In this document: positions 1 to 64,000 of the stretch, one piece after another
How positions within the stretch are numbered: position 1 is the stretch's first letter
Layout of the letters: each line of letters begins with the position of its first letter
Made by a program: the position numbers and the translations under genes
Notes under the pieces: model-generated
What the model saw: only the letters and a program-made list of their open reading frames with translations
Databases searched by the model: none
Told to the model about the DNA's origin: nothing
Assembly: GCA_026770705.1 (NCBI GenBank)
Contig: JANJGN010000021.1
Span: forward strand, 105,028,001-105,092,000
Direction: 5' to 3'
Origin: Isurus oxyrinchus
Taxonomy: Eukaryota
DNA length: 64,000 nucleotides

Positions 1-1250
1 CAGCCAATTCAATTCTCCCCATACAATATCAATAAATGGTTGAAGGCACTGGATACTGCAAATTCGGAGAACCATGAAAACATCCCAACGTTAACACCGA
101 AGGCTTGTCCTCCAGAAATATCCATGCCTTTATCCAAGCTGTCGATGTGGAAAATTGCCCAGGTGTGTCCTGTCCGCAAAAAGCACGACAAACCCAATCC
201 AGCCAACTGCTGCCCCATCAGTCTATTCTCAATCACCAGCAAAATGATGCAAGTTATCGTCGAGTGTTATCAGGGAGCACTTACTCAGCAATAATCTGCT
301 CACTGCACTCAGTTTGCATTTTGTTCGCAAACATGGACAAAAAGAGCTGAACTAAATAGGTGAGGTGAGAATAACTACCTTCTCATCAAGGCAGCATTTG
401 ACTAAGTGTGGCTTCAAGATGCTCGAGAAAAATTAAATTCAATGGGAATCGGGAGATAGCTCTCTACGGACTGGAGTTACACCTAGTGGAAGGGAAGGTG
501 GTTATGGTTCTTAGAGGCCATTCACCTCAATCCCGGGACATTGTTGCAGGAGCTGCTCAGGGTAGTGTCTTAGTCGAACCAACTTCAGCTGCTTCATCAA
601 TGACCTTCTTTCTGTCAATTGGGAAAATTTGCAGTTGATATTCATTACCATTCACATCTCCCCAGATACTGAAGTAGCGCCTGTTGGCATGCAGCACAAC
701 CTGGAGCACTTTCAGTCTTGAGCGGATAAGTGGCAAGTAACATTTTCACCCCACAATTACTATCTCCAACCAAATGCAATCTTATCATCTTTGCTTGACA
801 TTCAACGGCATTTCCATCGCTGCATCCCTGCCATCAACTTCATGGGGGTTACCATTGATGGAACCTAATTAGACCAGCCATGTAAATACTGCATCTACAA
901 TTCCAGCATAGCTTGGCCTAAATAGCCAAGTGGTTATGGTACTGGGCTTGTAACCCCAAGATCAAGAGTTCAAATCTCACAATGGCAAACTATGAAACAA
1001 TGTAACTTCATCTGAATAGGAACAGATGGAAACGTGTTTGTACTCGAAAGAGTTACAATTCCAGCATACTAAAGTCTCAAGTCAGATGAGCAATGGAATA
1101 TTCTTCATTTGCCTGGATGAGTGCAGCCCCGCCTGCATTCATGAATCTCGACACTATCTTCGAAAAAGCAATCCATTTGATTGCCACCCCAACAACCACC
1201 TTAAATGTTCACCCCCTCAGCCACTAGCATACAATGGCAGCAGTGTGCAC
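1..1250 (+). mobile_element. Decayed non-LTR retrotransposon (CR1/L2-group 'family B') RT region, interrupted by a SINE at 911-1053
   Basis: ORF 40..294 has the LINE RT-proximal motif WKIAQVCPVRKK...PANCCPISLFSITSKMM. Downstream sequence matches other family B copies in the window (23560-24520, 27440-28355). Many stops and frameshifts. Confidence 0.8.
911..1053 (+). mobile_element. Short (143 bp) tRNA-derived SINE with 15-bp target-site duplication
   Basis: Perfect direct repeat tacaattccagcata at 896-910 and 1054-1068. Pol III A box tagccaagtgg (923-933), B-box-like gagttcaaatc (966-976), anticodon-like arm ctgggcttgtaaccccaag. Confidence 0.85.
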
Positions 1251-1261
1251 AGAGGGCACAG

Positions 1262-1897
1262 CATTCTTAAGGTACATTTAGGAGAACATTGTTGGCAGAG
1301 TATGTAGCAAGTCCAGCAAGAGACGTTGCGGTTCTGGGCTTATATTTAGGGAATGAAGCTGGGCAGGTGGAAGGAGTAACAGTGAGAGAGCATTTTGTTG
1401 CTAAAGATCATTATTCTTTTAACTTTAACATAAGTATGGGAAAGAACAAAGATAGCACAGGGGTTACAGTTCTAAATTGGGGCAAGGTCACTTTTACTAA
1501 GTTGAGGAGTGATTTAGCAAACGTGGATTGGAAACAGTTACTTGAAAGTGAATCAGTATCAGATCAGTGGGAGGCATTCAAAGGGGAAGATTCAAGGGTT
1601 TCGGGGCAAACATATTCCCACAAAGAAAAACAGGGCAGGGCGGCCAAGTCTAGAGCCCCTTGGATGTCAAGGAGCTTATAGGGTATGAGAAGGCAGAAAA
1701 GGAAAACTTATGTCAGACACTGATAGCTCAATACTACAGAAAACCGAAAGAAGCATAGAAAGTGGAGGGGTGAAGTAAAAAAGGAAATTTGGAAAGCAAA
1801 GAATGGCCTTGAAAGAATATTGGCAGGATAAATCAACGAGAACCCAAAGATGTTTTATCATTAAGAGTAAGAGGATAACTAAAAACTCAGTAGGGAC
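1262..1897 (+). mobile_element. CR1 LINE ORF2 fragment (endonuclease/RT linker)
   Basis: ORF 1289..1681 reads ...EHFVAKDHYSFNF...LNWGK...VDWKQLL...QWEAFK...PWM, typical of CR1 ORF2 and similar to 5000-5500. Confidence 0.8.
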
Positions 1898-3276
1898 CTG
1901 TCATGAAAATATAATATTTCTCGTCATATTTTTGGGGTCTATTGTAAAGTAGGAATNNNNNNNNNNNNNNNNNNNNNNNNNNNNNNNNNNNNNNNNNNNN
2001 NNNNNNNNNNNNNNNNNNNNNNNNNNNNNNNNNNNNNNNNNNNNNNNNNNNNNNNNNNNNNNNNNNNNNNNNNNNNNNNNNNNNNNNNNNNNNNNNNNNN
2101 NNNNNNNNNNNNNNNNNNNNNNNNNNNNNNNNNNNNNNNNNNNNNNNGGCGGGGAGGTGAGTGGTCTGGGGTGGGGGGTGGTAGGGGTGGAGGAGTGGTG
2201 TTAGAATTTAACTGAATTAAAGAGAGCCAGTCTGAAGGTTTTGAAATATCAAAAGAGAAGCTAGGTTTGAAATGCTAAATAAGTAAACATGGCTGAATGT
2301 GTAAAGGAAAATTTGCATTTTTAGTTAAACCAGAGTAGTTTAATTTCAAAGGAGAGGGTGAAATATTTCACTTAGAAGAAGCCAAATAAAGTGTCAACTT
2401 TCCCTATGCCTACTGATATAGTTGGTGCTTTGAAATATTTTTGTTATTAGAAAGTTAAAGTCCAAAGACACTTTAGAAAGATGGGATTTACATTTAAAAG
2501 GGAGAAACATGTATAGAAAAGATGAGTTTCTGTGTAAGGAGAGGGCATTCTCAGATCTCAAAAGTGTGAAAAGACTACAGCCCCTCTATGCACCAAGCTG
2601 CTGCCTGTAGGAACCGAAGCTAAGAGAATTCACTGTGAATATTCATGTCCAGGGTATAGTGTGCTCTGCCTGGGTCTGTTGAAATCTATTTTGTTTTTAT
2701 TGTTGCCTTAGCGGGGGTGTTACTGGGAGCTTGATTAATTAGGGGAGCTAGGAGTTATCATACTAGCAATTTGTAGACCCATATAGACGTTTAAAATTAT
2801 TTCTTTTATTAATATTGTTTAATTTAATTTTGTAAACTCCCTCTAAGATTCGGTTGACTTATTATTACTGAATTCAAGGTCAGCACCTCTAATTAAAAGT
2901 GCAAATTGCAAAACAGTTGTGGCAGTTGTTTCACGTTTCCCTCTGGGATTTGGGCAGTTTAGACTTTGCTATCTGATGTAGTAAAATTACAAAATTGGCA
3001 GCCCTTTGGGGATATAATTGAAACTCCTTCTTGGTTTGGAGTTGGTGAATCTTAAGGTCACGAGCACTTTGAATTCAGGAGTTGGTGTGAGATTGTTTTT
3101 TGAAGTGGTGAGACTGCAATATCGCTTTGGCAGTTGCTAAGACTTGCTTGGGAGTTGAAGTTATAACTTTGGCTGATTTACGAAAGATAAACAAAGCTAA
3201 CTTAATGGAAATGGCAGATAAGTTACTATTAGAATTACCTGCAGGGGGAAGAAAATCAGACATAATTGAAGGTATA
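1898..3276 (+). mobile_element. Probable Gypsy-type LTR retrotransposon relic: LTR, decayed PBS region and start of gag
   Basis: Starts tgtcatg at a break in the CR1 sequence. A PBS-like ttggcagccc...gggat occurs near 2995. From about 3121 the frame reads IALAVAKTCLGVEVITLADLRKINKANLMEMADKLLLELPAGGRKSDIIEGIV, resembling the N-terminus of fish Gypsy gag. Truncated by the CR1 at 3277. Confidence 0.55.
1957..2147. other. Assembly gap (191 N)
   Basis: Run of N. Confidence 1.
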
Positions 3277-3693
3277 GTGGGTGAGCGTGTGGAATTTATT
3301 TAAAGCAGAGAGCGGGTGAGAGTGTGGACTTTATTTAAAACAGAGAGTGGGTGAGCGTGTGGACTTTATTTAAAATAGAGAGTGGTTAAACGTGTGGGCT
3401 TTATTTAAAACAGAGAGTGGGTAAGTGTGTGGACTTTATTTAAAACAGAGTAGGTGAGCATGTGGACATTATTTAAAGCAGAGATTGGGTGAGCGTGCTG
3501 ACTTTATTTAAAATAGAGAGTGGGTGAGCGTGTGGACTTAATTTAGAACAGAGAATGGGTGAGTATGTGGACTATATTTAAAACAGAGAATGCGTGGGCC
3601 TTTGGGCTTTATTTAAAGCAGAGAGTGTGTGAGCCTGTGGGCTTTATTTAAAACAGAGAGTATGTGAGCATGTGGACTTTATTTCAAATAGAG
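3277..3693 (+). repeat. Tandem array, about 12 x 35 bp (gtgggtgagcgtgtggactttatttaaaacagaga), probably the 5' UTR of the adjacent CR1
   Basis: Twelve diverged head-to-tail units with no unique spacers, directly upstream of the CR1 ORF1/ORF2 relics. Confidence 0.9.
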
Positions 3694-6600
3694 CTGGGAG
3701 ACTTTCTTTGAAAAGAGCTCGGAGAGCAGCTGATTGGTGAGTAGGATTACGGGGTATTTCTGGTCTTTAGATCAAAATTAAGGTCGATAGTTAGTGTTTA
3801 GGTCTCTAGTTTTTACTTTATCGTTCTTAATGTTAAAAACAAGGTCGATACTGGCATAAATAATTAAATTCAATACAGTGTAAAGAGCAGGGGTACCAGA
3901 GGAATTAATTAATAAATTAAATAAAATAAGAAAGCGATGGCAGGACTGATGATTTTTTGCTGCTGTGACATGTGGGAGCTGCTGGACACCAAGATGATCC
4001 AGACCAAATATATCTGTAATAAAGGTAGTAATCTCGGTATTACCACCTGAATAACAGGCAACCTGGCATAGGTTAATTAAAGTCAAAGAGTTAAATGTAC
4101 GAGATTGGTGTGGGAGAATTGGCCACTGGCATCACTGCTGAAGCAGAAGGGAGCCGATTCGGTGGGATAGGCTTCACTTGAACTATGCTGGGACCAGTGT
4201 CCTGGTGAATTGAATAACTTGGGCTGTAGAGAGGGCTTTAAACTACACAGATGGCGGTGGGGGGTTGGGGGGGGCGGGGAGGGAGTGTTTTGGAGAGGGG
4301 TTAAGTAGGCTTACAAAGCGAAAGCATATGGAGGCATTGCAGGGCAGCCACTTAGGTTATGATACGCAGAGCATGACAGGAAGGGTTAGAATGTACACAC
4401 ATAAAAAATCTGCAGCAAATAGGGTCAAAGAGGGAAAAATGGTAAAAAGGCAAAATTAATGGCTCTTTACTTAAATTCACGTAGTATTTGGAACAAAATA
4501 AATGAATTAATGGCACAAACAGAGTTTAATGGGTATGCTCTTACAACCATTACGGAGACATGGTTACAAGGAGATCCAAGCTGGGAACTAAATATTCGGT
4601 GGTATATGGCTTTTCGCAAGGACAGACAGGAAGGAAAGGGTGGTGAGATAGCTTTGTTAGTATGAGATGGAATAAGCACAATAGCAAGAAATGATCTTGG
4701 ATTGGAAGATGCGGAATCCATATGGGTGGAGGTAAGTAATAACAAGGGGAAGAAGTCACTGGTGGGAGTAGACTATATGCCCTCCAAAAGTAGCAATGCT
4801 TTCAGGCTGAGAATAAATTAGCAAATAATGAGGGCATGTAAAAAAGGCAGTATATTAATCATGGATGACTTTAATCTCCATGTAGATTGGGAAAATCACA
4901 TTGACAGAGATCGCCATGAAAAGAATTCATTAAGTATATTCAGGACAGTTTCCTTGGACAAAATGTTGTGGATCCAACCAGGGATCAGGGCATTTTGGAT
5001 ATGGTAACGAGGCAGGTTTAACAAATGATCTAATAATAAAAGATTCCCTAGGTAACAGTGACCACAACATTGGGGAATTTAGGATTCAGTTTGAGAGTGA
5101 GAAAGATAGGCCACAAACACCTGTGCTAAGCTTAAACATGGGCAATTACAAAGAAACGAGGGCAGAGTTGGCTGGAGTAGACTGGGAAAGGAGTTCAGCA
5201 GAAAAAATAGTTGATGAACAATGGCAGAAATTTAAGAAAATAGTTCATGACTCACAACAAAGATATACCCCAGTGAGGAAGAAAGTTTGTAGGAAGGGAA
5301 TAAACCAGCCACACTTAAGCAAGGAGGTTAAGATTAGTATCGAAGTAAAATAAAAAGAATACAGTGTGGCAAGGATTAGTGGTAAGCCAGAGGATTGGGA
5401 AGGTTTTAAAAACCAACAACAGATGGCCGGAAAAATAAAGAGGGTTAAAATAAACTTTGAGGGTAAACTAGCAAGTAATATAAAAATGGACAGTCAGAGC
5501 TCCTTTAGATATATAAAAAGGGAGAGAGAGGCCAAAGTCACTATAAGCCCCTTAGCGACGAGGATTGAGAAATAATGACAGAGAACCAGGATATGGCAGA
5601 GGAGTTGAGTAAATACTTTGCATCAGTCTTCATAGTATAAGACACTAATAGAATTCCAAAAAATACTAAATAATCACGGGTAAAAAGGGGGAGGAAATAA
5701 ATACAATAACTATCACTAGAGAAGAAGTACTAGTGAAACAATTGGAACTACAGGCCAATAAGTCACCTGGACCTGATGGGTTGCCACAAGGATATTAAAG
5801 AAAATTTCTGCAGAGTTAGTGGATGCACTGGTAGTAATCTTTCAAGAGTCCTTAGATTCTGGATAAGCCCAAGAGGACTGGAAACCCGCCAATGTAACAC
5901 GCTTATTCAAAAAGAGAGGGAGACAAAAAAAAGTCACTATGGGCCAATTAGCTTAACAAGTGTAATTGGGAGAATGTTGGAGCCTATTATGAAGAATGCA
6001 ACAGCAAAGCATTTAGAAATATATAATCTAATCAAGCAGAGTTAGCATGGCTTCATGAAGGGGAAATCATGCCTGACAAATTTATTACAATTCCTGAGGA
6101 GGTAACAAGCAGGATAGATAAAAGGAACCAGTAGATGTAATATATTTGGATTTATGAAAAGCATTCGATAAAGTGCCACACATAAGGCTACGTAATAAGA
6201 TAAGAACTCATGATGTTGGGGGTAGCATATTAACATGGATAAAGGACTGGCTAACGAATAGACGACATAGAGTTCAGCTAAGAGGGGTATTTTCAGCATG
6301 GCAACCTGTAACTAATTGAGTACCAGAGGCATCAGTGCTGGGGCTCAATTATTTACAATATATATTAATGACCTAGATGAGGGAAATGAATGTACTATAG
6401 CGAAGTTTGCAGATGACACAAAAATAGGTGGGAAGGCAAATGATGAGGATGACACAATGAGTCTACAGAGGGAAAAACACAGGTTAAGTGAGTGGGCAGA
6501 AATGCAGCAGTTGGAATATAATGTGGGAAAGTGTGAGGTTATGCATTTTGGCAGGAGGAATAGAGGAGCTGAATATTACTTAAATGGAGAAAGGCTGAAA

Positions 6601-7290
6601 TAGTTGCAGCACAGAGGAATTTGGGGGTCCTCGTGCATGCAAATTCAGCAGGTAATAAGTAAGGCAAATGGAATGTTGGCCTTTATTTCAAAGGGAATGG
6701 AATATAAAAATTGGGAAGCATTGTTAAAACTGTACAAGGCACTAGTTAGACCACAACTAGAATACCATGAGCAGTTTTGGTCCCCTTATCTAAGGAAAGA
6801 TATGCTGGCATTGGAGGCAGTCCAGAGAAGGTTCACTAGGTTGATCCCGGGTTTGGAGGGATTTTCTTATGAGGAGAGGTTGAGTCGGTTATGATGTACT
6901 CGTTGGAGTTTAGAAGCATGAGACGTGACCTTATTGGAACATATAAGTTTCTTAGGGGGCTTGATAGGGTAGATGCTGTGGGAGAGTCTAGGACCAGAAG
7001 GCATAATCTCAGAGTAAGGGAGTGCCCATTTAAAACAGAGGTGAGGAGGAATTTCTTCTCTCAGAGGGCAGTCAACCTGTGGAATTCTTTACAGCAGAGG
7101 GCTGTAGAGAAATATATTCAAGGCTGACGTAGACAGATTTCTAATCAGTAAAGGAATTAAGGGTTATGAGGAAAAGGCAGGAAAGTGGAATTGAAGATTA
7201 TCAGGTCAGCCTTGATCTCATTGAATGGCAGAGCAGACTCGATTGGCTGAATAGCCTACTTCTGCTCCTACGTCTTATGGTCTTATAGTC
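3277..7290 (+). mobile_element. Near-full-length degenerate CR1 LINE (ORF1 relic; ORF2 APE endonuclease + RT)
   Basis: APE motifs LYLNSRSIWNK and ITETWL (4459-), RT motif LFTIYINDLD...KFADDTK (6316-), C-terminal LYKALVRPQLEY...RRNFFSQRAVNLWNSL, and a CR1-type 3' tail ending near 7290. Many stops. Confidence 0.92.
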
Positions 7291-7902
7291 AGAGAATACA
7301 AGAGCAGTGAGGTTATGCTGGAACTATATAGGCATCAGTTAGGCCACAGCTTGAGCACTGTGTGCAGTTCTGGTCACCTCGTTACAGAAAGGTTGTGATT
7401 GCATCAGAGAGGAGGCAGAAGAGACTTACGGGGGTGTTGCTAGGACTGGAAAATTATAGCTACGAGGAAAGATTGGATAGGCTGGGATTGTTCTCCCTTG
7501 AACAGAGGCTGAAGGGAGATTTGATTGAGATGTACAAAAATGTAAGGGTCCTGGATAGAGTAGATGGGAAGGGCGTATGTACCTTAGCAGAGAGGTCAGT
7601 GATTGGGTGGCATGAATTTAAAGTGCTTGGTAGAAGGATTAGAGGGGAGATGAGGAAAATCTTTTTCACCAGATGTTTGTGGTGGTCTGGAACTCATTCT
7701 CTGAAAAGATAGTAGAAGCAGAAACCCTCAAGCCATTCAACATGTATCCGGATATGCACCTGAAGTGTTGTAACTTGCAGGGCTACGGACCAAATGCAGG
7801 AAAGTGGGATTAGCTGGGTGGCTCGCTTTATACTGGCGCAGACACTACGGGCCAAGTGGCCTCTTTCTGCGCTGTAAACTTTCTATTATTCTATGATTCT
7901 AT
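7291..7902 (+). mobile_element. CR1 LINE 3' fragment
   Basis: ORF 7362..7712 QFWSPRY...SYEERLDRLGLFSLE; ends in attct/atg-type short repeats. Confidence 0.88.
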
Positions 7903-8974
7903 AGACAAGAGGTCCAACAATTATATACAACAACTCACCAAGGGTCATTAAACAGTGCTTTCCCACTAAAACACTCGTTGCTGCTTAGTTGGGAATTCAA
8001 AACGTAGTGAAAAGCTCAAAAGTACCATGTAAATTATCCATATGCAAGGAAATAAATGGTGTGGTTTTGATGTACACCAATGACATATATAAGCAACATC
8101 GTGCACTCTTCGATTTAAGTGGATGGAAAACCATATTCTGGGCAGGTGTTAGGAGCTTAGTGAATCAGTAAAGAAAAACAAATCGTTGCATTTACGCAGC
8201 TGCTGAAACAAAAGCTGCCTAAAAACCCACAATCTCTGCATCTAGGACAAGGACATCAGACGCAAAGGGACACCAACACTTGGACATTTCCCTCGGCCTC
8301 TCTTCAAGGGAGAACAATCCCAGCCTATCCACTCTTTCCTCATAGCTATAACTTTCCAGTCCTGGCAACACTCTCGTAAGTCTCCTCTGCCCCCTGTCTG
8401 AAGCAAGTCCATCCTTTCTGTAACGAGGTGTACATATCTACACACAGTACTCAAGCTGTGGCCTAACTAATGCCTATATAGTTTCAGCATAACCTCCCTG
8501 CTGTTGTATTCTTTGACCTAAGACATAGGAGCAGAAGTTGGCCATTCAGTGAGATTATGGTTGATCTGATAATCTTCAACTCCACTTTCCTGCCTCTTCC
8601 CCATAACCCTTAATTATGGGGAAACCCACAACCACTGCATCTGGGACAAAGGCATAAGACGTAAAGGAAAATTTGGACATTTCCCTCCAAAGTCACATGT
8701 CATTCTGATTTGGCTGTTCCTTCACTGTAGCTGGGTCAACTCCTGGAGACAGCATCGCTGCAGACGTACTTACACGAGATAACCTGCAGCGGATGCTAAA
8801 GGGCAATTAAGGGTGGGCAATAAATGCCGGCCTAGCCAAATATGCTCACATTCTATGAAAGAATAATAAAAGTTATATTCTTCGAAAAGCGACTTGTACA
8901 TCATTTGTGGGTTGATATCCAAAATGATTGCTATGCATCTCTACATTACATAATTGGATTCATTTTTTTAAATT

Positions 8975-9135
8975 ATTATTCATTTGCGGGATGTGTGCGT
9001 CGCTGGCTGGGCCGGCATTTATCGCCCACCACTGATTGCCCTTGAGAAGGGGGTGGTGAGCTGCCTTCTTGAACCGCTGCAGCCCACTTGGCATAGGTGC
9101 ACCCACAGTGCTGTCAGGGAGGGAGTTCCAGGATC
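8975..9135 (-). mobile_element. Family B LINE 3' tail
   Basis: Reverse complement of the shared tail (SWNSLP...GLQRFKKAAHHxLLKGN, then gggcaataaatgccggcc). Similar short tails occur near 8620-8870 (+) and 11890-12040 (-). Confidence 0.8.
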
Positions 9136-9928
9136 TGCTTTTCATATGGCAGGGGCAAATGGCAAGGCTTTAAGCTAATCAAATACCACTATAGCGGGGT
9201 TATTGCTACAGGGTGCAAGAGAATTTGCGCAACGAGGGGCGTGAAAGGTAATTTGAATGCATTAAAGTGCGGTAACTGAATCACCTGGATTGTATTTAAT
9301 CCCAGGTTAGTATCTTTTTTATGGAATTTTACTATCAGGTGGACATCATTTTTAAAATTTGGAGCAAGTGCTAACCTCAAAAAAACAAATTGTTAATTGG
9401 GTGACGGTGGCGCAACCAAAATAAAGCTTTGCTTCAATATTCCTAACGCATGCGGTTGAACTTGGTTGTTTTGGAAGGCTGTGGGAGCTCATTTGGCCTC
9501 ATTTCGGTAGGTGATATTTAAGGCTTTTTCCATCAGCTACGTGCAGAATGGACCTTTCAACGAGTTGTTTTTCTTTACTAATTCATTGAGCTCCTAACCC
9601 CCGCCCAGAATGTGGTTTTCCGTCCACTGAAATCGAAGTGTACACGATGTTGCTGACATATATCGTCAGCGTGCATCAAAAGCACGTGATTTATGTGGTT
9701 GCATGTGGCTAAGGACATCATTTGCATTGTACTTTTGTTGCCTCCACTGCTGTTTGAATCCCCAAATAAGCAGCAAAGAGTGTTTTAGTGGGCATTCAAG
9801 GCAGAAATCCTGTGCCCCCAAATAGGCTAGACCGCAAATTGTTCCATTCACGCCTTCTTATTCTACTGAGTCTGTTCATCCGAGAGCTGCATCACTTACT
9901 GTAGACCTTTATTGTGTGTACGGAGAAC

Positions 9929-9986
9929 ATGCGATGTATACAGCGAATTGCTGTTGTACGACTGATTTTCTTTGCACTATGCACTG
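9929..9986 (+). CDS. Gene A exon 1: signal-peptide exon (MRCIQRIAVVRLIFFALCT+g)
   Basis: ATG at 9929, hydrophobic stretch, phase-1 donor G|GTGAGT at 9987. Same layout as the gene B leader. Confidence 0.7.
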
Positions 9987-11017
9987 GTGAGTTAACTTAT
10001 TCTCTCGAGCTAATTTTATACAATGCAGTGAACATCGCCGTAGCTTTCAATCAGACGTGTTAGCAATTTGGGAATTATTGGGGTCCCCTATTTTAACATT
10101 AATGTGGTTTGGCACTTTCTGCAAAACTTCAAATTTAACCTTAATAGATTGAATGCAAAACACCAACGTGCCAATACTTGATTCGATCACTACTTAGAGG
10201 TGCTTTACCTGCCGAGTTATCATAAAAGAATTGGCACCAGCATAATTGAAAAAAAAATCCTTCGTCAGCAACTCCTGCGTTGATTTCCAGTCAAATAGTA
10301 TCACTTCCATGGTTTTGTTGTTTTTAAGGTTCATGTATCGCTATTGTTATTATTAACAATGAACATTTAGGAAGAAACGTGCTCAGTGTAATGGGTAAAT
10401 TTCAATGCGCACTATTTGAACCTTGTCCTCCCTCCTCCGCCGGAAAATGGTGTCAGCTGAAGAGCTCACTAGATGCAAAATAAATGGGGCGTAAAATAAA
10501 TATGCCGAACCTTCGTTAAATAAGCCAATGCACTTAGCGAAGACATAAATTCAGCCAAAATCGTCCGAATCCGATTTCTGGTGCACCAAATTGGCAACAC
10601 GGAAGATTCCTAAAGTCAATCCCCTGTAGAAATATGCAGGTTTGACTCATTCTGCTTGGAAATTGTTGAGCACGAACCGGAAAGGATGATGCAAACTTTG
10701 CATTCCAATGTCTACGTTAGGAACCAGAGTAGAATTTTTGGAGGGCCACTTTTGAGGGTCCCATACTCACAAGGTAGCTTTAGCTAAACCAGGCGAATGC
10801 TGCCCCTGATTTTTCTGTCCATTAAAATTAAAGGCAGGAATACCTGGCGCGGTACAGACGCGGTTTCCGATAAGCCAGCCGCTGGTTCAAGGCCCTACTC
10901 TCTGGATAGCCGCGTGGAAGATTCTCCTTAAAGTCTCTGAACTTAAACTGATAAAGGCTCACCATTTTAACATTCAGCAAGCGAACCTAAAAATTGTTGT
11001 GTTGGGTTCTTTTGTAG

Positions 11018-11458
11018 ATTAGAGGTTTAGCTTTGAGCAGCTCAGTCTCCATTTTATTCAAGCATTGCTGCTGGGCGATTGGATCCTTCATTTGTCGGTT
11101 CCGAGAACACTAGGCCACCAGAAACCACCACCGCCTAAGAGCTGAGAGGGGCCAAATTACTGCGCCTTATCTGAGAACGAGGAACTATCCTTCATAATAA
11201 TAATAATAACCAGCTTCGGTTCAGAAGAGGTTATTATAAAAAAAATTCGGTGGCCACAATATTCATTCAATTTCATCCAGTACGCGTCCGTGACATGCAT
11301 GCGGTCATTTGTCACACTGCGTGTGTGGTCTGAGGCACCTGGAAGGTCTGCTGACAATGTACGTTAGTGGGATTCACCGGTGTAGAAGCCTACGGTACGA
11401 AGTTTGCATGAGGAAGGGGAGACCTGACCTTCGCCTGAGCGATATGAGGGACCAACAG
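11018..11458 (+). pseudogene. Gene A decayed Ig V-type exon
   Basis: Acceptor ttcttttgtag| at 11017 and donor cag|GTGAGG at 11459. The 5' part reads AQSPFYSSIAAGR/GSFICRF with a 1-nt frameshift and keeps the Q-to-Cys spacing of gene B. The 3' part reads LTMYVSGIHRC (compare D-S-G-x-Y-x-C) followed by a G-strand-like RKGRPDLRL. Internal stops and a (taa)n run. Confidence 0.55.
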
Positions 11459-12138
11459 GTGAGGCGCTTGTTTTGTGTTACTTAACTCCGCTCTTTTAAA
11501 GGAGACTTCATAACAATGATGAAGAGCCCGTGGCGGAAAGCAATTATATTCTGCGATAAACAGTTCCCAAAGGTTTCCAGCAGCATTGTAAAACTAATGT
11601 ACATTGCGATCAAGGCGAAATCATTCCCCAAGATTCCTGCAAGGCGACCCCAGAGTTCAGGAGTTTGAAACTTCAGAACGCCATTCTTACAATAACCATG
11701 TTAATGAATGCACGGCAGACAGTACCAGTTTCAAAAATTTACTTGGATAATATATAGTAATATATAATGTGTGTGTGTATGCGTGTAATTGATGTGCTAT
11801 ATTATATATATATTCATATATTTAATAAATACATAATATAACACAATCTCTCTATATATATTACATATAAAGTTTGTGTTTTTGTTGTTTTTTGACGGGA
11901 TATGGACATCGCTGGTTAGGCAGCATTTATTGTCCATCCCTAGTTGCCCTTGAAAAGGTGGAGATGAACAGCCATTTTGTACCGCTGCAAACCATGTGGT
12001 GTAGGTACACCCACAGTGCTGTTAGAGAGGGAGTCCTAGCGATAGTATATGTGCATGTGTGTGTGTGACTGTGTACCTGTGTGTGTGGCTGTGATTAGAA
12101 GCAGAACCGTTGTCACAGAAAACATTTACCATCTATAG

Positions 12139-12454
12139 GTATGTTCCTCTGGAAAATAAACAAAACAATATTCTCCTGCTCCCAGGGATGAGGAATGTCA
12201 CCCTGTTCATTGCATCACAGCTGTTAAAAATAACCCACCTTCCAATCACGGATCGATTACTGGCAAACCAGTGATTTGTTTGTGAGGTGAAGGGCTGCCG
12301 AAGAGAACATAATGGGCGAGTGTCGGGGAGAAGAGATGACACGATAACTAATAACTAATAACTTAGTTATGCAAACCTGGACTGTGACAGTCTGTCGTTT
12401 GAAGAAGGAAGGAAAAACAATGGAAAGTCCAAAACTGTCACTTGAATCAGAAAT
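12139..12454 (+). pseudogene. Possible second decayed Ig (C-type) exon of gene A
   Basis: Across frameshifts it reads GMRNVTLF/CITAVKNNPPS/DYWQT...NNLVMQTWTVTVCRL...SPKLSLE, flanked by ctatag| and |gtatgc. Weak support. Confidence 0.3.
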
Positions 12455-13659
12455 GTATGCCAATTATCCTACGGAGGGTTATTTCAACATCTGATTTAAG
12501 CAGTTCTCTGTTGGCTAGATCTGGGGCATTTCATAGTTTAAGCTAATGTGCAGAGCTGTAGGTTAAGATGAGAATTTATCTGATAATTTTGTTTAAGCGT
12601 TATCCGGAGCAGAGCTGCGATAACGCTTAGTACCAAGTTGGAACTGCAATTAATCTTATGTTCCTTTTGCACTTTTTAAATTCGTTCTTGGAATTTGCAG
12701 GGCCAGCATTTATTACCCATCTCTATTTGCCCTTGAAAATTTGGTGCTGCCTCGAGAGGGCGAATTTCAGCTATGTGGAGTGACCAGAGAGACTGAAATT
12801 ACCCTTCACAAGGCAGAGAACAACGAGGGAGGTTTAATCGAGGTGTTCAAAATTATGAGGGCCTTTGATAAAGAAAATAGGGGAATTTATTTTTCAAACA
12901 GCTGGTCGTTCTAGTATGGAACACAATGCATGAAAGGATGATAAAAGCAGGTTGAATGGTAGCTTTGGAAAAGAAATCCTGTAAATGAGTGGACAGGAAA
13001 CAGATGCTGATCTACGGAGGAAGAAAAGTGAGTGGTGCAAGCTGGATAATTACTTCAGAGAGCTGACACAGGCACGATGGGCCGAATGGCATCCTTTGCA
13101 TGATAGCCGTCTGACCAGGCAGGTACCGTAAATGGCTGCCAAATCTCGAGGGCCGTGCATTGTTAATTCCAAAGTAAAATTGTTTGGTTAGGCTGCTTTG
13201 TTTTGGCACAAAATATGACACTTCGAGGAATGGCTTTGAAGTTTTTTCTTCTGCAGAACCTCACTAGTTCAAAAAATAGTGGAGTGAACTCCTTCAGTCG
13301 ATTAAATTGTGATTAGTGAACAGAATCTTGATACAAAATGCGTGGATATCCGCGCCTGCCGTCCTGAACGTGACAGGCGGAAAGAGCCAAAATTTCATCC
13401 ATAGCAAACCATTATTAATTTAGCCTTTATATTTGTAAAATGGAACCAATATATCTGCGCTTATATATTTTAGACCAATAATTCACTAATGTTAAGATAA
13501 CATGGAGGATAGACACTAGCAGGATCTCCTCTCCCGATTGTCCACATCATTGATATACAATTGACTTATTCTGGATTATAACATTTATAGGAGGAATTTG
13601 AAATCAATGATCAGGTTCGCGTGCTATTTTTCAGTTCTATCCCTTTGTAACCGCAACAG

Positions 13660-13755
13660 GAAGCCAGACGGTGTTTGTAAAAGGAGCAATTAGCAGTCAA
13701 GCCAGAAGCGGTCACAAAGCAGGAAATTGCCAAAACAGCACTGTGGAATTTAAAG
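13660..13755 (+). CDS. Gene A stalk exon ((G)SQTVFVKGAISSQARSGHKAGNCQNSTVEFK)
   Basis: Acceptor caacag|, donor AAAG|GTCAGT, 96 nt, phase 1-1, open. Contains one Cys and an NST sequon. Confidence 0.55.
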
Positions 13756-15723
13756 GTCAGTAGTAATTTTTAAAAAATTATTAATAGTATGTATAATTAA
13801 AGTTAAGTAATTTCTCACTAAGATAAACGGCACAAAAATGCTGCACAGACCCCGGAGGATACATCTGCAAAGAGTAAGAGTAACATTTTACACAAGACAC
13901 GAACAATCCAATGAAACTCAAGTTGTTTAATAGCATTGGGCAGAGAGCAGCCAGTGGTGAGATATTTCAATCGCTGAGGCGTTAATGGTGACAAATAAAC
14001 GAATTCTAAACAGCACTTGATGTGGCACACTCCCAAAGCCCTCTCCCTCTTAACTTTCTTCCAAACACAGCTCTCCTTTTAATCTGACTTCAGTAAGACA
14101 CATGCTCACCAGGTTTTGCCCATTCCCTTTGCCGTTACCCTTTCTGACCCTGATCCACTTCAATGAGTTCCAGGCTGGACCTGATGCTAACGTGTCCTTT
14201 CACCCCAGTGCTATTTTTGGTATGGGCATCTCGTTTCTCCATTTTCCTATCACCCTTTCTCTGCCACTTGGTTTATCTCGATCTCTTCCTCAATAACTAT
14301 CAAAAACAAACTGGTAGTTTAATCCTCTACAATCTCAGCATATTTTCATCCACCTCCACGCCCCAACCCTCCCTCCTCCCCCCCATCCCCCCCCCACCCC
14401 CACACACACACACACAGTCTGAAGGCATTTCTATATTGTATCCTATCTTACCTAGAATCTTAAAGTTGACCGCCTTTCTTACTGTTATTTTGTGATCTCT
14501 TGTCCCTGCTTTCACAGTATTGCTAGGGCATCCCTTATCCCGATCCAGCATACGCCAACCTCCACCTTGTCAAGATTAACGTTTGACATTTCTGCCACCG
14601 TAAAGAGGCTCCCAGCAGCAAGAACTCCTTCGTTCTCATTTTAATTTCCGGAGATACGTGGGGTCTCTAAAACCTTTGCTCATTCTGCCACCACGCTTCA
14701 GTTGGCACTTAGCCCTTAGCATGTAACACCTGTTTACTAATTGCCCTGTTCAAACTCACGGCCGCTCATTCTGTGTTGGAACTGCCTCCGACAATTTACA
14801 ACACTGTGAAGCAGATTATTCTGTTTGTGTAACAAGATGTATTAGAATTTCTTAGCATGGTAATGGAACTTGCAATATTGTTCGGGGGTATGAAATGGAG
14901 ATAGGATCCAGACGCCCGTTACACTCAACACCTGATTTTACTTTCCATTGAAGTCAATGGAAGTGAAAATCAGACAGATTATTAATGAGCAGAATTCTCG
15001 ACATCGCCTGAGTTAATATCTCCCTCAGTGTTAAAATGACTCCTGGTGAGTATGGAAGGTGGGGAATAGTGCGTGCCTATTCCGCCCTATTCAACGCCCA
15101 TGGGCGTAACATCCAGCGGAGCTCTTTACGGCTGTTCACTTCTACCCGCCAGTCTTAGCTGTGCCCAAGTGCCTCTGTGTTACCTGGGCCCGTTGTAGTC
15201 CAGTAGCATCAGGTTTGAGGAACGGAGAAACTTGCCCAAATGTGCTCGACCTGCTGTGGTTGCTTCTGCACGGTGGTGACCGACTGCGGAGTTGGGTGAC
15301 TGCTTTGCTGAAAGTCATCATTCTTTCTCCAGACATGACCTTGGTCTTCAATTAGCTCGACTTCCCGACCCTGCTTCACCTCCACTTTTGCATTCAATGC
15401 GTTCTTCCAAGTTTGCCCAAGATACAGCTCCATTTACCTGGGGACACCGTGAAAGGCTGTGTCCTGAGCACTGGTCTTAGCTACCTTCCCAGCATCCTCT
15501 CGCCCGGTTTTCTTTAAAGAAAGTGATGTTGATGCAGGTTAACGTCTGAAAGTAGGGAGGGGAGGGGGGCGAGGTTTTGCTGATGGAACACAGTTCTGGC
15601 AGGAATACAAAGCTGGCTTCACTGAGTTGTGAATATTTATTCTTAATCCTGCTTAGAAACTGCTGTATTTCACTGATGTTTCAACATCAGTTAAAACCTC
15701 TGTGTTAATTCTGTTTATCGTAG

Positions 15724-15834
15724 GCCCCCTTAATGAAACCAAGAGCGGCATAACACCGGTTTTGCTGGCGGCGCTGGCGCTGATAATTGTGTTCATCGTA
15801 TTTCTGACAGTTCGAGTGATGCAGAGAAAAGGAG
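15724..15834 (+). CDS. Gene A transmembrane exon (GPLNETKSGITPVLLAALALIIVFIVFLTVRVMQRKG)
   Basis: Acceptor ctgtttatcgtag|, donor GAG|GTTTGT, 111 nt, phase 1-1. About 20 uncharged hydrophobic residues followed by basic stop-transfer residues. Confidence 0.8.
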
Positions 15835-16023
15835 GTTTGTCTTTTCGTTTTGAAGACGTTGTCGATGTAGTGTTAGTGTTTCTTAACCCGCGAGTATTTA
15901 TTTGGTAATATTTCCAAATGACTATGTTTTATTTGGGGGGCCTAATTCGAAGACTGTCTGACTATTCGAGACAGGCATCAACACGGCAGCAGTTTCTAAC
16001 ACAGCCTGGGTCTTTTCATATTC

Positions 16024-16335
16024 CTGTCAGCCTTGATTCAGTTGGTAGGGTACTCGCCTCGAAATCACAAGGTACCAGGTTCAAGTCCGGCTCCAGGTCT
16101 TACAGTGCACAAGTTAAGGCTGACCTTCAAGTGCAGTGCTGCAGGAGCTTTGCACTGTCGGGTTGTGCTGACATTCGGATGAGACGTTGAACCGATGCTC
16201 CATTAGTCTGCTCAGGGTGGAGGTAAAAGTACCCATTGCATTATTTGGGAGACGAGTAGAGGAGTTATCCCCGGTGTCCTGGACAATATTTATCATACCT
16301 AAATCAACATTAGGAAAAACAATTTGCCCAGACTT
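16024..16335 (+). mobile_element. DeuSINE-type SINE (SacSINE1-like)
   Basis: tRNA-like head (ggttcaagtcc B box) followed by the Deu domain: gtgcagtgctg...tgcactgtcgg...cggatgagacgttgaaccga...ccccggtgtcctggacaatatttat. Confidence 0.8.
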
Positions 16336-16659
16336 TCAAATGATGATGATATCAGTGAGAAGCAGGGCAGGGGTTACCGCTCAGTCACAGCACTTTGCTG
16401 CTGAATTGCAATATCATAGTGTAGTTGCTATCATTGAGAGGGTGAGAAGCAGAATTTGTTTATCTGCTTTACCTCTCTTTTGTTGGGTAGAATTAAATAG
16501 GAACGGAAGCCAGATAAATTGTTTTACCTGTTTTATATGCGATACGAGAAGAGACCATCCTTATTATTAACTAAACAGCTATGTTAAGGTCCTGTTGTAT
16601 AATGAACTTATTTTCTTCAGTGTCACATAACTGTGTTATTTCTATTCTTATTACCACAG

Positions 16660-16688
16660 ATTCCAGTGAAGAGCAGGCAAGGGCACAA
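16660..16688 (+). CDS. Gene A first cytoplasmic exon (DSSEEQARAQ)
   Basis: Strong acceptor ttctattcttattaccacag|, donor CAA|GTAAGA, phase 1-0, in frame with the TM exon. Later exons not identified with confidence. Confidence 0.7.
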
Positions 16689-17119
16689 GTAAGAACAATT
16701 AGGCACTTTACATATCAAATTATAAATGATCGAGGCTCAATTTTATGGTTCCAGGAGTTATAAATGAGCATAATTATGAATTGAGCAGTCTGAGATGGCT
16801 CTGCTATGGAGACAAGGAAACTTGTCTTTTATCATATATAGGTTATGCATGACTGTTTAATGCCTCATATGTTCTCAAAGGGGAAACTATTCCTTACATT
16901 GGTTATCTTCCAAAAGGAAAAGACGAATGTATTCCCCGTAGCACTTCCGAAAATTTATAAATGGGGTGTGTTTCACGGAAATACTCTCCTGTCCCGTGTA
17001 AGCACTGTTTGACAACATATTTGTGCCATTGGGATTTTATTAACTTATTTTGATTGAGACCTCGTAGAATGGTAGGGACACACCGATGCCTAAGCAGCAT
17101 CATAGTTGGTTTTTAAAAA

Positions 17120-17710
17120 ATCTTTCACGGGATGTGGGCGTCGCTGGCTAGGGTCGCATTTATTGCCCATCCCTGATTGCCCTTGAAAAGGTGGTGAGTG
17201 AGCTGCCATTCTGAACTGCTGCAGTCCATGTGGTGTAGGTGCATCCACAGTGCTGTTAGGGAGGGAGTTCCTAGACTTTGACCCAGCGACAGTGAAGACA
17301 CGACGCTATATTTCCAAGTCTGGATGGTGTGTGACTTTGAGCGGAACTTCCAGGTGGTGGCGTTCCCATGTATCTGCTGCCCTTGTCCTTCTACATTGTC
17401 GGAGTCACAGGTTTGGAAGGTGCTGTCGAAGGATACTTGCTGAGTTGCTGCAGTGCACCTTGCTGCCGTTGTGCATCGGTGCTAGAGGGAGTGAATGTTT
17501 AAGGTAGTGGATGGGGTGCCAATCAAGCGGGCGTCCTTATCCTGGTTGAAGTCGAGCTTCTTGAATGTTGTTGGAGCTGCACTCATCCAGGTAAGTAGAG
17601 GGTGTTCCATCACATTGTTACTTGTGTCTTGTAGATGATGACTCTTTGCTGAGTCAGGAGGCGAGTTACCCTCCGCAGGTTTCCCAGCCTCTGACCAGCC
17701 CTTGTAGCTA
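17120..17710 (-). mobile_element. Family B LINE 3' fragment
   Basis: Reverse complement matches the copy at 27800-28355. Confidence 0.85.
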
Positions 17711-18891
17711 CATAGTCACAGATGAACAAAGACTGAGCTTAAAAAATATTTCGGCGAGCGAGCGGTCAGGCATGATTCAGTAATTTCAGTCGTGCCACCA
17801 ATCCAAAGGTCTTTAAAGTGTGAATTAAATCAGGAGATAGTGCCACGAAAGTGGAATTTAATTCAGTGCCTATATCTTGTAAGGGAGCAGTTCAAGAACG
17901 GGAATTACATTTTTGGTGACTGTAATATTGTAATCCTTTTAGGAACTTCCTTGTAGTAATGTTGCTGAGGAGTCTCTGAGTTACGTCCAGTTGCAGGCCC
18001 ATAAAACGAGAAGGATGGACAGAATGATCGGGAACCTAGATTGCGTAATTTATGCCGCATGCTCTCCAAATCTCGGCGCCAATTCCTGTGAACTATGGAG
18101 GCAAGACAAGTTTTAAAGCTTGTGACCTTAGGCAGCAGTGCCGTCTGTACTGCACTCTTAACAAAGGACTTCAACGGCGTTAAAATTGGGTCAGAGCATA
18201 AAGGGGCTAGCGGTGTTCTGTTATATTGGAGCAGACCTCCTCTATGACCTGTTGTGTTCCATTAATAAGGTTACATCTCTGAAATCGTGCTCCGGAGAAC
18301 ATCTCAGAATTCCGCTGATTCGATTTTGAAAAATTTGTGATATAAAGACGCCTAATATGCGAATGTTCTATATAGCGAGCTTTCCTTGCTGAAAACTATT
18401 TGACAAACAGGGCAGCTTTTATTGTGAATATGAGGCATGATTCGCGCAGAGAGGTTCTAGGTGCAATTTTAATCCAGCCCGCCTGTTACAAGGCCGCTTT
18501 TACACCTGCTCGATTTTACCCTTCCTTGAAGGTAATGCAGCTTTATCTGCTTTGAAAATGTGATGGATTCAGCACCCGTGTTGTAACGCTCCAAACGTTT
18601 AACCACCTTTAAAATCGTTTCTATCTTGAAACGCTGTTCCAATCCTTCTCTTGCTGTGCCGTCATGAACCCATGTTATGAACGGAGTTTGCCATGATCTG
18701 GCTTCATTGGCAGGGTTGTAGTGAGATATATGGTGAGAACATATCACCACGTTACTCCCCATTTTTCTTTACCCATTAAAGTCATAATTCGGGGTTTTGA
18801 AAAGTTCCACTTCATATCGCCAAACTATTTTCAAATGCCGAATTACCTGGAAAAACTCAGCAGGTCTGGCAGCATCGGCGGAGAAGAAAAG

Positions 18892-18930
18892 AGTTGACGT
18901 TTCGAGTCCTCATGACCCTTCGACAGAACT
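18892..18930 (-). ncRNA. Second copy of the hammerhead motif in the inverted pLTR
   Basis: Exact reverse complement of 21209-21247. Confidence 0.7.
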
Positions 18931-19164
18931 TGATTTCGAGTCCAAGAAGGAGTTGAAATATAAGCTGGTTTAAGGTGTGTGTGTGTGTGTGTGGGGGGGG
19001 GGTGGGGGGGGGGGGGGGGGGGGGGCGGAGAGAGAGAGAGAGACAGAGGTGCTTGTGTAGACAAACAAGCAGTGATAGAAGCAGATCATCAAAAGATGTC
19101 AGTGACAATGGTACAAAAGAACACATAGGTGTTAAAGTTAAAGTTGGTGATATTATCTAAACGA

Positions 19165-20817
19165 ATGTGCCTCATCTCCTCTGGGGATCTCCCTCCCACA
19201 GCTTCCAACCTGATAGTCGGCCAACCTCGGACGGCCCGCTTCTATCTCCTACGTAAAATCCACAAACAGAACTGCCCCGGTAGACCGATCGTCTCAGCTT
19301 GCTCCTGCCCCACAGAACTCATTTCTCGTTATCTTGACTCCCTTCTCTCTCCCCTTGTCCAGTCCCTTCCCACCTACATCCGTGATTCCTCTGACACCTT
19401 ACGTCACATCAACAATTTCCAGTTCCCTGGCTCCAACCGCTTCCTCTTCACCATGGACGTCCAATCCCTCTACACCTCCATCCCCCACCAGGATGATCTG
19501 AGGGCCCTTAGCTTCTTCCTCGAACAGAGGCCCGAACAATCCCCATCCACCACTACTCTCCTCCGTCTGGCTGAACTTGTTCTCACGTTGAACAATTTCT
19601 CCTTCAACTCCTCTCACTTTCTCCAAATAAAAGGTGTGGCTATGGGTACCCGCATGGGCCCCAGCTATGCCTGTCTCTTTATGGGATATGTGGAACATTC
19701 CTTGTTGCAGTCCTACCCCGGCCCCCTTCCACAACTTTTTCTCCGGTACATCGATGATTACTTCGGTGCCGCTTCATGCTCTCGTCAGGACTTGGAAAAA
19801 TTTATTAATTTTGCTTCCAATCTCCACCCCTCCATCATTTTCACGTGGTCCATCTCTGACACTTCCCTTCCCTTCCTTGACCTCTCTGTCTCAATCTCTG
19901 GTGATAGACTGTCCACCAATATCCATTACAAACCCACCGACTCCCACAGCTACCTCGACTACAGCTCCTCACACCCCACTTCCTGTAAGGACTCCATCCC
20001 ATTCTCCCAGTTCCTTTGCCTTCGTCGCATCTGTTCCGATGATGCTACCTTCAAAAACGGTTCCTCTGACATGTCCTCCTTCTTCCTTAACCTAGGTTTT
20101 CCACCCACGGTCGTTGACAGGGCCCTCAACCGTGTCCAGCCCATCTCCCGTGCATCCGCCCTCACGCCTTCTCCTCCCTCCCAGAAACATGATAGGGTCC
20201 CCCTTGTCCTCACCTATCACCCCACCAGCCTCCGCATTCAAAGGATCATCCTCCGCCATTTCCGCCAACTCCAGCATGATGCCACCACCAAACACATCTT
20301 CCCTTCACCCCCCTTATCGGCATTCCGTAGGGATCGCTCCCTCCGGGATACCCTGGTCCACTCCTCCATCACCCCCTACTCCTCAACCCCCTCCTATGGC
20401 ACCACCCCATGCCCACGCAAAAGATGTAACACCTGCCCCTTCACTTCCTCTCTCCTCACCGTCCAAGGGCCCAAACACTCCTTTCAAGTGAAGCAGCATT
20501 TCACTTGCATTTCCCCCAACTTAGTCTACTGCATTCGTTGCTCCCAATGTGGTCTCCTCTACATTGGAGAGACCAAACGTAAACTGGGCGACCGCTTTGC
20601 AGAACACCTGCGGTCTGTCCGCAAGAATGACCCAAACCTCCCTGTCGCTTGCCATTTTAACACTCCACCCTGCTCTCTTGCCCACATGTCTGTCCTTGGC
20701 TTACTGCATTGTTCCAGTGAAGCCCAACGCAAACTGGAGGAACAACACCTCATCTTCCGACTAGGCACCTTACAGCCTTCCGGTCTGAATATTGAATTCA
20801 ATAACTTTAGGTCGTGA
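19165..20817 (+). CDS. Penelope reverse transcriptase + GIY-YIG endonuclease (N-terminally truncated, uninterrupted, 550 aa from the ATG at 19165)
   Basis: RT motifs FTMDVQSLYTSIP, GVAMGTRMGPSYA and LRYIDD; CxxxxCxxC linker; GIY-YIG NLVYCIRCSQCGLLYIGET...RFAEH...GLN. True element sequence starts at 19171; the ATG comes from the inverted pLTR. Confidence 0.93.
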   Translation: MCLISSGDLPPTASNLIVGQPRTARFYLLRKIHKQNCPGRPIVSACSCPTELISRYLDSLLSPLVQSLPTYIRDSSDTLRHINNFQFPGSNRFLFTMDVQSLYTSIPHQDDLRALSFFLEQRPEQSPSTTTLLRLAELVLTLNNFSFNSSHFLQIKGVAMGTRMGPSYACLFMGYVEHSLLQSYPGPLPQLFLRYIDDYFGAASCSRQDLEKFINFASNLHPSIIFTWSISDTSLPFLDLSVSISGDRLSTNIHYKPTDSHSYLDYSSSHPTSCKDSIPFSQFLCLRRICSDDATFKNGSSDMSSFFLNLGFPPTVVDRALNRVQPISRASALTPSPPSQKHDRVPLVLTYHPTSLRIQRIILRHFRQLQHDATTKHIFPSPPLSAFRRDRSLRDTLVHSSITPYSSTPSYGTTPCPRKRCNTCPFTSSLLTVQGPKHSFQVKQHFTCISPNLVYCIRCSQCGLLYIGETKRKLGDRFAEHLRSVRKNDPNLPVACHFNTPPCSLAHMSVLGLLHCSSEAQRKLEEQHLIFRLGTLQPSGLNIEFNNFRS

Positions 20818-21208
20818 GCTCCCTCCCCCATCCCCACCCCCTTTCTGTTTCCCCCTTTTTTCCCCTTTTTTTCCCTATAAATTTTATAGATTTTTCTTTT
20901 CCCACCTATTTCCATTATTTTTAAATATTTTAAAATCTTTTATGCACCCCCCACCCCCACTAGAGCTGTACCTTGAGTGCCCTACCATCCATTCTTAATT
21001 AGCACATTCGTTTAGATAATATCACCAACTTTAACTTTAACACCTATGTGTTCTTTTGTACCATTGTCACTGACATCTTTTGATGATCTGCTTCTATCAC
21101 TGCTTGTTTGTCTACACAAGCACCTCTGTCTCTCTCTCTCTCTCCGCCCCCCCCCCACACACACCTTAAACCAGCTTATATTTCAACTCCTTCTTGGACT
21201 CGAAATCA

Positions 21209-21247
21209 AGTTCTGTCGAAGGGTCATGAGGACTCGAAACGTCAACT
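21209..21247 (+). ncRNA. Minimal type I hammerhead ribozyme motif in the Penelope pLTR (variant core CUGUCGA)
   Basis: Stem I agtt/aact, core ctgtcga, stem II gggtc/gactc, GAAA, palindromic ACGT and a GTC cleavage triplet. Confidence 0.7.
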
Positions 21248-23559
21248 CTTTTCTTCTCCGCCGATGCTGCCAGACCTGCTGAGTTTTTCCAGGTAATTCT
21301 GTTTTTGTTTTGGATTTCCAGCATCCGCAGTTTTCTTTGTTTTTATTTTCAAATGCCTACTGATGTCCTTGGCGGGTTCGTTTGCCTAAAGTCTGTTTAA
21401 AGGAGCATAGGAAACAGGGGCAGGCTTAGACCATACGGCCCCTCAAACTTAATCCGTCATTCAATAGGATTATAAAATCTGGTATCATCAGCATTTTCTC
21501 TCTTGATCCCCACAAACATTGGATTGTAAGAATGTATTGGTCTAACCTTGTATATACTCAATGACCTCTAGAGGCCCCAGCACTTTGAGTGAATACATTT
21601 ATCCTTACCTGATTGCTGAATGGCCGACACCTCATCACGAGACGAAGCCAGCTAATGCTAGACTCTCCAACCAGGGGTAACCGTCCCTCAGCAACTACCC
21701 TAAAAATATCCCCCAGAATCGAATATGTTTCAACAGGACGACATTGCGTCAGTCTATATATTTATATATAAAATATAGACATATATATAGATAGATTATA
21801 TAGACATTTACATATATTCATACATAGGACCACCTTTTCATCCCAGGAATGAAACCAGTAAACCTAATTGCATGCGTATGCATAAAGACTCTACAATCTA
21901 GTCCCGAAAACCCTGAACGAGCGGATCTTTACAGATGCTCAATGACGTTTCCACAAAAAATTGACACCAGACCAACACGCCTGAGAAATTCCTGAAATCC
22001 AACTGCTCAAAATTTAGGTTTGTTTCGTTTCAAATCATTTTACAGATATTAACATTTAGGTTTAATACTGGCGGCTAAGCGATGAAATGTGTTAACTGAC
22101 CAGCGGGTTACAGCACTGGATTAGGTTATCGCTATCATGCTACCTGGAGACAATATGTCGTCCGCGGCCATGTGGCACATCTTAATCCTCCCTCTGTGTG
22201 TGCCTTAGCTGTTGTGGGCACTGCGTATAGGGTAGAGACGGCAGGGCATTAATGTCCCCTTACAGGCCTTCCAGAATACAAGCCAGATTGTTTGGTAATA
22301 CCATTATTGCCAAACCGAGGCGGAACATCGACAAGTCCTTCAATCGCACGCTTGCGGCGCGCCAGAGATTGGAGGAGCGTTTCCTTGTTAAGATCTGTGT
22401 GAGCATAACAAGTGTTGTCATAGTTTCAACCACGAGCAATCAAACAGTGGTGTTACATGTGCTGTAAAAATTTTTGCAACCGAATGCTGTTATGATTAAT
22501 AGTCTAACATGTCTCTGAGAAACAAAATAATGACAAATGAATGACCCGGGTCAAAGGCTTTACTGAAATAAACATAAATATTATTTAAACCAATCGCCTC
22601 ATGATAATGACCTCGCATCTAGACAAAAGCTCCCTGCAGATTGAACTAATTCCTCCAAGTTATCTTGAAGAACGATTTAACCAGTGGGTGCAAGAGATCA
22701 ACGGCAGGTTTTACAATGTAAATTTGCAGAGCTCAAGCGGGAACTTGAAGGGATTATTCCGTGCATCTGAAACGAAACTGTGCAGTTCTTCATTCATAAC
22801 GCTGCCCTGGCGGCAACTTTACCATAGATACAGCCCTCTCACATCACATGACTCAGAGTGCTAGGAATGTATTAACCTTAATCCACATGAAGTATTGTCT
22901 GGTAATGCACAGTGGCGGGGATTTTTAGGGTGGGGGTGGTTTCCATCCCGCCAACTGAAGAGTCGACGGGGAACACATCCCCATCCATACTGCCTGCCCC
23001 TGCAGCCATTTAATGCTTCAACAAGCGTTAATTGATTTGGTGATGGGCCTTCACTCGGAAGGAAATCTGATTGACCAGCAGTTCTCTAGCCCCTGTAGCG
23101 CCAGAAGTCGTAGTGGACAGGACTGGGACTGCAAGCAGCTCCTCGAGTTTAAGCCTGAGGAATCCGAGATCAAGTAAGTTTTGGGGGTCTTCAGGTGAGA
23201 TGGGTAGGTGAGGCGTACGGGTGGGGAGCTGGTGTGTTGGTCTGTGGGTGGAAATCCGTGGAGGGAGGGCTTGCGGCACCCGACGTTAAAAGTCCCTACT
23301 GATGGAGGCGGCACCCACCACCACCTCCACCCAACCCGCCCCCGCGCTTCCTGCCTGAGGCCTGTAAATGGGTTATGAGCTGAACTTTACGCTCCATGAG
23401 TTGGAGCAATCCCCACTTGCTCAAGCGGGTTATGTGGCGTGATGGCATTAGGCACTGTTCCCGACTTCATCATGCCAGTGTCACATAATACCATGCTTGG
23501 GCAATCAAAAAGTCGAGAACTTGCCCACATTATTCAAACATCCAATTAATTTTTTTATC

Positions 23560-24520
23560 AATTCAGGGGATGTGGGCGTCGTTGTCTGGGCCAGCATTTA
23601 CTGTCCATCCCTAATTGCCCTTGAGAAAGTGGTGGTGAGTTGCCTTCTTGAACCACTGCCGTCCATGTGGTGTAGGTGCACCCACAGTGCTGTTAGGAAG
23701 GGAGTTCCAGGAGTTTGACCCATCAACAGTGAAGGAACGGTGACATATTTCCAAGTCAGGAGGGTGATTGGCTTGGAGGGGAACTTCTAGGTGATGGTGT
23801 TCCCAGCCGTCTGCCGCACTTGTCCTTCTAGATGTTAGTGGTTGTGGGTTTGGAAGGTGCTGTCTAAGCAGCTTTGGTGTGTATTTGCAGTGCATCTTGC
23901 ACATGGTGCACACACTGCTGCCACTGTGTGTCAGTGGTGGAGGGAGTGAATGTTTTGAGATGGGTTGCTAATCAACTGGGCTGCTCTGCCCTGGATGTTG
24001 TCAAGCTTCTTGAATATTGTTGGAACTGCAGTCACCAGACAAGTGGAGAGTACTCCATCACACTCCCGATGTGTGCCTTATTGATGGCGGACAGGCTTTA
24101 GGGAGTCAGGGGATGAGTTGCTTATCACAGGCTTTCTAGCATCTGACCTGCCCTTGTAGCTGCAGTATTTATATGGCTAGTCCAGTTCAGTTTCTTGTCA
24201 ATGGTAACCCCCAGGATGTTAATAGTTGGGAATTCAGTGATGGTAATGCCATTGAATGTCAAGGGGAGATGTTTATATTCTAACTTGTTGGAGATGGTCA
24301 TTGTCTGGCACTTGTGTGGTGCAAATGTTACTTACTACTTGTCAGCCCAAGCCTGTATGTTGCTCAGGCCTTGCTGCATTTGAACATGGCCTCTTCAGTA
24401 TCTGAGTAGTTGCAAATGGTGCTGAACATTGTTCAATCATCAGCAAGCATCCTCACTTCTGATGTTATGATGGAAGGAAGGTCAGTAATGAAGCAGCTGA
24501 AGATGGTTGGCCCTAGGGCA
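23560..24520 (-). mobile_element. Family B LINE 3' fragment (about 1 kb)
   Basis: ORF 23611..23913 LLRQHLPNPQP...SWNSLPNS...FKKATHHHFLKGN and upstream RT sequence. Confidence 0.88.
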
Positions 24521-25589
24521 TTAAATGCCTATTTAGACAATTAACAGCCACCCAGACAGCAATTATTCGGGCTGATGGCAATAAGCTGTATGATACGGTC
24601 GCTCGTCGACGGGGGGATCTGCACTCATTGGCCGAACTTTCGGCGGGCCCGATTCAATCCCCGGCAGGCAGGGAGCCGATCCCCGTCGGAGAAGTTGGCC
24701 TCACCGCCATTTTACTTGGGCGGGCCAATTAAGGCCCACCCAGCGTGCCGTCCGACGGGAAGCGCTATATGCTTCCTGTGCAGGCGAGGGGATTCCCCAA
24801 AAGCGAGGGTGCGCTCTTTTGCGCATGGGCATGAAAGAGCGCACATTTCCCTGAGGCTAAGTGCTGCCTCAGGAAGATTGCTGACAGTTTCAAAAACGGT
24901 AAAAATAGAAAAATAATCATTAATATGTCCCCCTCATGTGACAATATCACACGAGATGGGACATGTTCATAAATTACACTAAAACTTTATTAAACTTTTT
25001 AAATACCCACATTGAACCTCATCCCGCCGGTGGATGAGGTTTCATGTATTTTCTATTGCCCGCCGGACCTCCTGGCCTACCCGCCAACATTAAGGTTGGA
25101 CGGGCATCCCCTTTAACTGGTTCAATGATCCTGTCAATGGCCTCAATTGGCCATTGACAGGTCAACTGCCAGCAGCTGATTTTCCTACGATCCCGCCTTC
25201 CTGAAAATTTAAATGGGGCGGGAACACGACGGGGGTTTCCCCGTAACGTCATCTGCGTCATGTCACGCGTCGGCGAGCGGGCCCCAGTGAGGAGGAGAGA
25301 AGGATTTAGAGAAGGAGCAGTGTGAGTGGAGCAGGGGATTAGAGGGAGGCCCAAGAGGCTGTGGTTCCTCGGGATGGCGAGCAAGTAGCAGCAGGTCCCT
25401 ATGGTCAGGAGGAGACTTGAGAACTTCATCGGAGGCTCAGAGTACATTATGCTTCAATGAAGGTATGCAGATAGTGATTCAGATACATCCAATTGACTGC
25501 GACTCATTGTTAAAGATGCCTGAGCCTTCCAAGGGTAGTTGTCACACCCCTTTGTGAGATGTTGGGTGCAGGGATTTCGTCAAACTGCC

Positions 25590-26310
25590 TTGGGATCCAC
25601 CTGATTTGTGTCGCCTGGAAGGTCACAGTGGCACAGAACCTTTTTATGAATGGCTCTTTTCAGGCAGGATCCGGTGTAAGAACAGGAATAACCCAGCCGG
25701 CTACACAACATTGGCTCAAGGTGTTTATGGATGCAATGTTCTGGGGGGCGGCAATTCCTTAGCTTTTACACTGATGCTCAAAGCCAGGTCGAGAGGGCCG
25801 GAGGGCTTGCTGCCATGCTGGTTTCTCCATGCTGCAGGGAGTCAACCATTTCACAGACATAGCCATCAAGACTTCTGCGGCATGGCCATACACGTTCATT
25901 AACAGGAACAGATTCCACTCAATGAATGTGCAGCTGGTCTGCAGCCACAAATGGCGGGCCATGCCGGTTTGTGGCACATATCCAGGCAGCAGCCACGACG
26001 CATATATCCTCAGGGATTCTCAAATTCCTCATCTTTTCATCAGTCTGGATGCACTGGAGTGTTGGCTTTCAGGCAATAAGGCCTATCCTCTCCAGAGATC
26101 ACTTATGGTGCCTGTGAGAGTCTCAAGACCTGAGGGAGAGAGGAGGTACAATGAGGGCCACGCATGCACCAGGGCCACAGCAGAGCAGACAATCGTATTC
26201 TAAAATGTGCTTACGATGCCTGAATCATTCAGGAGATGCATTAAACTTCTCCCCCCTCATGGGTCTCCCTGATGGTTCGTGGTCTGCTGTGTTCTCCACA
26301 GCACTGCGTA
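25590..26310 (+). pseudogene. PIF/Harbinger DDE transposase relic
   Basis: KVTVAQNLF..GSFQ, FINRNRFHSMNVQLVC, YPGSSHDAYIL, WLSGNKAYPL and RYNEGHACTRATAEQTI are Harbinger transposase motifs, with frameshifts. GC-rich subterminal-type sequence lies upstream at about 24620-25290. Confidence 0.9.
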
Positions 26311-27439
26311 CAAAGCGAGGATACTCTAGATGATGATGAGGTGCTGGAAGGGTACCAACCATCTAGGAACAATGATGAGGATGAGGGAAGGGAACAGAGC
26401 AGTGCCGCTGGGATTGCCCCTGGCAGTGACCAGATAGATGACTGTGACACTAGGGACGCCTTAATATGGCAACGGTTTCTGTAGAGCCTCATACCACATC
26501 AATAAAACAGATTCTGGAAATATATCCCTCCATCTCGCACTTGAGATAAGCAACTCCTGAGGCCCTAAGATGTAAATCCTCTCCATACAACCATAAGAAT
26601 ATACATGTACTCCATCCCCCCGTCAATATGAATCCTACCTTCACCTTGAGACAGTAATCACACATTCCACAGCTATGAAAAAGAACACAAGCATAAGGGC
26701 TGTGACTTATAAGTTTAATCACAAGCATTCACGACCAAATTATATTCTTAATGAGAAATGTCACCAGTGTGTCCCTATTCATGACCAAAGTGACAAATAA
26801 TGTTGAAGGGTGCTCTGGCATAGTGCTCTCCCTTTACTTGCGACTATACTAAAGAGAGGCATCTGATTTGCTACTCACCCCTCCTTGATCTGGATGACTT
26901 CAGTGGGCATCCTCTGCACGACTTAGGCCTTTAGATTCACCCACTTTAGGTGACGTTTTGCACAGATTCACGCTGTTCTTCAGTTGCTGTAGCAATGGTC
27001 GAAGCCTGCATCAATGGCTGTTGGATGGAAGAGATGCTGACCCCTTCAGTACCACCATAACAGGAACTCACAGATGGAGGCAGCTACTGCTGATGCCCTA
27101 ACACTAGAACAGGTTGTCCCTCCCTGCCAACTGGTGAAGTTCCTGGAGCTGGGTGGGTGACCAAGCTCCCAGTTACCCAGTCGCCCTGGGCCTGGGCTTA
27201 GAGCCAGGGATGGTGTGGAGTTGAGAGCGCATCCTGACGTTTGCATCTGTAGGTCACTCGTTTTACCTCTCTAGGATAGTCGCAAGTCTGTCCATTGTGG
27301 AGGCTTGGAGCTCAGAGGAATGGGTGACTGCAATGGTATTGGCCTGGATGAATACATCCACAGTCCGGGCCAGAACACAAAGTATATATCCTGTGGTATA
27401 CCAGCCATATCTTCACGGACCTTGTGCTGAACATCTAGC

Positions 27440-28355
27440 ATCACAGGATAGTGTCCTAAGCCGAACCATCTTGAGCTGCCTCATCATAAGGTCAGAAGTG
27501 TGGATGTTCACTGATGATTACACAATGTTCAGCATCATTCGCAATTCCTCAGATACTGAAGCAGTCCATGTCCAAATGCAACAAAAACTGGACAACATCT
27601 ATGCTTGATCCGACAAGTAGCAAGGCAATGACCATCTCCAAAAAGAGAGAATCCAACCATTTCCCCATGACATTCAATGGCATTATCATCCCTCATTTCC
27701 TCACTGCTAACATCCTGGAGGTTTCTATAGACCAGAAATTGAACTGGACTGGCCATATAGATACAGTGGCTACAAGAGACTAAGAATCCTGTGAAGAGTA
27801 AATCCCGTCCTGACTCCATAAAGTCTGTACACCATCTACAAGGCACAAGCCTGGAGTGTTATGGAATAGTCTCCACTTGCTTCGATGATTGCAGCTCCCA
27901 TAACAGCTTGACACCATCCAGGGCAATGCAACCCGCTTGATTGGCACCACATCCACAAACATTCACTCCCCCCACCACCGACACACAGTAGCAGCAGTGT
28001 GTACCTTCTACAAGGTGCACTATAGGAACTCACCAAGGCTCCCTAGACAGCATCTTCCAAACCCACAACAGCTATCACCTGGAAGGACAAGAGTGGCAGA
28101 TGCATGGGAGCACCGCTACCTGGAAGTTCCCTTCCAAACCGCTCACCATCCTGATTTAGAAATATATCGCCGTTCCTTCAATTTTGCTGGGTCAAAATCC
28201 TGGAACTCTCTCCCTAACAGCACTATGGGTGTACCTACACCACGTGGACTGCAACGGTTTAAGAAAGCAGCTCACCACCACCATCTCAAGGGGAATTAGG
28301 GATTGATAATAAATGCTGGCCTAGCTAGGGACGCCCACATCCCATGAGTGAATAT
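27440..28355 (+). mobile_element. Family B LINE 3' fragment inserted in the Harbinger relic region
   Basis: SEVWMFTDDYT (RT), ORF 27937..28299 and the shared 3' tail. Confidence 0.88.
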
Positions 28356-29214
28356 TTTAAAAAATCTGCTGCCGTGTGGACGACTTCAGAAGCTCAACAC
28401 CCGACTCAGAATCAGACTGTGGATCACCCAGGCAACTAGAGGCCTGCTGCAGCACATCTTCCGGCAGCTGCACTTGAAAATGTGAAGCACCCTCACTAGT
28501 ATGCACATGACCCCTGCCTGACAGGTCACACACTGCAAATGCCAGCATTCTGCGATGGTGCTGGGTACAGATAGAGAAGATGTGACTCTGCAAACTCCCA
28601 GGATTCCTCCTCCTCCTTGGAGGGGGAAGAGGGGGCTTGCTGAACTGCTTCATCTGCAGGATGTGCTGAAGGGGCTTCTCCATTAACGGATATAAATCAT
28701 GAAGTGAAATAATTGGCTGGCATATTACTTAACATATCATGGCTAACTCTTGACTCTCATAAACATTTTCACGGTCAGACATGCATGGATCATCTCCACG
28801 AAAACCTTGAAGTTCTGAAAGAAGATGTGGCGCCTCTGATTACAATGCTTGCCCAGGTTCCAGAGTGAGCAGTCGCAGCACCAAACGCCTAGCATTTTTC
28901 AGTTACACTTTTAATCCACACTGACCATCTCAGCTTATCACCCAGTGTGATAAGTTTGACATCTCACTGGAACGAGGCCTCCCACAAATCTCAACACTGC
29001 CGACAGCTCTGGCACCCTCATTCTCCACAAAGGACAGTACTTGTTCCTCAAAGAGAGTGAGGCTTTCAATTCTTGATATTCCACCAGCCGTGCAGGGGCG
29101 CTCGTGGGCATTGTGGACTCACTTCTCCTGACCAAGATTTGAGAATGCATTATCAGATCAGCACATGCCCGACTAAAGCCTATGCTCGGGTATCATCCAT
29201 CATTCAAATTAATA

Positions 29215-29800
29215 ACTGAAATGAAAGCAGAAATTCTGGAACAACCCAGCAGGTCTGGTAGCTTCTGCAGAGAGAAACGCAGAATTAACTTTTCAAATCA
29301 GTAAGACTCGTCTTCAGAGCTCAAGAAATTTGACAACATCCAGGACCAAGTAGCCCACTTGATTGGTACAAACATTCATTCTCTCCACCACCGAAGCACA
29401 GTAACAGCAGTGTGTACCATGTACAAGACACACTGCAGGAATTCACCAAGGTTCCTTAGACAGCACCTCCCAAACCCGTGAGTGCTACCATCTAGAAGGA
29501 CTATGGCAGCAGACACATGGGAACACAACCACCTGCAAGTTCACCTCCAAGTCTGGACTTGGAAATATATTGCCGTCCCTTCACTGTAACTGGGTCAAAA
29601 TCCAGGAACTCTTCCCCTAATAGCACTGCAGGTGCCCCTACACCACGTGGACTGCAGCAGTTCAAGAAGGCAGCTCACCACCACCTTCTCAAGGGCAACT
29701 AGAGACGGGCAATAAATGCTGGCCCACCCAGCGAAGCCCACATCAGGTTTTCCAGCATTTTCTATTTTTATTTCACATTTGCAGCATCTCAGTATTTTAA
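29215..29800. mobile_element. Old Penelope pLTR ends in opposite orientation, separated by a family B LINE fragment (about 29330-29745, +)
   Basis: 29220-29320 resembles 18840-18930; 29743-29795 resembles 21280-21335. Confidence 0.6.
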
Positions 29801-31099
29801 TTTTAAACAACTGGTTGGAATGAATAATGGCATGGTTCAGGACAGTAGTGCACTTGTGTAAACACCCACTTTTGGGTGAGCCAATATTCTCCGACACCTA
29901 CTGAATTTGCTTTCTGCCCCTCCCTCCCACTGCACTAATGTAGCCCAAACCGTCGCCACGCTACCCTTGCCGATCACACGGCGTCATTGAATCTTTTTCT
30001 GGCATTGCGACCATGTCCTCCTCACAAAGTCACCAGCACATGCCTCCTCGCCTACCTCCTCCTGAGCAGCACAATCTGCCTGTGGTTCCTCCTCTTCCCG
30101 CCACTTGGAATGAGCTGGTCACTTCTCCCCTTTCTAATCCGAGGAGGGCCCCAAGAGCAACCTCCCTGAATCAGGCACTGTCTACCACCCACGCTTGCCG
30201 CTAATTGGTGACAATCATTGTTTTATCGCGTGCCCAAAGATAGCAGACCCAGAAGTCAGTATCAGGTGCGGTACCCAGCATCGGCGCACGCACGCAAAAT
30301 TCTACTCTATTTTCTGCTTTCCCCCATACTCTGGGATTCCTCCTGCCAGCCTAAAAATTAGAGGGGGCAGGATATGGTCCTTTGGTGGTCAATAATTGTT
30401 TACTTTACGGCCTCAACTGGGCAAAGGCGGGCAGGCTGGCCGAAGCCTCCCCCGCCCCAGGGTGCAATTGCGGGGAGATCAGGGCGGGTGGGAAGCCCAT
30501 CTTAGGAATTTTAGGTTCACCTCTCTCTCTCCTCCACCTCCCCCACCTACAAACCCGCCGTCGGGTCAGCGTAAAATTCTGCCCAATGTCTTCAGGAGTG
30601 TAGAAACGGAATCTCCCTCATTCTCACTTAGTGACACCTACTGAAAATCGAGGGTATATCCATGGGAAAGAGTGCTTCTTAAAGTTGGCTCTGGTATTCA
30701 CTCATAACCTCCCCACTCATTAATGGTGCAGTGACACTGACACTGGATGCTCCTGTGAACTTGGGCGATGAAATGGTGCTGAGCAGTCGGTTCCAATAAT
30801 GCTGGGCGTACAAGGTTATATCCTTGCTAGAGGTTACCACCCACTGTTTTTGGCCAAGGCGGGTATGTAATCCTGGTGCGATGTTTCTTCTGCATTATAA
30901 GATACCTTAAGCCAATCTCCTTGCAATGCTTTGAGTAGAAGCACTTTCTCTCAAAGTATTTTAAACTTGGCCGATCGAGAAGTGCTCCTTACACATATGA
31001 AAGTGCATGTATCAAACACATTCCAATGCTGAACAGACTACTTCAATGATTTGCTTTGAGTGAATCCCGATTCTTTCGGTAGGGATCTCCTGTAATTAT

Positions 31100-31910
31100 G
31101 AACACACGAATATATGAACAGATGAAACAGGAACAGAAGAAGACCATTCGGCTCCTCGAGCCTCCGCCATCATTCAATAAGATCATGGCTGATCTGTTTC
31201 TGTTTCGAATTCCAAATTCCCATCTACCCCATTATCTTTGATGCCTTTGCCAAACAATGATCCATCTACCTCTGCATTAAAAACATTCAGCGAGCCCGCC
31301 ACCACCGTCTTCGGAGGGAGAGAGTTCCAAACTCGCACAACCCTCTGAGAGAATAAAATTCTCCTCATTTCTGCCCTACAAGGACCACCCCTAATTTTGA
31401 AACAGTGCCCCCTAGTCCTGGACTTACCCGTAAGGGGAAACATCCTTTCCATGTCTACCTTTTAAATACCGTTCAGGATCTTATATACTCCAAGCAAGTC
31501 ACCCCTTACTCTTCTAAACCCCAATGGAAACCAGCCCGGTCTGTCTAAGCTTTCCTCGTAAGACAACCCTGGATATATATATCCAGGCGTTAATCCAGTA
31601 AATTTCCTCTGAATCGCTTTCAACACATTTACAACCTTCCCTAAAAAAGGAGACCAAATCTGCACACAGTATTCAAGGTGCTGTCTCATCAATGCCCTGT
31701 ATGACTGAAGCATAGCATCCTTACTTTTATGCTCAATTCCTCTTGTAACAAAGGATGTCATTCTACTGGCCTTCTTGATTACTTGCTGTATATGCATAAT
31801 AAGTTTTTGTGACTCATGCAGTAGGACTCCTGAATCTCTCTGCAGCTCGAAATCCTGCAGCCGTTCTCCGTTTAATTAACAATCTATTTTTTCTTAATTC
31901 TCCCTGCCAA
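31100..31910 (-). mobile_element. CR1 LINE 3' fragment
   Basis: Minus ORFs 31462..31797 and 31183..31452 (LEYCVQIWSP...FSQRVVRVWNSLP). Confidence 0.9.
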
Positions 31911-34900
31911 AATTACATTGTTTTATAGTTTCGCCTTATTTGGTTTTAGTTGCGCAGCCAGCATTTAACCATTCGTTTTCAGCGTTATACAAGGTTTAAC
32001 ATCACAGAATGCAATACATGTCCTGGACTGCGTTTCAGCATCCATCCAGTCAACTCCGGGTGGCTTATGAGACAGCTAACATTTTTTAAATTATGAATTT
32101 CATCTCCAATTACATACAATAAGGTGCAATGTTGGAATTGCATTACGCATGTGAATCTGTCTTTTTACGAGAAGAATCGATTGCAAATTCCAAAGTCGTA
32201 GCTTACACAATGGCCCTAGAGGCGAGTGACGAGTAAAGAGCTGCACTACGGGCAAAGCGCCAGCATGTAGCGCTGTTCTCCACAGAAAATGATCATGTCT
32301 TTGCGATACAATTACTGCTAGTGATGTTAGCGTGACATCAGTTATCCCGTTTGTACTACATTCTTCGTTTTCCCCACTGAATGCAAATATTAAACCGTTT
32401 CATTTGTAATGAATTCTAGCCTCAGCTTAAATAATAGAGAAATAACGTATTGCCAGTTTGTAGATACACAACGGTTGGTGCAGATAACAGTGGATCAGAA
32501 ATGATGTTGACAAAGTATAAAGCCACAGTTTTGCTAGCAGAAACAAGCAATAACTGAATCCAAATTGCATTTCATATCCCGCTGGTTGCAGCCCCACAGA
32601 GAGCTTGGAAATAAATTAGGTGAACCATAAGATACTAACATAATCAGGGAGATAGCAAGTTTGATCTCGGTTTGTAGCACGGACGAATATTGGAGATGTG
32701 AACGGAAAGGCATAGAAATAGGGGAACATAAGTAGGCCATTCAGCCCCGCGAGCTTCTTGTGCCATTCAGCAGGATCATAGCTGATTTGTCCCTTGACTC
32801 CTGCTTTGGTCTCATGAGCCTTAATATCCCTACGGGGTGGCCAGTGGGTTCAGTTGTCCAGGCAGCTAGCGTGTGGTTCGTTCGTCGTTCCAGCTGAGAC
32901 AGGTTTCGGGCTTACGTCAGCCTGCCAAAGGCGGCGTAAACCGTGGTCCCATAACACTTGGAACCTACCTCGAGAAGGATATACGTAAATAGGAAGAATC
33001 TTATCATTCTGATTTTTGAAATGTTCAGTCAATTCAAACCTCAGCAGCATTTTGGGGAGAAGGTTCCCGATCTCCACCATCGTTTGTGTAAGGGAATGCT
33101 TCTGATATCACCGCTGAATGGTCTAACTCTGTTTTTACATTCATGCCCTTGTTATGGACTTTCTCACATGAGGAGGTTTAGGCGCCTCTATCTGCCCTCT
33201 TAATTCTTTTAATAAGCAAAACACCTCTTTGAAATCATCCTTTACTGTTCTATAATTGAAGGAATACAAGCTTGATATATTCAGCTGTGCTCATAGTTTT
33301 ACTCTTTTCTCCAGCACTACCCCTCCTCCTCTCCAACCTCGCCCAGTATCAGTGGTTTAGGGGCCAGTTGCTAACAGCAGAAGCAGGTACCGAAAGTGAA
33401 CAGTTTTAGTCGATGATTGAGAGGCCCAGTAGACTGCGGTGTGGTTAAGCTTCAGCACAGAATAGACTGCTGTGGCCACTGTGCATCAGCTATGCTCAGG
33501 TTGCATCCTGTAATGGAAAGTGCTTGCATGATCTTGTCACCCCGAGGAGTGCAACCTTCAGAAGTATTAGCGCTGCAGTCAACTTTGCTTATTAGGCCGA
33601 AGAACGAGTTGGCTTTCTGCAATATGTCTCTGCTTTCTAGTACAAGTACGTACTTAATCAGCCTTGCTATCCGAATACAGTACAGTTCAGCAAATTAAAC
33701 AACAGAAGATAAATAATCAAAAAAGTTAGTCATTAGAGGTGGGGCATTTGACCAGACTCTTTACCCGAAATACTAACCCATGTCTTCCTCTCAGATGATG
33801 GATTCATGGTTGTGGATGCCCCACAGTTTCGGACATTTCTAATATCTGGGTTTCCCCATTTTTTTCTTTCGGGATGCGAGATTGGATTACTAACTATTTA
33901 TTCACCAGCTTGATTACATGGACGAAGATTTGCTCCTTGTGCTTCCTGTTGTAAGAGCCATTCATAAAGACATTTATGATTTTCTAATTGTAACAAATAT
34001 TGTTTTAAGTCGTATTTCCCGTACTTACATGAGATTACAATTGTTTGCTTTAAATATTATGCTTTAGTCAAGTAACCTATCAATTTAAACATCATCATCT
34101 CTCTACAATCAAGAAGGGAAACGTTTGTCCGCATAACCGACCACGTGACTATGTTGGTGAGGTCAAAACATCAGACCGTTAAACGACAGCACTAAATTAT
34201 CTACCTCAGATTCTGGTCACCAGCTCATTTGTGCTAATATAAGCACTGTTGAATATGTATAATATATCATTAACGGATCCCAATGGCTATGAATCTCAGA
34301 AACACACGCGAAACATTAACTTGTCTGCATGCTTCACGGATGATGATGCCCCTGCACAACTACATTCAATTTGTTGTGTATATTCACGGAGCTGCCGACA
34401 TGACTATCAAATGTGCTGGTTGTGGGGATGGCGCGGCTTAACTGTACGAGTTAATATCAATTGCACCGAAGTCTGATATGTAACCTACGTTAACTGTCAC
34501 TAGAATGAAGGACAGCCATTGTTGTAGCCGAATAGAAAGGTAAAGTGTAAGTGCATTGAGGGTTTCCTGTTTAAAAATAATAGAGCGCACAATAATATTC
34601 CCTGTCACTCAAAGAAACCGTCAGCATTGGCAGAGGCAGCTGTGGAGGAGGCAGTCACGATGATGCATGCCATCTGGCACACCAGGGAAATTCAAACCTA
34701 GCAACAATCTCGTTGAAGCCTGACAGAATTGTAACTGCGTCCACACTGAAAAGCTATACATATTTAAGCGATTAAATGATCATTCACGCTCCGACCACCG
34801 ACCGCAGCCGAGGTATAAGAGTGGACAGCCCCTGAGGAAAATATCTTCTCAGAATTCTGGTCAAAAACCATTCACTTAATCAGGGCGCAGGAGATTTCCC

Positions 34901-36008
34901 TGACAGGGTGACTTCTTTGCAACTTAGATGAAGCCCATCGTGGCGAATCAGCCAAGTTAATCAGTCAAGTTTTGTACTGTATTCGCTTGGAAGCTCTTGA
35001 AGGTAGTTGTACCCACAATAGAATGATCTGAGGACGCTCGGGCTCCTGAAGTTTTCTGTACAAGTCAATCGCTTGGAAGGGGTATATTCGAAAGAACCTT
35101 CAAGTGCATCGTGCGTTTATCATTTTTCACACAGAAGGTAGTTTTTTTTTAATAAACATGTTTTTGGGACGGGTGGGTGTTTTAATCTTGCTTTAGATGC
35201 ATTGCAAATATTGCTTGGATATTTCACTTGTGTGCGCTATTTCCAGCAACATTTTGGAATCACGCAGAAAGGATGCACTATATCAGAAAAATATGGGATA
35301 GCGTTGCCTCTCCACCTGCCATGTACCGCACACAGAGGCAGGTGAAATTATCTCCCCATCCTTGTGATATATAAGTGCAGGTATTAATTTTACCCAATGC
35401 TTGAAATGTGCAATCGTAAAATGTTTCTTATGTTGGCACCAGTTCCTGTTTCTGTTTTTATTTCAATTGCATCACCTGTTCCGCGCCTTCAACGTTCTTG
35501 TCATGAAGGCTTCAATTACTCGCTGTAATAGCTTAGGTCTGACAGATGCGAATTTAATATTCCAAATGAACAACAATGCATGACCAATTCCGTCCAAATA
35601 ATCAACACTGCCGAAAACTATACGCTGCCAGATTCTTATTCTATGATATTTCATCCTCAATAACGTTACCATCCAAACCTGGTGTTTTAATTTTATGTCG
35701 TTTTTCTCAATCTTATTCAGAAGATTTATTTTATGAAAATCTGCAAACATATTACATTTAATTAAAAGGGGCTAAGTCAGTAATGCGGAAACTAACTGAC
35801 CGTTTTTGGAAATTTTCCAAAATTATCCGTCAAATTCACTTAGCTGAGTTGTGTTCCTTGATTGCTGGGCCATACTTCTAAAGAATATTCTTGCAAAGGC
35901 TAAGTTTTTTTTTGTTCCTGAAATATCATTATAAACCAATGAGAGTTCAAGCAAAATGTTTATAAGAGAGCTTTATTAGTTAGATAGCTGGCTATGTAGG
36001 TAAACTGG

Positions 36009-36167
36009 NNNNNNNNNNNNNNNNNNNNNNNNNNNNNNNNNNNNNNNNNNNNNNNNNNNNNNNNNNNNNNNNNNNNNNNNNNNNNNNNNNNNNNNNNNNN
36101 NNNNNNNNNNNNNNNNNNNNNNNNNNNNNNNNNNNNNNNNNNNNNNNNNNNNNNNNNNNNNNNNNNN
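36009..36167. other. Assembly gap (159 N)
   Basis: Run of N. Confidence 1.
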
Positions 36168-37034
36168 ATCGCGAGTGATGGACGCCCGGATAAACGGATA
36201 AGGACATAAGGAATAGGCGCAGGGCTAGACCATACGGCCCGTCGTCGAGCGTGTACAGCCGCTGAATGCGATCATGGTTAAATTTGTACTTTAACCCCGC
36301 TTTCCGCCCGTCCCCTTTATTCCTGCATTCCCCGATAGACCCATTTCAGCCTTAAATATATTCACTGATGACGCAACCACAACACTTTGGGGGTTAAGAA
36401 TTCTAAAGATTCACAAGCCGTTGAGTGAAAAGCATTCTCCTCATCTCAGTGCTAACTCTGGCGCCTTGTTCTAGATTTCCTGAGGGTATTATTTGGTTTC
36501 TTTGTGGAAATTTGCGAGAGAGTTGCAAATCTTATTCCATTGCTTGTTATGTTTCCCATAACCCTATATATATATATATATATATATAGATATATATGAG
36601 CTTCAAACAATTATCCAATGTTTCTTCATAACATGCACGCACCACCAAACCAATCCCCTTTCTGAGTTAGTTCTTGGAATCGCTCCATATCGGCTTTCCA
36701 GCACATGTACGTTCTTCTTTCCATCACTGAAGCATTTCAGGAAAGAGAATCTGCCAACTCTCCCCCGTCTAGCCTGCATGCGGCTGCAATCCCATACAGT
36801 GGCTGGCTCTTATTGCCCTCTGATATGCATCATTTTGTTGCTACGTTCAAAGAAACTGCGACAAAACAGAACAATTGAGGCATATACCGAATAACCTATC
36901 GACAAAACACAGGCCATTGTATCAGAACTACACTCAGCTATCCCAGTCTACGCAACTTTCTAAAACCTTCCTCAACAGAATAACCGACTTGATGTCCAAG
37001 GATGCCTAGCTGCGTCACAGATTGACATTGCATA

Positions 37035-37500
37035 CGAATATAGGAATTAGTAGTAGGAGTAGGCCATTCGGCTCCCCGAGCCTGCTCCGCCATTCAATAG
37101 GATCATGGATACTCTGACTGCACCCTCAACTCCGACTTCCTGTCCACCCTCATAGCCTTTTACCCCTTTGCCAATCAAGAATCTATCTAACTCTGTCTTA
37201 ACAATATTCAATGACCCAGGCTCCACCGCTCTCTGACAAAGAAAGTTCCACAGGCTTACGACCCTCTGAGAGGAAAACACTCTTCTTCTCCGCCTTAGCT
37301 GAAAGACCCCTTATTTTTAAATGGTGTCCCGTAGCTCTAGTTGCTCCCACAAGGGGAAATATCCTGTCAGCATCCACCCTGTCAGGGCCCCTAAGGATTT
37401 TATATGTTTCAGGAAGATCGCCTCTCATTCTTCTAAGCCCCAATGGATATAGGCCCATCCCGTCCGACCTTTCGTCAAAAGATAACCGCCTTTTTTCAGG
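37035..37500 (-). mobile_element. CR1 LINE 3' fragment
   Basis: Minus ORFs RRMRGDLPETYKIL...SQRVVSLWN and a CR1 tail. Confidence 0.88.
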
Positions 37501-38329
37501 AATTGGTCGACACTGGCAGACTCTCAGAAGCATGTCTTTTAGTCAGGATCCGTTAGTATGTTTCGTTTAACAGATCTGGGATCAGAGTAGCTTACATTTA
37601 TGTGACCATGGCCTGGGATGTCTCAGCATTCAGTCTGGTCCACCAGAGGTTTCAGGGCATTAGGTAGAGCAAGGAGGTTTGCTATTTCCCACAAAGAGAC
37701 ACCTAAATGGCAACTAAACACTTCTCCGTGTAAAGCACAAGTTTTAGGAAACACTGAGGGAAACAAGAGAAACAAATGCATTCTGAATAGAGACTTTAAT
37801 ATCCACAAGCCAGAATGGTTAGTTGGTCATGCCAGTCACTCAGCTAAGCCAGTCTTGAAGGACACAGCTACTAGATTGATCACCCTCCTCCCTGTACTTT
37901 TCTCTTTCAATGAAATGGACAATTAGGCGGCTTCAAGGAGGATATAGTTCAGGCAAAATCTGAACTCATTTACAAGGAAGGAATGGGGTTGGATCAACCA
38001 AAGCTGGTTGATAGTCTGGTGACTATAGAAAATGAAGTTAAAATTAAACAGAATAACGGAATTTATAAGATATGTTAGATTTCTAATTAATAGAGAATCA
38101 AACAGAGTACACAAGTTGCGGAGTTAGATTAATAAAATGTAATAAAGACAAAGAGTGTACATGAAACTAGATGGGGGGGGGGGGTGGTATTAAAATAAGA
38201 GGGAATGCTTAATGTTTCAGAAAGGTACAGGAAGTAAAATGATCTTGAAAGGAAGCATTGAGTCAACTGAGGAGCAATAAGGTCTACTTGTGCAGGCGAA
38301 GGGCTTGGTTGAATGACTGCTTTGCACAT

Positions 38330-39220
38330 GTCTTCACAAACGAGAGGTGGATGCCGATATCATAGTAAAAAAAAGGAGGATGTGTCTGTGCAGTAATTGC
38401 ACAGAAAGAATGAAGAATGAAGAGTAGATACTTTCAAGGTTAGCAGTGCTAAATGTAGAATAGTCATATGGTCCGGGTGTGATTCATTCATGTTGGCTGG
38501 AAACAGAATCTTTGGATTTATAGGTACAATACAAAAGGCCGAAAATTATGCTAATAAGCCTTTATAAGCTATTAGTTAGATCTATATTAGAGCACTAAAT
38601 CAAATCCTGGGCACAACATTTTAGGAAGGATGCCGTGGACAGAGAGGGTGCAGAGGAAATTTAGCTAAATTGTAGCTATTAAGATAGCCATAATGAAGTG
38701 CTTTAGTTGTGTGGGGAGATTGTAGAAACTGGGACTGTTCCCCTTAGGGCAAAGACGGTTAAGAGGAACTATAATAGAGGAATTCAAAAGTATAAGTGAC
38801 GTTGATAGAATAAATAAGGAGAACCACTTTCCACTGGCAGGAGGCATGTAGCCAGATAGTACGGATTTCAGATGACTAGCATAACGAGAGGGGAAATGGG
38901 GAAAATCATTGGCTGTCAATCACTGAGATCTGTTATGTGCTGCCTGGAAAGGTGGTGAATGACGATTCAAACAGTAACTTCCAAAAGAGAATCAATTTAT
39001 AATTGAAATGGAAGGCAAATACAGGGCAATGGGGAAATGGCGGCGCGGGGTGGGGGTGACGGTGGGGGCTGGTGGGGGGGGGGGGGTGCGTGGGGGGTGG
39101 GGGTGTGGTGGGTATCGGAGTGGGGGCAGGGGTCGGGGGTTTGGTGGAGAGGAACTAATCAGCCAAGCATTTCAAAGAGCAGACATAGGCACGATTTGTC
39201 GAGTGCTTGATGGTTACATG
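38330..39220 (+). mobile_element. Old CR1 LINE fragments
   Basis: Decayed LYK.LVR..LE and gggactgttccccttagggcaaagacggttaagagg motifs. Confidence 0.65.
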
Positions 39221-40507
39221 ATGCTCTCGGGAATTATTTTCCCCCCATCGATTGCTTGAATATAATCCTGCTGCCCTGGGGTCATAAACTGAAGTTTAAG
39301 GTTAGGTGACTCAGCTGGCATCGGCAGTTAAAGCTGAGCAGAACTGTTTAGTTCAGTGGTTCTCTTCAAGACTCGGGTCACAGAGTGCCTCCAGCAGCCA
39401 GTTCATAACGAGCAGAACTGTATATGTTTATTTAGGTCAGGTGCTGGCCGCACCAAGGAGAAAACATAGACTGTAAACCTGCACGAAGAAGCGCGCCTTG
39501 ATCTGTAACGCAATTGTACAAATTCACGCAGCCCAACTTACCTCTACAACTACATAACAGGAAGAACATTTCCATTGAAGCCTTCTTTTGCAACCAGTCT
39601 GTAATGTGATAATCAATCGCTCTTCAGTTAAAAGTTTGCAAAAGCAGGCTCTGTTGACTACAGCCTTATCACAGCTTGCGTGTTGTTTCTATTGTATTGA
39701 ATATATTTAAAAAGCGCAATGGATTTAATATTCTTTATCGTTCTTCCTTTTTTGTGGATAAAGTTCTGCGACATTGTGAGTCTGTGTGCGAGGAAATGCT
39801 TGGCGCTGCATTCAGTTTTAAAACCTGGCTAATTTTCATACGTTTTCATCTGGGATGACAGTAACTGCAATGTGTTTATCGTCTCATGTGTATTTGTCAG
39901 TGGAAAGCTGTATACTTGAGAGACGTATGTTACTTGCGCCAAGAGCTATAGGCACCTTGAAGCTTGCGGAAGGGACCAGCCTACATCAAGGGTGAAGTGG
40001 CCATTAGGTGACGCCAAGTGTGCCATTGTTAAGTCCCTCTATGCTGAATGGGACGCGATATCTGGGGGACTTAAGAAGTTCTGTGAATTTCGTAGCCGAT
40101 GCTAGGCTATATAGAAGGGGTGCTGAGGGAGTGGGGCGGGGGGGTGGGGGGGGGGGGGAGGGGGGTGCAGGGTGTGGGGTGGGTGGGAATAAAACAGAAT
40201 TTCCATCTTTTGTTTTGCTTTAGCTATGAGGATGTGGACTGAAGTCCATATGTATCTCGCCATCATACTTCTTCTCTTCGCCAAGCTCGTTAATTTCGTT
40301 GACGTATGACATCCTGTCAGATGTGGGCCTGTCAGTTTAACAATAAACTACAAGCCCACGTTGCAAGGTTACCAGCAAACCGCGGCGCAGGCTGTGCCAT
40401 TTCGTGCTATAAGGCTCAATACTATCTCACGCTAAATGCTGATCTTATCGCTTGCTGCAGCTCAGACTAACGAAATCTGTTTTCCTGTTTAAAGGCAGTC
40501 CGTAACA

Positions 40508-40568
40508 ATGGTGGCAGAACAGTGCGCAACAACCGTTCTTTTCCTTCTGATTTCAATTTGTACAACGG
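40508..40568 (+). CDS. Gene B exon 1: signal peptide (MVAEQCATTVLFLLISICTT+g)
   Basis: Kozak-like acaATGg, hydrophobic core, phase-1 donor G|GTAAGT. Confidence 0.85.
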
Positions 40569-43530
40569 GTAAGTCACGCTCTGATTGTTTAAATACTACA
40601 AGGAAGTTAATCAGACTAAGTGGACAGTGGAAACAGTGGAATGCATTTCTGAAATACTGGAGAAGCATACCTTAATAAGTTCCTATATTGTCTAGAACGA
40701 AGGCAGAAATACCATACCAGTTCCAGCATTAGTTGTGGTATGTTTTTAACTAAAGACAAGCACCAACTTGTGTTTAGCATCATGATTATTTTTTTAACTT
40801 AAGTTTTGCAAAGCATTACCAGCGATGGTACACAAACCCAGGCATCTGGTGGTAACAGTTCAAATGAACATTGGGCTCGTAGTAAGCTAATATTTTTCAC
40901 GCGGTGCCATTGTATATCTTAATATATTTGAAATGTTGGCATGTATCAAATGATTAAACCACATTTCACTGATCTGATTTCCTGCTTGTTCGCTAAAGAC
41001 ATGCCTTACTAACGTGGAACCAAAAAAAAACACAATTGCCAGCAAGTTTGTTAACGGGTCTGTGGTCGCTGCAAATAATATATCCAACATAGTAACTGCC
41101 GAGTCATTTAGCCCACTAACCCACAATATTCTCTCGGCGCATTTCTGTTATTCCTGAATCCTAATTGTTGCCAAGGTCTTTCTAGCTCCACTACCTTTGC
41201 CAGTGAAATGTTACACCGTTATTACCACCCATAATAAATAAGACCTTCCCGCATTCCCTATTTTTTCTGCTGTATTTAAGCTGTAAATATCCTAAAGCCC
41301 TGTAACCGACAAACTAACTGACTCTATTTTGCCAAATTCTTTTATAATTTTATATCATTCTACAATATACCCTTTTAGATATTCTTGTTAATAAAGCCGC
41401 AAGGTTATCTATATTTCCTCACAAGCCATTCCCTTAAATTCAGGAATTAAGTGCAGCTCTTTTCTGTACCTCTTCCGAAGACTGGATACCCTGTTTGAAA
41501 TAGTGACACACGCAAGACTCAAGCTATAGTCTCGCCAGGGCCAGATATAGTTTTAAAATCTAGAATTACTCGTGGAATTCCTCGTGAAATGCAGCCAAAT
41601 TGATGCATACTTTACATAAAGGATTGCTGTAAATTTTTTCATTCATCAGAAGTTACACCTTCTAACAATCATTTGCTCTAGCATTTGTGTTTAGCTTCAA
41701 GATACTTTTAAATGGAAGATTTACAAAGCGCTGCCAGTGATATTACCGAGTTTTATCTAATTTCAGTCGTCTGTTGGTAACAGTTCAATTCAACTTTGGA
41801 CACTAATGAGTTGGCATTTTTGGAATTAATACATGGTGTCATTGCAGATCTATAGCAATGTTGTTGCAAAACCAGCCAGTACAATCACAGAATTGTTTAA
41901 TCCGAAAATATATGCAGCCAAATGTACACAGTTGGGAATAATAGCCATAATGCTTTGTTGCTTTTCGTGCAGTCAGAAATCTTACAGAAACAAATTTCGG
42001 GTAGCGATCAGAGTAATATGTTTTGCTTGTTAATTGAATACATGCTGTTCATAATATTTGCTTAATAAATCTACAAATTTATAATTTTCACACTCTTTCC
42101 AACCCTGTAGACATTAACATCAGCAAATTACTCTAGGGAATTTAGGGGAACACTACAAATGAAGCTTTCTTATGTGTGAATACATTAAAATGATTTTTTA
42201 TATGCCACATCCGATATATTTATAGATAGCTGCTGTTTTCTTTGAGGTGAGCAGCCGAAGGAAAATGCGCGACACCAAATAGGGTTAGGGCCCAAGATTA
42301 TAATATTTAAATCTAGGAAGTAAATGAAATTCAATTATTTCTGGGAATGGTGTGCAAAGGGCGTCCTTGATGGAAGTCCAACTCAGTGCTTTTGTGTAAT
42401 TTATATGTATGTACGTACGTATGTATATATATATATGTATATATATATATATGATTCGTTCAACCTTAAATGAAAACATACGTTTTATGTTTACAAGAGC
42501 AAGAGGCATGCGACTCCAATATATGAAGAACGTTTCAAATAGGCTCACAAATTAATCTTAACGGCCATATTTTCCTCCATTACTTTATTTTCTGATATTT
42601 GCTTGACACATGAAATTCGATAATTGTGTTCCATCAGATCACTGCAAATACTTGTGTCAATGTTTTAATTTCCCCGAATTTAAGTTATGGGCAGCTTTCA
42701 ATGATTTATTGTACATCTTATAGCTTATCCTCGCATTACCACAACATCACAACATATTAATAGCGAACGCCAGCATCTCAGTCCATGCTGGCGCTGTGCA
42801 TTAAAGAAACGCATTTTTAAAATAATTCCCTCACTATGAAATCAGGCATCCGTAGATATTATATAAGGGTAAAAATGTATTGAATTTATTTATTGCTCCA
42901 TAATGTCAATGAGGCAATAAAGGATTCGGTACTGTCTTTTTTATTTTCTCTTTTCATCCTTTTCTCTTTCTATTTTACATTCTCTCTTTCCTTCTCTAAC
43001 ACTTTATTTTCTGCCCTTTTTATCATTTATATAAGAACTTATTTTGGAATTAATGAAAGCATACTGTGGAATTAAAACAAAGTGTAGCTCGAGGCTGCAT
43101 GATAAAACAATGAACTTGCATTCAGAATTGCATCTTTTGCAACTCAAAGGCTTCTCAAGCTGTTTCTAGGTCAGTGAATGACTGAATCCAGTCTTTGTTG
43201 TTCGATATGCCAATGTGCCAAATCTTTTGGCCATAGCGTTTGATAAATAGCTCACAGGTTTTTCCTTGCTTTTTCTGTACACTGTATTTTCGCTACTGCA
43301 CCCATTGCACTTTTTGTACTTTAGGAACAAATAACATTCTCTTATTTACTGTATTAAAGCCATCTTTGAATAATGCCTTGAAATGCATGCTTAGAACCTA
43401 CAGCTGTTTGGGTCATAGACGGCAGTGCCACAAATAAATCAAGACAGTACTGGCACACGGTACATAATGCACAATACTTTACCCAGTCACAATGGCTAAT
43501 TAATGCTTGTGTTTCTTTGTGCACCACTAG

Positions 43531-43857
43531 ATATAGAGGCTGCGACTCCTTCCATAGTGCAATCTCCTGCTTCAGTTCATATATTTGAAGGTGGCAGTGT
43601 GACTTTGAATTGCACCTTTCGCTTAACAGGGTTGGGAACCTACAGCTGGAGAAGGGATGACAGTCCCATGGACTTGCAATCTGCGAGATATAAGGAAAGA
43701 ATTATGAAAGCGGACCATGACGCTTTCAGTTCGAGGAAGGATGCATCCATTCAAATTAAGAATATGACACAATGCGAATCTGGTACTTATTACTGTGAGA
43801 TTGAAATAATGGGGAAACAGAAGCTTACAGGCAGTGGAACTTTGGTTACCGTACAGC
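43531..43857 (+). CDS. Gene B exon 2: germline-joined VJ-type Ig V domain (NKp30/NCR3-like)
   Basis: Acceptor ccactag|, donor C|GTAAGG, 327 nt, phase 1-1. Motifs VQSP, VTLNC, YSW, ASIQI, ESGTYYC and the J-like TGSGTLVTV all lie in one exon. Confidence 0.93.
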
Positions 43858-44176
43858 GTAAGGAACCCTGAACATTGCCATGCTATTTCGCAATTTGAAA
43901 TTTTCCATCATCCTTTTCTTCATGCTTTTGTTATTCTGCTTCTTTGCAGCTCTCCCTCTGTCGCTGCTTTTTTCTTCCTTCTCACTCTCTCTGCCCATGG
44001 GTGTTTCTATTTCAGTCTCTCCCCATGTCCAGCTTGTCCGTATGTCTTTGCCTTTCTCCCTATGTTCCTGCCTACCTATCCATTTCTAGCCATGTCCCTT
44101 TATATCGCTTCTTTCTTTGCTGCTGCTCTTTCTACGGATTTAAGAAGAAATAACTTATTTTTCTTTCTTTCTACAG

Positions 44177-44311
44177 ATGCTTGTAACAAACAAGGCTCTT
44201 TAAAAAAACATCCATTTGATTGGATGTGGGTTGCAGTGGCAGGGGGAGTCACGTTGCTGGTTACTCTGGCACTGCTGGTGGTGATAATAGTTCTTGCTCG
44301 ACGAAACAAAG
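44177..44311 (+). CDS. Gene B exon 3: stalk + transmembrane ((H)ACNKQGSLKKHPFDWMWVAVAGGVTLLVTLALLVVIIVLARRNK)
   Basis: Long pyrimidine tract with ctacag|, donor AAAG|GTATTT, 135 nt, phase 1-1. Confidence 0.92.
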
Positions 44312-44529
44312 GTATTTTAAATATTTACAATGGTAGCCATGCCATGAAATAATCATTGCTTCTATCTCATGCCTCACAATACCAAAATATCATTACAATA
44401 CAATATATATTTTAGTAAATTCGAAGCGAATGCTAAATATGTGTTACATTTTGCAATGATACAGATTTTCTTTTACATTTGGGGCGTGTGAACAGTTTTG
44501 GCCTCCATATTAGAAAAAAAGGCATATTG

Positions 44530-45200
44530 CTACGTCTTCTTACCATGTCCACGGACAGTCTATACATGGCCCAGCTAGAACTGGACATATTTTTGCAACT
44601 TGTTGTTGAATTCGGCAAGATCTGCAACAGTGCAGGGTTCCTCCAGCGATAGGCATTGCAGGAGATGTTGGATGGTCTGTGGCTCAGTTCCACATTCACA
44701 AGTTGTGGGGCTGGTTGTACATCCCCATTTGCTTAGTGACACATTTGAACGACCTACACCAGTCCTAAGTCTGTTAAGGCACTTCCAGGTTGCCCAGTCG
44801 CAATTAGCTCCTGGGGGAAGGCTTTCATACGGTAGAATTTCCATCGCTGGGGGTTATTCGAGACTGGCAAGCTGGTCTTTCCACAAGGCGATGCGGGCTT
44901 CAGATGGGGTTGATTGTAATAGGCCAACCCTGTTCATGAAGCTCTTCCTTGACTTTAGGTGGCTGGGTGTAGGTGAATGGCCTCTCATCTGATGTTTGAC
45001 AGAGTCGCTCTTTCTTGCTGGCTGCCATTCTTCTTATATGAGGGGGAGCGATACCCACCAGGATATATAGGCTGTTGATGTTTGTTGGTTTTAAACAACC
45101 TGTGACGGCATCCATCTTCTTAGCATGAGTAGATCTTTCCCATGCAGGGCAGGCGTATTCGGCAGTGGAATACGAATGCCACTGCAGAATGTTCAAGAAA
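44530..45200 (-). mobile_element. Vingi/Ingi-like non-LTR retrotransposon 3' fragment in gene B intron 3
   Basis: Minus ORFs YSTAEYACPAW...VTGCLKPT...GIAPPHIRR and WKCLNRLRTGVGR...KWG...CECG..QTIQHLLQC (C-terminal CCHC knuckle), then a very short 3' UTR. Confidence 0.8.
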
Positions 45201-45577
45201 AAGATTTCCTAGGGATGATGCCAGGACCTAGAAGTTATTTCATTACACTTCATGAGTGCTGTGCCCAAAGGCTCATTTTCTGCTGATTCTTCATCCTGAG
45301 TCGTTTTCTTGGTAGTTTTTCTTTGTGCCAATGATGGTTTGCCATTGCCTTCAACTCCCAGGGTTAGGATGAAGAGGCAGGTCCCAAGTCTACCTCAGCC
45401 GGAAGTGCAAACAAATCCCCTTTGTTGGTGCCATCCTGGAACATACTATCTAGCCACCTGAGCTAACCAGTCCCCCTTAGAAATTATATTTCTTAGGAAA
45501 GATTGAAGAGGCCGGGGCTGTTTTCTGTAGTGAACAAAATACTTAAGGGCTACCACGATTTTAATATTATAGAGATA

Positions 45578-45790
45578 CGATGGCGTAGTGGTAATATCAT
45601 TGGACAAGTGATCCAAAGGCCCACACTAATGCTCTAGATCCAAATCTCACCATGCCAGCGGGTGGAATTTATATTCAATTAATATATCCAGTGAATAAAT
45701 AAAGCTAGTCTCAACAATTATGATCATGAAACTATCACCGATTGTAATATTGAGCCATTAGTATAAACTGGTCACTAATTCATTAGTGAA
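45578..45790 (+). mobile_element. tRNA-derived SINE 5' fragment
   Basis: A box tggcgtagtgg; body homologous to the minus copy at 46085-46450. Confidence 0.7.
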
Positions 45791-46084
45791 TTCGTGTGAA
45801 ACCACTTTACTCAGAGAGTGGTTAAAATGTGGAGCTTGTACCACAATATGTAGTTAAACCAACTAGCATAGAGACATTTAAGGGGAAGCTAGAGAAAAAC
45901 ACAAGAGACAAGAAACAAAATACAAGAACATGTTGATCGGATTAGATGAGGAAGGGTTTGAAGAGGCTTTATGGAACATACATAACAGCATGAAACTGTT
46001 GGGTTGCATGGCTTGTTTCTGCGCTTTAACTACCATGCAATTTTCAAACTCGCATGCTTTTTTTTATAAAAAAACCCAAATATT

Positions 46085-46450
46085 ATTTCATGGGATGTGG
46101 TTGTCACTGGCAAGGACAGCATTTGTTGCCCCTTCATAATTGCCCTTAAACTGCTAGGCCATTTCAGAGGGCAGTTAAGAGTCAACCACATTGCTATGGG
46201 ACTGGAGTCACATATGTAGGCCAGACCAGGTAAGGGTGGCAGATTTCCTTCCCTAAAATATATTGGTGGGCCAGATGGGTTTTTACAACAACCATTGATA
46301 GTTTCATGGTCACCATTATTGTGCCTAGCTTTCAACTCCAGACTTATTATTAATTCAATTTAAATTCCACCAGCTGCTGAGCTGCCATGGTGGGATATGA
46401 ATGCATTAGCCTGGGCCTCTGGATTGCTAGTCCAATGACATTAGTACTAT
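46085..46450 (-). mobile_element. tRNA-derived SINE sharing its 3' tail with LINE family B
   Basis: Reverse complement ends aagggcaatt...gggcaacaaatgctg...cacatcccatgaa, the same tail as the family B LINE copies. Confidence 0.75.
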
Positions 46451-46810
46451 GCTAGTATCAATGTGCTGAGGCACCTTTTGTTTTTCAGGGAAAAATAAGA
46501 CGTAGGATAATGTGTACATTTGTCTTAATAATGTAACGTGATACCAGCAGCCTATTTACAAGGAAAATTGAGGGAAATAAAGAACATATTTTAGGGACAT
46601 TAGACATTGTGAATCGTTATGTTGATTCACTATTCATAACAATAACGGCATTTAAAATAAGCCCACTTCAGCAGAGATGCATGAACATTTAGTGGATTTT
46701 CATAATTTTAAGAGATTGTATTGTATTCAATAAGTTATATTGATATTTTAATCGTCCATATCAATGACAGTATTAACCACAATTATGTTTAATCATTTTC
46801 TTATTTACAG

Positions 46811-46829
46811 CTTACGCTTTACTTGTCAG
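46811..46829 (+). CDS. Gene B exon 4: 19-nt micro-exon ((A)YALLV)
   Basis: ttttcttatttacag| ... CAG|GTAAGT, phase 1-2. Confidence 0.78.
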
Positions 46830-46949
46830 GTAAGTCAATCAATACTTTCTTGCCGATTTGTAATGATGTAAAGATTTATTCCAAAGGTTTGCACACGATT
46901 AAAAATTACCGTCAGGTACACATTTGCTAAATATCTTCTTATCCTGCAG

Positions 46950-46984
46950 GGAATGTTCTTCTTTCGATTCCGCAAAAGAACTGG
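46950..46984 (+). CDS. Gene B exon 5 ((R)ECSSFDSAKEL)
   Basis: cttcttatcctgcag| ... G|GTAAGT, phase 2-1, in frame with exon 4. Confidence 0.78.
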
Positions 46985-49650
46985 GTAAGTGATCGCTATT
47001 TTTATTGGCCTACTCAAGGAATTGTCCGCTGCTTATATTAAGATGAAGAAGTTGGATGTGTTTTTGTATCTGTGTTGTGTGTATGAGTGTGTGCATGTGC
47101 ACTGCTTCAAATCAACGGTTTCCAATACCCCTGGGTTAGAAAGCACAATGGTAAATAGAACGTAAAAATACCCTGTTGTTTGAAATGTAATCGTTTATCA
47201 TTAAGCCTGGCTTATGTTAACCTATACTAATTTACGAATTGTCATTAGTAAGAAATGCATTCAGGTACCAGAGGCTTCTCCTTATCCAGAGCAGCAAAGA
47301 ACAACTACTGCCGTCCCTTCAACCTGAAAATAAACAACTTTCCAAGCAGATTAGAATTTAATCACATAGCAACCAAATTTTGGAACTTAAAAGCGATGTC
47401 CCTGAAAAGGTTCAGCAAAAACAGTTGGTTCAACATAACAGTCACTGAGTAAATTCAGTGGTGGTTCTGTGATGTTATTTCATGACTTGCAAAAGCAGCA
47501 TAATTCATACTTGGACAATTCAGTTAAACACAATCCTTCTCATTAACATCAACATTCAATGCATTTTGAAATTTCATTTCCACTCAGGCTGACTTACAAA
47601 TTTCCTCAACATTGTTGTAACAGTTTAGAGTCATGCAGGGCTATTGAGGCAAACTGTTTACCTCGTACATTTGGAAAGTGGTAAAGTGTAAGTTCCAGTC
47701 GCAATAGTTGCACTACATGCCTTTCACACAAAACATATACAAGCAAACACTTCTTAAGAAAGCACAAAGCATCCTTAAATCTTTTATTTCTTCAGGGAAA
47801 CATTCATATATTAAAATCTAGAAACACTAACTTTAACAGCAACATTCGCGCTCTCAGAATGTCTCCAGGTATCCAACACATTTCAACGTTGCTTGCTCTC
47901 AACCATTTTAAAATATGATTTCTTTGTTACGGTCTGATCAACTCTAAATTGCCATACACTAATTCGGTAGGTGAAAAGATATCAACGTAGTTTAAATAAG
48001 AGCTTGACAACAACCTGTGAACAAGAGGATACCATTCAGCTCCTTGAGCCTGTTCCACTATTCAATATGATGATGACTGATCTTCTGCCTGAACTCCATT
48101 TTCCCCTGTTGGGCTCAGCCACGGTTTTCAGAATGTGTTTTGGTCAGTGTCTTTTCTCTGAGCATATGCAGACTTTATAATTGTTTTCCTTGTATATTAG
48201 TATGAATACCTTGTTTATGATATGGAGTTCTTCTGGTTTAGCGTTTGAAGCTGAAATTAACCGACCGGTTTCTGATCCACGTAACAAATTCTAAACACTG
48301 TGGCTGCCCACTACTGGGGAAAAGGTGGTTCAGGGAAAAGATTGGCCACGATTGTATTGAATGGTGGAACATGCTGAAGGAACCGAATGATCTACTCCTG
48401 CTCAAATGTATTATATTCTTATGCTCTTTTTAAACCATGTTGATACCCCTGTACGTACCGCATAAGTAGATGGCAATATTGAGTTGCTCAGACCATAACA
48501 AGGGATTCATGCTTCCCGTAGACAAAGCTGAGTGGGACAGGATCACTCGCGCCACACAGCGTGGATCGAGCGAAGGAGGGAGGCACATCTTTGTGAAGTG
48601 CAAGCTGGTGTCTCCGCGGAGATCCATCCATTGCCACAGGCCGGACCCTCCATTGGGCACATGATGCTTAGAAGGAATTACCCCTATACAACGTGGCAGC
48701 AGACCTGACCACCTGGATTCACATGGCATTTACCCAGATGGCCTGGCTCCTGCCTGCTACTGGTTGAATCCTAATGGCAGCGGAGCGAGGCCCTTAAGTG
48801 ATCATATCAGGGCCTCCTTTGGTTTCTAGATGGTATGGGGCCTCCATCTTGTACATTCCAGCTCCATTATGCTCCGCCTCGCCTCCTAGTCCACCTCCGC
48901 GTGAGCACTAAATTTCTGCCACTTTTTTTGCTGATGCATTACAGCGTGAGAAGTGCAATTGTGCACAAGACCCCCAACAATGAGACAGTCCTTACAAAAG
49001 ACTGGATATTTGCTGATTCTCTATCATGTACCATTGCTCCACTTAAGGCTGTCTCAGCTGTCAGGTTTCAACAATGTGACGGCAAAACAAGTAAACAGAC
49101 ACAAATCACGCACTTATTTTTGCGTTTCATCAGCAATTAAGGAGTAAAGCCAGCTAAATTGCACCCTGACACATTCAGCAATAAAGCATCCTAGATACAT
49201 TCTAGCTACCGTAAACACACCTAAGAGATTTTTGAAGCAGAAAGGGAACAAAAATCGCACGCATATGAGATTAAATCAAATCTAAATCTCACAAATCTAT
49301 GTATTTTTGTATCTTACAACTTCAAAAGCGTTTGATTGATTATAAGGCCTCTCTAGATGTTCAGAAGTTGGGCAAGATTTTCCTTCCTTCTTTAAAGTTT
49401 ATTTTAAAAGACGAGCAGGTAAATTGGGCATCTCGAAGCATGCATGCACATCGCCCGTTAATAGGCAGGCCAATTCGATTAGCAGCATGCGACATAACTG
49501 GGAAACGTACCTGCTGGAATCTTGGTCAATAAACGCACACGAGAGTACCTGCTGAGAATGAAAATATTTGCTCCTCCAGAGTATCAGATACAATTGAAAG
49601 GAGCTTCCTTAAACCATTCATTAACTTTCTTCTTCTTTTGTCCTAAACAG

Positions 49651-49694
49651 AATTGCCACAGAGAAACAAAGTGCGAAATCATGCCGAACATGAG
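49651..49694 (+). CDS. Gene B exon 6 ((E)LPQRNKVRNHAEHE)
   Basis: Long pyrimidine tract with aaacag| ... GAG|GTAAAC, phase 1-0. Confidence 0.7.
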
Positions 49695-49727
49695 GTAAAC
49701 GCGTGTCCGTCTATTTGGCTGCATGTA

Positions 49728-50596
49728 TTGTCACGTATGAAGTATGACATAACTTCATAGGCTCATTTGTGTGCAGCAGTATTGATTACTTCAAAAAGCG
49801 TATCAAAGGCGCACCAAGTGAAACAATTGGAATAACGGCACATAAATATCTCAGCAACACACCATCAAAGGGAAATGCAAAAACTCAAAGGGGGTTAGAA
49901 CATAAAAGAGTTTGGGTGGCTCACCTCTCTTCCAAAACTTTCAGCAGTGCTGGCCTTTAATCTGAATTTCTACATTTCTATGATCTCTCAACCTTCACGA
50001 GAGCGCGGCACTTTCATAGGAAGGGGGCAACTTGATCCGGTGATATCTAACCGGTTTTACACCTCGCCCGGTTTTCTTTTCAATTTAAAACAATAATCCT
50101 AACATTTCACCATTTTGAGTTATGAATTCATAGCCGTTGATAAATATGGGGATTACTTAAAATCAGCGGGCGCCGTGCCTGCTACCTACCCGCCCGCCCC
50201 TGCCACCGTGGCAATTACTCGTTAGAGGAGGAACATTGGGGCGCCTCACCTGCACTACTGAGGCACTTAAATGACCAATAGCCTCATCTTACCGCTGCTG
50301 CTATTATGCCCACGATGCTGGACAACCCACGCCAGTCTGGAAACCCGGAAGCTTTAGCAAATTAAAGGCCGCCACTGCTGAAAGTTTTGGAAGAAAGGTG
50401 AGCCACCCAATCTCTTTTCTGTTTTAACCCCCTTTGAGTTTCTTGCATTTCCCTTTGATGGTGTGTTGTTGGGATACTTATGTGCCGTTATTCCAATAGC
50501 TTCACTTGGTGCGCCTTTGATACACTTTTTGAAGTAATCAATACTACTGCACACAAATGAGGCTGTGAAGTTGTATCACGCTTTCATACGTGACAA
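49728..50596. repeat. Inverted repeat with arms 49728-49964 and 50358-50596 and a spacer of about 390 bp
   Basis: The arms are near-identical reverse complements, also visible as twin ORFs 49769..49960(+) and 50354..50554(-). Confidence 0.95.
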
Positions 50597-51499
50597 GGGA
50601 TGGTGTGCGGCTCACACATGCCGATGGACCACGAGTATACATTCAGGGGCAAATTAAAATTGAAAGCCACCCTTCCCCAAATATATATTTGGCACCTTGT
50701 AACGGGAAACCCCGTTAGAATAAAACATGCTTTGCAAAGTGTCCAGGGACCTAATTGGAGCTCTTGCCTCCCAAGCTAGCGGGGCTTCATCTATAATGTC
50801 TACAAAACAAGGGGCTGAATTTTTCGCTCCCAGAACGGGAGCGTTTCCCGCTTTGCGAACGCAATGTGAAGCGGGATGACGTCGGACGCCGCTTAGGAAG
50901 TCATCACGCCGGTTTCGGATAATACGGCACGCGGGCGGGTCAAAAAGTCGGGAACCGGCCTGGCAATTTAAATATCAGTTTAAAAGGCAATTCAGTTAAC
51001 TAACTACCCATCTCATTGCAATAATCCGGCCTTCAGGGCGAGATTTAGGACAAGTGGGAAATCCGTTTTTTTTTAAGAGTAAGCTTGTTTGGCCCGGTTC
51101 CAAAATTGCAGTTCAAACTCTTTTTACTGCAGGAAACGCTCAGTTGAGTGGGCCGAGGAGCCTATTATATATTTTCCATGAGGAGAACTCTCCTCTGACT
51201 CAGGGGAAGGGGGTGGGGGGCCATTCTGATAGCTTGTCCATTGCCCTGGATGAGGGGTGAAAGGTGTCTGAGACAATTGGGGTTTGTTGCCTCAGTTGGA
51301 GGCACAACCACCAGTGAGGAGAAAAGGATTACGAGGAGGAGGAAGAGGGTGAGAGGAGGAAGGGAACAGAGGGAACCTAAGGAGGCAGTGGTTTTTTAGG
51401 TAGGGGACCGAGCAACACCGGACCCCCAGTATCAGGCGGAACACCGAAGTCCTCAGCGGAGGCGCAGATAAACGTATGCCGCCCCAATGGTATAGAGTC

Positions 51500-51720
51500 A
51501 GAGATCTAGCTAACTTCAACTGATCTCATAAGGTAATTGAGTCTTTTGTGACACTGGAACCAAGTTTTCCTCATCACATTAACCCTGCTGACCTCGTCGG
51601 GTACCTCTCCCACGCACTGCAAGTCCGCCTGCGCTTCCTCCTCAAAACAGCGCTCGGCATGAACTGCTGATGTCTAAAGCTGCACGCAGGAGGGCGCCAA
51701 GGGCGGCCTCACCGAATCTG
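51500..51720 (-). pseudogene. Harbinger Myb/SANT-like (second ORF) relic
   Basis: Minus strand reads AWE/..DEVSRVNVMRKTWFQCHKRLNYLMR, matching the W..(I/V)A..V.....RT..QC.K...L trihelix pattern. Confidence 0.65.
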
Positions 51721-51882
51721 GGGCAACTTTGCCCCATCCCTCACTCCAATGACACAAAAGACTATATATATATGTAATAAATGTGCAACCCCTCAATTCC
51801 AAAAATTGAGAGACTCGCTGATTTATAAAATTTCTGCCACCTACGAAGTTTGACATGATTGGCCGAGATTAGCTAAAATTTC

Positions 51883-52430
51883 AAATAAAAACAGAGATTG
51901 CTGTGAAATGCTCAGCAGACCTGGCGACAGCTGCGGACAGAGAAAGAGAGTTAACGTTTCGAATCCGTAGGATTCTTCTTCAGAGCCGAAGATAGGCAGA
52001 AATGTGATGGGTTTTATACTGTTCATGAGAGGGGGCAGAGCAGGTGGAGCAAAATAGAACGTCAAGGATAGGTGGGAGCTCAGGAAGGATTTGACAAAGA
52101 TGTCATGGATACAACACAAAGGAAGTGGTAATCATAGTGGTAAAAATTAAGGCAGATGCTAAACGCTGCATCAAGAGCATTTAGCAGAATGTGTTAATAG
52201 TAGAATAAGGGTCAGCGTCCTCTGAAAGCAAAGCATCAGAAGAAGTTACAGACTAGCCTACCGTGGGAAAAATATCAGCATGAGGGCAGAGTTCATGGTC
52301 TGATTTGTTGGACTCATTGTTGAGTGCAGGAGCCTATAAATTGCCATATAGAAAGACGGGGTGATGTCCCACTAGTTTGCTTTGGGGAACTGGAGAACAG
52401 CACCTCGTCTTCCGATTATTCAGCCTTGTA
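51883..52430 (-). mobile_element. Older Penelope 3' end (pLTR + end of ORF) with a hammerhead motif at 51949-51987
   Basis: Homologous to 20730-21340. The minus strand reads ctgaaga-a-gaatc-ctacg-gattc-gaaacgtt. Confidence 0.75.
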
Positions 52431-52595
52431 TACGGATTTGACTAAGAGGTGTAAATGCTGTGTTATCGTAGCCCTGTGATATAATCTAGCATTACGTCAA
52501 TATGATTTTTTTCTGGTTGTTGTTGCTTCAGTTTGAAGCCATTTTCCTTACTTTATGATTTCCCTAAGGCTTTCGTCTTACGTGATCATGAAAAT

Positions 52596-53600
52596 ATCGG
52601 TGCTAGGACTCCAGTTATTCACAATATATATTAATGATTTAGATGAGGGAACTAAATGTAATATCTCCAAATTTGCAGACGATACAAAGCTGGGTGGGAG
52701 AGTGAGCTGTGAGGAGGATGCAGAGATGCTTCAGTGTGATTTGGGCAAGCTGAGTGAGTGGGAAAATGCATGGGAGATGCAGTATAATGTGGATAAATGT
52801 GAGGTTATCCACTTTGGTAGCAGAAACAGGAAGGCAAATTATTATCTGAATGGCTATAAATTGAGAAAGGGGAATGTGCAATGAGACTTGGGTGTCATCG
52901 TACAGCAGTTGCTGAAGGTATGCATGCAGGTGCAGCAGGCGGTAAAGAAGGCAAATGATACGTTGGCCTTAATAACGAGACGATTCGAATACAGGAGCAG
53001 GGCTGTCTTGCTGCAATTATACAGGGCCTTGTTATGGCCACATCTGGAATCTTGTGTGCAGTTTTGGTCTCCTTATCTGAGGAAGGATGTTCTTGCTATA
53101 GAGGGAGTGCAACGAAGATTTAACAGATTGATTCTTGGGATGACGGATCTGACATATGAGGAGAGATTTGGTCAGTTCAGATTATATTCTCTGGAGTTTA
53201 GAAGAATGGGGGTGTATCTCATAGAAATCTATAAAATTCTAACAGGACTAGACAGGGTATATGCAAGACAGATGCTCCCGATGGTGGGGGAGTACAGAAC
53301 CAGGGGTCACAGTCTGAGGTTATGGGGTAGACCATTTAGGACTGAGATTAGTAGAAATTTCTTCATGCAGGTAGTGGTGAGCCTATGGACTCGCTACTAC
53401 AGAAAGTGGTTGAGGCCAAAACATTTTATGTTTTCAAGAAAGAGTTAGATATAGCTCTTGAGGCTAAAGAGATCAAATGATATATGGTGAAAGCAGGAGC
53501 AGGCTATTGAGTTGGATGCTCAGCCATGATCAAGATGAATGGTGGAGCAGGCTGGAAGGGCCGAATGGCCTACTCCTGCTCTTACTTTCTATGTTCTCTT
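52596..53600 (+). mobile_element. CR1 LINE 3' fragment (about 1 kb)
   Basis: LFTIYINDLDEG...KFADDTKLGG, LQLYRAL..PHLESCVQFWSP and a CR1 tail. Confidence 0.92.
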
Positions 53601-53724
53601 TTTCTTTCTCTTTAACTCGATATCAAATCCTCTGCCTGCTATTTGCGCCTTTGTTGTGTAAGCAACACAGAATATAAATACTGCCCTCAAGCCTGCTAAT
53701 TCTTTGAAGAATTGTTAAAATTCA

Positions 53725-53990
53725 GAAAAAAGGAACATGCTATGGGAGCTCCTCATCTTGCACTCATCAGGACAGCTACACAAGATAAACCAACAGTAAA
53801 GAGGAACAATAATATATAGTGCATGAGAAGAGAGTGCTGATTGGTTGACAAATGCATACTGGTAGCCAACTAATCAGTGCTCTCTTCTCATGCAGTATAA
53901 ATTGTTGTTTCCTTTACTGTTGGTTTATCTTGCGTAACTATCCTGAATAGTGCACGATGGAAAGTTTCCATACCATGTTTCTTCTTTCAG
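53725..53990. repeat. Palindrome (arms about 53725-53847 and 53866-53988) of a hammerhead-bearing repeat
   Basis: For example caagataaaccaacagtaaag pairs with ctttactgttggtttatcttg. The left arm on the minus strand reads ctgatga-gtgcaagat-gagg. Confidence 0.85.
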
Positions 53991-54223
53991 CAAGTAGGTC
54001 TGTATTACCGAACGAGTAAGTGTTAAATTCAACAATGGCTTTATAAGAGCTTTTTTCTTTCGCACACCACAATTTCAGTTGCATACAAGTTGAGACTGGT
54101 CCTGAATGGAAAATGTGGAAATGTTATAACACAAATGCTTGTTGCATAAAATTGAGTGGGTGAAAAAATGCCCTGTTTACTGTAATGCCAACTAACAAAG
54201 TGTTCATGTCCTTTCTGCAAAAG

Positions 54224-54260
54224 CATGAAGTTGCTTACTCTCACTGTCGTGATAAGGAAG
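54224..54260 (+). CDS. Gene B exon 7 (HEVAYSHCRDKE)
   Basis: Branch-point-like actaac at 54191, ctttctgcaaaag| ... AAG|GTAAGA, phase 0-1. Confidence 0.6.
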
Positions 54261-56059
54261 GTAAGACGAAGAAAAACCGCCCACCACTGCCAAAGAGGAC
54301 CATGCAGTAAACCTTCACATCGCTTGATTATTGTCGCGTATCTATTTCACCAGCAGACCTTATCAAAATAACTGTAAGATTAAAAAGAATACGACTTTCA
54401 ACTTTTCAAGTGTTTTTTGGAACTAGTTTTTGATCAATGATGTGCAATACACGTTGTGTGAAAGTTTAAATATGTGACATTGTTCCTTTTCCAACTAGAT
54501 CCTGTCTTGAATTTGCTGTTACCGTTGGGTAGCCTATTGTTAGCAATTAGTTATATAATTCGAAAAACAATGAAAAGCTGTATTCAGTTGAAATGCTTTC
54601 CAAAAGTAAACAAATACTTTTCGTGCCTAATGGCACATGAGGCAGACAACCCACACATAGCTAGGTTTACCTGGAGCAGGTCACGGGTCTATAGCCTGAA
54701 GGGAGCCAATCCTCATCAAGCATGGCTGATCAGGAGACTCTCCTGCTTTTGTACATCGGAAGGGTTTATAATGGTCAATCTGTAAGGCTAGGTTATTAAT
54801 GCACTTTCCATGGTCATCAACTCCTAGGTTCGGACTCGCACCTGGAGCTTTTGGCTCAGAGAGAGGGACGCTATTCACCGTGCCACAAGATCTCCCCAGT
54901 TATTTTATTTATTCCAGCTTTCTTAATTGCATTTTATCGATGCCCCTGTGTTCTTTGCTTCTATGAGTTTGTCTTGTTACCTTTATGTTGCAAGTGCACT
55001 TTAAGCTTTATTTTTTCTCCTTGTACCATTATGTTTTCACATACTGGTTAGTAGCCTAGCTTGTAGTTTAAAATAATTCCTCCTCAGAACCTTAGAACTG
55101 AGAGCCTTCTCGATTTTCTCATTTCACCTAAACCCCGGCCAGCCAAAGACTAAAAACCTTTTAAAAAACACTTAAGTGTGGCACCAACTAAACACTTTTA
55201 CTTGACTTCGTTCAACCACTGTGGTGTTCTGCACTGCGGGTTTTAGACCTACACTTAGGCTTCCCACAAATATGTGTATTTTGTTACATAATTGCTGCTT
55301 TAAGGTCGCATAGGAGGCATTATTCACAGACAGCCCACAGATTGGTATCCAAGGGTTTGCAATTCAGACAGTTGTTGACTGGAGAAAGCGCTCCATAGCT
55401 CAACCTTTTACAATGAAGACACCGATAATGCCACAGCAAACTCGGGAAAAGTGTTCCAGACAACACGTTGCCTCTGACTAGCAGTTGAAATCATGAAGTA
55501 TAATAGTAACAAGCAGAACTGAAAGGAATACACTTGTGACCAAATATCTCACTGTATATCCAATAGGAATTTCTAGACACTTCAGTAATACATAAACGAG
55601 GAAATAAAATCATTAGGATATGTAATATAATGTATGTTATTAAGGCGGATATTCAGGTATTTACTGAAAAAATGTCAGATTTTTATATTATTTTCCTGTT
55701 ATTTTAAAAATATTTCCCCTTTTAGACATTACTTGTATCATTTTCTAGAATTTTGTTTCTCCATTTAGGCGCATGTTTTTCTGGAGATCAAATGTTTGAT
55801 TACTAATCTGTACTACTTTATAAGTAAACCTCGTATTTTGCAATGAACATGTGCACGATTAGAGATATGCGACTGAAATGCAAGCTTAATTATATGAAGC
55901 AATTACACAGTGGCACATTATGTGCCATTCTAGCTCTTCTCAATAAAAGCGCATTTCAGGCCAAGTATCTGTTGGTTTTCTATTTCTGGTCATTAGATTT
56001 GTTGCTGTACAGTTAAATAATTTTAGTGTCAGTATCAAAAATAGTATATTTTTCTGCAG

Positions 56060-56118
56060 AGCGTCTCATCCACGGAACACCGTCTCAGAGAATTTCACAA
56101 GACTGGGTGGAGCAAAAA
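56060..56118 (+). CDS. Gene B exon 8 ((E)RLIHGTPSQRISQDWVEQK)
   Basis: tttttctgcag| ... AAA|GTAAGC, phase 1-0, continuing the frame from exon 7. Confidence 0.6.
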
Positions 56119-56752
56119 GTAAGCGCTTAGAATTAAGGAGCAGGGCTGGAGGGAAGGTAAAATGGATCGAAAATATGTTTATTGCCTTATGCTAGGTGCT
56201 AGGGAACTCCACCACTTACAATAGAGTAGAGAGACACGTAATGCTCTTCTAAGATCAATGGTGGAGGCCAAACAATGATGTTATTCAACACAAAAAAAAA
56301 CAGAATTGAAATACTGCGAAGGGGGAATAGTAGGCTGATATAAAGGAGTACTGCAGTTTGGCTACATGACTCGTCGCATCTAAAATTACCTTTGGAAAGT
56401 ATTTGTAAGTGAAAGGTTTTAAAATGGCTTTTCATAGGAAGCAGCAAGGTGTTTGGAATTATGGAGTGAGTTTCTCAAGATCAGGACATATTCACTGAAT
56501 AAATGGCTACCCGTGGCAATGCTATACCCATCCAACATTATGGTGAACATCAAGATGCTATGTGTTGGCAATCCACAGATATTGTCACGACGCCACCGTC
56601 TCCCGGTATCCAACAGAAGATTGAAACTACACTAGAATGCATCTGCTAATTAAAGAGAGGTTTTCTTATTAGGGCCACTTTAAGCTTGAAAAGTGCACGA
56701 TCAAAAGATAAATCGTTTACTTTTATTACACTAAACACTTGTATTCTTTCAG

Positions 56753-56758
56753 AAATAA
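56753..56758 (+). CDS. Gene B candidate terminal exon (K, stop)
   Basis: Acceptor ttgtattctttcag| then AAA TAA, with AATAAA near 56992 and 57117. An alternative acceptor at 56840 would give PVMENIT*. Confidence 0.35.
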   Translation, partial: K

Positions 56759-57399
56759 TCTCTCTTTTTAAATAACACTTTGGTTCAATATTTATGAATG
56801 ATATTTTTTAATCTGCCTTCCAAATTACTGCTCTCCTCAGCCAGTGATGGAAAACATTACTTAGATATTAGACCTAGATATTGTCTCGCGGGTTAAGTTT
56901 GTCACAAGCAAGTGACACCCACACAAGCTTTTGTATGCCTGGTATTTCCACGCTATAAGTTAAAGCAGGAAATCATTTAGTCATCTTGTGAAATAAATTG
57001 GTTTTTTTTGCAATGCCCGTGAACAATTGACCTTAATCTGTAATCAAACATGCATATAAACAGTGGTTATATGCTGATTAAAGCTTCCAGTGGCGTAGTC
57101 ACATTCCGACATCAGCAATAAAAATTCGGCACGTACAAATGCTGACTGATTCGATGCTCTTTCAAACCGAAACCAAAACGACCTTTACAACTTTTAATTT
57201 AAATTAATCTATTGATCTTCAGGAGAAACTTTAAAGGTGGAAGAATTTCTCTGATCCAGTTGTGCTTTGGATGATCTGTGATCGTTGCCCTTAGATCACA
57301 GAAGGTTCTGGGGACTTTTAACATTGGTCTGGGGGAGAGGTGAAGAGGGGAGAGGGGGGTAGGAACTATCCTCAATTCATTTGCAGCTCCACTTTAAAG

Positions 57400-58620
57400 G
57401 CCCTAACTCTCAAGCCTTTCACCCTCCGCTCGTCAGGACCCTTTCTGCAGGTATTAATTTACCCAACCATGCTCTCACCTCTACCTTTGATCTCCTAGCC
57501 CCCAATGAAATGATTAGCCTCGCTCAACCTAGCCGCTCACCCTGACACAACTCTCATCTCAACTCGCCTAAGTCGAAAGGACAGAACTTGATATGATATG
57601 GCAGACAACTAGCTTAGCCATCGACAGCCAAGACTGAGTGGACCAGATGAAGCATTATCGGGCTCTGCTCTGGTCTTCTGAAACTTCTCACTACTCCTGG
57701 GTCATCTTGGAATGCAAAGAAAACCTCCGTCTTCTTTTCCCTATTGCATACCACCTTCTTAAACCCCTCTCCCCTGGCCCCTGCACCCTCATCTCCGACA
57801 ATTGTGACTAAGATTGTCACTAAGATTGAGACAACTGATCCGCTGCTTCAGCTGATCTATTGATGCACCTGGCCGGACTTCCTCCAGTGCTCCTCCCTGC
57901 TCTAGATGTGAACATGCATTTTCCTCTGGTTTCTCTCCTATCTCCCATCATGCTCTCTCTGAACTCATCTTGTCCATGAGAGCCATCTCCTGTTCCCGTG
58001 ATCCTATTAACACTAAACTGGTAATCACCAGATTTCACCAGCTACTCCACTCCCAACACCAAACCACCACCGCCGCTCCCAGCATCTTCCCCGTGCTAGT
58101 TGATATGGGAAATGGCCTCTCTCTTCAGGTGTTATCTGGCTTTGCTTTAAATGCTGTCCTCTCCTCAAAAAACTGACACCCGGCTCTCACTCCCATCCTC
58201 GCAAACTGCCGCCCCAGCTCCAACCTCCCTTTCCTCTTGAAAGTCCTGGAGCATGTTGTCGCATCCCAAATCCATTCCCATCTTTCTCGGAATTGCAAAT
58301 TTGAATCCCTCCAATCAGGTTTCCGCCCCTACCATAGCATCAAAACGGTACTTATCAAAACCGCAAATGACATCCTATGTGACTATGACAAAGGTAAACT
58401 TTTGTTGCTCGTCCTTCTCGATCTGCCTTCAGCCTTTGAGATGGCTGACTGCAACGTCCTCTTTCAATGGCTTTCCACTGTCGCCCCGCTGGTGGGATTG
58501 CTCTCACGTGATTCTATTCTTATTTATCTGGTATTTTCCAGTGAATCACTTGCAATGTGTTCTCTTCATGCGTTCCCACCGTTGATACTGGCGTCGACCT
58601 TTATTTATTTTTCATCTCTA
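57400..58620 (+). mobile_element. L2-clade LINE RT relic
   Basis: KVLEHVVASQI...FESLQSGFRPYHS...LLVLLDLPSAF. Confidence 0.85.
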
Positions 58621-58949
58621 TTTTGCCCCCTGGCAACAGGGAAAGACAGGGAATTACAACTGGCTGGATTGCATTTGCAGAGACGCAGCACGGACTTAAT
58701 GGGTCGATTGGTTTCCTTCTGTATTGTAGCCATTCTATGATTCTATGATATATAATGCATTAATAAATGGCAGAATGCATTTATTAAATCTGGTTTGACT
58801 AATTTGATTGGGTTCCTGGATAAATACAACTGATAAAGTATGATTGCAGCGAAATAATTTGATTTTTTTGTTGCTGTTGTTTCATTTCTGACATGTGAAC
58901 TTCTTTGGCAAGACCAGAATTCGTTGTCCATCCCAAAGTTCACTTAAGT

Positions 58950-60288
58950 TAAGAGCGGCATCAAGTTGAAAAATAAGATGTATAATGCCGCAATGATGAT
59001 TAAAAGGCCACATATTTGGGAGCATTTTAGAAACTAACAAATGATGACTAAAACATAATAAAGAGGGAGACATTAGTACAAGAGAGTAAACTATCAAGAA
59101 ACATAGAAACTGACAATACCAACTTCTAAAAGTATATAAAGGGAAGGGAGTAGCTAAAGTCAACTTTGGTGCCTGAGAATATGAGACTGAGGAAATTAAA
59201 AATGGGAAAGAAGGAAATGGCAGAGACTTTGAATAAATATTTTTTGAATCTGTCTTCACAGTAGAAGACACAAAAATCCCAAGGATAGTAGAAATTCAGC
59301 GGCTAAAGGGAAGGAGGAACTTAAAACAAGCAATATCACTACAGAAAAATATTAAGTAAAGTAATTCGACTAAGGACTCGCAGGTACGCTGGACCTGATG
59401 AAATGCATCTTAGGGTATCAAAAGAAGTGACTGCAGACATAGTGGATGCATTGGTTGCAATCTTCCTAAATTCCCTCGATTCTGGAAATGTCCCTTTGGA
59501 TCAGAAATTCGCAAATATAGCACCTCTATTCAAGAAAGGAGGGAGACAGAAAAGAGGAAACTATAGCAGAGTTATCCTAATATCAGTCATTGGGAAATGC
59601 TAGAGTCCGTTTTTAAGGAAGTAGTAGCGGGGCATTTAGAAAATCATAATACTTTTAAGCAGGTCAACATCATTCTTTAACAGGGAAATCGTGCTTAGCA
59701 AACTTTTCAGAGTTATTTCAGGATAAACAAGCAGGGTAGATAAAGGGGAACAATTAGATGCTTTGTATTTGGATTTCCAAAAGGCCTCCTTATTTAAGGA
59801 GGGATATACTTTTATTGGAGGCTGTTCAGGGAAGGTTCCTTCCTCGGATGAAGGGGTTGTCTTATGAGGGAGGATTAAGCAGTTAGGGCCTATACTATTG
59901 ATATTTAGAAGAATGAAAGGTTATCTTATTGAAACATATACGATTCTGAGGGTGTTTGACAGGGTAACTGCTGGGAGCATAATTCAGCATTGTAGGAGAA
60001 TCTAGAACTGGAGCACAAATTCAATATACAGGATCTTCCATTGAAGATGGAGGTAAGCATGTATTTCATCTCTCAGAGAGCTGTTGATCTTTGGAGTTCA
60101 CTATCTCAGAGAGCAATGGAGGCTGGATCTTTGAAAATATACAAGGCTGAGGGAGATAGAATTTTGTCTACAAGGGAGTTAAGGGTTATACAAGAAAGTA
60201 GGGTAAAGAGCATGATCATATTTATGGCGGAGCAGGCCAAGGAGGCAAATGGCCTACCCCTGCTCCGATGCGCTTACGATTTGTGTTC
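58950..60288 (+). mobile_element. Internally deleted CR1 LINE relic
   Basis: ANIAPLFKKGGRQKRGNY...; SQRAVDLWSSL and a 3' tail. Confidence 0.85.
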
Positions 60289-62460
60289 CAGCCTCTGACC
60301 TGCTCTTGTAGCCACATTATTTATATGGCTAGTTCAGTTCACTTTCTGGGTAATGGTAACCCTCAGGATATTAATGATGGGGAGTTAAGCGATGGCCATG
60401 CTACTGAATGTTAAGGGGAGATGGTTAGTTTCTCTCTTGCTGGAGGTGGTCATTGCCTGGCACTTGTGCGACGTGTATGTTACTTGCTACTTCTGAACTC
60501 ACGTCCGAATTTTGGACACATATGGACAAGCACTGCTTCATTGTCTGAAGAGTTGTAAAATGTACTGAATACTGTGCAATCATTAGCGAACATCCCCACT
60601 TCTGACCTTATGACTGAGGGAAGGCCGTGAAAGAGCAGCTGCAGATAGTTGTGACTAGGATACGACCCTGAGGAACACCTGCAGCGATGTCTGGAGCCCA
60701 GATGATTTACCTCTGACAACTACATCTATCCTCTTCTGCGCTCAGCCTGACTCCAACCAGTGCAGAGATCCCACCCCTTCCTCCCACCCCTACTCCCCCC
60801 TCCGATTCACATTGACTCCTGTTTGGCTAAGGCTCCTTGATGTCACACTTGGTCAAGAGCTGCCTTGATGTCAAGGGCAGTCACTTTCACCACACCTCTG
60901 GAGTTCAGCTGTCCCGTCTATGTTAGAACCAAGGCTGCAATGAGGTCAGGAGTGTAGTGTGCCTGGCGATACTCAAACTGATCATCAGTGAGCAAATTAT
61001 TGCTGAGCAAGGGCTGCTGGATTTCATACCTTCCATCATTTTGCTGATGATTGAGAGTAGATTGATCTGGCGGCAATATGCTGTGTTGGATTTATCGTGC
61101 TTTTATGTACAGGACACGGGCAATCATCCATATCGCCGGGCAGTTACCAATGTTGCAGCCATATTGAAACAACTTGGCTAAGGAAGCAGCTAGTTCTAGA
61201 TCTCCAGCCCTAAGTACTTTGGCGGGACGCTGTCAGGGTCTATAACCCTTCCTGTTTCCTTGCCTTCAGCTGTTTCCTAAAATCAGGAGGAATGAATTGA
61301 ATTTGTGAAGACTGCCAGCTGTGTTAGCGGGAATCTACGAGGAGCAGAAATATATCATGCACTCGGCACTTCTGCCTGAAGATGGTTGCAAATACTTCAA
61401 ACTTGTTTTTGCACTGAAGTGCTGGGCTTCTCCACAGTTGAGGGTGGGGATGTTTTTGAAGCCTCGTCCGCCGCTTAGACATTGCTCAACACAATTCATC
61501 ACTCGATGTGGCATCACTTGATCTGATCCGTTGGTTATGGGATCTTTTAGCTCGATGAACAGCACACTTTTTCGACTTTTTATCATTCACGTAGCCCTGT
61601 GTTGTAGTGCACGAGGTTAGCACCTCAGTTTTATATTCAGCATGAGTCACCCTACACCCCCACCCCCCACCCCCAGCCAACCCCCCTCCCCGCTCCCCCC
61701 TCCCCACCCACTTCCCGCACTCCATGCGGAATCAATGTTTTTCTCGTGGTTTGATGGCAATAGTATGCCGGGTCATAAGGTTGCATATTATGGTTGAAAG
61801 CAATTCTTCCCGTGCTCCTAACCCAGGCACCCCATCGATGTCCAGTTTCAAGCTGCGAGATCTGTTCTGAGTTTATTCCGTTTGGCAGGCTGGTAGTGCT
61901 TATTGTGGAGAAGAGATTTAATGACTGCTGGCCGTTCCTACTATACTATCATGGATAGATGCATCTGTGTCAAGTAGATGTATGCAGACGAGCTGAAGTA
62001 GGGTGTTTCTCCCAGCGCCTTCTGCAGGCCCAGTCTACCAGATGCAGCCTTCATTGTTCAGCCAGCTTGGCCAGCCGCTCTAGGTGACAGACATTGAAAT
62101 CCTCCACCCAGAGTACATTCTGCTCCATTTATACCGCCAATGCTTCCTCAAAGTGGTGTTCAACATGGAGGACCTCTGATTCATCAGCTGAAGATGATTG
62201 TTAACTGCTAATCAGCATGAAATTTCCTTGCCCATCTTCTATGTCATGAGGCTTCATGTGGCCCAAAGTCAATGTTGAGGACCCCTAGGGCAACTCCCTC
62301 CTGACTGTATATCTCTGTGCCCTAACCTCTGCTGGGTCTGTTCAGCAAGTGGAACAGGACATATCCAGGGATGGTGTTTGAGGTGTTAGGTACATTGACT
62401 GTTGTGTATTATTCGGTGAATATAACACTTTAAGGCTGTTGCCTGATTAGCCAATGGGAC
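60289..62460 (-). mobile_element. Long decayed family B LINE
   Basis: Minus ORF LPSVIRSEVGMFANDCTVF; homologous to 24140-24520 and to 1-700. Confidence 0.8.
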
Positions 62461-64000
62461 GTTTCTCCCAATATCTGCAATGTAGCCTTTGTATATTGCC
62501 AAAGGATGTTTCAGGAACCTGCATATGACAATGCAAAAAGAAAATAAGGTTGCTTATAAAGAAGTTCTTGACCCTATAGTGTCTGTTCACGACCGCAGTC
62601 GAAGTCGAATGCCATCCTCTAGGATAGTTTTAACTTTGGGCAATAGCGAATCAGCTGGCCATTATTCATCACTTCCAAGCTAAGCAGGTGGAAGGAAAGC
62701 TGGTCTTTCACCGGCGAGCTAACTCTGAGTAACAATCCTATAAACCATGCAATGGGTTGTTTGATGTTTGTGAATTTTGCCAATAATTATTTATTGTTTA
62801 GGCATGAATTATACGTGCAATAACCTATGAAGATAAACAGTCTACTGAAGGAGTATAGACCGCAAGTCCAAACCTTTGTCCATTCTGTGTTGAAGCACCC
62901 TCACCAGCTCAGCGATAGCAGTGCAACTGTGTGCAAGTGCGGTAACATGAAATCAAGTACTTTAGGATAATAAAATATAAACGTTGTTTCTATGGCATCC
63001 ATACTTCCATTTACAATTGATAACTAATGTTCTAGTCATACCCTGATTGCAGTTATAGCACAATAATATTTTATGTGGTGATTGAAGAGAAGGGAATGCA
63101 AATGGCAGGGTGTGCATTACTCTGCCCAATGACTAAATGGCTAATAAGAGATTTGTTTGAAACAGTGTCACTGCCTAGACATTATAATGTGTTGATTCCT
63201 GCTGTGTGGCAATAAAGAAGATTTATCATAACCAGTTGTGGCGGGCTCCAAATCCCTTGCTGAAACCTAAAATGGTCAAAATCGTTTAGCGTCACAATCC
63301 ATTTTCAGGGAACAAAGAAAGTCTGAGATGCTAGAACATCCTAGAGTGGCTGTAGAGAAGAGAGGGGGTGGAGGGTGACTCAAGTGCGACATCACATGAA
63401 GAAGCATGAAGAAGCGTCTGCTGCTTCAGTATCAGAGGGGCATGATTTCTGCGGGATCAATCAGGAGCAACAAGGAGTTTCTCATCAACCAGGTCTGCTG
63501 TCATGTACAACAATATCGCATGAGGAATCCTAGAACTGCGGGAAGTAATGCAGAAGGTGCCAGCATCATTGTAATATGGAGCAGAATACGTGGTGCAAAA
63601 AACTGAGGGAGAAGCCAGGGCTTCCACCGAGGTGGAAGCTCTTGAGGCTTCGGGGGACAAGCTGGAGACCCGATAAAGCGTGGCTTCCAACTTCTCACTG
63701 AGTCCTTGCTAGGCCTGGCAGCTGCTAGAATGGCAGGTACCAGGCTGATGACTGGAATCACAGGCCACGGCTGCAATGGAAGCATTAATGGAACAGTTCA
63801 AGTACCAGTCTCTGCCACCTCTCCGGGCCTGCCTGGGACTCCAGCCTTCCATCAGTAAGCATTATGTTATCCGATGTGGTAGACTGCATAAGGCCTCCAG
63901 CCTAAGACCCTAGGAGTAATTCTGGTCTAGAATTACACAGCAGCCAGCATGGACATACTACAGTTCACTGCCTGGCAAGTTTCCACCATGTCCCATTTTA

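Follow-up and report, generated by a model that had tools for sequence, protein, structure and literature searches.

The locus studied here raises the question of whether an Isurus oxyrinchus receptor gene that has lost the core of its immunoglobulin (Ig) domain still encodes a working membrane protein. The original prediction for this stretch (64,000 nucleotides, the window) was of a type I membrane protein that descends from an Ig receptor, no longer has an Ig domain, and carries a short, glycosylated ectodomain with a single Cys. That proposal stands at the level of sequence, and the predicted protein gains an ITIM-bearing tail. The gene is probably a live, single-copy member of a shark NCR3/NKp30-like cluster, encoding a putative ligand-blind inhibitory transmembrane (TM) adaptor that would work like LST1 and SIT.

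Five exons in an NCR3/NKp30-like cluster

Five exons, for the leader, a collapsed V-J exon, the TM segment, and two tail segments, join into a 155-codon open frame. The relevant features are as follows.

9929..9986, + strand: leader exon, 58 nt, with a phase-1 donor
11018..11458, + strand: intron stretch flanked by good AG and GT, not established as a V exon
13626..13659, + strand: stretch that once encoded V-exon strands A-A' and today probably serves as polypyrimidine tract and acceptor
13660..13755, + strand: collapsed V-J exon, 96 nt, start of strand B fused in frame to strand G
15724..15834, + strand: TM exon, 111 nt, with a short spacer, a TM helix without a charged residue, a basic stop-transfer segment, and the second sequon
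16660..16688, + strand: first tail exon, 29 nt, phase 1 to 0
17943..18116, + strand: last coding exon, ending in TAA after 57 codons, with the ITIM LSYVQL (Tyr112) and the degenerate VIYAAC (Tyr135)

The exons at 9929-9986, 13660-13755, 15724-15834, and 16660-16688 had been described as open and spliceable, and indeed have GT/AG ends and fitting phases that give the joined frame of 98 residues as first written. The tail as first written was correct in its first exon but missed the final exon with its tyrosine motifs. Across the whole gene the ATG, all eight splice dinucleotides, the TM segment, and the ITIM are intact. A young retroelement lies 0.7 kb past the stop codon.

An early caveat was that such short exons may survive by chance; it falls, since the leader, the 29-nt exon, and the V donor and acceptor are each homologous to family exons or splice sites. 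The leader exon was the top match of three paralogue leaders within 9000-40400 (scores 52-66; mean ∼24), and 12 of its 19 residues are identical to those of the Heptranchias orthologue P0162. The Arg in the leader core, previously raised as a caveat, is no lesion: the residue at this place is His in the orthologue and Gln in a paralogue. The TM exon is single copy in the source genome assembly. The 29-nt exon is homologous to a 29-nt tail exon of two paralogues and aligns with the orthologue tails. The final exon, which was located only after the hypothesis had been set, is open through both tyrosines and shares homology with the terminal exons of two paralogues (0/2000 null windows); DNA alignment recovered it where an ungapped peptide scan had not, and a loose tblastn search for tail exons returned only noise. 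Both of its tyrosines align with tyrosines of P0162 and of the Pristiophorus orthologue P0014. The ITIM consensus is (I/V/L/S)xYxx(L/V), which LSYVQL matches; VIYAAC lacks the +3 Val/Ile. Assignment of the TM and tail exons to the upstream V gene was ruled out, as that gene's own TM exon sits 1.5 kb behind its V exon.

The leader, V ends, tail exons, and cluster position place the descent of this gene in the shark NCR3/NKp30-like family, whose members form a tandem cluster of V-J receptor genes here. The V exon of the upstream neighbor is 72-81% identical to those of Ginglymostoma QTT61901.1 and Heterodontus XP_067865596.1. These receptors share with our gene the cluster, the leader, the phase-1 exon layout, and a two-tyrosine tail; unlike them, it lacks the V core, the A-A' strands, and the 19- and 29-nt tail exons, and its TM segment is distinct. 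An excerpt of one report calls NCR3 an MHC-linked VJ gene (PMC12227049).

Collapse of the V-J exon

The exon at 13660-13755 had been taken for a stalk exon reached by skipping dead Ig exons. Instead, the V-J exon itself has been shortened in frame by the deletion of ∼200 nt (strands C-F), and no stalk exon exists: both ends match paralogue V exons (5' end, 0/1000 null windows for each of three paralogues; 3' end, 0-4/1000). All four V marks (B-Cys, C-Trp, F-Cys, and G-x-G-T) are absent or replaced, with the B-strand Cys changed to Gly, and the exon also holds a single new Cys and a single N-glycan sequon. Neither a Pfam match on 13617-13754 nor, in profile searches, another V exon within the gene body was found. 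Binding of B7-H6 without the V core is unlikely. The collapsed exon is equally long in a relative ∼2% diverged (organism B), in which contigs from two studies span the deletion without a gap, ruling out an assembly error as its source.

Directly upstream, 13626-13659 gave an ungapped DNA match to the V exons of the three paralogues nearest to it upstream (0/1000 null windows each). The orthologue models begin their V exon directly behind the equivalent stretch, using an acceptor equivalent to 13660. Acceptors at 13591 and 13594 were rejected because of in-frame stops; that at 13615 leaves an open frame but scores 1.3 and differs from the acceptor in the orthologue models. The out-of-frame acceptor at 13635 outscores 13660 (7.2 versus 5.3; simple matrix), and its use would lead to an early stop. 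These scores are one reason to consider that the gene is expressed and yet encodes no inhibitory adaptor, being mainly a source of decay-targeted transcript via 13635, or else of a glycosylated stub that serves as a lectin ligand or as a decoy partner of intact NCR3. Such a role, which we regard as improbable, would also fit the single canonical ITIM, the lack of a membrane-adjacent Cys as in LST1, and the greater divergence from the paralogues 3' of 13660 than 5' of it, a pattern compatible with selection for a new surface; against it, Tyr-x-Gln-Leu of the first motif is kept in this gene and both orthologues, and the TM segment offers no charged residue to an activating partner.

The stretch at 11018-11458, originally read as a V-like exon with lesions, showed no V similarity above chance in five tests and was rejected. 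It contains 5 to 9 stops per frame and had no Pfam match in any of three frames and no nhmmer or hmmsearch match with profiles of 21 cluster V exons. Its frameshift-aware score was equalled by 76/150 random genomic windows, its score against a profile of the orthologues' V by 16/200, and the best of 21 pairwise DNA tests gave 6/500. An AG..GT pair as strong as its own is expected 0.09 times per 3.6-kb intron. In organism B the stretch has 4 indel differences and is likewise closed. A faint IFI..RD..C spacing is retained, at chance level.

Orthologues with a V core and survival of the frame

An intact Ig version was to be sought in related sharks: sevengill shark and sawshark carry orthologues, identified by their common acceptor and by TM and tail layout, that retain the V core absent here, with B-Cys, C-Trp, and F-Cys. 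Both are computed gene models (Heptranchias P0162, XP_067830066.1/XP_067830067.1; Pristiophorus P0014, the first half of UniRef100_UPI00398E9DB9); the Pristiophorus model also takes in, by fusion, the orthologue of the gene that follows ours in the window, and its downstream neighbor is the same as here. In the TM exon, 18/24 and 17/24 residues are identical to the two orthologues. On TM and tail, this gene and its orthologues group apart from the canonical NCR3 clade (100% bootstrap). The branch here is long, at 0.93 versus 0.14 to 0.22 in the orthologues and ∼0.6 in the canonical paralogue of the same genome, which counts against the live reading. Word-based protein searches with the TM frame (45 to 2000 residues) returned nothing; because the orthologues sit in the same collection, absence from other sharks does not follow. 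The Pfam V-set match of P0162 is below cut-off (E = 9e-4), and its alignment-based model matches NKp30 3noi (E = 2.3e-6). The predicted fold reached a pLDDT of 51 from the single sequence and 68 from the alignment; the latter model takes leader residues 20-24 as a strand and hence is no proof that an A-less domain folds alone.

Given these relationships, the gene would have arisen by duplication out of the canonical NCR3 subfamily (dS ∼1 to the nearest intact paralogues). In the ancestor that this lineage has in common with sevengill shark and sawshark, the acceptor would have shifted inside the V exon, at the cost of strands A-A', and a pair of small tail exons would have disappeared; deletion of the V core would have followed in the present lineage.

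How long the frame has stood without the fold was estimated from retention in the V remnant, which keeps 6 of 18 residues common to both orthologues, relative to the TM segment, which keeps 17 of 23 (Fisher P = 0.013). This puts the loss of fold constraint at 0.10 to 0.9 substitutions per site ago, based on 18 residues aligned over a deletion whose middle is ambiguous. In simulations, the frame, ATG, and splice sites survived neutrally in 1 to 33 of 3000 runs at 0.10 and in 0/3000 at 0.20. Across the 18-residue TM core, all 5 changes relative to P0162 remain hydrophobic (54% expected per change). It is thus very improbable that the deletion killed the gene at once, leaving the frame of an ordinary birth-and-death pseudogene open by chance: neutral survival is at most 33/3000 at the lowest divergence estimate, the TM changes stay hydrophobic, and the final exon, which lay outside the first pick, is also open. 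That account draws on the turnover of the cluster (the V exon of locus L015 carries a stop), on the choice of this locus for its apparently open frame, and on a possibly recent deletion, should the remnant alignment exaggerate its divergence.

The comparison with a sister species that had been proposed as a check gave a mixed outcome. Organism B shares the V deletion, and the three exons readable there (9929-9986, 13660-13755, and 15724-15834) contain neither an indel nor a splice change, but all 4 differences in 265 exon bases are nonsynonymous (0 synonymous), at a density of 1.5%, near the flank rate of 1.8%. The likelihood of these differences was 0.060 at an omega of 1, 0.024 at 0.5, and 0.002 at 0.2. 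Such a near-neutral density is what would be seen if the gene had long functioned without a sound V domain and is now recently dead or drifting, its frame open for want of time, the most serious alternative although clearly the less probable one. Neutral survival over the split from organism B is common (644 to 1859 of 3000 runs at 0.01 to 0.02, which is unremarkable), the second tyrosine motif is degenerate, the acceptor at 13635 competes out of frame, and the young retroelement lies close behind the stop. However, intact paralogues themselves have dN/dS near 0.8, so the 4:0 count does not separate a live from a drifting gene, nor does dN/dS against the paralogues discriminate live from dead; the ATG, splice dinucleotides, TM, and ITIM all stand against decay. 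Survival of the frame suggests, at the sequence level, that the gene is expressed and under ongoing selection.

Likeness to LST1 and SIT

If the gene is a live adaptor, as we favor, its leader is predicted to be cleaved, leaving an ectodomain of ∼41 residues up to the single TM segment, without a folded domain. On the predicted splice form this ectodomain has Cys43 and sequons at 45 and 55, which would provide two N-glycans and a disulfide-linked homodimer. A Src-family kinase would phosphorylate Tyr112, and SHP-1/SHP-2 would be recruited, damping nearby antigen- or NK-receptor signals without ligand binding, as in LST1 and SIT.

The proposed SIT-type likeness is borne out as architecture, but LST1 appears to be as near a working analogue as SIT. 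SIT (SIT1) likewise has a leader, a short glycosylated ectodomain with one Cys adjoining a sequon, and an ITIM; it differs in that its ectodomain spans 18 residues and five tyrosine motifs fall within 136 residues (both from excerpts of PMC2193021). No SIT match was found for the orthologues or the subfamily; the resemblance is one of architecture only, and single exons as queries gave no Pfam match to LST1 or SIT. LST1, according to an excerpt of PMC8111073, has a short one-Cys ectodomain, an N-glycan site (mouse), a single TM segment, and two ITIM-type tyrosines. Our protein, in contrast, is predicted to have a cleaved leader, and it has a longer ectodomain, a degenerate second motif, and no Cys directly behind the TM segment (the first tail Cys, residue 102, is ∼20 residues past it). 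Because the gene arose within sharks, it is not an LST1 orthologue.

Transmembrane adaptors of the LST1 and SIT kind lack an extracellular domain by which their descent could be traced. In this case an exon-by-exon alignment is possible from the parent gene through an intermediate (the orthologues, whose V exon begins at strand B) to the Ig-less end state. If expressed, the gene would offer a testable natural case of a receptor turned ligand-blind inhibitory adaptor and would suggest a specific hypothesis for LST1; a dead gene would instead be a minor, if unusual, pseudogene in a cluster with fast turnover. The hypothesis for LST1, which we hold as speculative and rather unlikely, is that the locus preserves the successive stages (acceptor shift, then V-core deletion, then gain of a dimer-forming Cys) by which an LST1-type inhibitory adaptor emerged from a receptor of the NCR3 family, and that an inhibitory NCR3 copy independently took this route to mammalian LST1, a gene appearing in eutherians within the MHC class III region that also bears NCR3. 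An excerpt of PMC1654159 describes an apparent gain of LST1 in eutherians. Titles and abstract openings in the literature yielded no report of an Ig-less shark NCR3 gene or of a descent of LST1 from NCR3; the gene may be described in Kinlein 2021, Ohta 2019, and Flajnik 2012 or in their supplements. Of six canonical shark NCR3 proteins, two gave Pfam LST1 matches, both below cut-off (E = 0.027 and 0.069), and the orthologue TM and tail had an Atlas feature score of 0.79 to LST1, to be read as a lead only.

Setting within an NCR3-like cluster

The nearest upstream gene has a V exon with 72-81% identity to seven shark proteins, two of which are named natural cytotoxicity triggering receptor 3 or NCR3-like, and the gene under study (9929-18116) therefore sits within a shark NCR3/NKp30-like cluster. 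Farther downstream, the window, C21:105028001-105092000, also contains an intact V-J receptor gene, similar to the Pristis protein P0101 and to the second half of P0014, a sawshark (Pristiophorus japonicus) gene model.

Features of the two genes
9929-9986, plus strand, leader of the gene under study
13660-13755, plus strand, collapsed V exon
15724-15834, plus strand, TM exon
16660-16688, plus strand, first tail exon
17943-18116, plus strand, final exon
40508-56118, plus strand, intact NCR3-like gene with leader (40508-40568), 327-nt V-J exon (43531-43857), TM (44177-44311) and several small tail exons
46811-46829, 46950-46984 and 49651-49694, plus strand, small tail exons of the intact gene, with further candidates beyond

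The V exon of the intact gene has 21 matches in this genome, every one on the same contig: 11 around the window at 104.87-105.27 Mb, from which we fetched 390 kb for comparison, and 10 at 100.3-101.0 Mb. The latter form a second cluster (L004-L019; 10 V-J exons of the same NCR3-like family), with V exons closely packed at 100.851-100.857 Mb; L015 holds a degenerate V interrupted by stops. Canonical copies of this genome group with galeomorph sharks (paralogue tree; 86% bootstrap). Another locus, L039 (C21:105011055, 17 kb upstream of the window), carries a V exon 90% identical to that of the 104.93-Mb gene over only ~390 nt; none of its other exons aligns, the TM and tail exons being different, which makes gene conversion or shuffling of the V exon likely.

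Collapse of the V-J exon

The four short exons (leader, "stalk," TM and first tail exon) are as originally described and join in frame. The exon labeled a stalk (13660-13755), however, proved to be the V exon itself, both of its ends aligning to paralogue V exons. At the 5' end, 13626-13693 matches codons for strands A, A' and B in each of the three closest paralogues upstream (0/1,000 null windows for each), the first 61 bases ungapped and in frame; at the 3' end, 13716-13784 matches the end of their G strand together with the donor and the first bases of the intron (3, 0 and 4 of 1,000 null windows). Among the remaining 18 V exons, only one gave a near match to the remnant (5' end; 3/1,000). 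Approximately 200 nt are absent between the two matching ends, and the middle 65 nt of the remnant are of ambiguous origin on DNA (D-strand region match, 25 and 110 of 1,000 null windows). Contigs of organism B, a relative ~2% diverged, span the deletion without a gap; therefore, the deletion predates the split of this species from organism B and is not an assembly error.

The original prediction had instead placed a dead V-like exon at 11018-11458. This stretch is indeed closed in every reading frame, in organism B likewise (four indel differences), but V similarity was not detected by any of the tests applied. Profiles of the cluster V exons gave no match, while each of the 11 true V exons in the fetched 390 kb scored >85 bits, and Pfam, with stops replaced by X, returned none in 3/3 frames. 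Frameshift-aware scoring gave 11.9, a value matched by 76/150 random windows (true V exon, 136), the score against a profile of the orthologues' V was equalled by 16/200, and the best null count in pairwise DNA alignment was 6/500, among 21 tests. We treated 11018-11458 as intron.

We searched 1.84 billion representative proteins with a profile built from six canonical NCR3 proteins. Among 161 collected proteins, the spliced product best matched P0014 (E = 4e-15) and P0015 from Heptranchias perlo (E = 2e-8; next, E = 3e-4); these and P0162, a longer Heptranchias isoform, are all computed gene models. In the Heptranchias models the leader is joined directly to ESQSVTL, equivalent to the acceptor at 13660, and the sawshark model, which also takes in the orthologue of the gene that comes next in the window, has the identical boundary. 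Both species' models retain the B-strand Cys, the Trp and the D-x-x-x-Y-Y-C motif. Thus, as judged from gene models, the acceptor originally picked by eye is the conserved one, the orthologues in Heptranchias and Pristiophorus keep the V core, and this core was lost only in the lineage of the gene under study. Modelled from an alignment, P0162 has NKp30 among its structural matches (3noi; rank 3; E = 2.3e-6). The 19- and 29-nt tail exons are missing from the models of both species, as from the gene under study, which groups with its two orthologues separately from canonical NCR3 (TM plus tail tree; 100% bootstrap) on a long branch. In P0162, P0015 and P0014, the V exon begins at strand B, without strands A-A', and keeps the core Cys-Trp-Cys.

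Predicted product and its likeness to LST1 and SIT

The last exon of two intact upstream paralogues, whose complete reading frames run to 240 and 239 codons, aligns from 17943 on (score 50; 0/2,000 null windows). This final exon has the phase-0 acceptor needed by the 29-nt exon and is open over 57 codons; its DNA alignment has an insertion of 4 bases and, 13 bases away, a 1-base deletion, which together restore the frame. The TM and final exons are single-copy in this genome. Joined, the five exons give 155 codons. The predicted protein has a 19-residue leader and an ectodomain of ~41 residues, in which Cys43 is accompanied by sequons at 45 and 55; an uncharged TM follows, and the tail carries the tyrosine motifs LSYVQL (Tyr112) and VIYAAC (Tyr135; degenerate). 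The Ig-less, adaptor-like plan first proposed is partly supported, and the observation behind it partly confirmed, with the anatomy corrected: the V exon is collapsed and a final exon is added.

PMC8111073 describes LST1 as an adaptor of 97 residues whose ectodomain is very short; LST1 carries a Cys through which dimers form, a site for palmitoylation and two ITIMs that bind SHP-1 and SHP-2. SIT, according to PMC2193021, combines a leader with an ectodomain of 18 residues, which contains one Cys and one sequon, and with an SHP-2-binding ITIM. The predicted protein shares this plan but lacks the palmitoylation Cys. By analogy, it would be a ligand-blind dimer recruiting phosphatase to the membrane. 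On present evidence, the gene is not a member of the LST1 or SIT family by descent; it derives from the NCR3 family but lacks the intact V domain expected of that family's members. Pfam LST1 matched the TM plus tail of 2/6 canonical shark NCR3 proteins below the cut-off (P0008, 151-219; P0012, 155-216), covering nearly the whole profile, and in Atlas C1orf162 and LST1 were nearest to the orthologue's TM plus tail (0.79-0.81). LST1 and NCR3 are direct neighbours. PMC1654159 presents LST1 as apparently gained in eutherians, within the same MHC class III region as NCR3. Because weak TM-driven matches of other proteins to SIT and Calcyon reached comparable E-values in the same Pfam comparison, the putative LST1-NCR3 link is a lead only, not proof.

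Evidence for and against a live gene

Counted for a live gene was retention where both orthologues agree, which was better in the TM (17/23 residues) than in the V remnant (6/18; P = 0.013); the tail kept 14/28. All five TM-core changes relative to P0162 are hydrophobic, also counted in favor. Read as neutral decay, 6/18 corresponds to 0.35-0.49 substitutions per site since fold release (95% range, 0.10 to 0.9, baseline-dependent). In neutral simulations (3,000 runs; indel-to-substitution ratio 0.13, from the organism B comparison, or 0.05), the frame stayed open to the second tyrosine, with start and splice sites kept, in only 1 or 33 runs at 0.10 substitutions per site and in 0/3,000 at 0.20, again counted in favor. 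Counted against were the long branch, the degenerate second motif, an out-of-frame acceptor at 13635 scoring above 13660 (simple purpose-built matrix), and the organism B comparison, in which the 265 readable exon bases (leader, collapsed V and TM exons) hold four differences, all non-synonymous (Ala8Val, Ser46Asn, Ile73Thr and Lys87Arg). These favor an omega near 1 ~30-fold over 0.2 and hardly over 0.8; the two intact upstream paralogues gave dN 0.10 and dS 0.13. Such evidence leaves a dead or dying gene a real, if less probable, reading, and an expressed gene with a different role seems improbable. On sequence grounds, we consider that this Ig-less NCR3-family gene is probably a live inhibitory adaptor.

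Past the stop codon by 0.7 kb lies 18832-21307, an element with a 562-codon open frame that matches reverse transcriptase and, weakly, GIY-YIG; its inverted ends are 89% identical. From the domain pair we take it to be a Penelope-like retroelement; the first ATTAAA (18775) immediately precedes it. Elsewhere in the window, introns of the downstream gene hold a 91%-identical inverted repeat pair of ~240 nt (49728-50596) and a self-complementary stretch of ~265 nt (53725-53988), both probably small DNA elements, and 3259-3693 is a tandem array of ~35-nt units (length by eye), ~82% alike.

What the first reader, a model, noticed from the sequence alone, without database searches (positions are those of the whole stretch)
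40508..56758. Non-rearranging VJ-type single-Ig receptor: NKp30-like ectodomain on an uncharged TM with a tyrosine-bearing tail
Seen: eight exons splice in frame with canonical GT-AG sites (717 nt, 239 codons). The V domain carries its J-like GxGTxVxV in the same exon, and no RSS is nearby. Known: human NKp30 ends CRVEVLGLGVGTGNGTRLVV (here CEIEIMGKQKLTGSGTLVTV) and signals through a TM arginine. Inference: this protein has no charged TM residue and a roughly 70-aa tail with AYALLV and VAYSHC, so it may be an autonomously signalling, possibly inhibitory, relative of the NKp30/CD28/PD-1-type group. Such genes bear on the origin of antigen receptors.
Basis: partly seen in the sequence, partly recalled or inferred. 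Interest (0 to 1): 0.8.

Follow-up and report, generated by a model that had tools for sequence, protein, structure and literature searches.

The report
Conserved shark NKp30-family receptor gene
This is a real, transcribed shark gene for a small antibody-like surface receptor of the known NKp30 (NCR3) family; the same gene is already annotated in many sharks and rays, so it is not new, although its tail is unusually conserved and carries no standard signalling motif.

Summary
The gene is real. Spliced contigs from two related species join the V exon to the TM exon exactly at the predicted GT-AG sites, and their depth also covers the two micro-exons that follow. By colinearity with the great white shark protein (235 aa), the gene has 7 coding exons (708 nt, 235 codons plus stop) and ends at a TAA at 54308-54310. 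It does not end at 56758.

It is one of the shark NCR3 (NKp30) family. Its nurse-shark counterpart is deposited as NCR3, and similar-length counterparts are annotated in at least 13 sharks and rays. The full architecture is seen only in automatic annotations, and the 2021 paper could not be read.

V and J lie in one exon, no RSS splits them, the TM has no charged residue, and the tail is 65 aa. None of 12 counterparts has an ITIM, ITSM or ITAM. The most conserved part is a 22-residue segment next to the membrane (89% identical between sharks and rays, against 46% for the V domain).

Earlier notes of this scan record many NCR3-family genes elsewhere in this genome. The window's exons were searched one by one and never joined.

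The parts
40508..40568 (+). Coding exon 1: start codon and signal peptide (MVAEQCATTVLFLLISICTT, then a split codon); donor gt
   Evidence: It is 90% identical to residues 1-20 of P0004. The X1 contig carries 136 nt upstream of exon 2, and the exon 2 piece starts one letter early at 43530, as expected if exon 1 ends in G.
43531..43857 (+). Coding exon 2: V-set Ig domain, phase 1-1. It has two N-glycosylation sequons (NCT, NMT), YYC, and a germline-joined J-like GSGTLVTV.
   Evidence: Pfam V-set E 6e-14. It is 95.4% identical to P0004 residues 22-129. Spliced contigs of X1, X3 and X7 cover it.
44177..44311 (+). Coding exon 3: stalk with a conserved Cys (HACNK), an uncharged TM (WMWVAVAGGVTLLVTLALLVVIIVLA), and the stop-transfer RRNK
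   Evidence: The junction 43857|44177 is exact in X1 record 1 and X3 record 9. No D, E, K, R or H occurs in the TM columns of 12 orthologues.
46811..46829 (+). Coding exon 4: a 19-nt micro-exon that encodes (A)YALLV of the invariant segment next to the membrane
   Evidence: ag/gt borders. It is identical in P0004 and P0002. Depth arithmetic in bin 46800-46999 for X1, X3 and X6 fits it.
46950..46984 (+). Coding exon 5: 35 nt, (R)ECSSFDSAKEL
   Evidence: The same depth arithmetic applies.
49651..49694 (+). Coding exon 6: 44 nt, (E)LPQRNKVRNHAEHE
   Evidence: It is 100% identical to P0004 residues 194-207, with ag/gt borders. It was not covered by read laying.
54224..54310 (+). Coding exon 7 (terminal): HEVAYSHCRDKEGKTKKNRPPLPKRTMQ, then TAA at 54308-54310
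   Evidence: It is 100% identical to P0004 residues 208-235. The acceptor ag lies at 54222-23. All homologues end here.
54311..54407 (+). Probable short 3' UTR with ATTAAA at 54379-54384 (inferred)
   Evidence: ATTAAA was found. The X3 contig has 284 nt beyond 44309. That equals the remaining CDS (187 nt) plus 97 nt, so the contig would end about 23 nt after the ATTAAA. This is an inference from lengths only.

Best explanation
Window 40508-54310 (+ strand) holds the lamniform-shark orthologue of one conserved lineage of the shark NCR3 (NKp30) gene family. It has seven coding exons and encodes a 235-aa type I membrane glycoprotein. In order, the protein has a signal peptide, one non-rearranging VJ-type V domain, a short fast-evolving stalk with a conserved cysteine, an uncharged TM helix and a 65-aa cytoplasmic tail.

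Shown:
- The gene is intact, spliced and transcribed.
- It has counterparts of 233-240 aa in sharks and rays.
- It has no TM charge and no ITIM, ITSM or ITAM.
- Its most conserved part is the segment RRNKAYALLVRECSSFDSAKE next to the membrane.

Inferred:
- It cannot recruit CD3zeta-, FcRgamma- or DAP12-type adaptors through a TM charge.
- It most likely acts as a disulfide-linked dimer. It binds a cell-surface ligand through the V domain.
- It then signals or is trafficked through the invariant helical segment next to the membrane. That segment holds a YALL (YxxPhi) motif and a cysteine that may be acylated. A distal His/Cys/Tyr patch (AY-x-HC) and a basic, proline-rich C-terminus may also take part.
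- Whether the output is activating, inhibitory or endocytic is not determined.
For: Gene model:
- GT-AG borders and frame hold for all exons.
- All seven exon peptides are colinear with great white P0004 over residues 1-235. Exons 4, 6 and 7 are 100% identical, and the V exon is 95.4%.
- Spliced contigs support the model: X1 and X3 with 0 mismatches, X6 and X7 from a sister species.
- P0016 is a complete 233-aa homologue from a 1136-nt Logan contig, which is too short to hold introns of this size.

Family:
- The whale shark NCR3-like proteins and nurse shark NCR3 QTT61900.1 fall in one 90% cluster. They are about 70% identical to the window's V exon and 73% to the TM exon.
- Human NKp30 takes Foldseek ranks 1-3 and 5.
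- The full-length single-V hits of the library-wide profile search that I looked up are named NCR3 or NCR3-like. The newt member matches human NKp30 at E 4e-16, against 4e-6 for CTLA-4.

Tail:
- Shark-versus-ray identity is 89% in the segment next to the membrane, 46% in V and 23% in the stalk. No ITIM, ITSM or ITAM occurs in 12 orthologues, and YALL (YAAL in one) is present in all.
- The AlphaFold2 model carries the TM helix on through RRNKAYALLVREC.

Orthology:
- The V-domain tree groups rows by taxonomy, with the window next to Carcharodon and Cetorhinus.
- The fused Pristiophorus model P0018 places an ITIM-tailed neighbour directly upstream. The TM of that neighbour matches window 15726-15821.
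Against: - Exons 6 and 7 are not directly shown by reads in this species.
- By sequence alone, the V profile scores human NKp30 (34.7 bits) no better than TCR Valpha (36.1) or SIRPalpha (34.8).
- Names such as 'NCR3-like' are mostly automatic. Great white carries the name 'myelin protein zero-like protein 1'.
- Paralogues P0060 and P0077 keep the motif next to the membrane but have Cys in place of the Tyr. The conserved segment therefore need not work through phosphotyrosine.
- The second Tyr is lost in Mobula and Narcine.
- The C-terminal PxxPx[RK] motif is absent in several orthologues.
- No ligand, cell type or signalling partner is known.
Confidence: 0.75

Rival explanations
1. It is an inhibitory receptor, as the first reader leaned to. 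The two tail tyrosines would act as ITIM- or ITSM-like docking sites for SHP-1, SHP-2 or SHIP.
For: The TM is uncharged and the tail is long with two tyrosines. Related NCR3-family members in nurse shark, horn shark, lungfish and newt carry clear ITIMs such as VEYATI, VQYSAL, LQYAML and VLYADI.
Against: Neither tyrosine fits [SIVL]xYxx[IVL] or TxYxx[VI] in any of 12 orthologues. Tyr1 has K at position -2. Tyr2 has C at +3 and is replaced by L in Mobula and H in Narcine. Paralogues replace Tyr1 by Cys.
Confidence: 0.12
2. It is not an NKp30 relative but an adhesion-type V-set protein of the myelin P0 / MPZL1 kind, as NCBI names the great white orthologue.
For: P0004 carries the name 'myelin protein zero-like protein 1'. 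MPZL1 is Foldseek rank 6, at E 1.9e-8.
Against: NKp30 holds ranks 1-3 and 5. The V domain carries a J-like GxGTxVTV. The nearest named relatives are NCR3 and NCR3-like, including two deposited nurse shark NCR3 sequences. The tail has no ITIM of the kind that defines MPZL1 (the MPZL1 ITIMs are from general knowledge).
Confidence: 0.03
3. It is a decaying or non-functional family member: a pseudogene, or a transcript without a role.
For: It sits in a transposon-rich cluster. The upstream neighbour shows no V-exon match in this window.
Against: The 235-codon frame is intact. Splice sites are canonical. Spliced transcripts occur in two species and several studies. The tail is strongly conserved from sharks to rays.
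Confidence: 0.02
4. It is a CD28/CTLA-4-type co-receptor: a disulfide-linked V homodimer that signals through tyrosine and proline motifs in its own tail.
For: The stalk cysteine is conserved in 11 of 12 orthologues, the TM is uncharged, and the tail has Tyr and, in many species, PxxPx[RK]. CTLA-4 is the second-best PDB family for the newt NCR3-like protein.
Against: CD28 and CTLA-4 are not among the listed PDB sequence hits (best 60) or Foldseek hits (top ~50) for this lineage. No MYPPPY-like FG loop and no YxxM motif is present. The gene has 7 coding exons with micro-exons.
Confidence: 0.08

Closest known systems
Nurse shark NCR3 QTT61900.1 (shark NCR3 family, Kinlein et al. 2021, Immunogenetics 73:333; paper not readable here)
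   Same: It is the likely orthologue. It has the same leader, the V domain is 68% identical to the window's V exon, the stalk Cys is the same, the TM exon is 73% identical, and RRNK follows the TM. It groups with whale shark in the V tree.
   Different: The deposited protein is 175 aa and ends RRNKGT, so it shows no tail. I could not check whether the paper describes the conserved tail.
Great white shark XP protein 'myelin protein zero-like protein 1' (P0004) and the whale shark, horn shark, basking shark and ray annotations
   Same: The architecture is the same throughout and the length is 233-240 aa. Exons 4, 6 and 7 are identical in great white.
   Different: There are 5 replacements in V, 4 of them within residues 46-55, and 6 in the stalk/TM exon. 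The names are automatic and inconsistent.
Human NKp30 (NCR3)
   Same: It has a single V domain with a germline-joined J-like GxGTxLVV in one exon and is a type I membrane protein. It is the best structural match.
   Different: Human NKp30 pairs with CD3zeta or FcRgamma through a TM arginine and has a short tail (general knowledge; reference 3 of PMC12272517). Here the TM has no charge, the tail is 65 aa and conserved, the stalk has a Cys, and there are 7 coding exons. Sequence similarity to human NKp30 is no higher than to TCR Valpha or SIRPalpha.
ITIM-bearing NCR3-family paralogues (nurse shark QTT61901.1, horn shark, lungfish and newt NCR3-like)
   Same: They share the V type. Nurse shark QTT61901.1 and the elasmobranch paralogues P0060 and P0077 also share the NKA motif at the end of the TM exon.
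   Different: Those proteins carry canonical ITIMs. This lineage has none.

Membership tests
NCR3 / NKp30 family (vertebrate, including the shark NCR3 family) | A single V-set Ig domain with a germline-joined J-like GxGTxVxV in the same exon, with no RSS | tested here: met
   Pfam V-set E 6e-14. GSGTLVTV lies at the end of the exon. No RSS lies at or inside the exon.
NCR3 / NKp30 family (vertebrate, including the shark NCR3 family) | The ectodomain is closer to NKp30 than to other V families | tested here: inconclusive
   Structure favours NKp30, which takes Foldseek ranks 1-3 and 5. The sequence profile is a tie with TCR Valpha and SIRPalpha. There is an indirect link through the newt NCR3-like protein, which hits NKp30 uniquely. 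No outgroup-rooted tree could be built.
NCR3 / NKp30 family (vertebrate, including the shark NCR3 family) | Orthology to a gene deposited or described as shark NCR3 | tested here: met
   Nurse shark QTT61900.1 shares a 90% cluster with the whale shark NCR3-like proteins. It is 68% identical to the window in V and 73% in the TM exon. The tree follows taxonomy.
NCR3 / NKp30 family (vertebrate, including the shark NCR3 family) | A charged (Arg) TM residue for an ITAM adaptor, as in human NKp30 | tested here: not met
   No D, E, K, R or H occurs in the TM of the window exon or of 12 orthologues.
NCR3 / NKp30 family (vertebrate, including the shark NCR3 family) | Linkage to the MHC | not testable with these tools
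Earlier scan notes mention a shark MHC 4.7 Mb away, but I did not check this.
NCR3 / NKp30 family (vertebrate, including the shark NCR3 family) | Binds B7H6 | not testable with these tools
   This needs a binding assay.
ITIM/ITSM inhibitory immunoreceptors | [SIVL]xYxx[IVL] or TxYxx[VI] in the tail | tested here: not met
   A regex scan of 12 orthologue tails gave no hit. The window's exon peptides read KAYALL and VAYSHC.
ITAM-bearing or ITAM-adaptor-coupled activating receptors | YxxL/I-x6-12-YxxL/I in the tail, or a TM charge | tested here: not met
CD28/CTLA-4 family | A stalk cysteine for a covalent dimer | tested here: met
   The Cys in HACNK/HTCDK is conserved in 11 of 12 orthologues (C132). 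Dimerisation itself was not tested.
CD28/CTLA-4 family | An MYPPPY-type FG loop and YxxM/PYAP tail motifs | tested here: not met
   The FG region reads EIEIMGKQKLTGSG. No YxxM motif is present.
MPZL1 (the name given to the great white orthologue) | Two ITIMs in the tail, and the closest fold is MPZ-type | tested here: not met
   No ITIM is present. MPZL1 ranks only 6th, behind NKp30.

The most novel reading that the evidence does not exclude
This lineage may be the one slowly evolving, single-copy member of an otherwise fast-evolving NKp30 family. It would have kept a third signalling mode since before sharks and rays split. In this mode the invariant module next to the membrane (RRNKAYALLVRECSSFDSAKE) and the distal His/Cys patch (H-x-x-H-Q ... 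AY-x-HCH) would dock an unknown conserved cytosolic partner. One possibility is a metal-bridged clasp to a kinase, as CD4 and CD8 form with Lck. Such a mode would use neither a TM-charge adaptor nor an ITIM. If so, it would be a candidate for the ancestral wiring of VJ-type receptors.
Probability: 0.15. Interest if true: 0.6.

Novelty: new member of a known kind. Interest (0 to 1): 0.3.

Why it matters
NKp30/NCR3 is the classic non-rearranging VJ-type gene used to reason about the origin of antigen receptors. Shark NCR3 genes are published as a diverse family. This locus adds a well-resolved orthologue with a corrected exon model.

Comparing the public annotations also shows something useful for anyone working on the family. 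One lineage occurs at about the same length in sharks and rays. It lacks both the activating and the inhibitory hallmarks. Its cytoplasmic segment next to the membrane is far more conserved than its ligand-binding domain. That gives a concrete, testable target for how such receptors signal. It does not change what is known about the origin of antigen receptors.

Tried and rejected
- A search for paralogous exons in the window found none. The only other match is the TM exon of the upstream neighbour.
- The RSS scan gave only two weak matches away from the V/J boundary.
- The sequence-only test of NKp30 affinity against the PDB gave a tie, both with the single V exon and with a 4-sequence profile.
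- The Kinlein 2021 and Flajnik 2012 papers are not held. Text searches for their content found nothing usable.
I therefore have no synteny from the great white or whale shark loci and no transcript contig for this species.
- The V-only tree (108 columns) does not resolve deep nodes and has no outgroup. It supports only the taxonomy-like grouping.
Full-length analyses used database orthologues.
- Read laying was limited to 6000 letters. The stretch I chose (43400-49399) missed exon 6 by 252 nt.
Full report
**What is in the sequence**

On the + strand there is an ATG/leader exon at 40508-40568. A 327-nt phase 1-1 exon at 43531-43857 follows, and its translation is a V-set Ig domain (Pfam PF07686, E 6e-14). 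This domain has two N-glycosylation sequons, YYC, and a J-like GSGTLVTV inside the same exon. A 135-nt exon at 44177-44311 encodes a short stalk with one cysteine, a 26-residue TM segment without any charged residue, and RRNK. Two micro-exons follow, at 46811-46829 (19 nt) and 46950-46984 (35 nt). All have AG/GT borders and keep the frame.

**Transcription**

One search for sequencing runs found contig sets, guessed to be RNA, that hold about half of the sampled words of 43520-44320. That share matches the exonic fraction of the stretch.

- Laid on 43400-49399, the 760-nt contig of X1 and the 646-nt contig of X3 match with no mismatch. Both jump from 43857 to 44177 at adjacent contig positions, so intron 2 is removed exactly at the predicted sites (table 8).
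- The contigs stop at 44309, not 44311. The exon ends in AG, and the acceptor of exon 4 is also AG, so these two letters fit in either place.
- The depth in bin 46800-46999 equals contig depth x 56/200 in X1, X3 and X6 (2.82, 1.81 and 1.90). That is exons 4 and 5 (19 + 35 nt) plus those two letters. The micro-exons are therefore in the same transcripts.
- Contigs from a second organism (X6, X7; different studies) carry the same junction.
- The V-exon differences listed for that organism are six: 4 replacements and 2 silent changes. The four replacements are exactly the residues of the great white shark protein. Organism B is therefore great white or very close to it.

A word search with the V-exon ORF found whale shark 'NCR3-like' proteins. 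A search with the TM exon found a 235-aa great white shark protein, P0004.

- P0004 continues after ...AKEL with E-LPQRNKVRNHAEHE and then HEVAYSHCRDKEGKTKKNRPPLPKRTMQ-stop.
- Both pieces are in the window, each 100% identical. One is a 44-nt exon at 49651-49694 (ag/gt). The other is a terminal exon that starts at 54224 (acceptor ag at 54222-23) and runs to a TAA at 54308-54310.
No homologue matches anything beyond 54310.
- The corrected model has 7 coding exons, 708 nt, and 235 codons plus stop. It is colinear with P0004 from residue 1 to 235.
- Exons 6 and 7 lay outside my single read laying stretch. In this species they rest on homology and on contig lengths. The X3 contig has 284 nt past 44309, which equals the remaining CDS plus 97 nt. 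It would then end about 23 nt after an ATTAAA at 54379.
- A complete 233-aa homologue comes from a 1136-nt Logan contig, too short to hold introns of this size (P0016). This points to a mature mRNA of this architecture in a ray-like species.

**What it is**

- The whale shark proteins share a 90% cluster with a nurse shark protein deposited as 'natural cytotoxicity triggering receptor 3' (QTT61900.1, 175 aa). PMC12227049 lists MT914154-914161 as the nurse shark NCR3 genes. The family paper is Kinlein et al. 2021, whose reference I found in PMC10450919. I could not read the paper itself.
- A word search with P0004 found counterparts of 233-240 aa in Mustelus, Scyliorhinus, Heptranchias, Chiloscyllium, Heterodontus, Rhincodon, Mobula, Hemitrygon, Pristis and Rhinoraja. 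It also found longer gene models in Cetorhinus and Narcine.
- A V-domain tree groups them by taxonomy: window + Carcharodon + Cetorhinus, Mustelus + Scyliorhinus, Rhincodon + Ginglymostoma, and a ray clade. This is what orthologues should do, although deep nodes are unresolved.
- A library-wide profile search gave the orthologue representatives first and then a steep drop. The full-length single-V hits that I looked up are a second nurse shark NCR3 (QTT61901.1), a horn shark NCR3-like protein, NCR3-like proteins of lungfish, newt and sturgeon, and unnamed elasmobranch paralogues.
- The newt protein matches human NKp30 uniquely in the PDB (E 4e-16, against 4e-6 for CTLA-4).
- An AlphaFold2 model of P0004 has a confident V domain (pLDDT about 90). 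Its best Foldseek matches among 350,542 PDB chains are human NKp30 at ranks 1, 2, 3 and 5.
- By sequence alone the V profile does not prefer NKp30 (34.7 bits) over TCR Valpha (36.1) or SIRPalpha (34.8). The specific link to tetrapod NKp30 is therefore supported by structure and by intermediates. It is not proven by a rooted tree.

**The tail**

In an alignment of 12 counterparts, no TM column holds a charged residue.

| Region | Shark-versus-ray identity |
|---|---|
| V domain | 46% |
| Stalk | 23% |
| TM | 63% |
| 22 residues after the TM (RRNKAYALLVRECSSFDSAKE) | 89% |
| Exon 6 | 33% |
| Exon 7 | 50% |

- The model continues the TM helix through the conserved 22-residue segment, and the rest of the tail is predicted disordered.
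- Regular-expression scans found no ITIM, ITSM, ITAM, YxxM or consistent YxN motif in any of the 12 tails. YALL (YxxPhi) is present in all, with YAAL in one.
- The second tyrosine sits in a His/Cys-rich patch (AY-x-HC). It is replaced by L in Mobula and H in Narcine.
- Paralogues P0060 and P0077 keep the motif next to the membrane but with Cys instead of Tyr (RNKACIALQRQ). The ITIM-bearing nurse shark paralogue keeps NKA. The segment is therefore a family trait and may not act through phosphotyrosine.
- Between the window species and great white, the V and stalk/TM exons carry 11 amino-acid replacements. Four of them lie within V residues 46-55. Of the six V-exon nucleotide differences listed, only 2 are silent. 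Exons 6 and 7 are identical at the protein level. The ectodomain evolves fast and the tail is constrained.

**How it probably works**

Shown: it is an expressed type I single-V receptor without a TM charge and without canonical tyrosine motifs.

Inferred: the conserved stalk cysteine suggests a covalent dimer. With no TM charge, coupling to CD3zeta-, FcRgamma- or DAP12-type adaptors is unlikely. The constrained helix next to the membrane carries YxxPhi and a nearby cysteine, so it is the most likely functional module for docking or sorting. The direction of signalling is unknown.

**Context**

- The window holds no second gene of this kind.
- A fused gene model from Pristiophorus (P0018) joins an ITIM-tailed receptor directly to this gene's counterpart. 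The TM of that upstream receptor matches window 15726-15821. The neighbour relation is therefore conserved.
- Earlier notes of this scan record many NCR3-family genes 12-30 kb on either side and about 4 Mb away on the same piece, and mention a shark MHC. I did not test those notes.
- The introns are full of transposon fragments.

**Verdict**

The gene is real, and the V/TM/tail features were correctly spotted. The last exons were mis-modelled. The claimed novelty does not hold: this is a member of the published shark NCR3 family, with a deposited nurse-shark counterpart and many genome annotations. What is mildly new is the comparative picture of a widely shared lineage with an invariant, motif-less segment next to the membrane.

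**Limits**

- The window's exons were searched one by one, and the joined model was never built or searched.

Noticed in passing
window 15726-15821 (+): A TM exon (..SGITPVLLAALALIIVFIVFLTVRVM) is 62% identical to the TM of the ITIM-tailed receptor that forms the first half of the fused Pristiophorus model P0018. The second half of P0018 is this gene's orthologue. The upstream neighbour is therefore a conserved NCR3-like gene. No V exon for it was found in the window.
   Followed up: partly
window 46000-46450 (intron 3): A short interspersed repeat has enormous summed contig depth in all four runs (8,000-57,000, against about 10 for the gene), with many internal joints. It is a highly expressed or high-copy SINE-like element.
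   Followed up: no
window 19129-20817 (+): A 562-aa ORF has a reverse-transcriptase YIDD motif and a C-terminal GIY-YIG-like LYIGET...EH block. It looks like a near-intact Penelope-type element.
   Followed up: no
window 52555-53448 (+), intron 6; also 7362-7712, 31462-31797 (-), 37198-37533 (-): ORFs with the C-terminal part of a LINE reverse transcriptase recur in the window. They are repeated fragments of one LINE family.
   Followed up: no
window 43668-43697 (V exon, residues 46-55): Four of the five V-domain replacements between this species and great white (M46I, L48F, A51P, E55K) fall within ten residues, in the C'-C'' (CDR2-like) region. This may be a hot spot of ligand-driven change, but the numbers are small.
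   Followed up: partly
P0017 (Heptranchias isoform X2), P0003 (nurse shark), P0001 (whale shark X2), P0005 (Cetorhinus): Annotated or deposited variants exist. One lacks most of the V domain. One is a tail-less form that ends RRNKGT. One has an alternative short tail after ..KEL. One reads through the exon 6 donor. They may be real isoforms or model artefacts.
   Followed up: no
window 43217 (-) and 47144 (+): Two weak RSS-like heptamer-spacer-nonamer matches occur, each with 1 + 2 mismatches, against 0.3 expected in shuffles. Neither adjoins the V/J boundary, so they are probably chance.
   Followed up: yes
window 1957-2147 and 36009-36167: Two runs of N (191 and 159 letters) lie outside the gene. 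They were left untouched.
   Followed up: no
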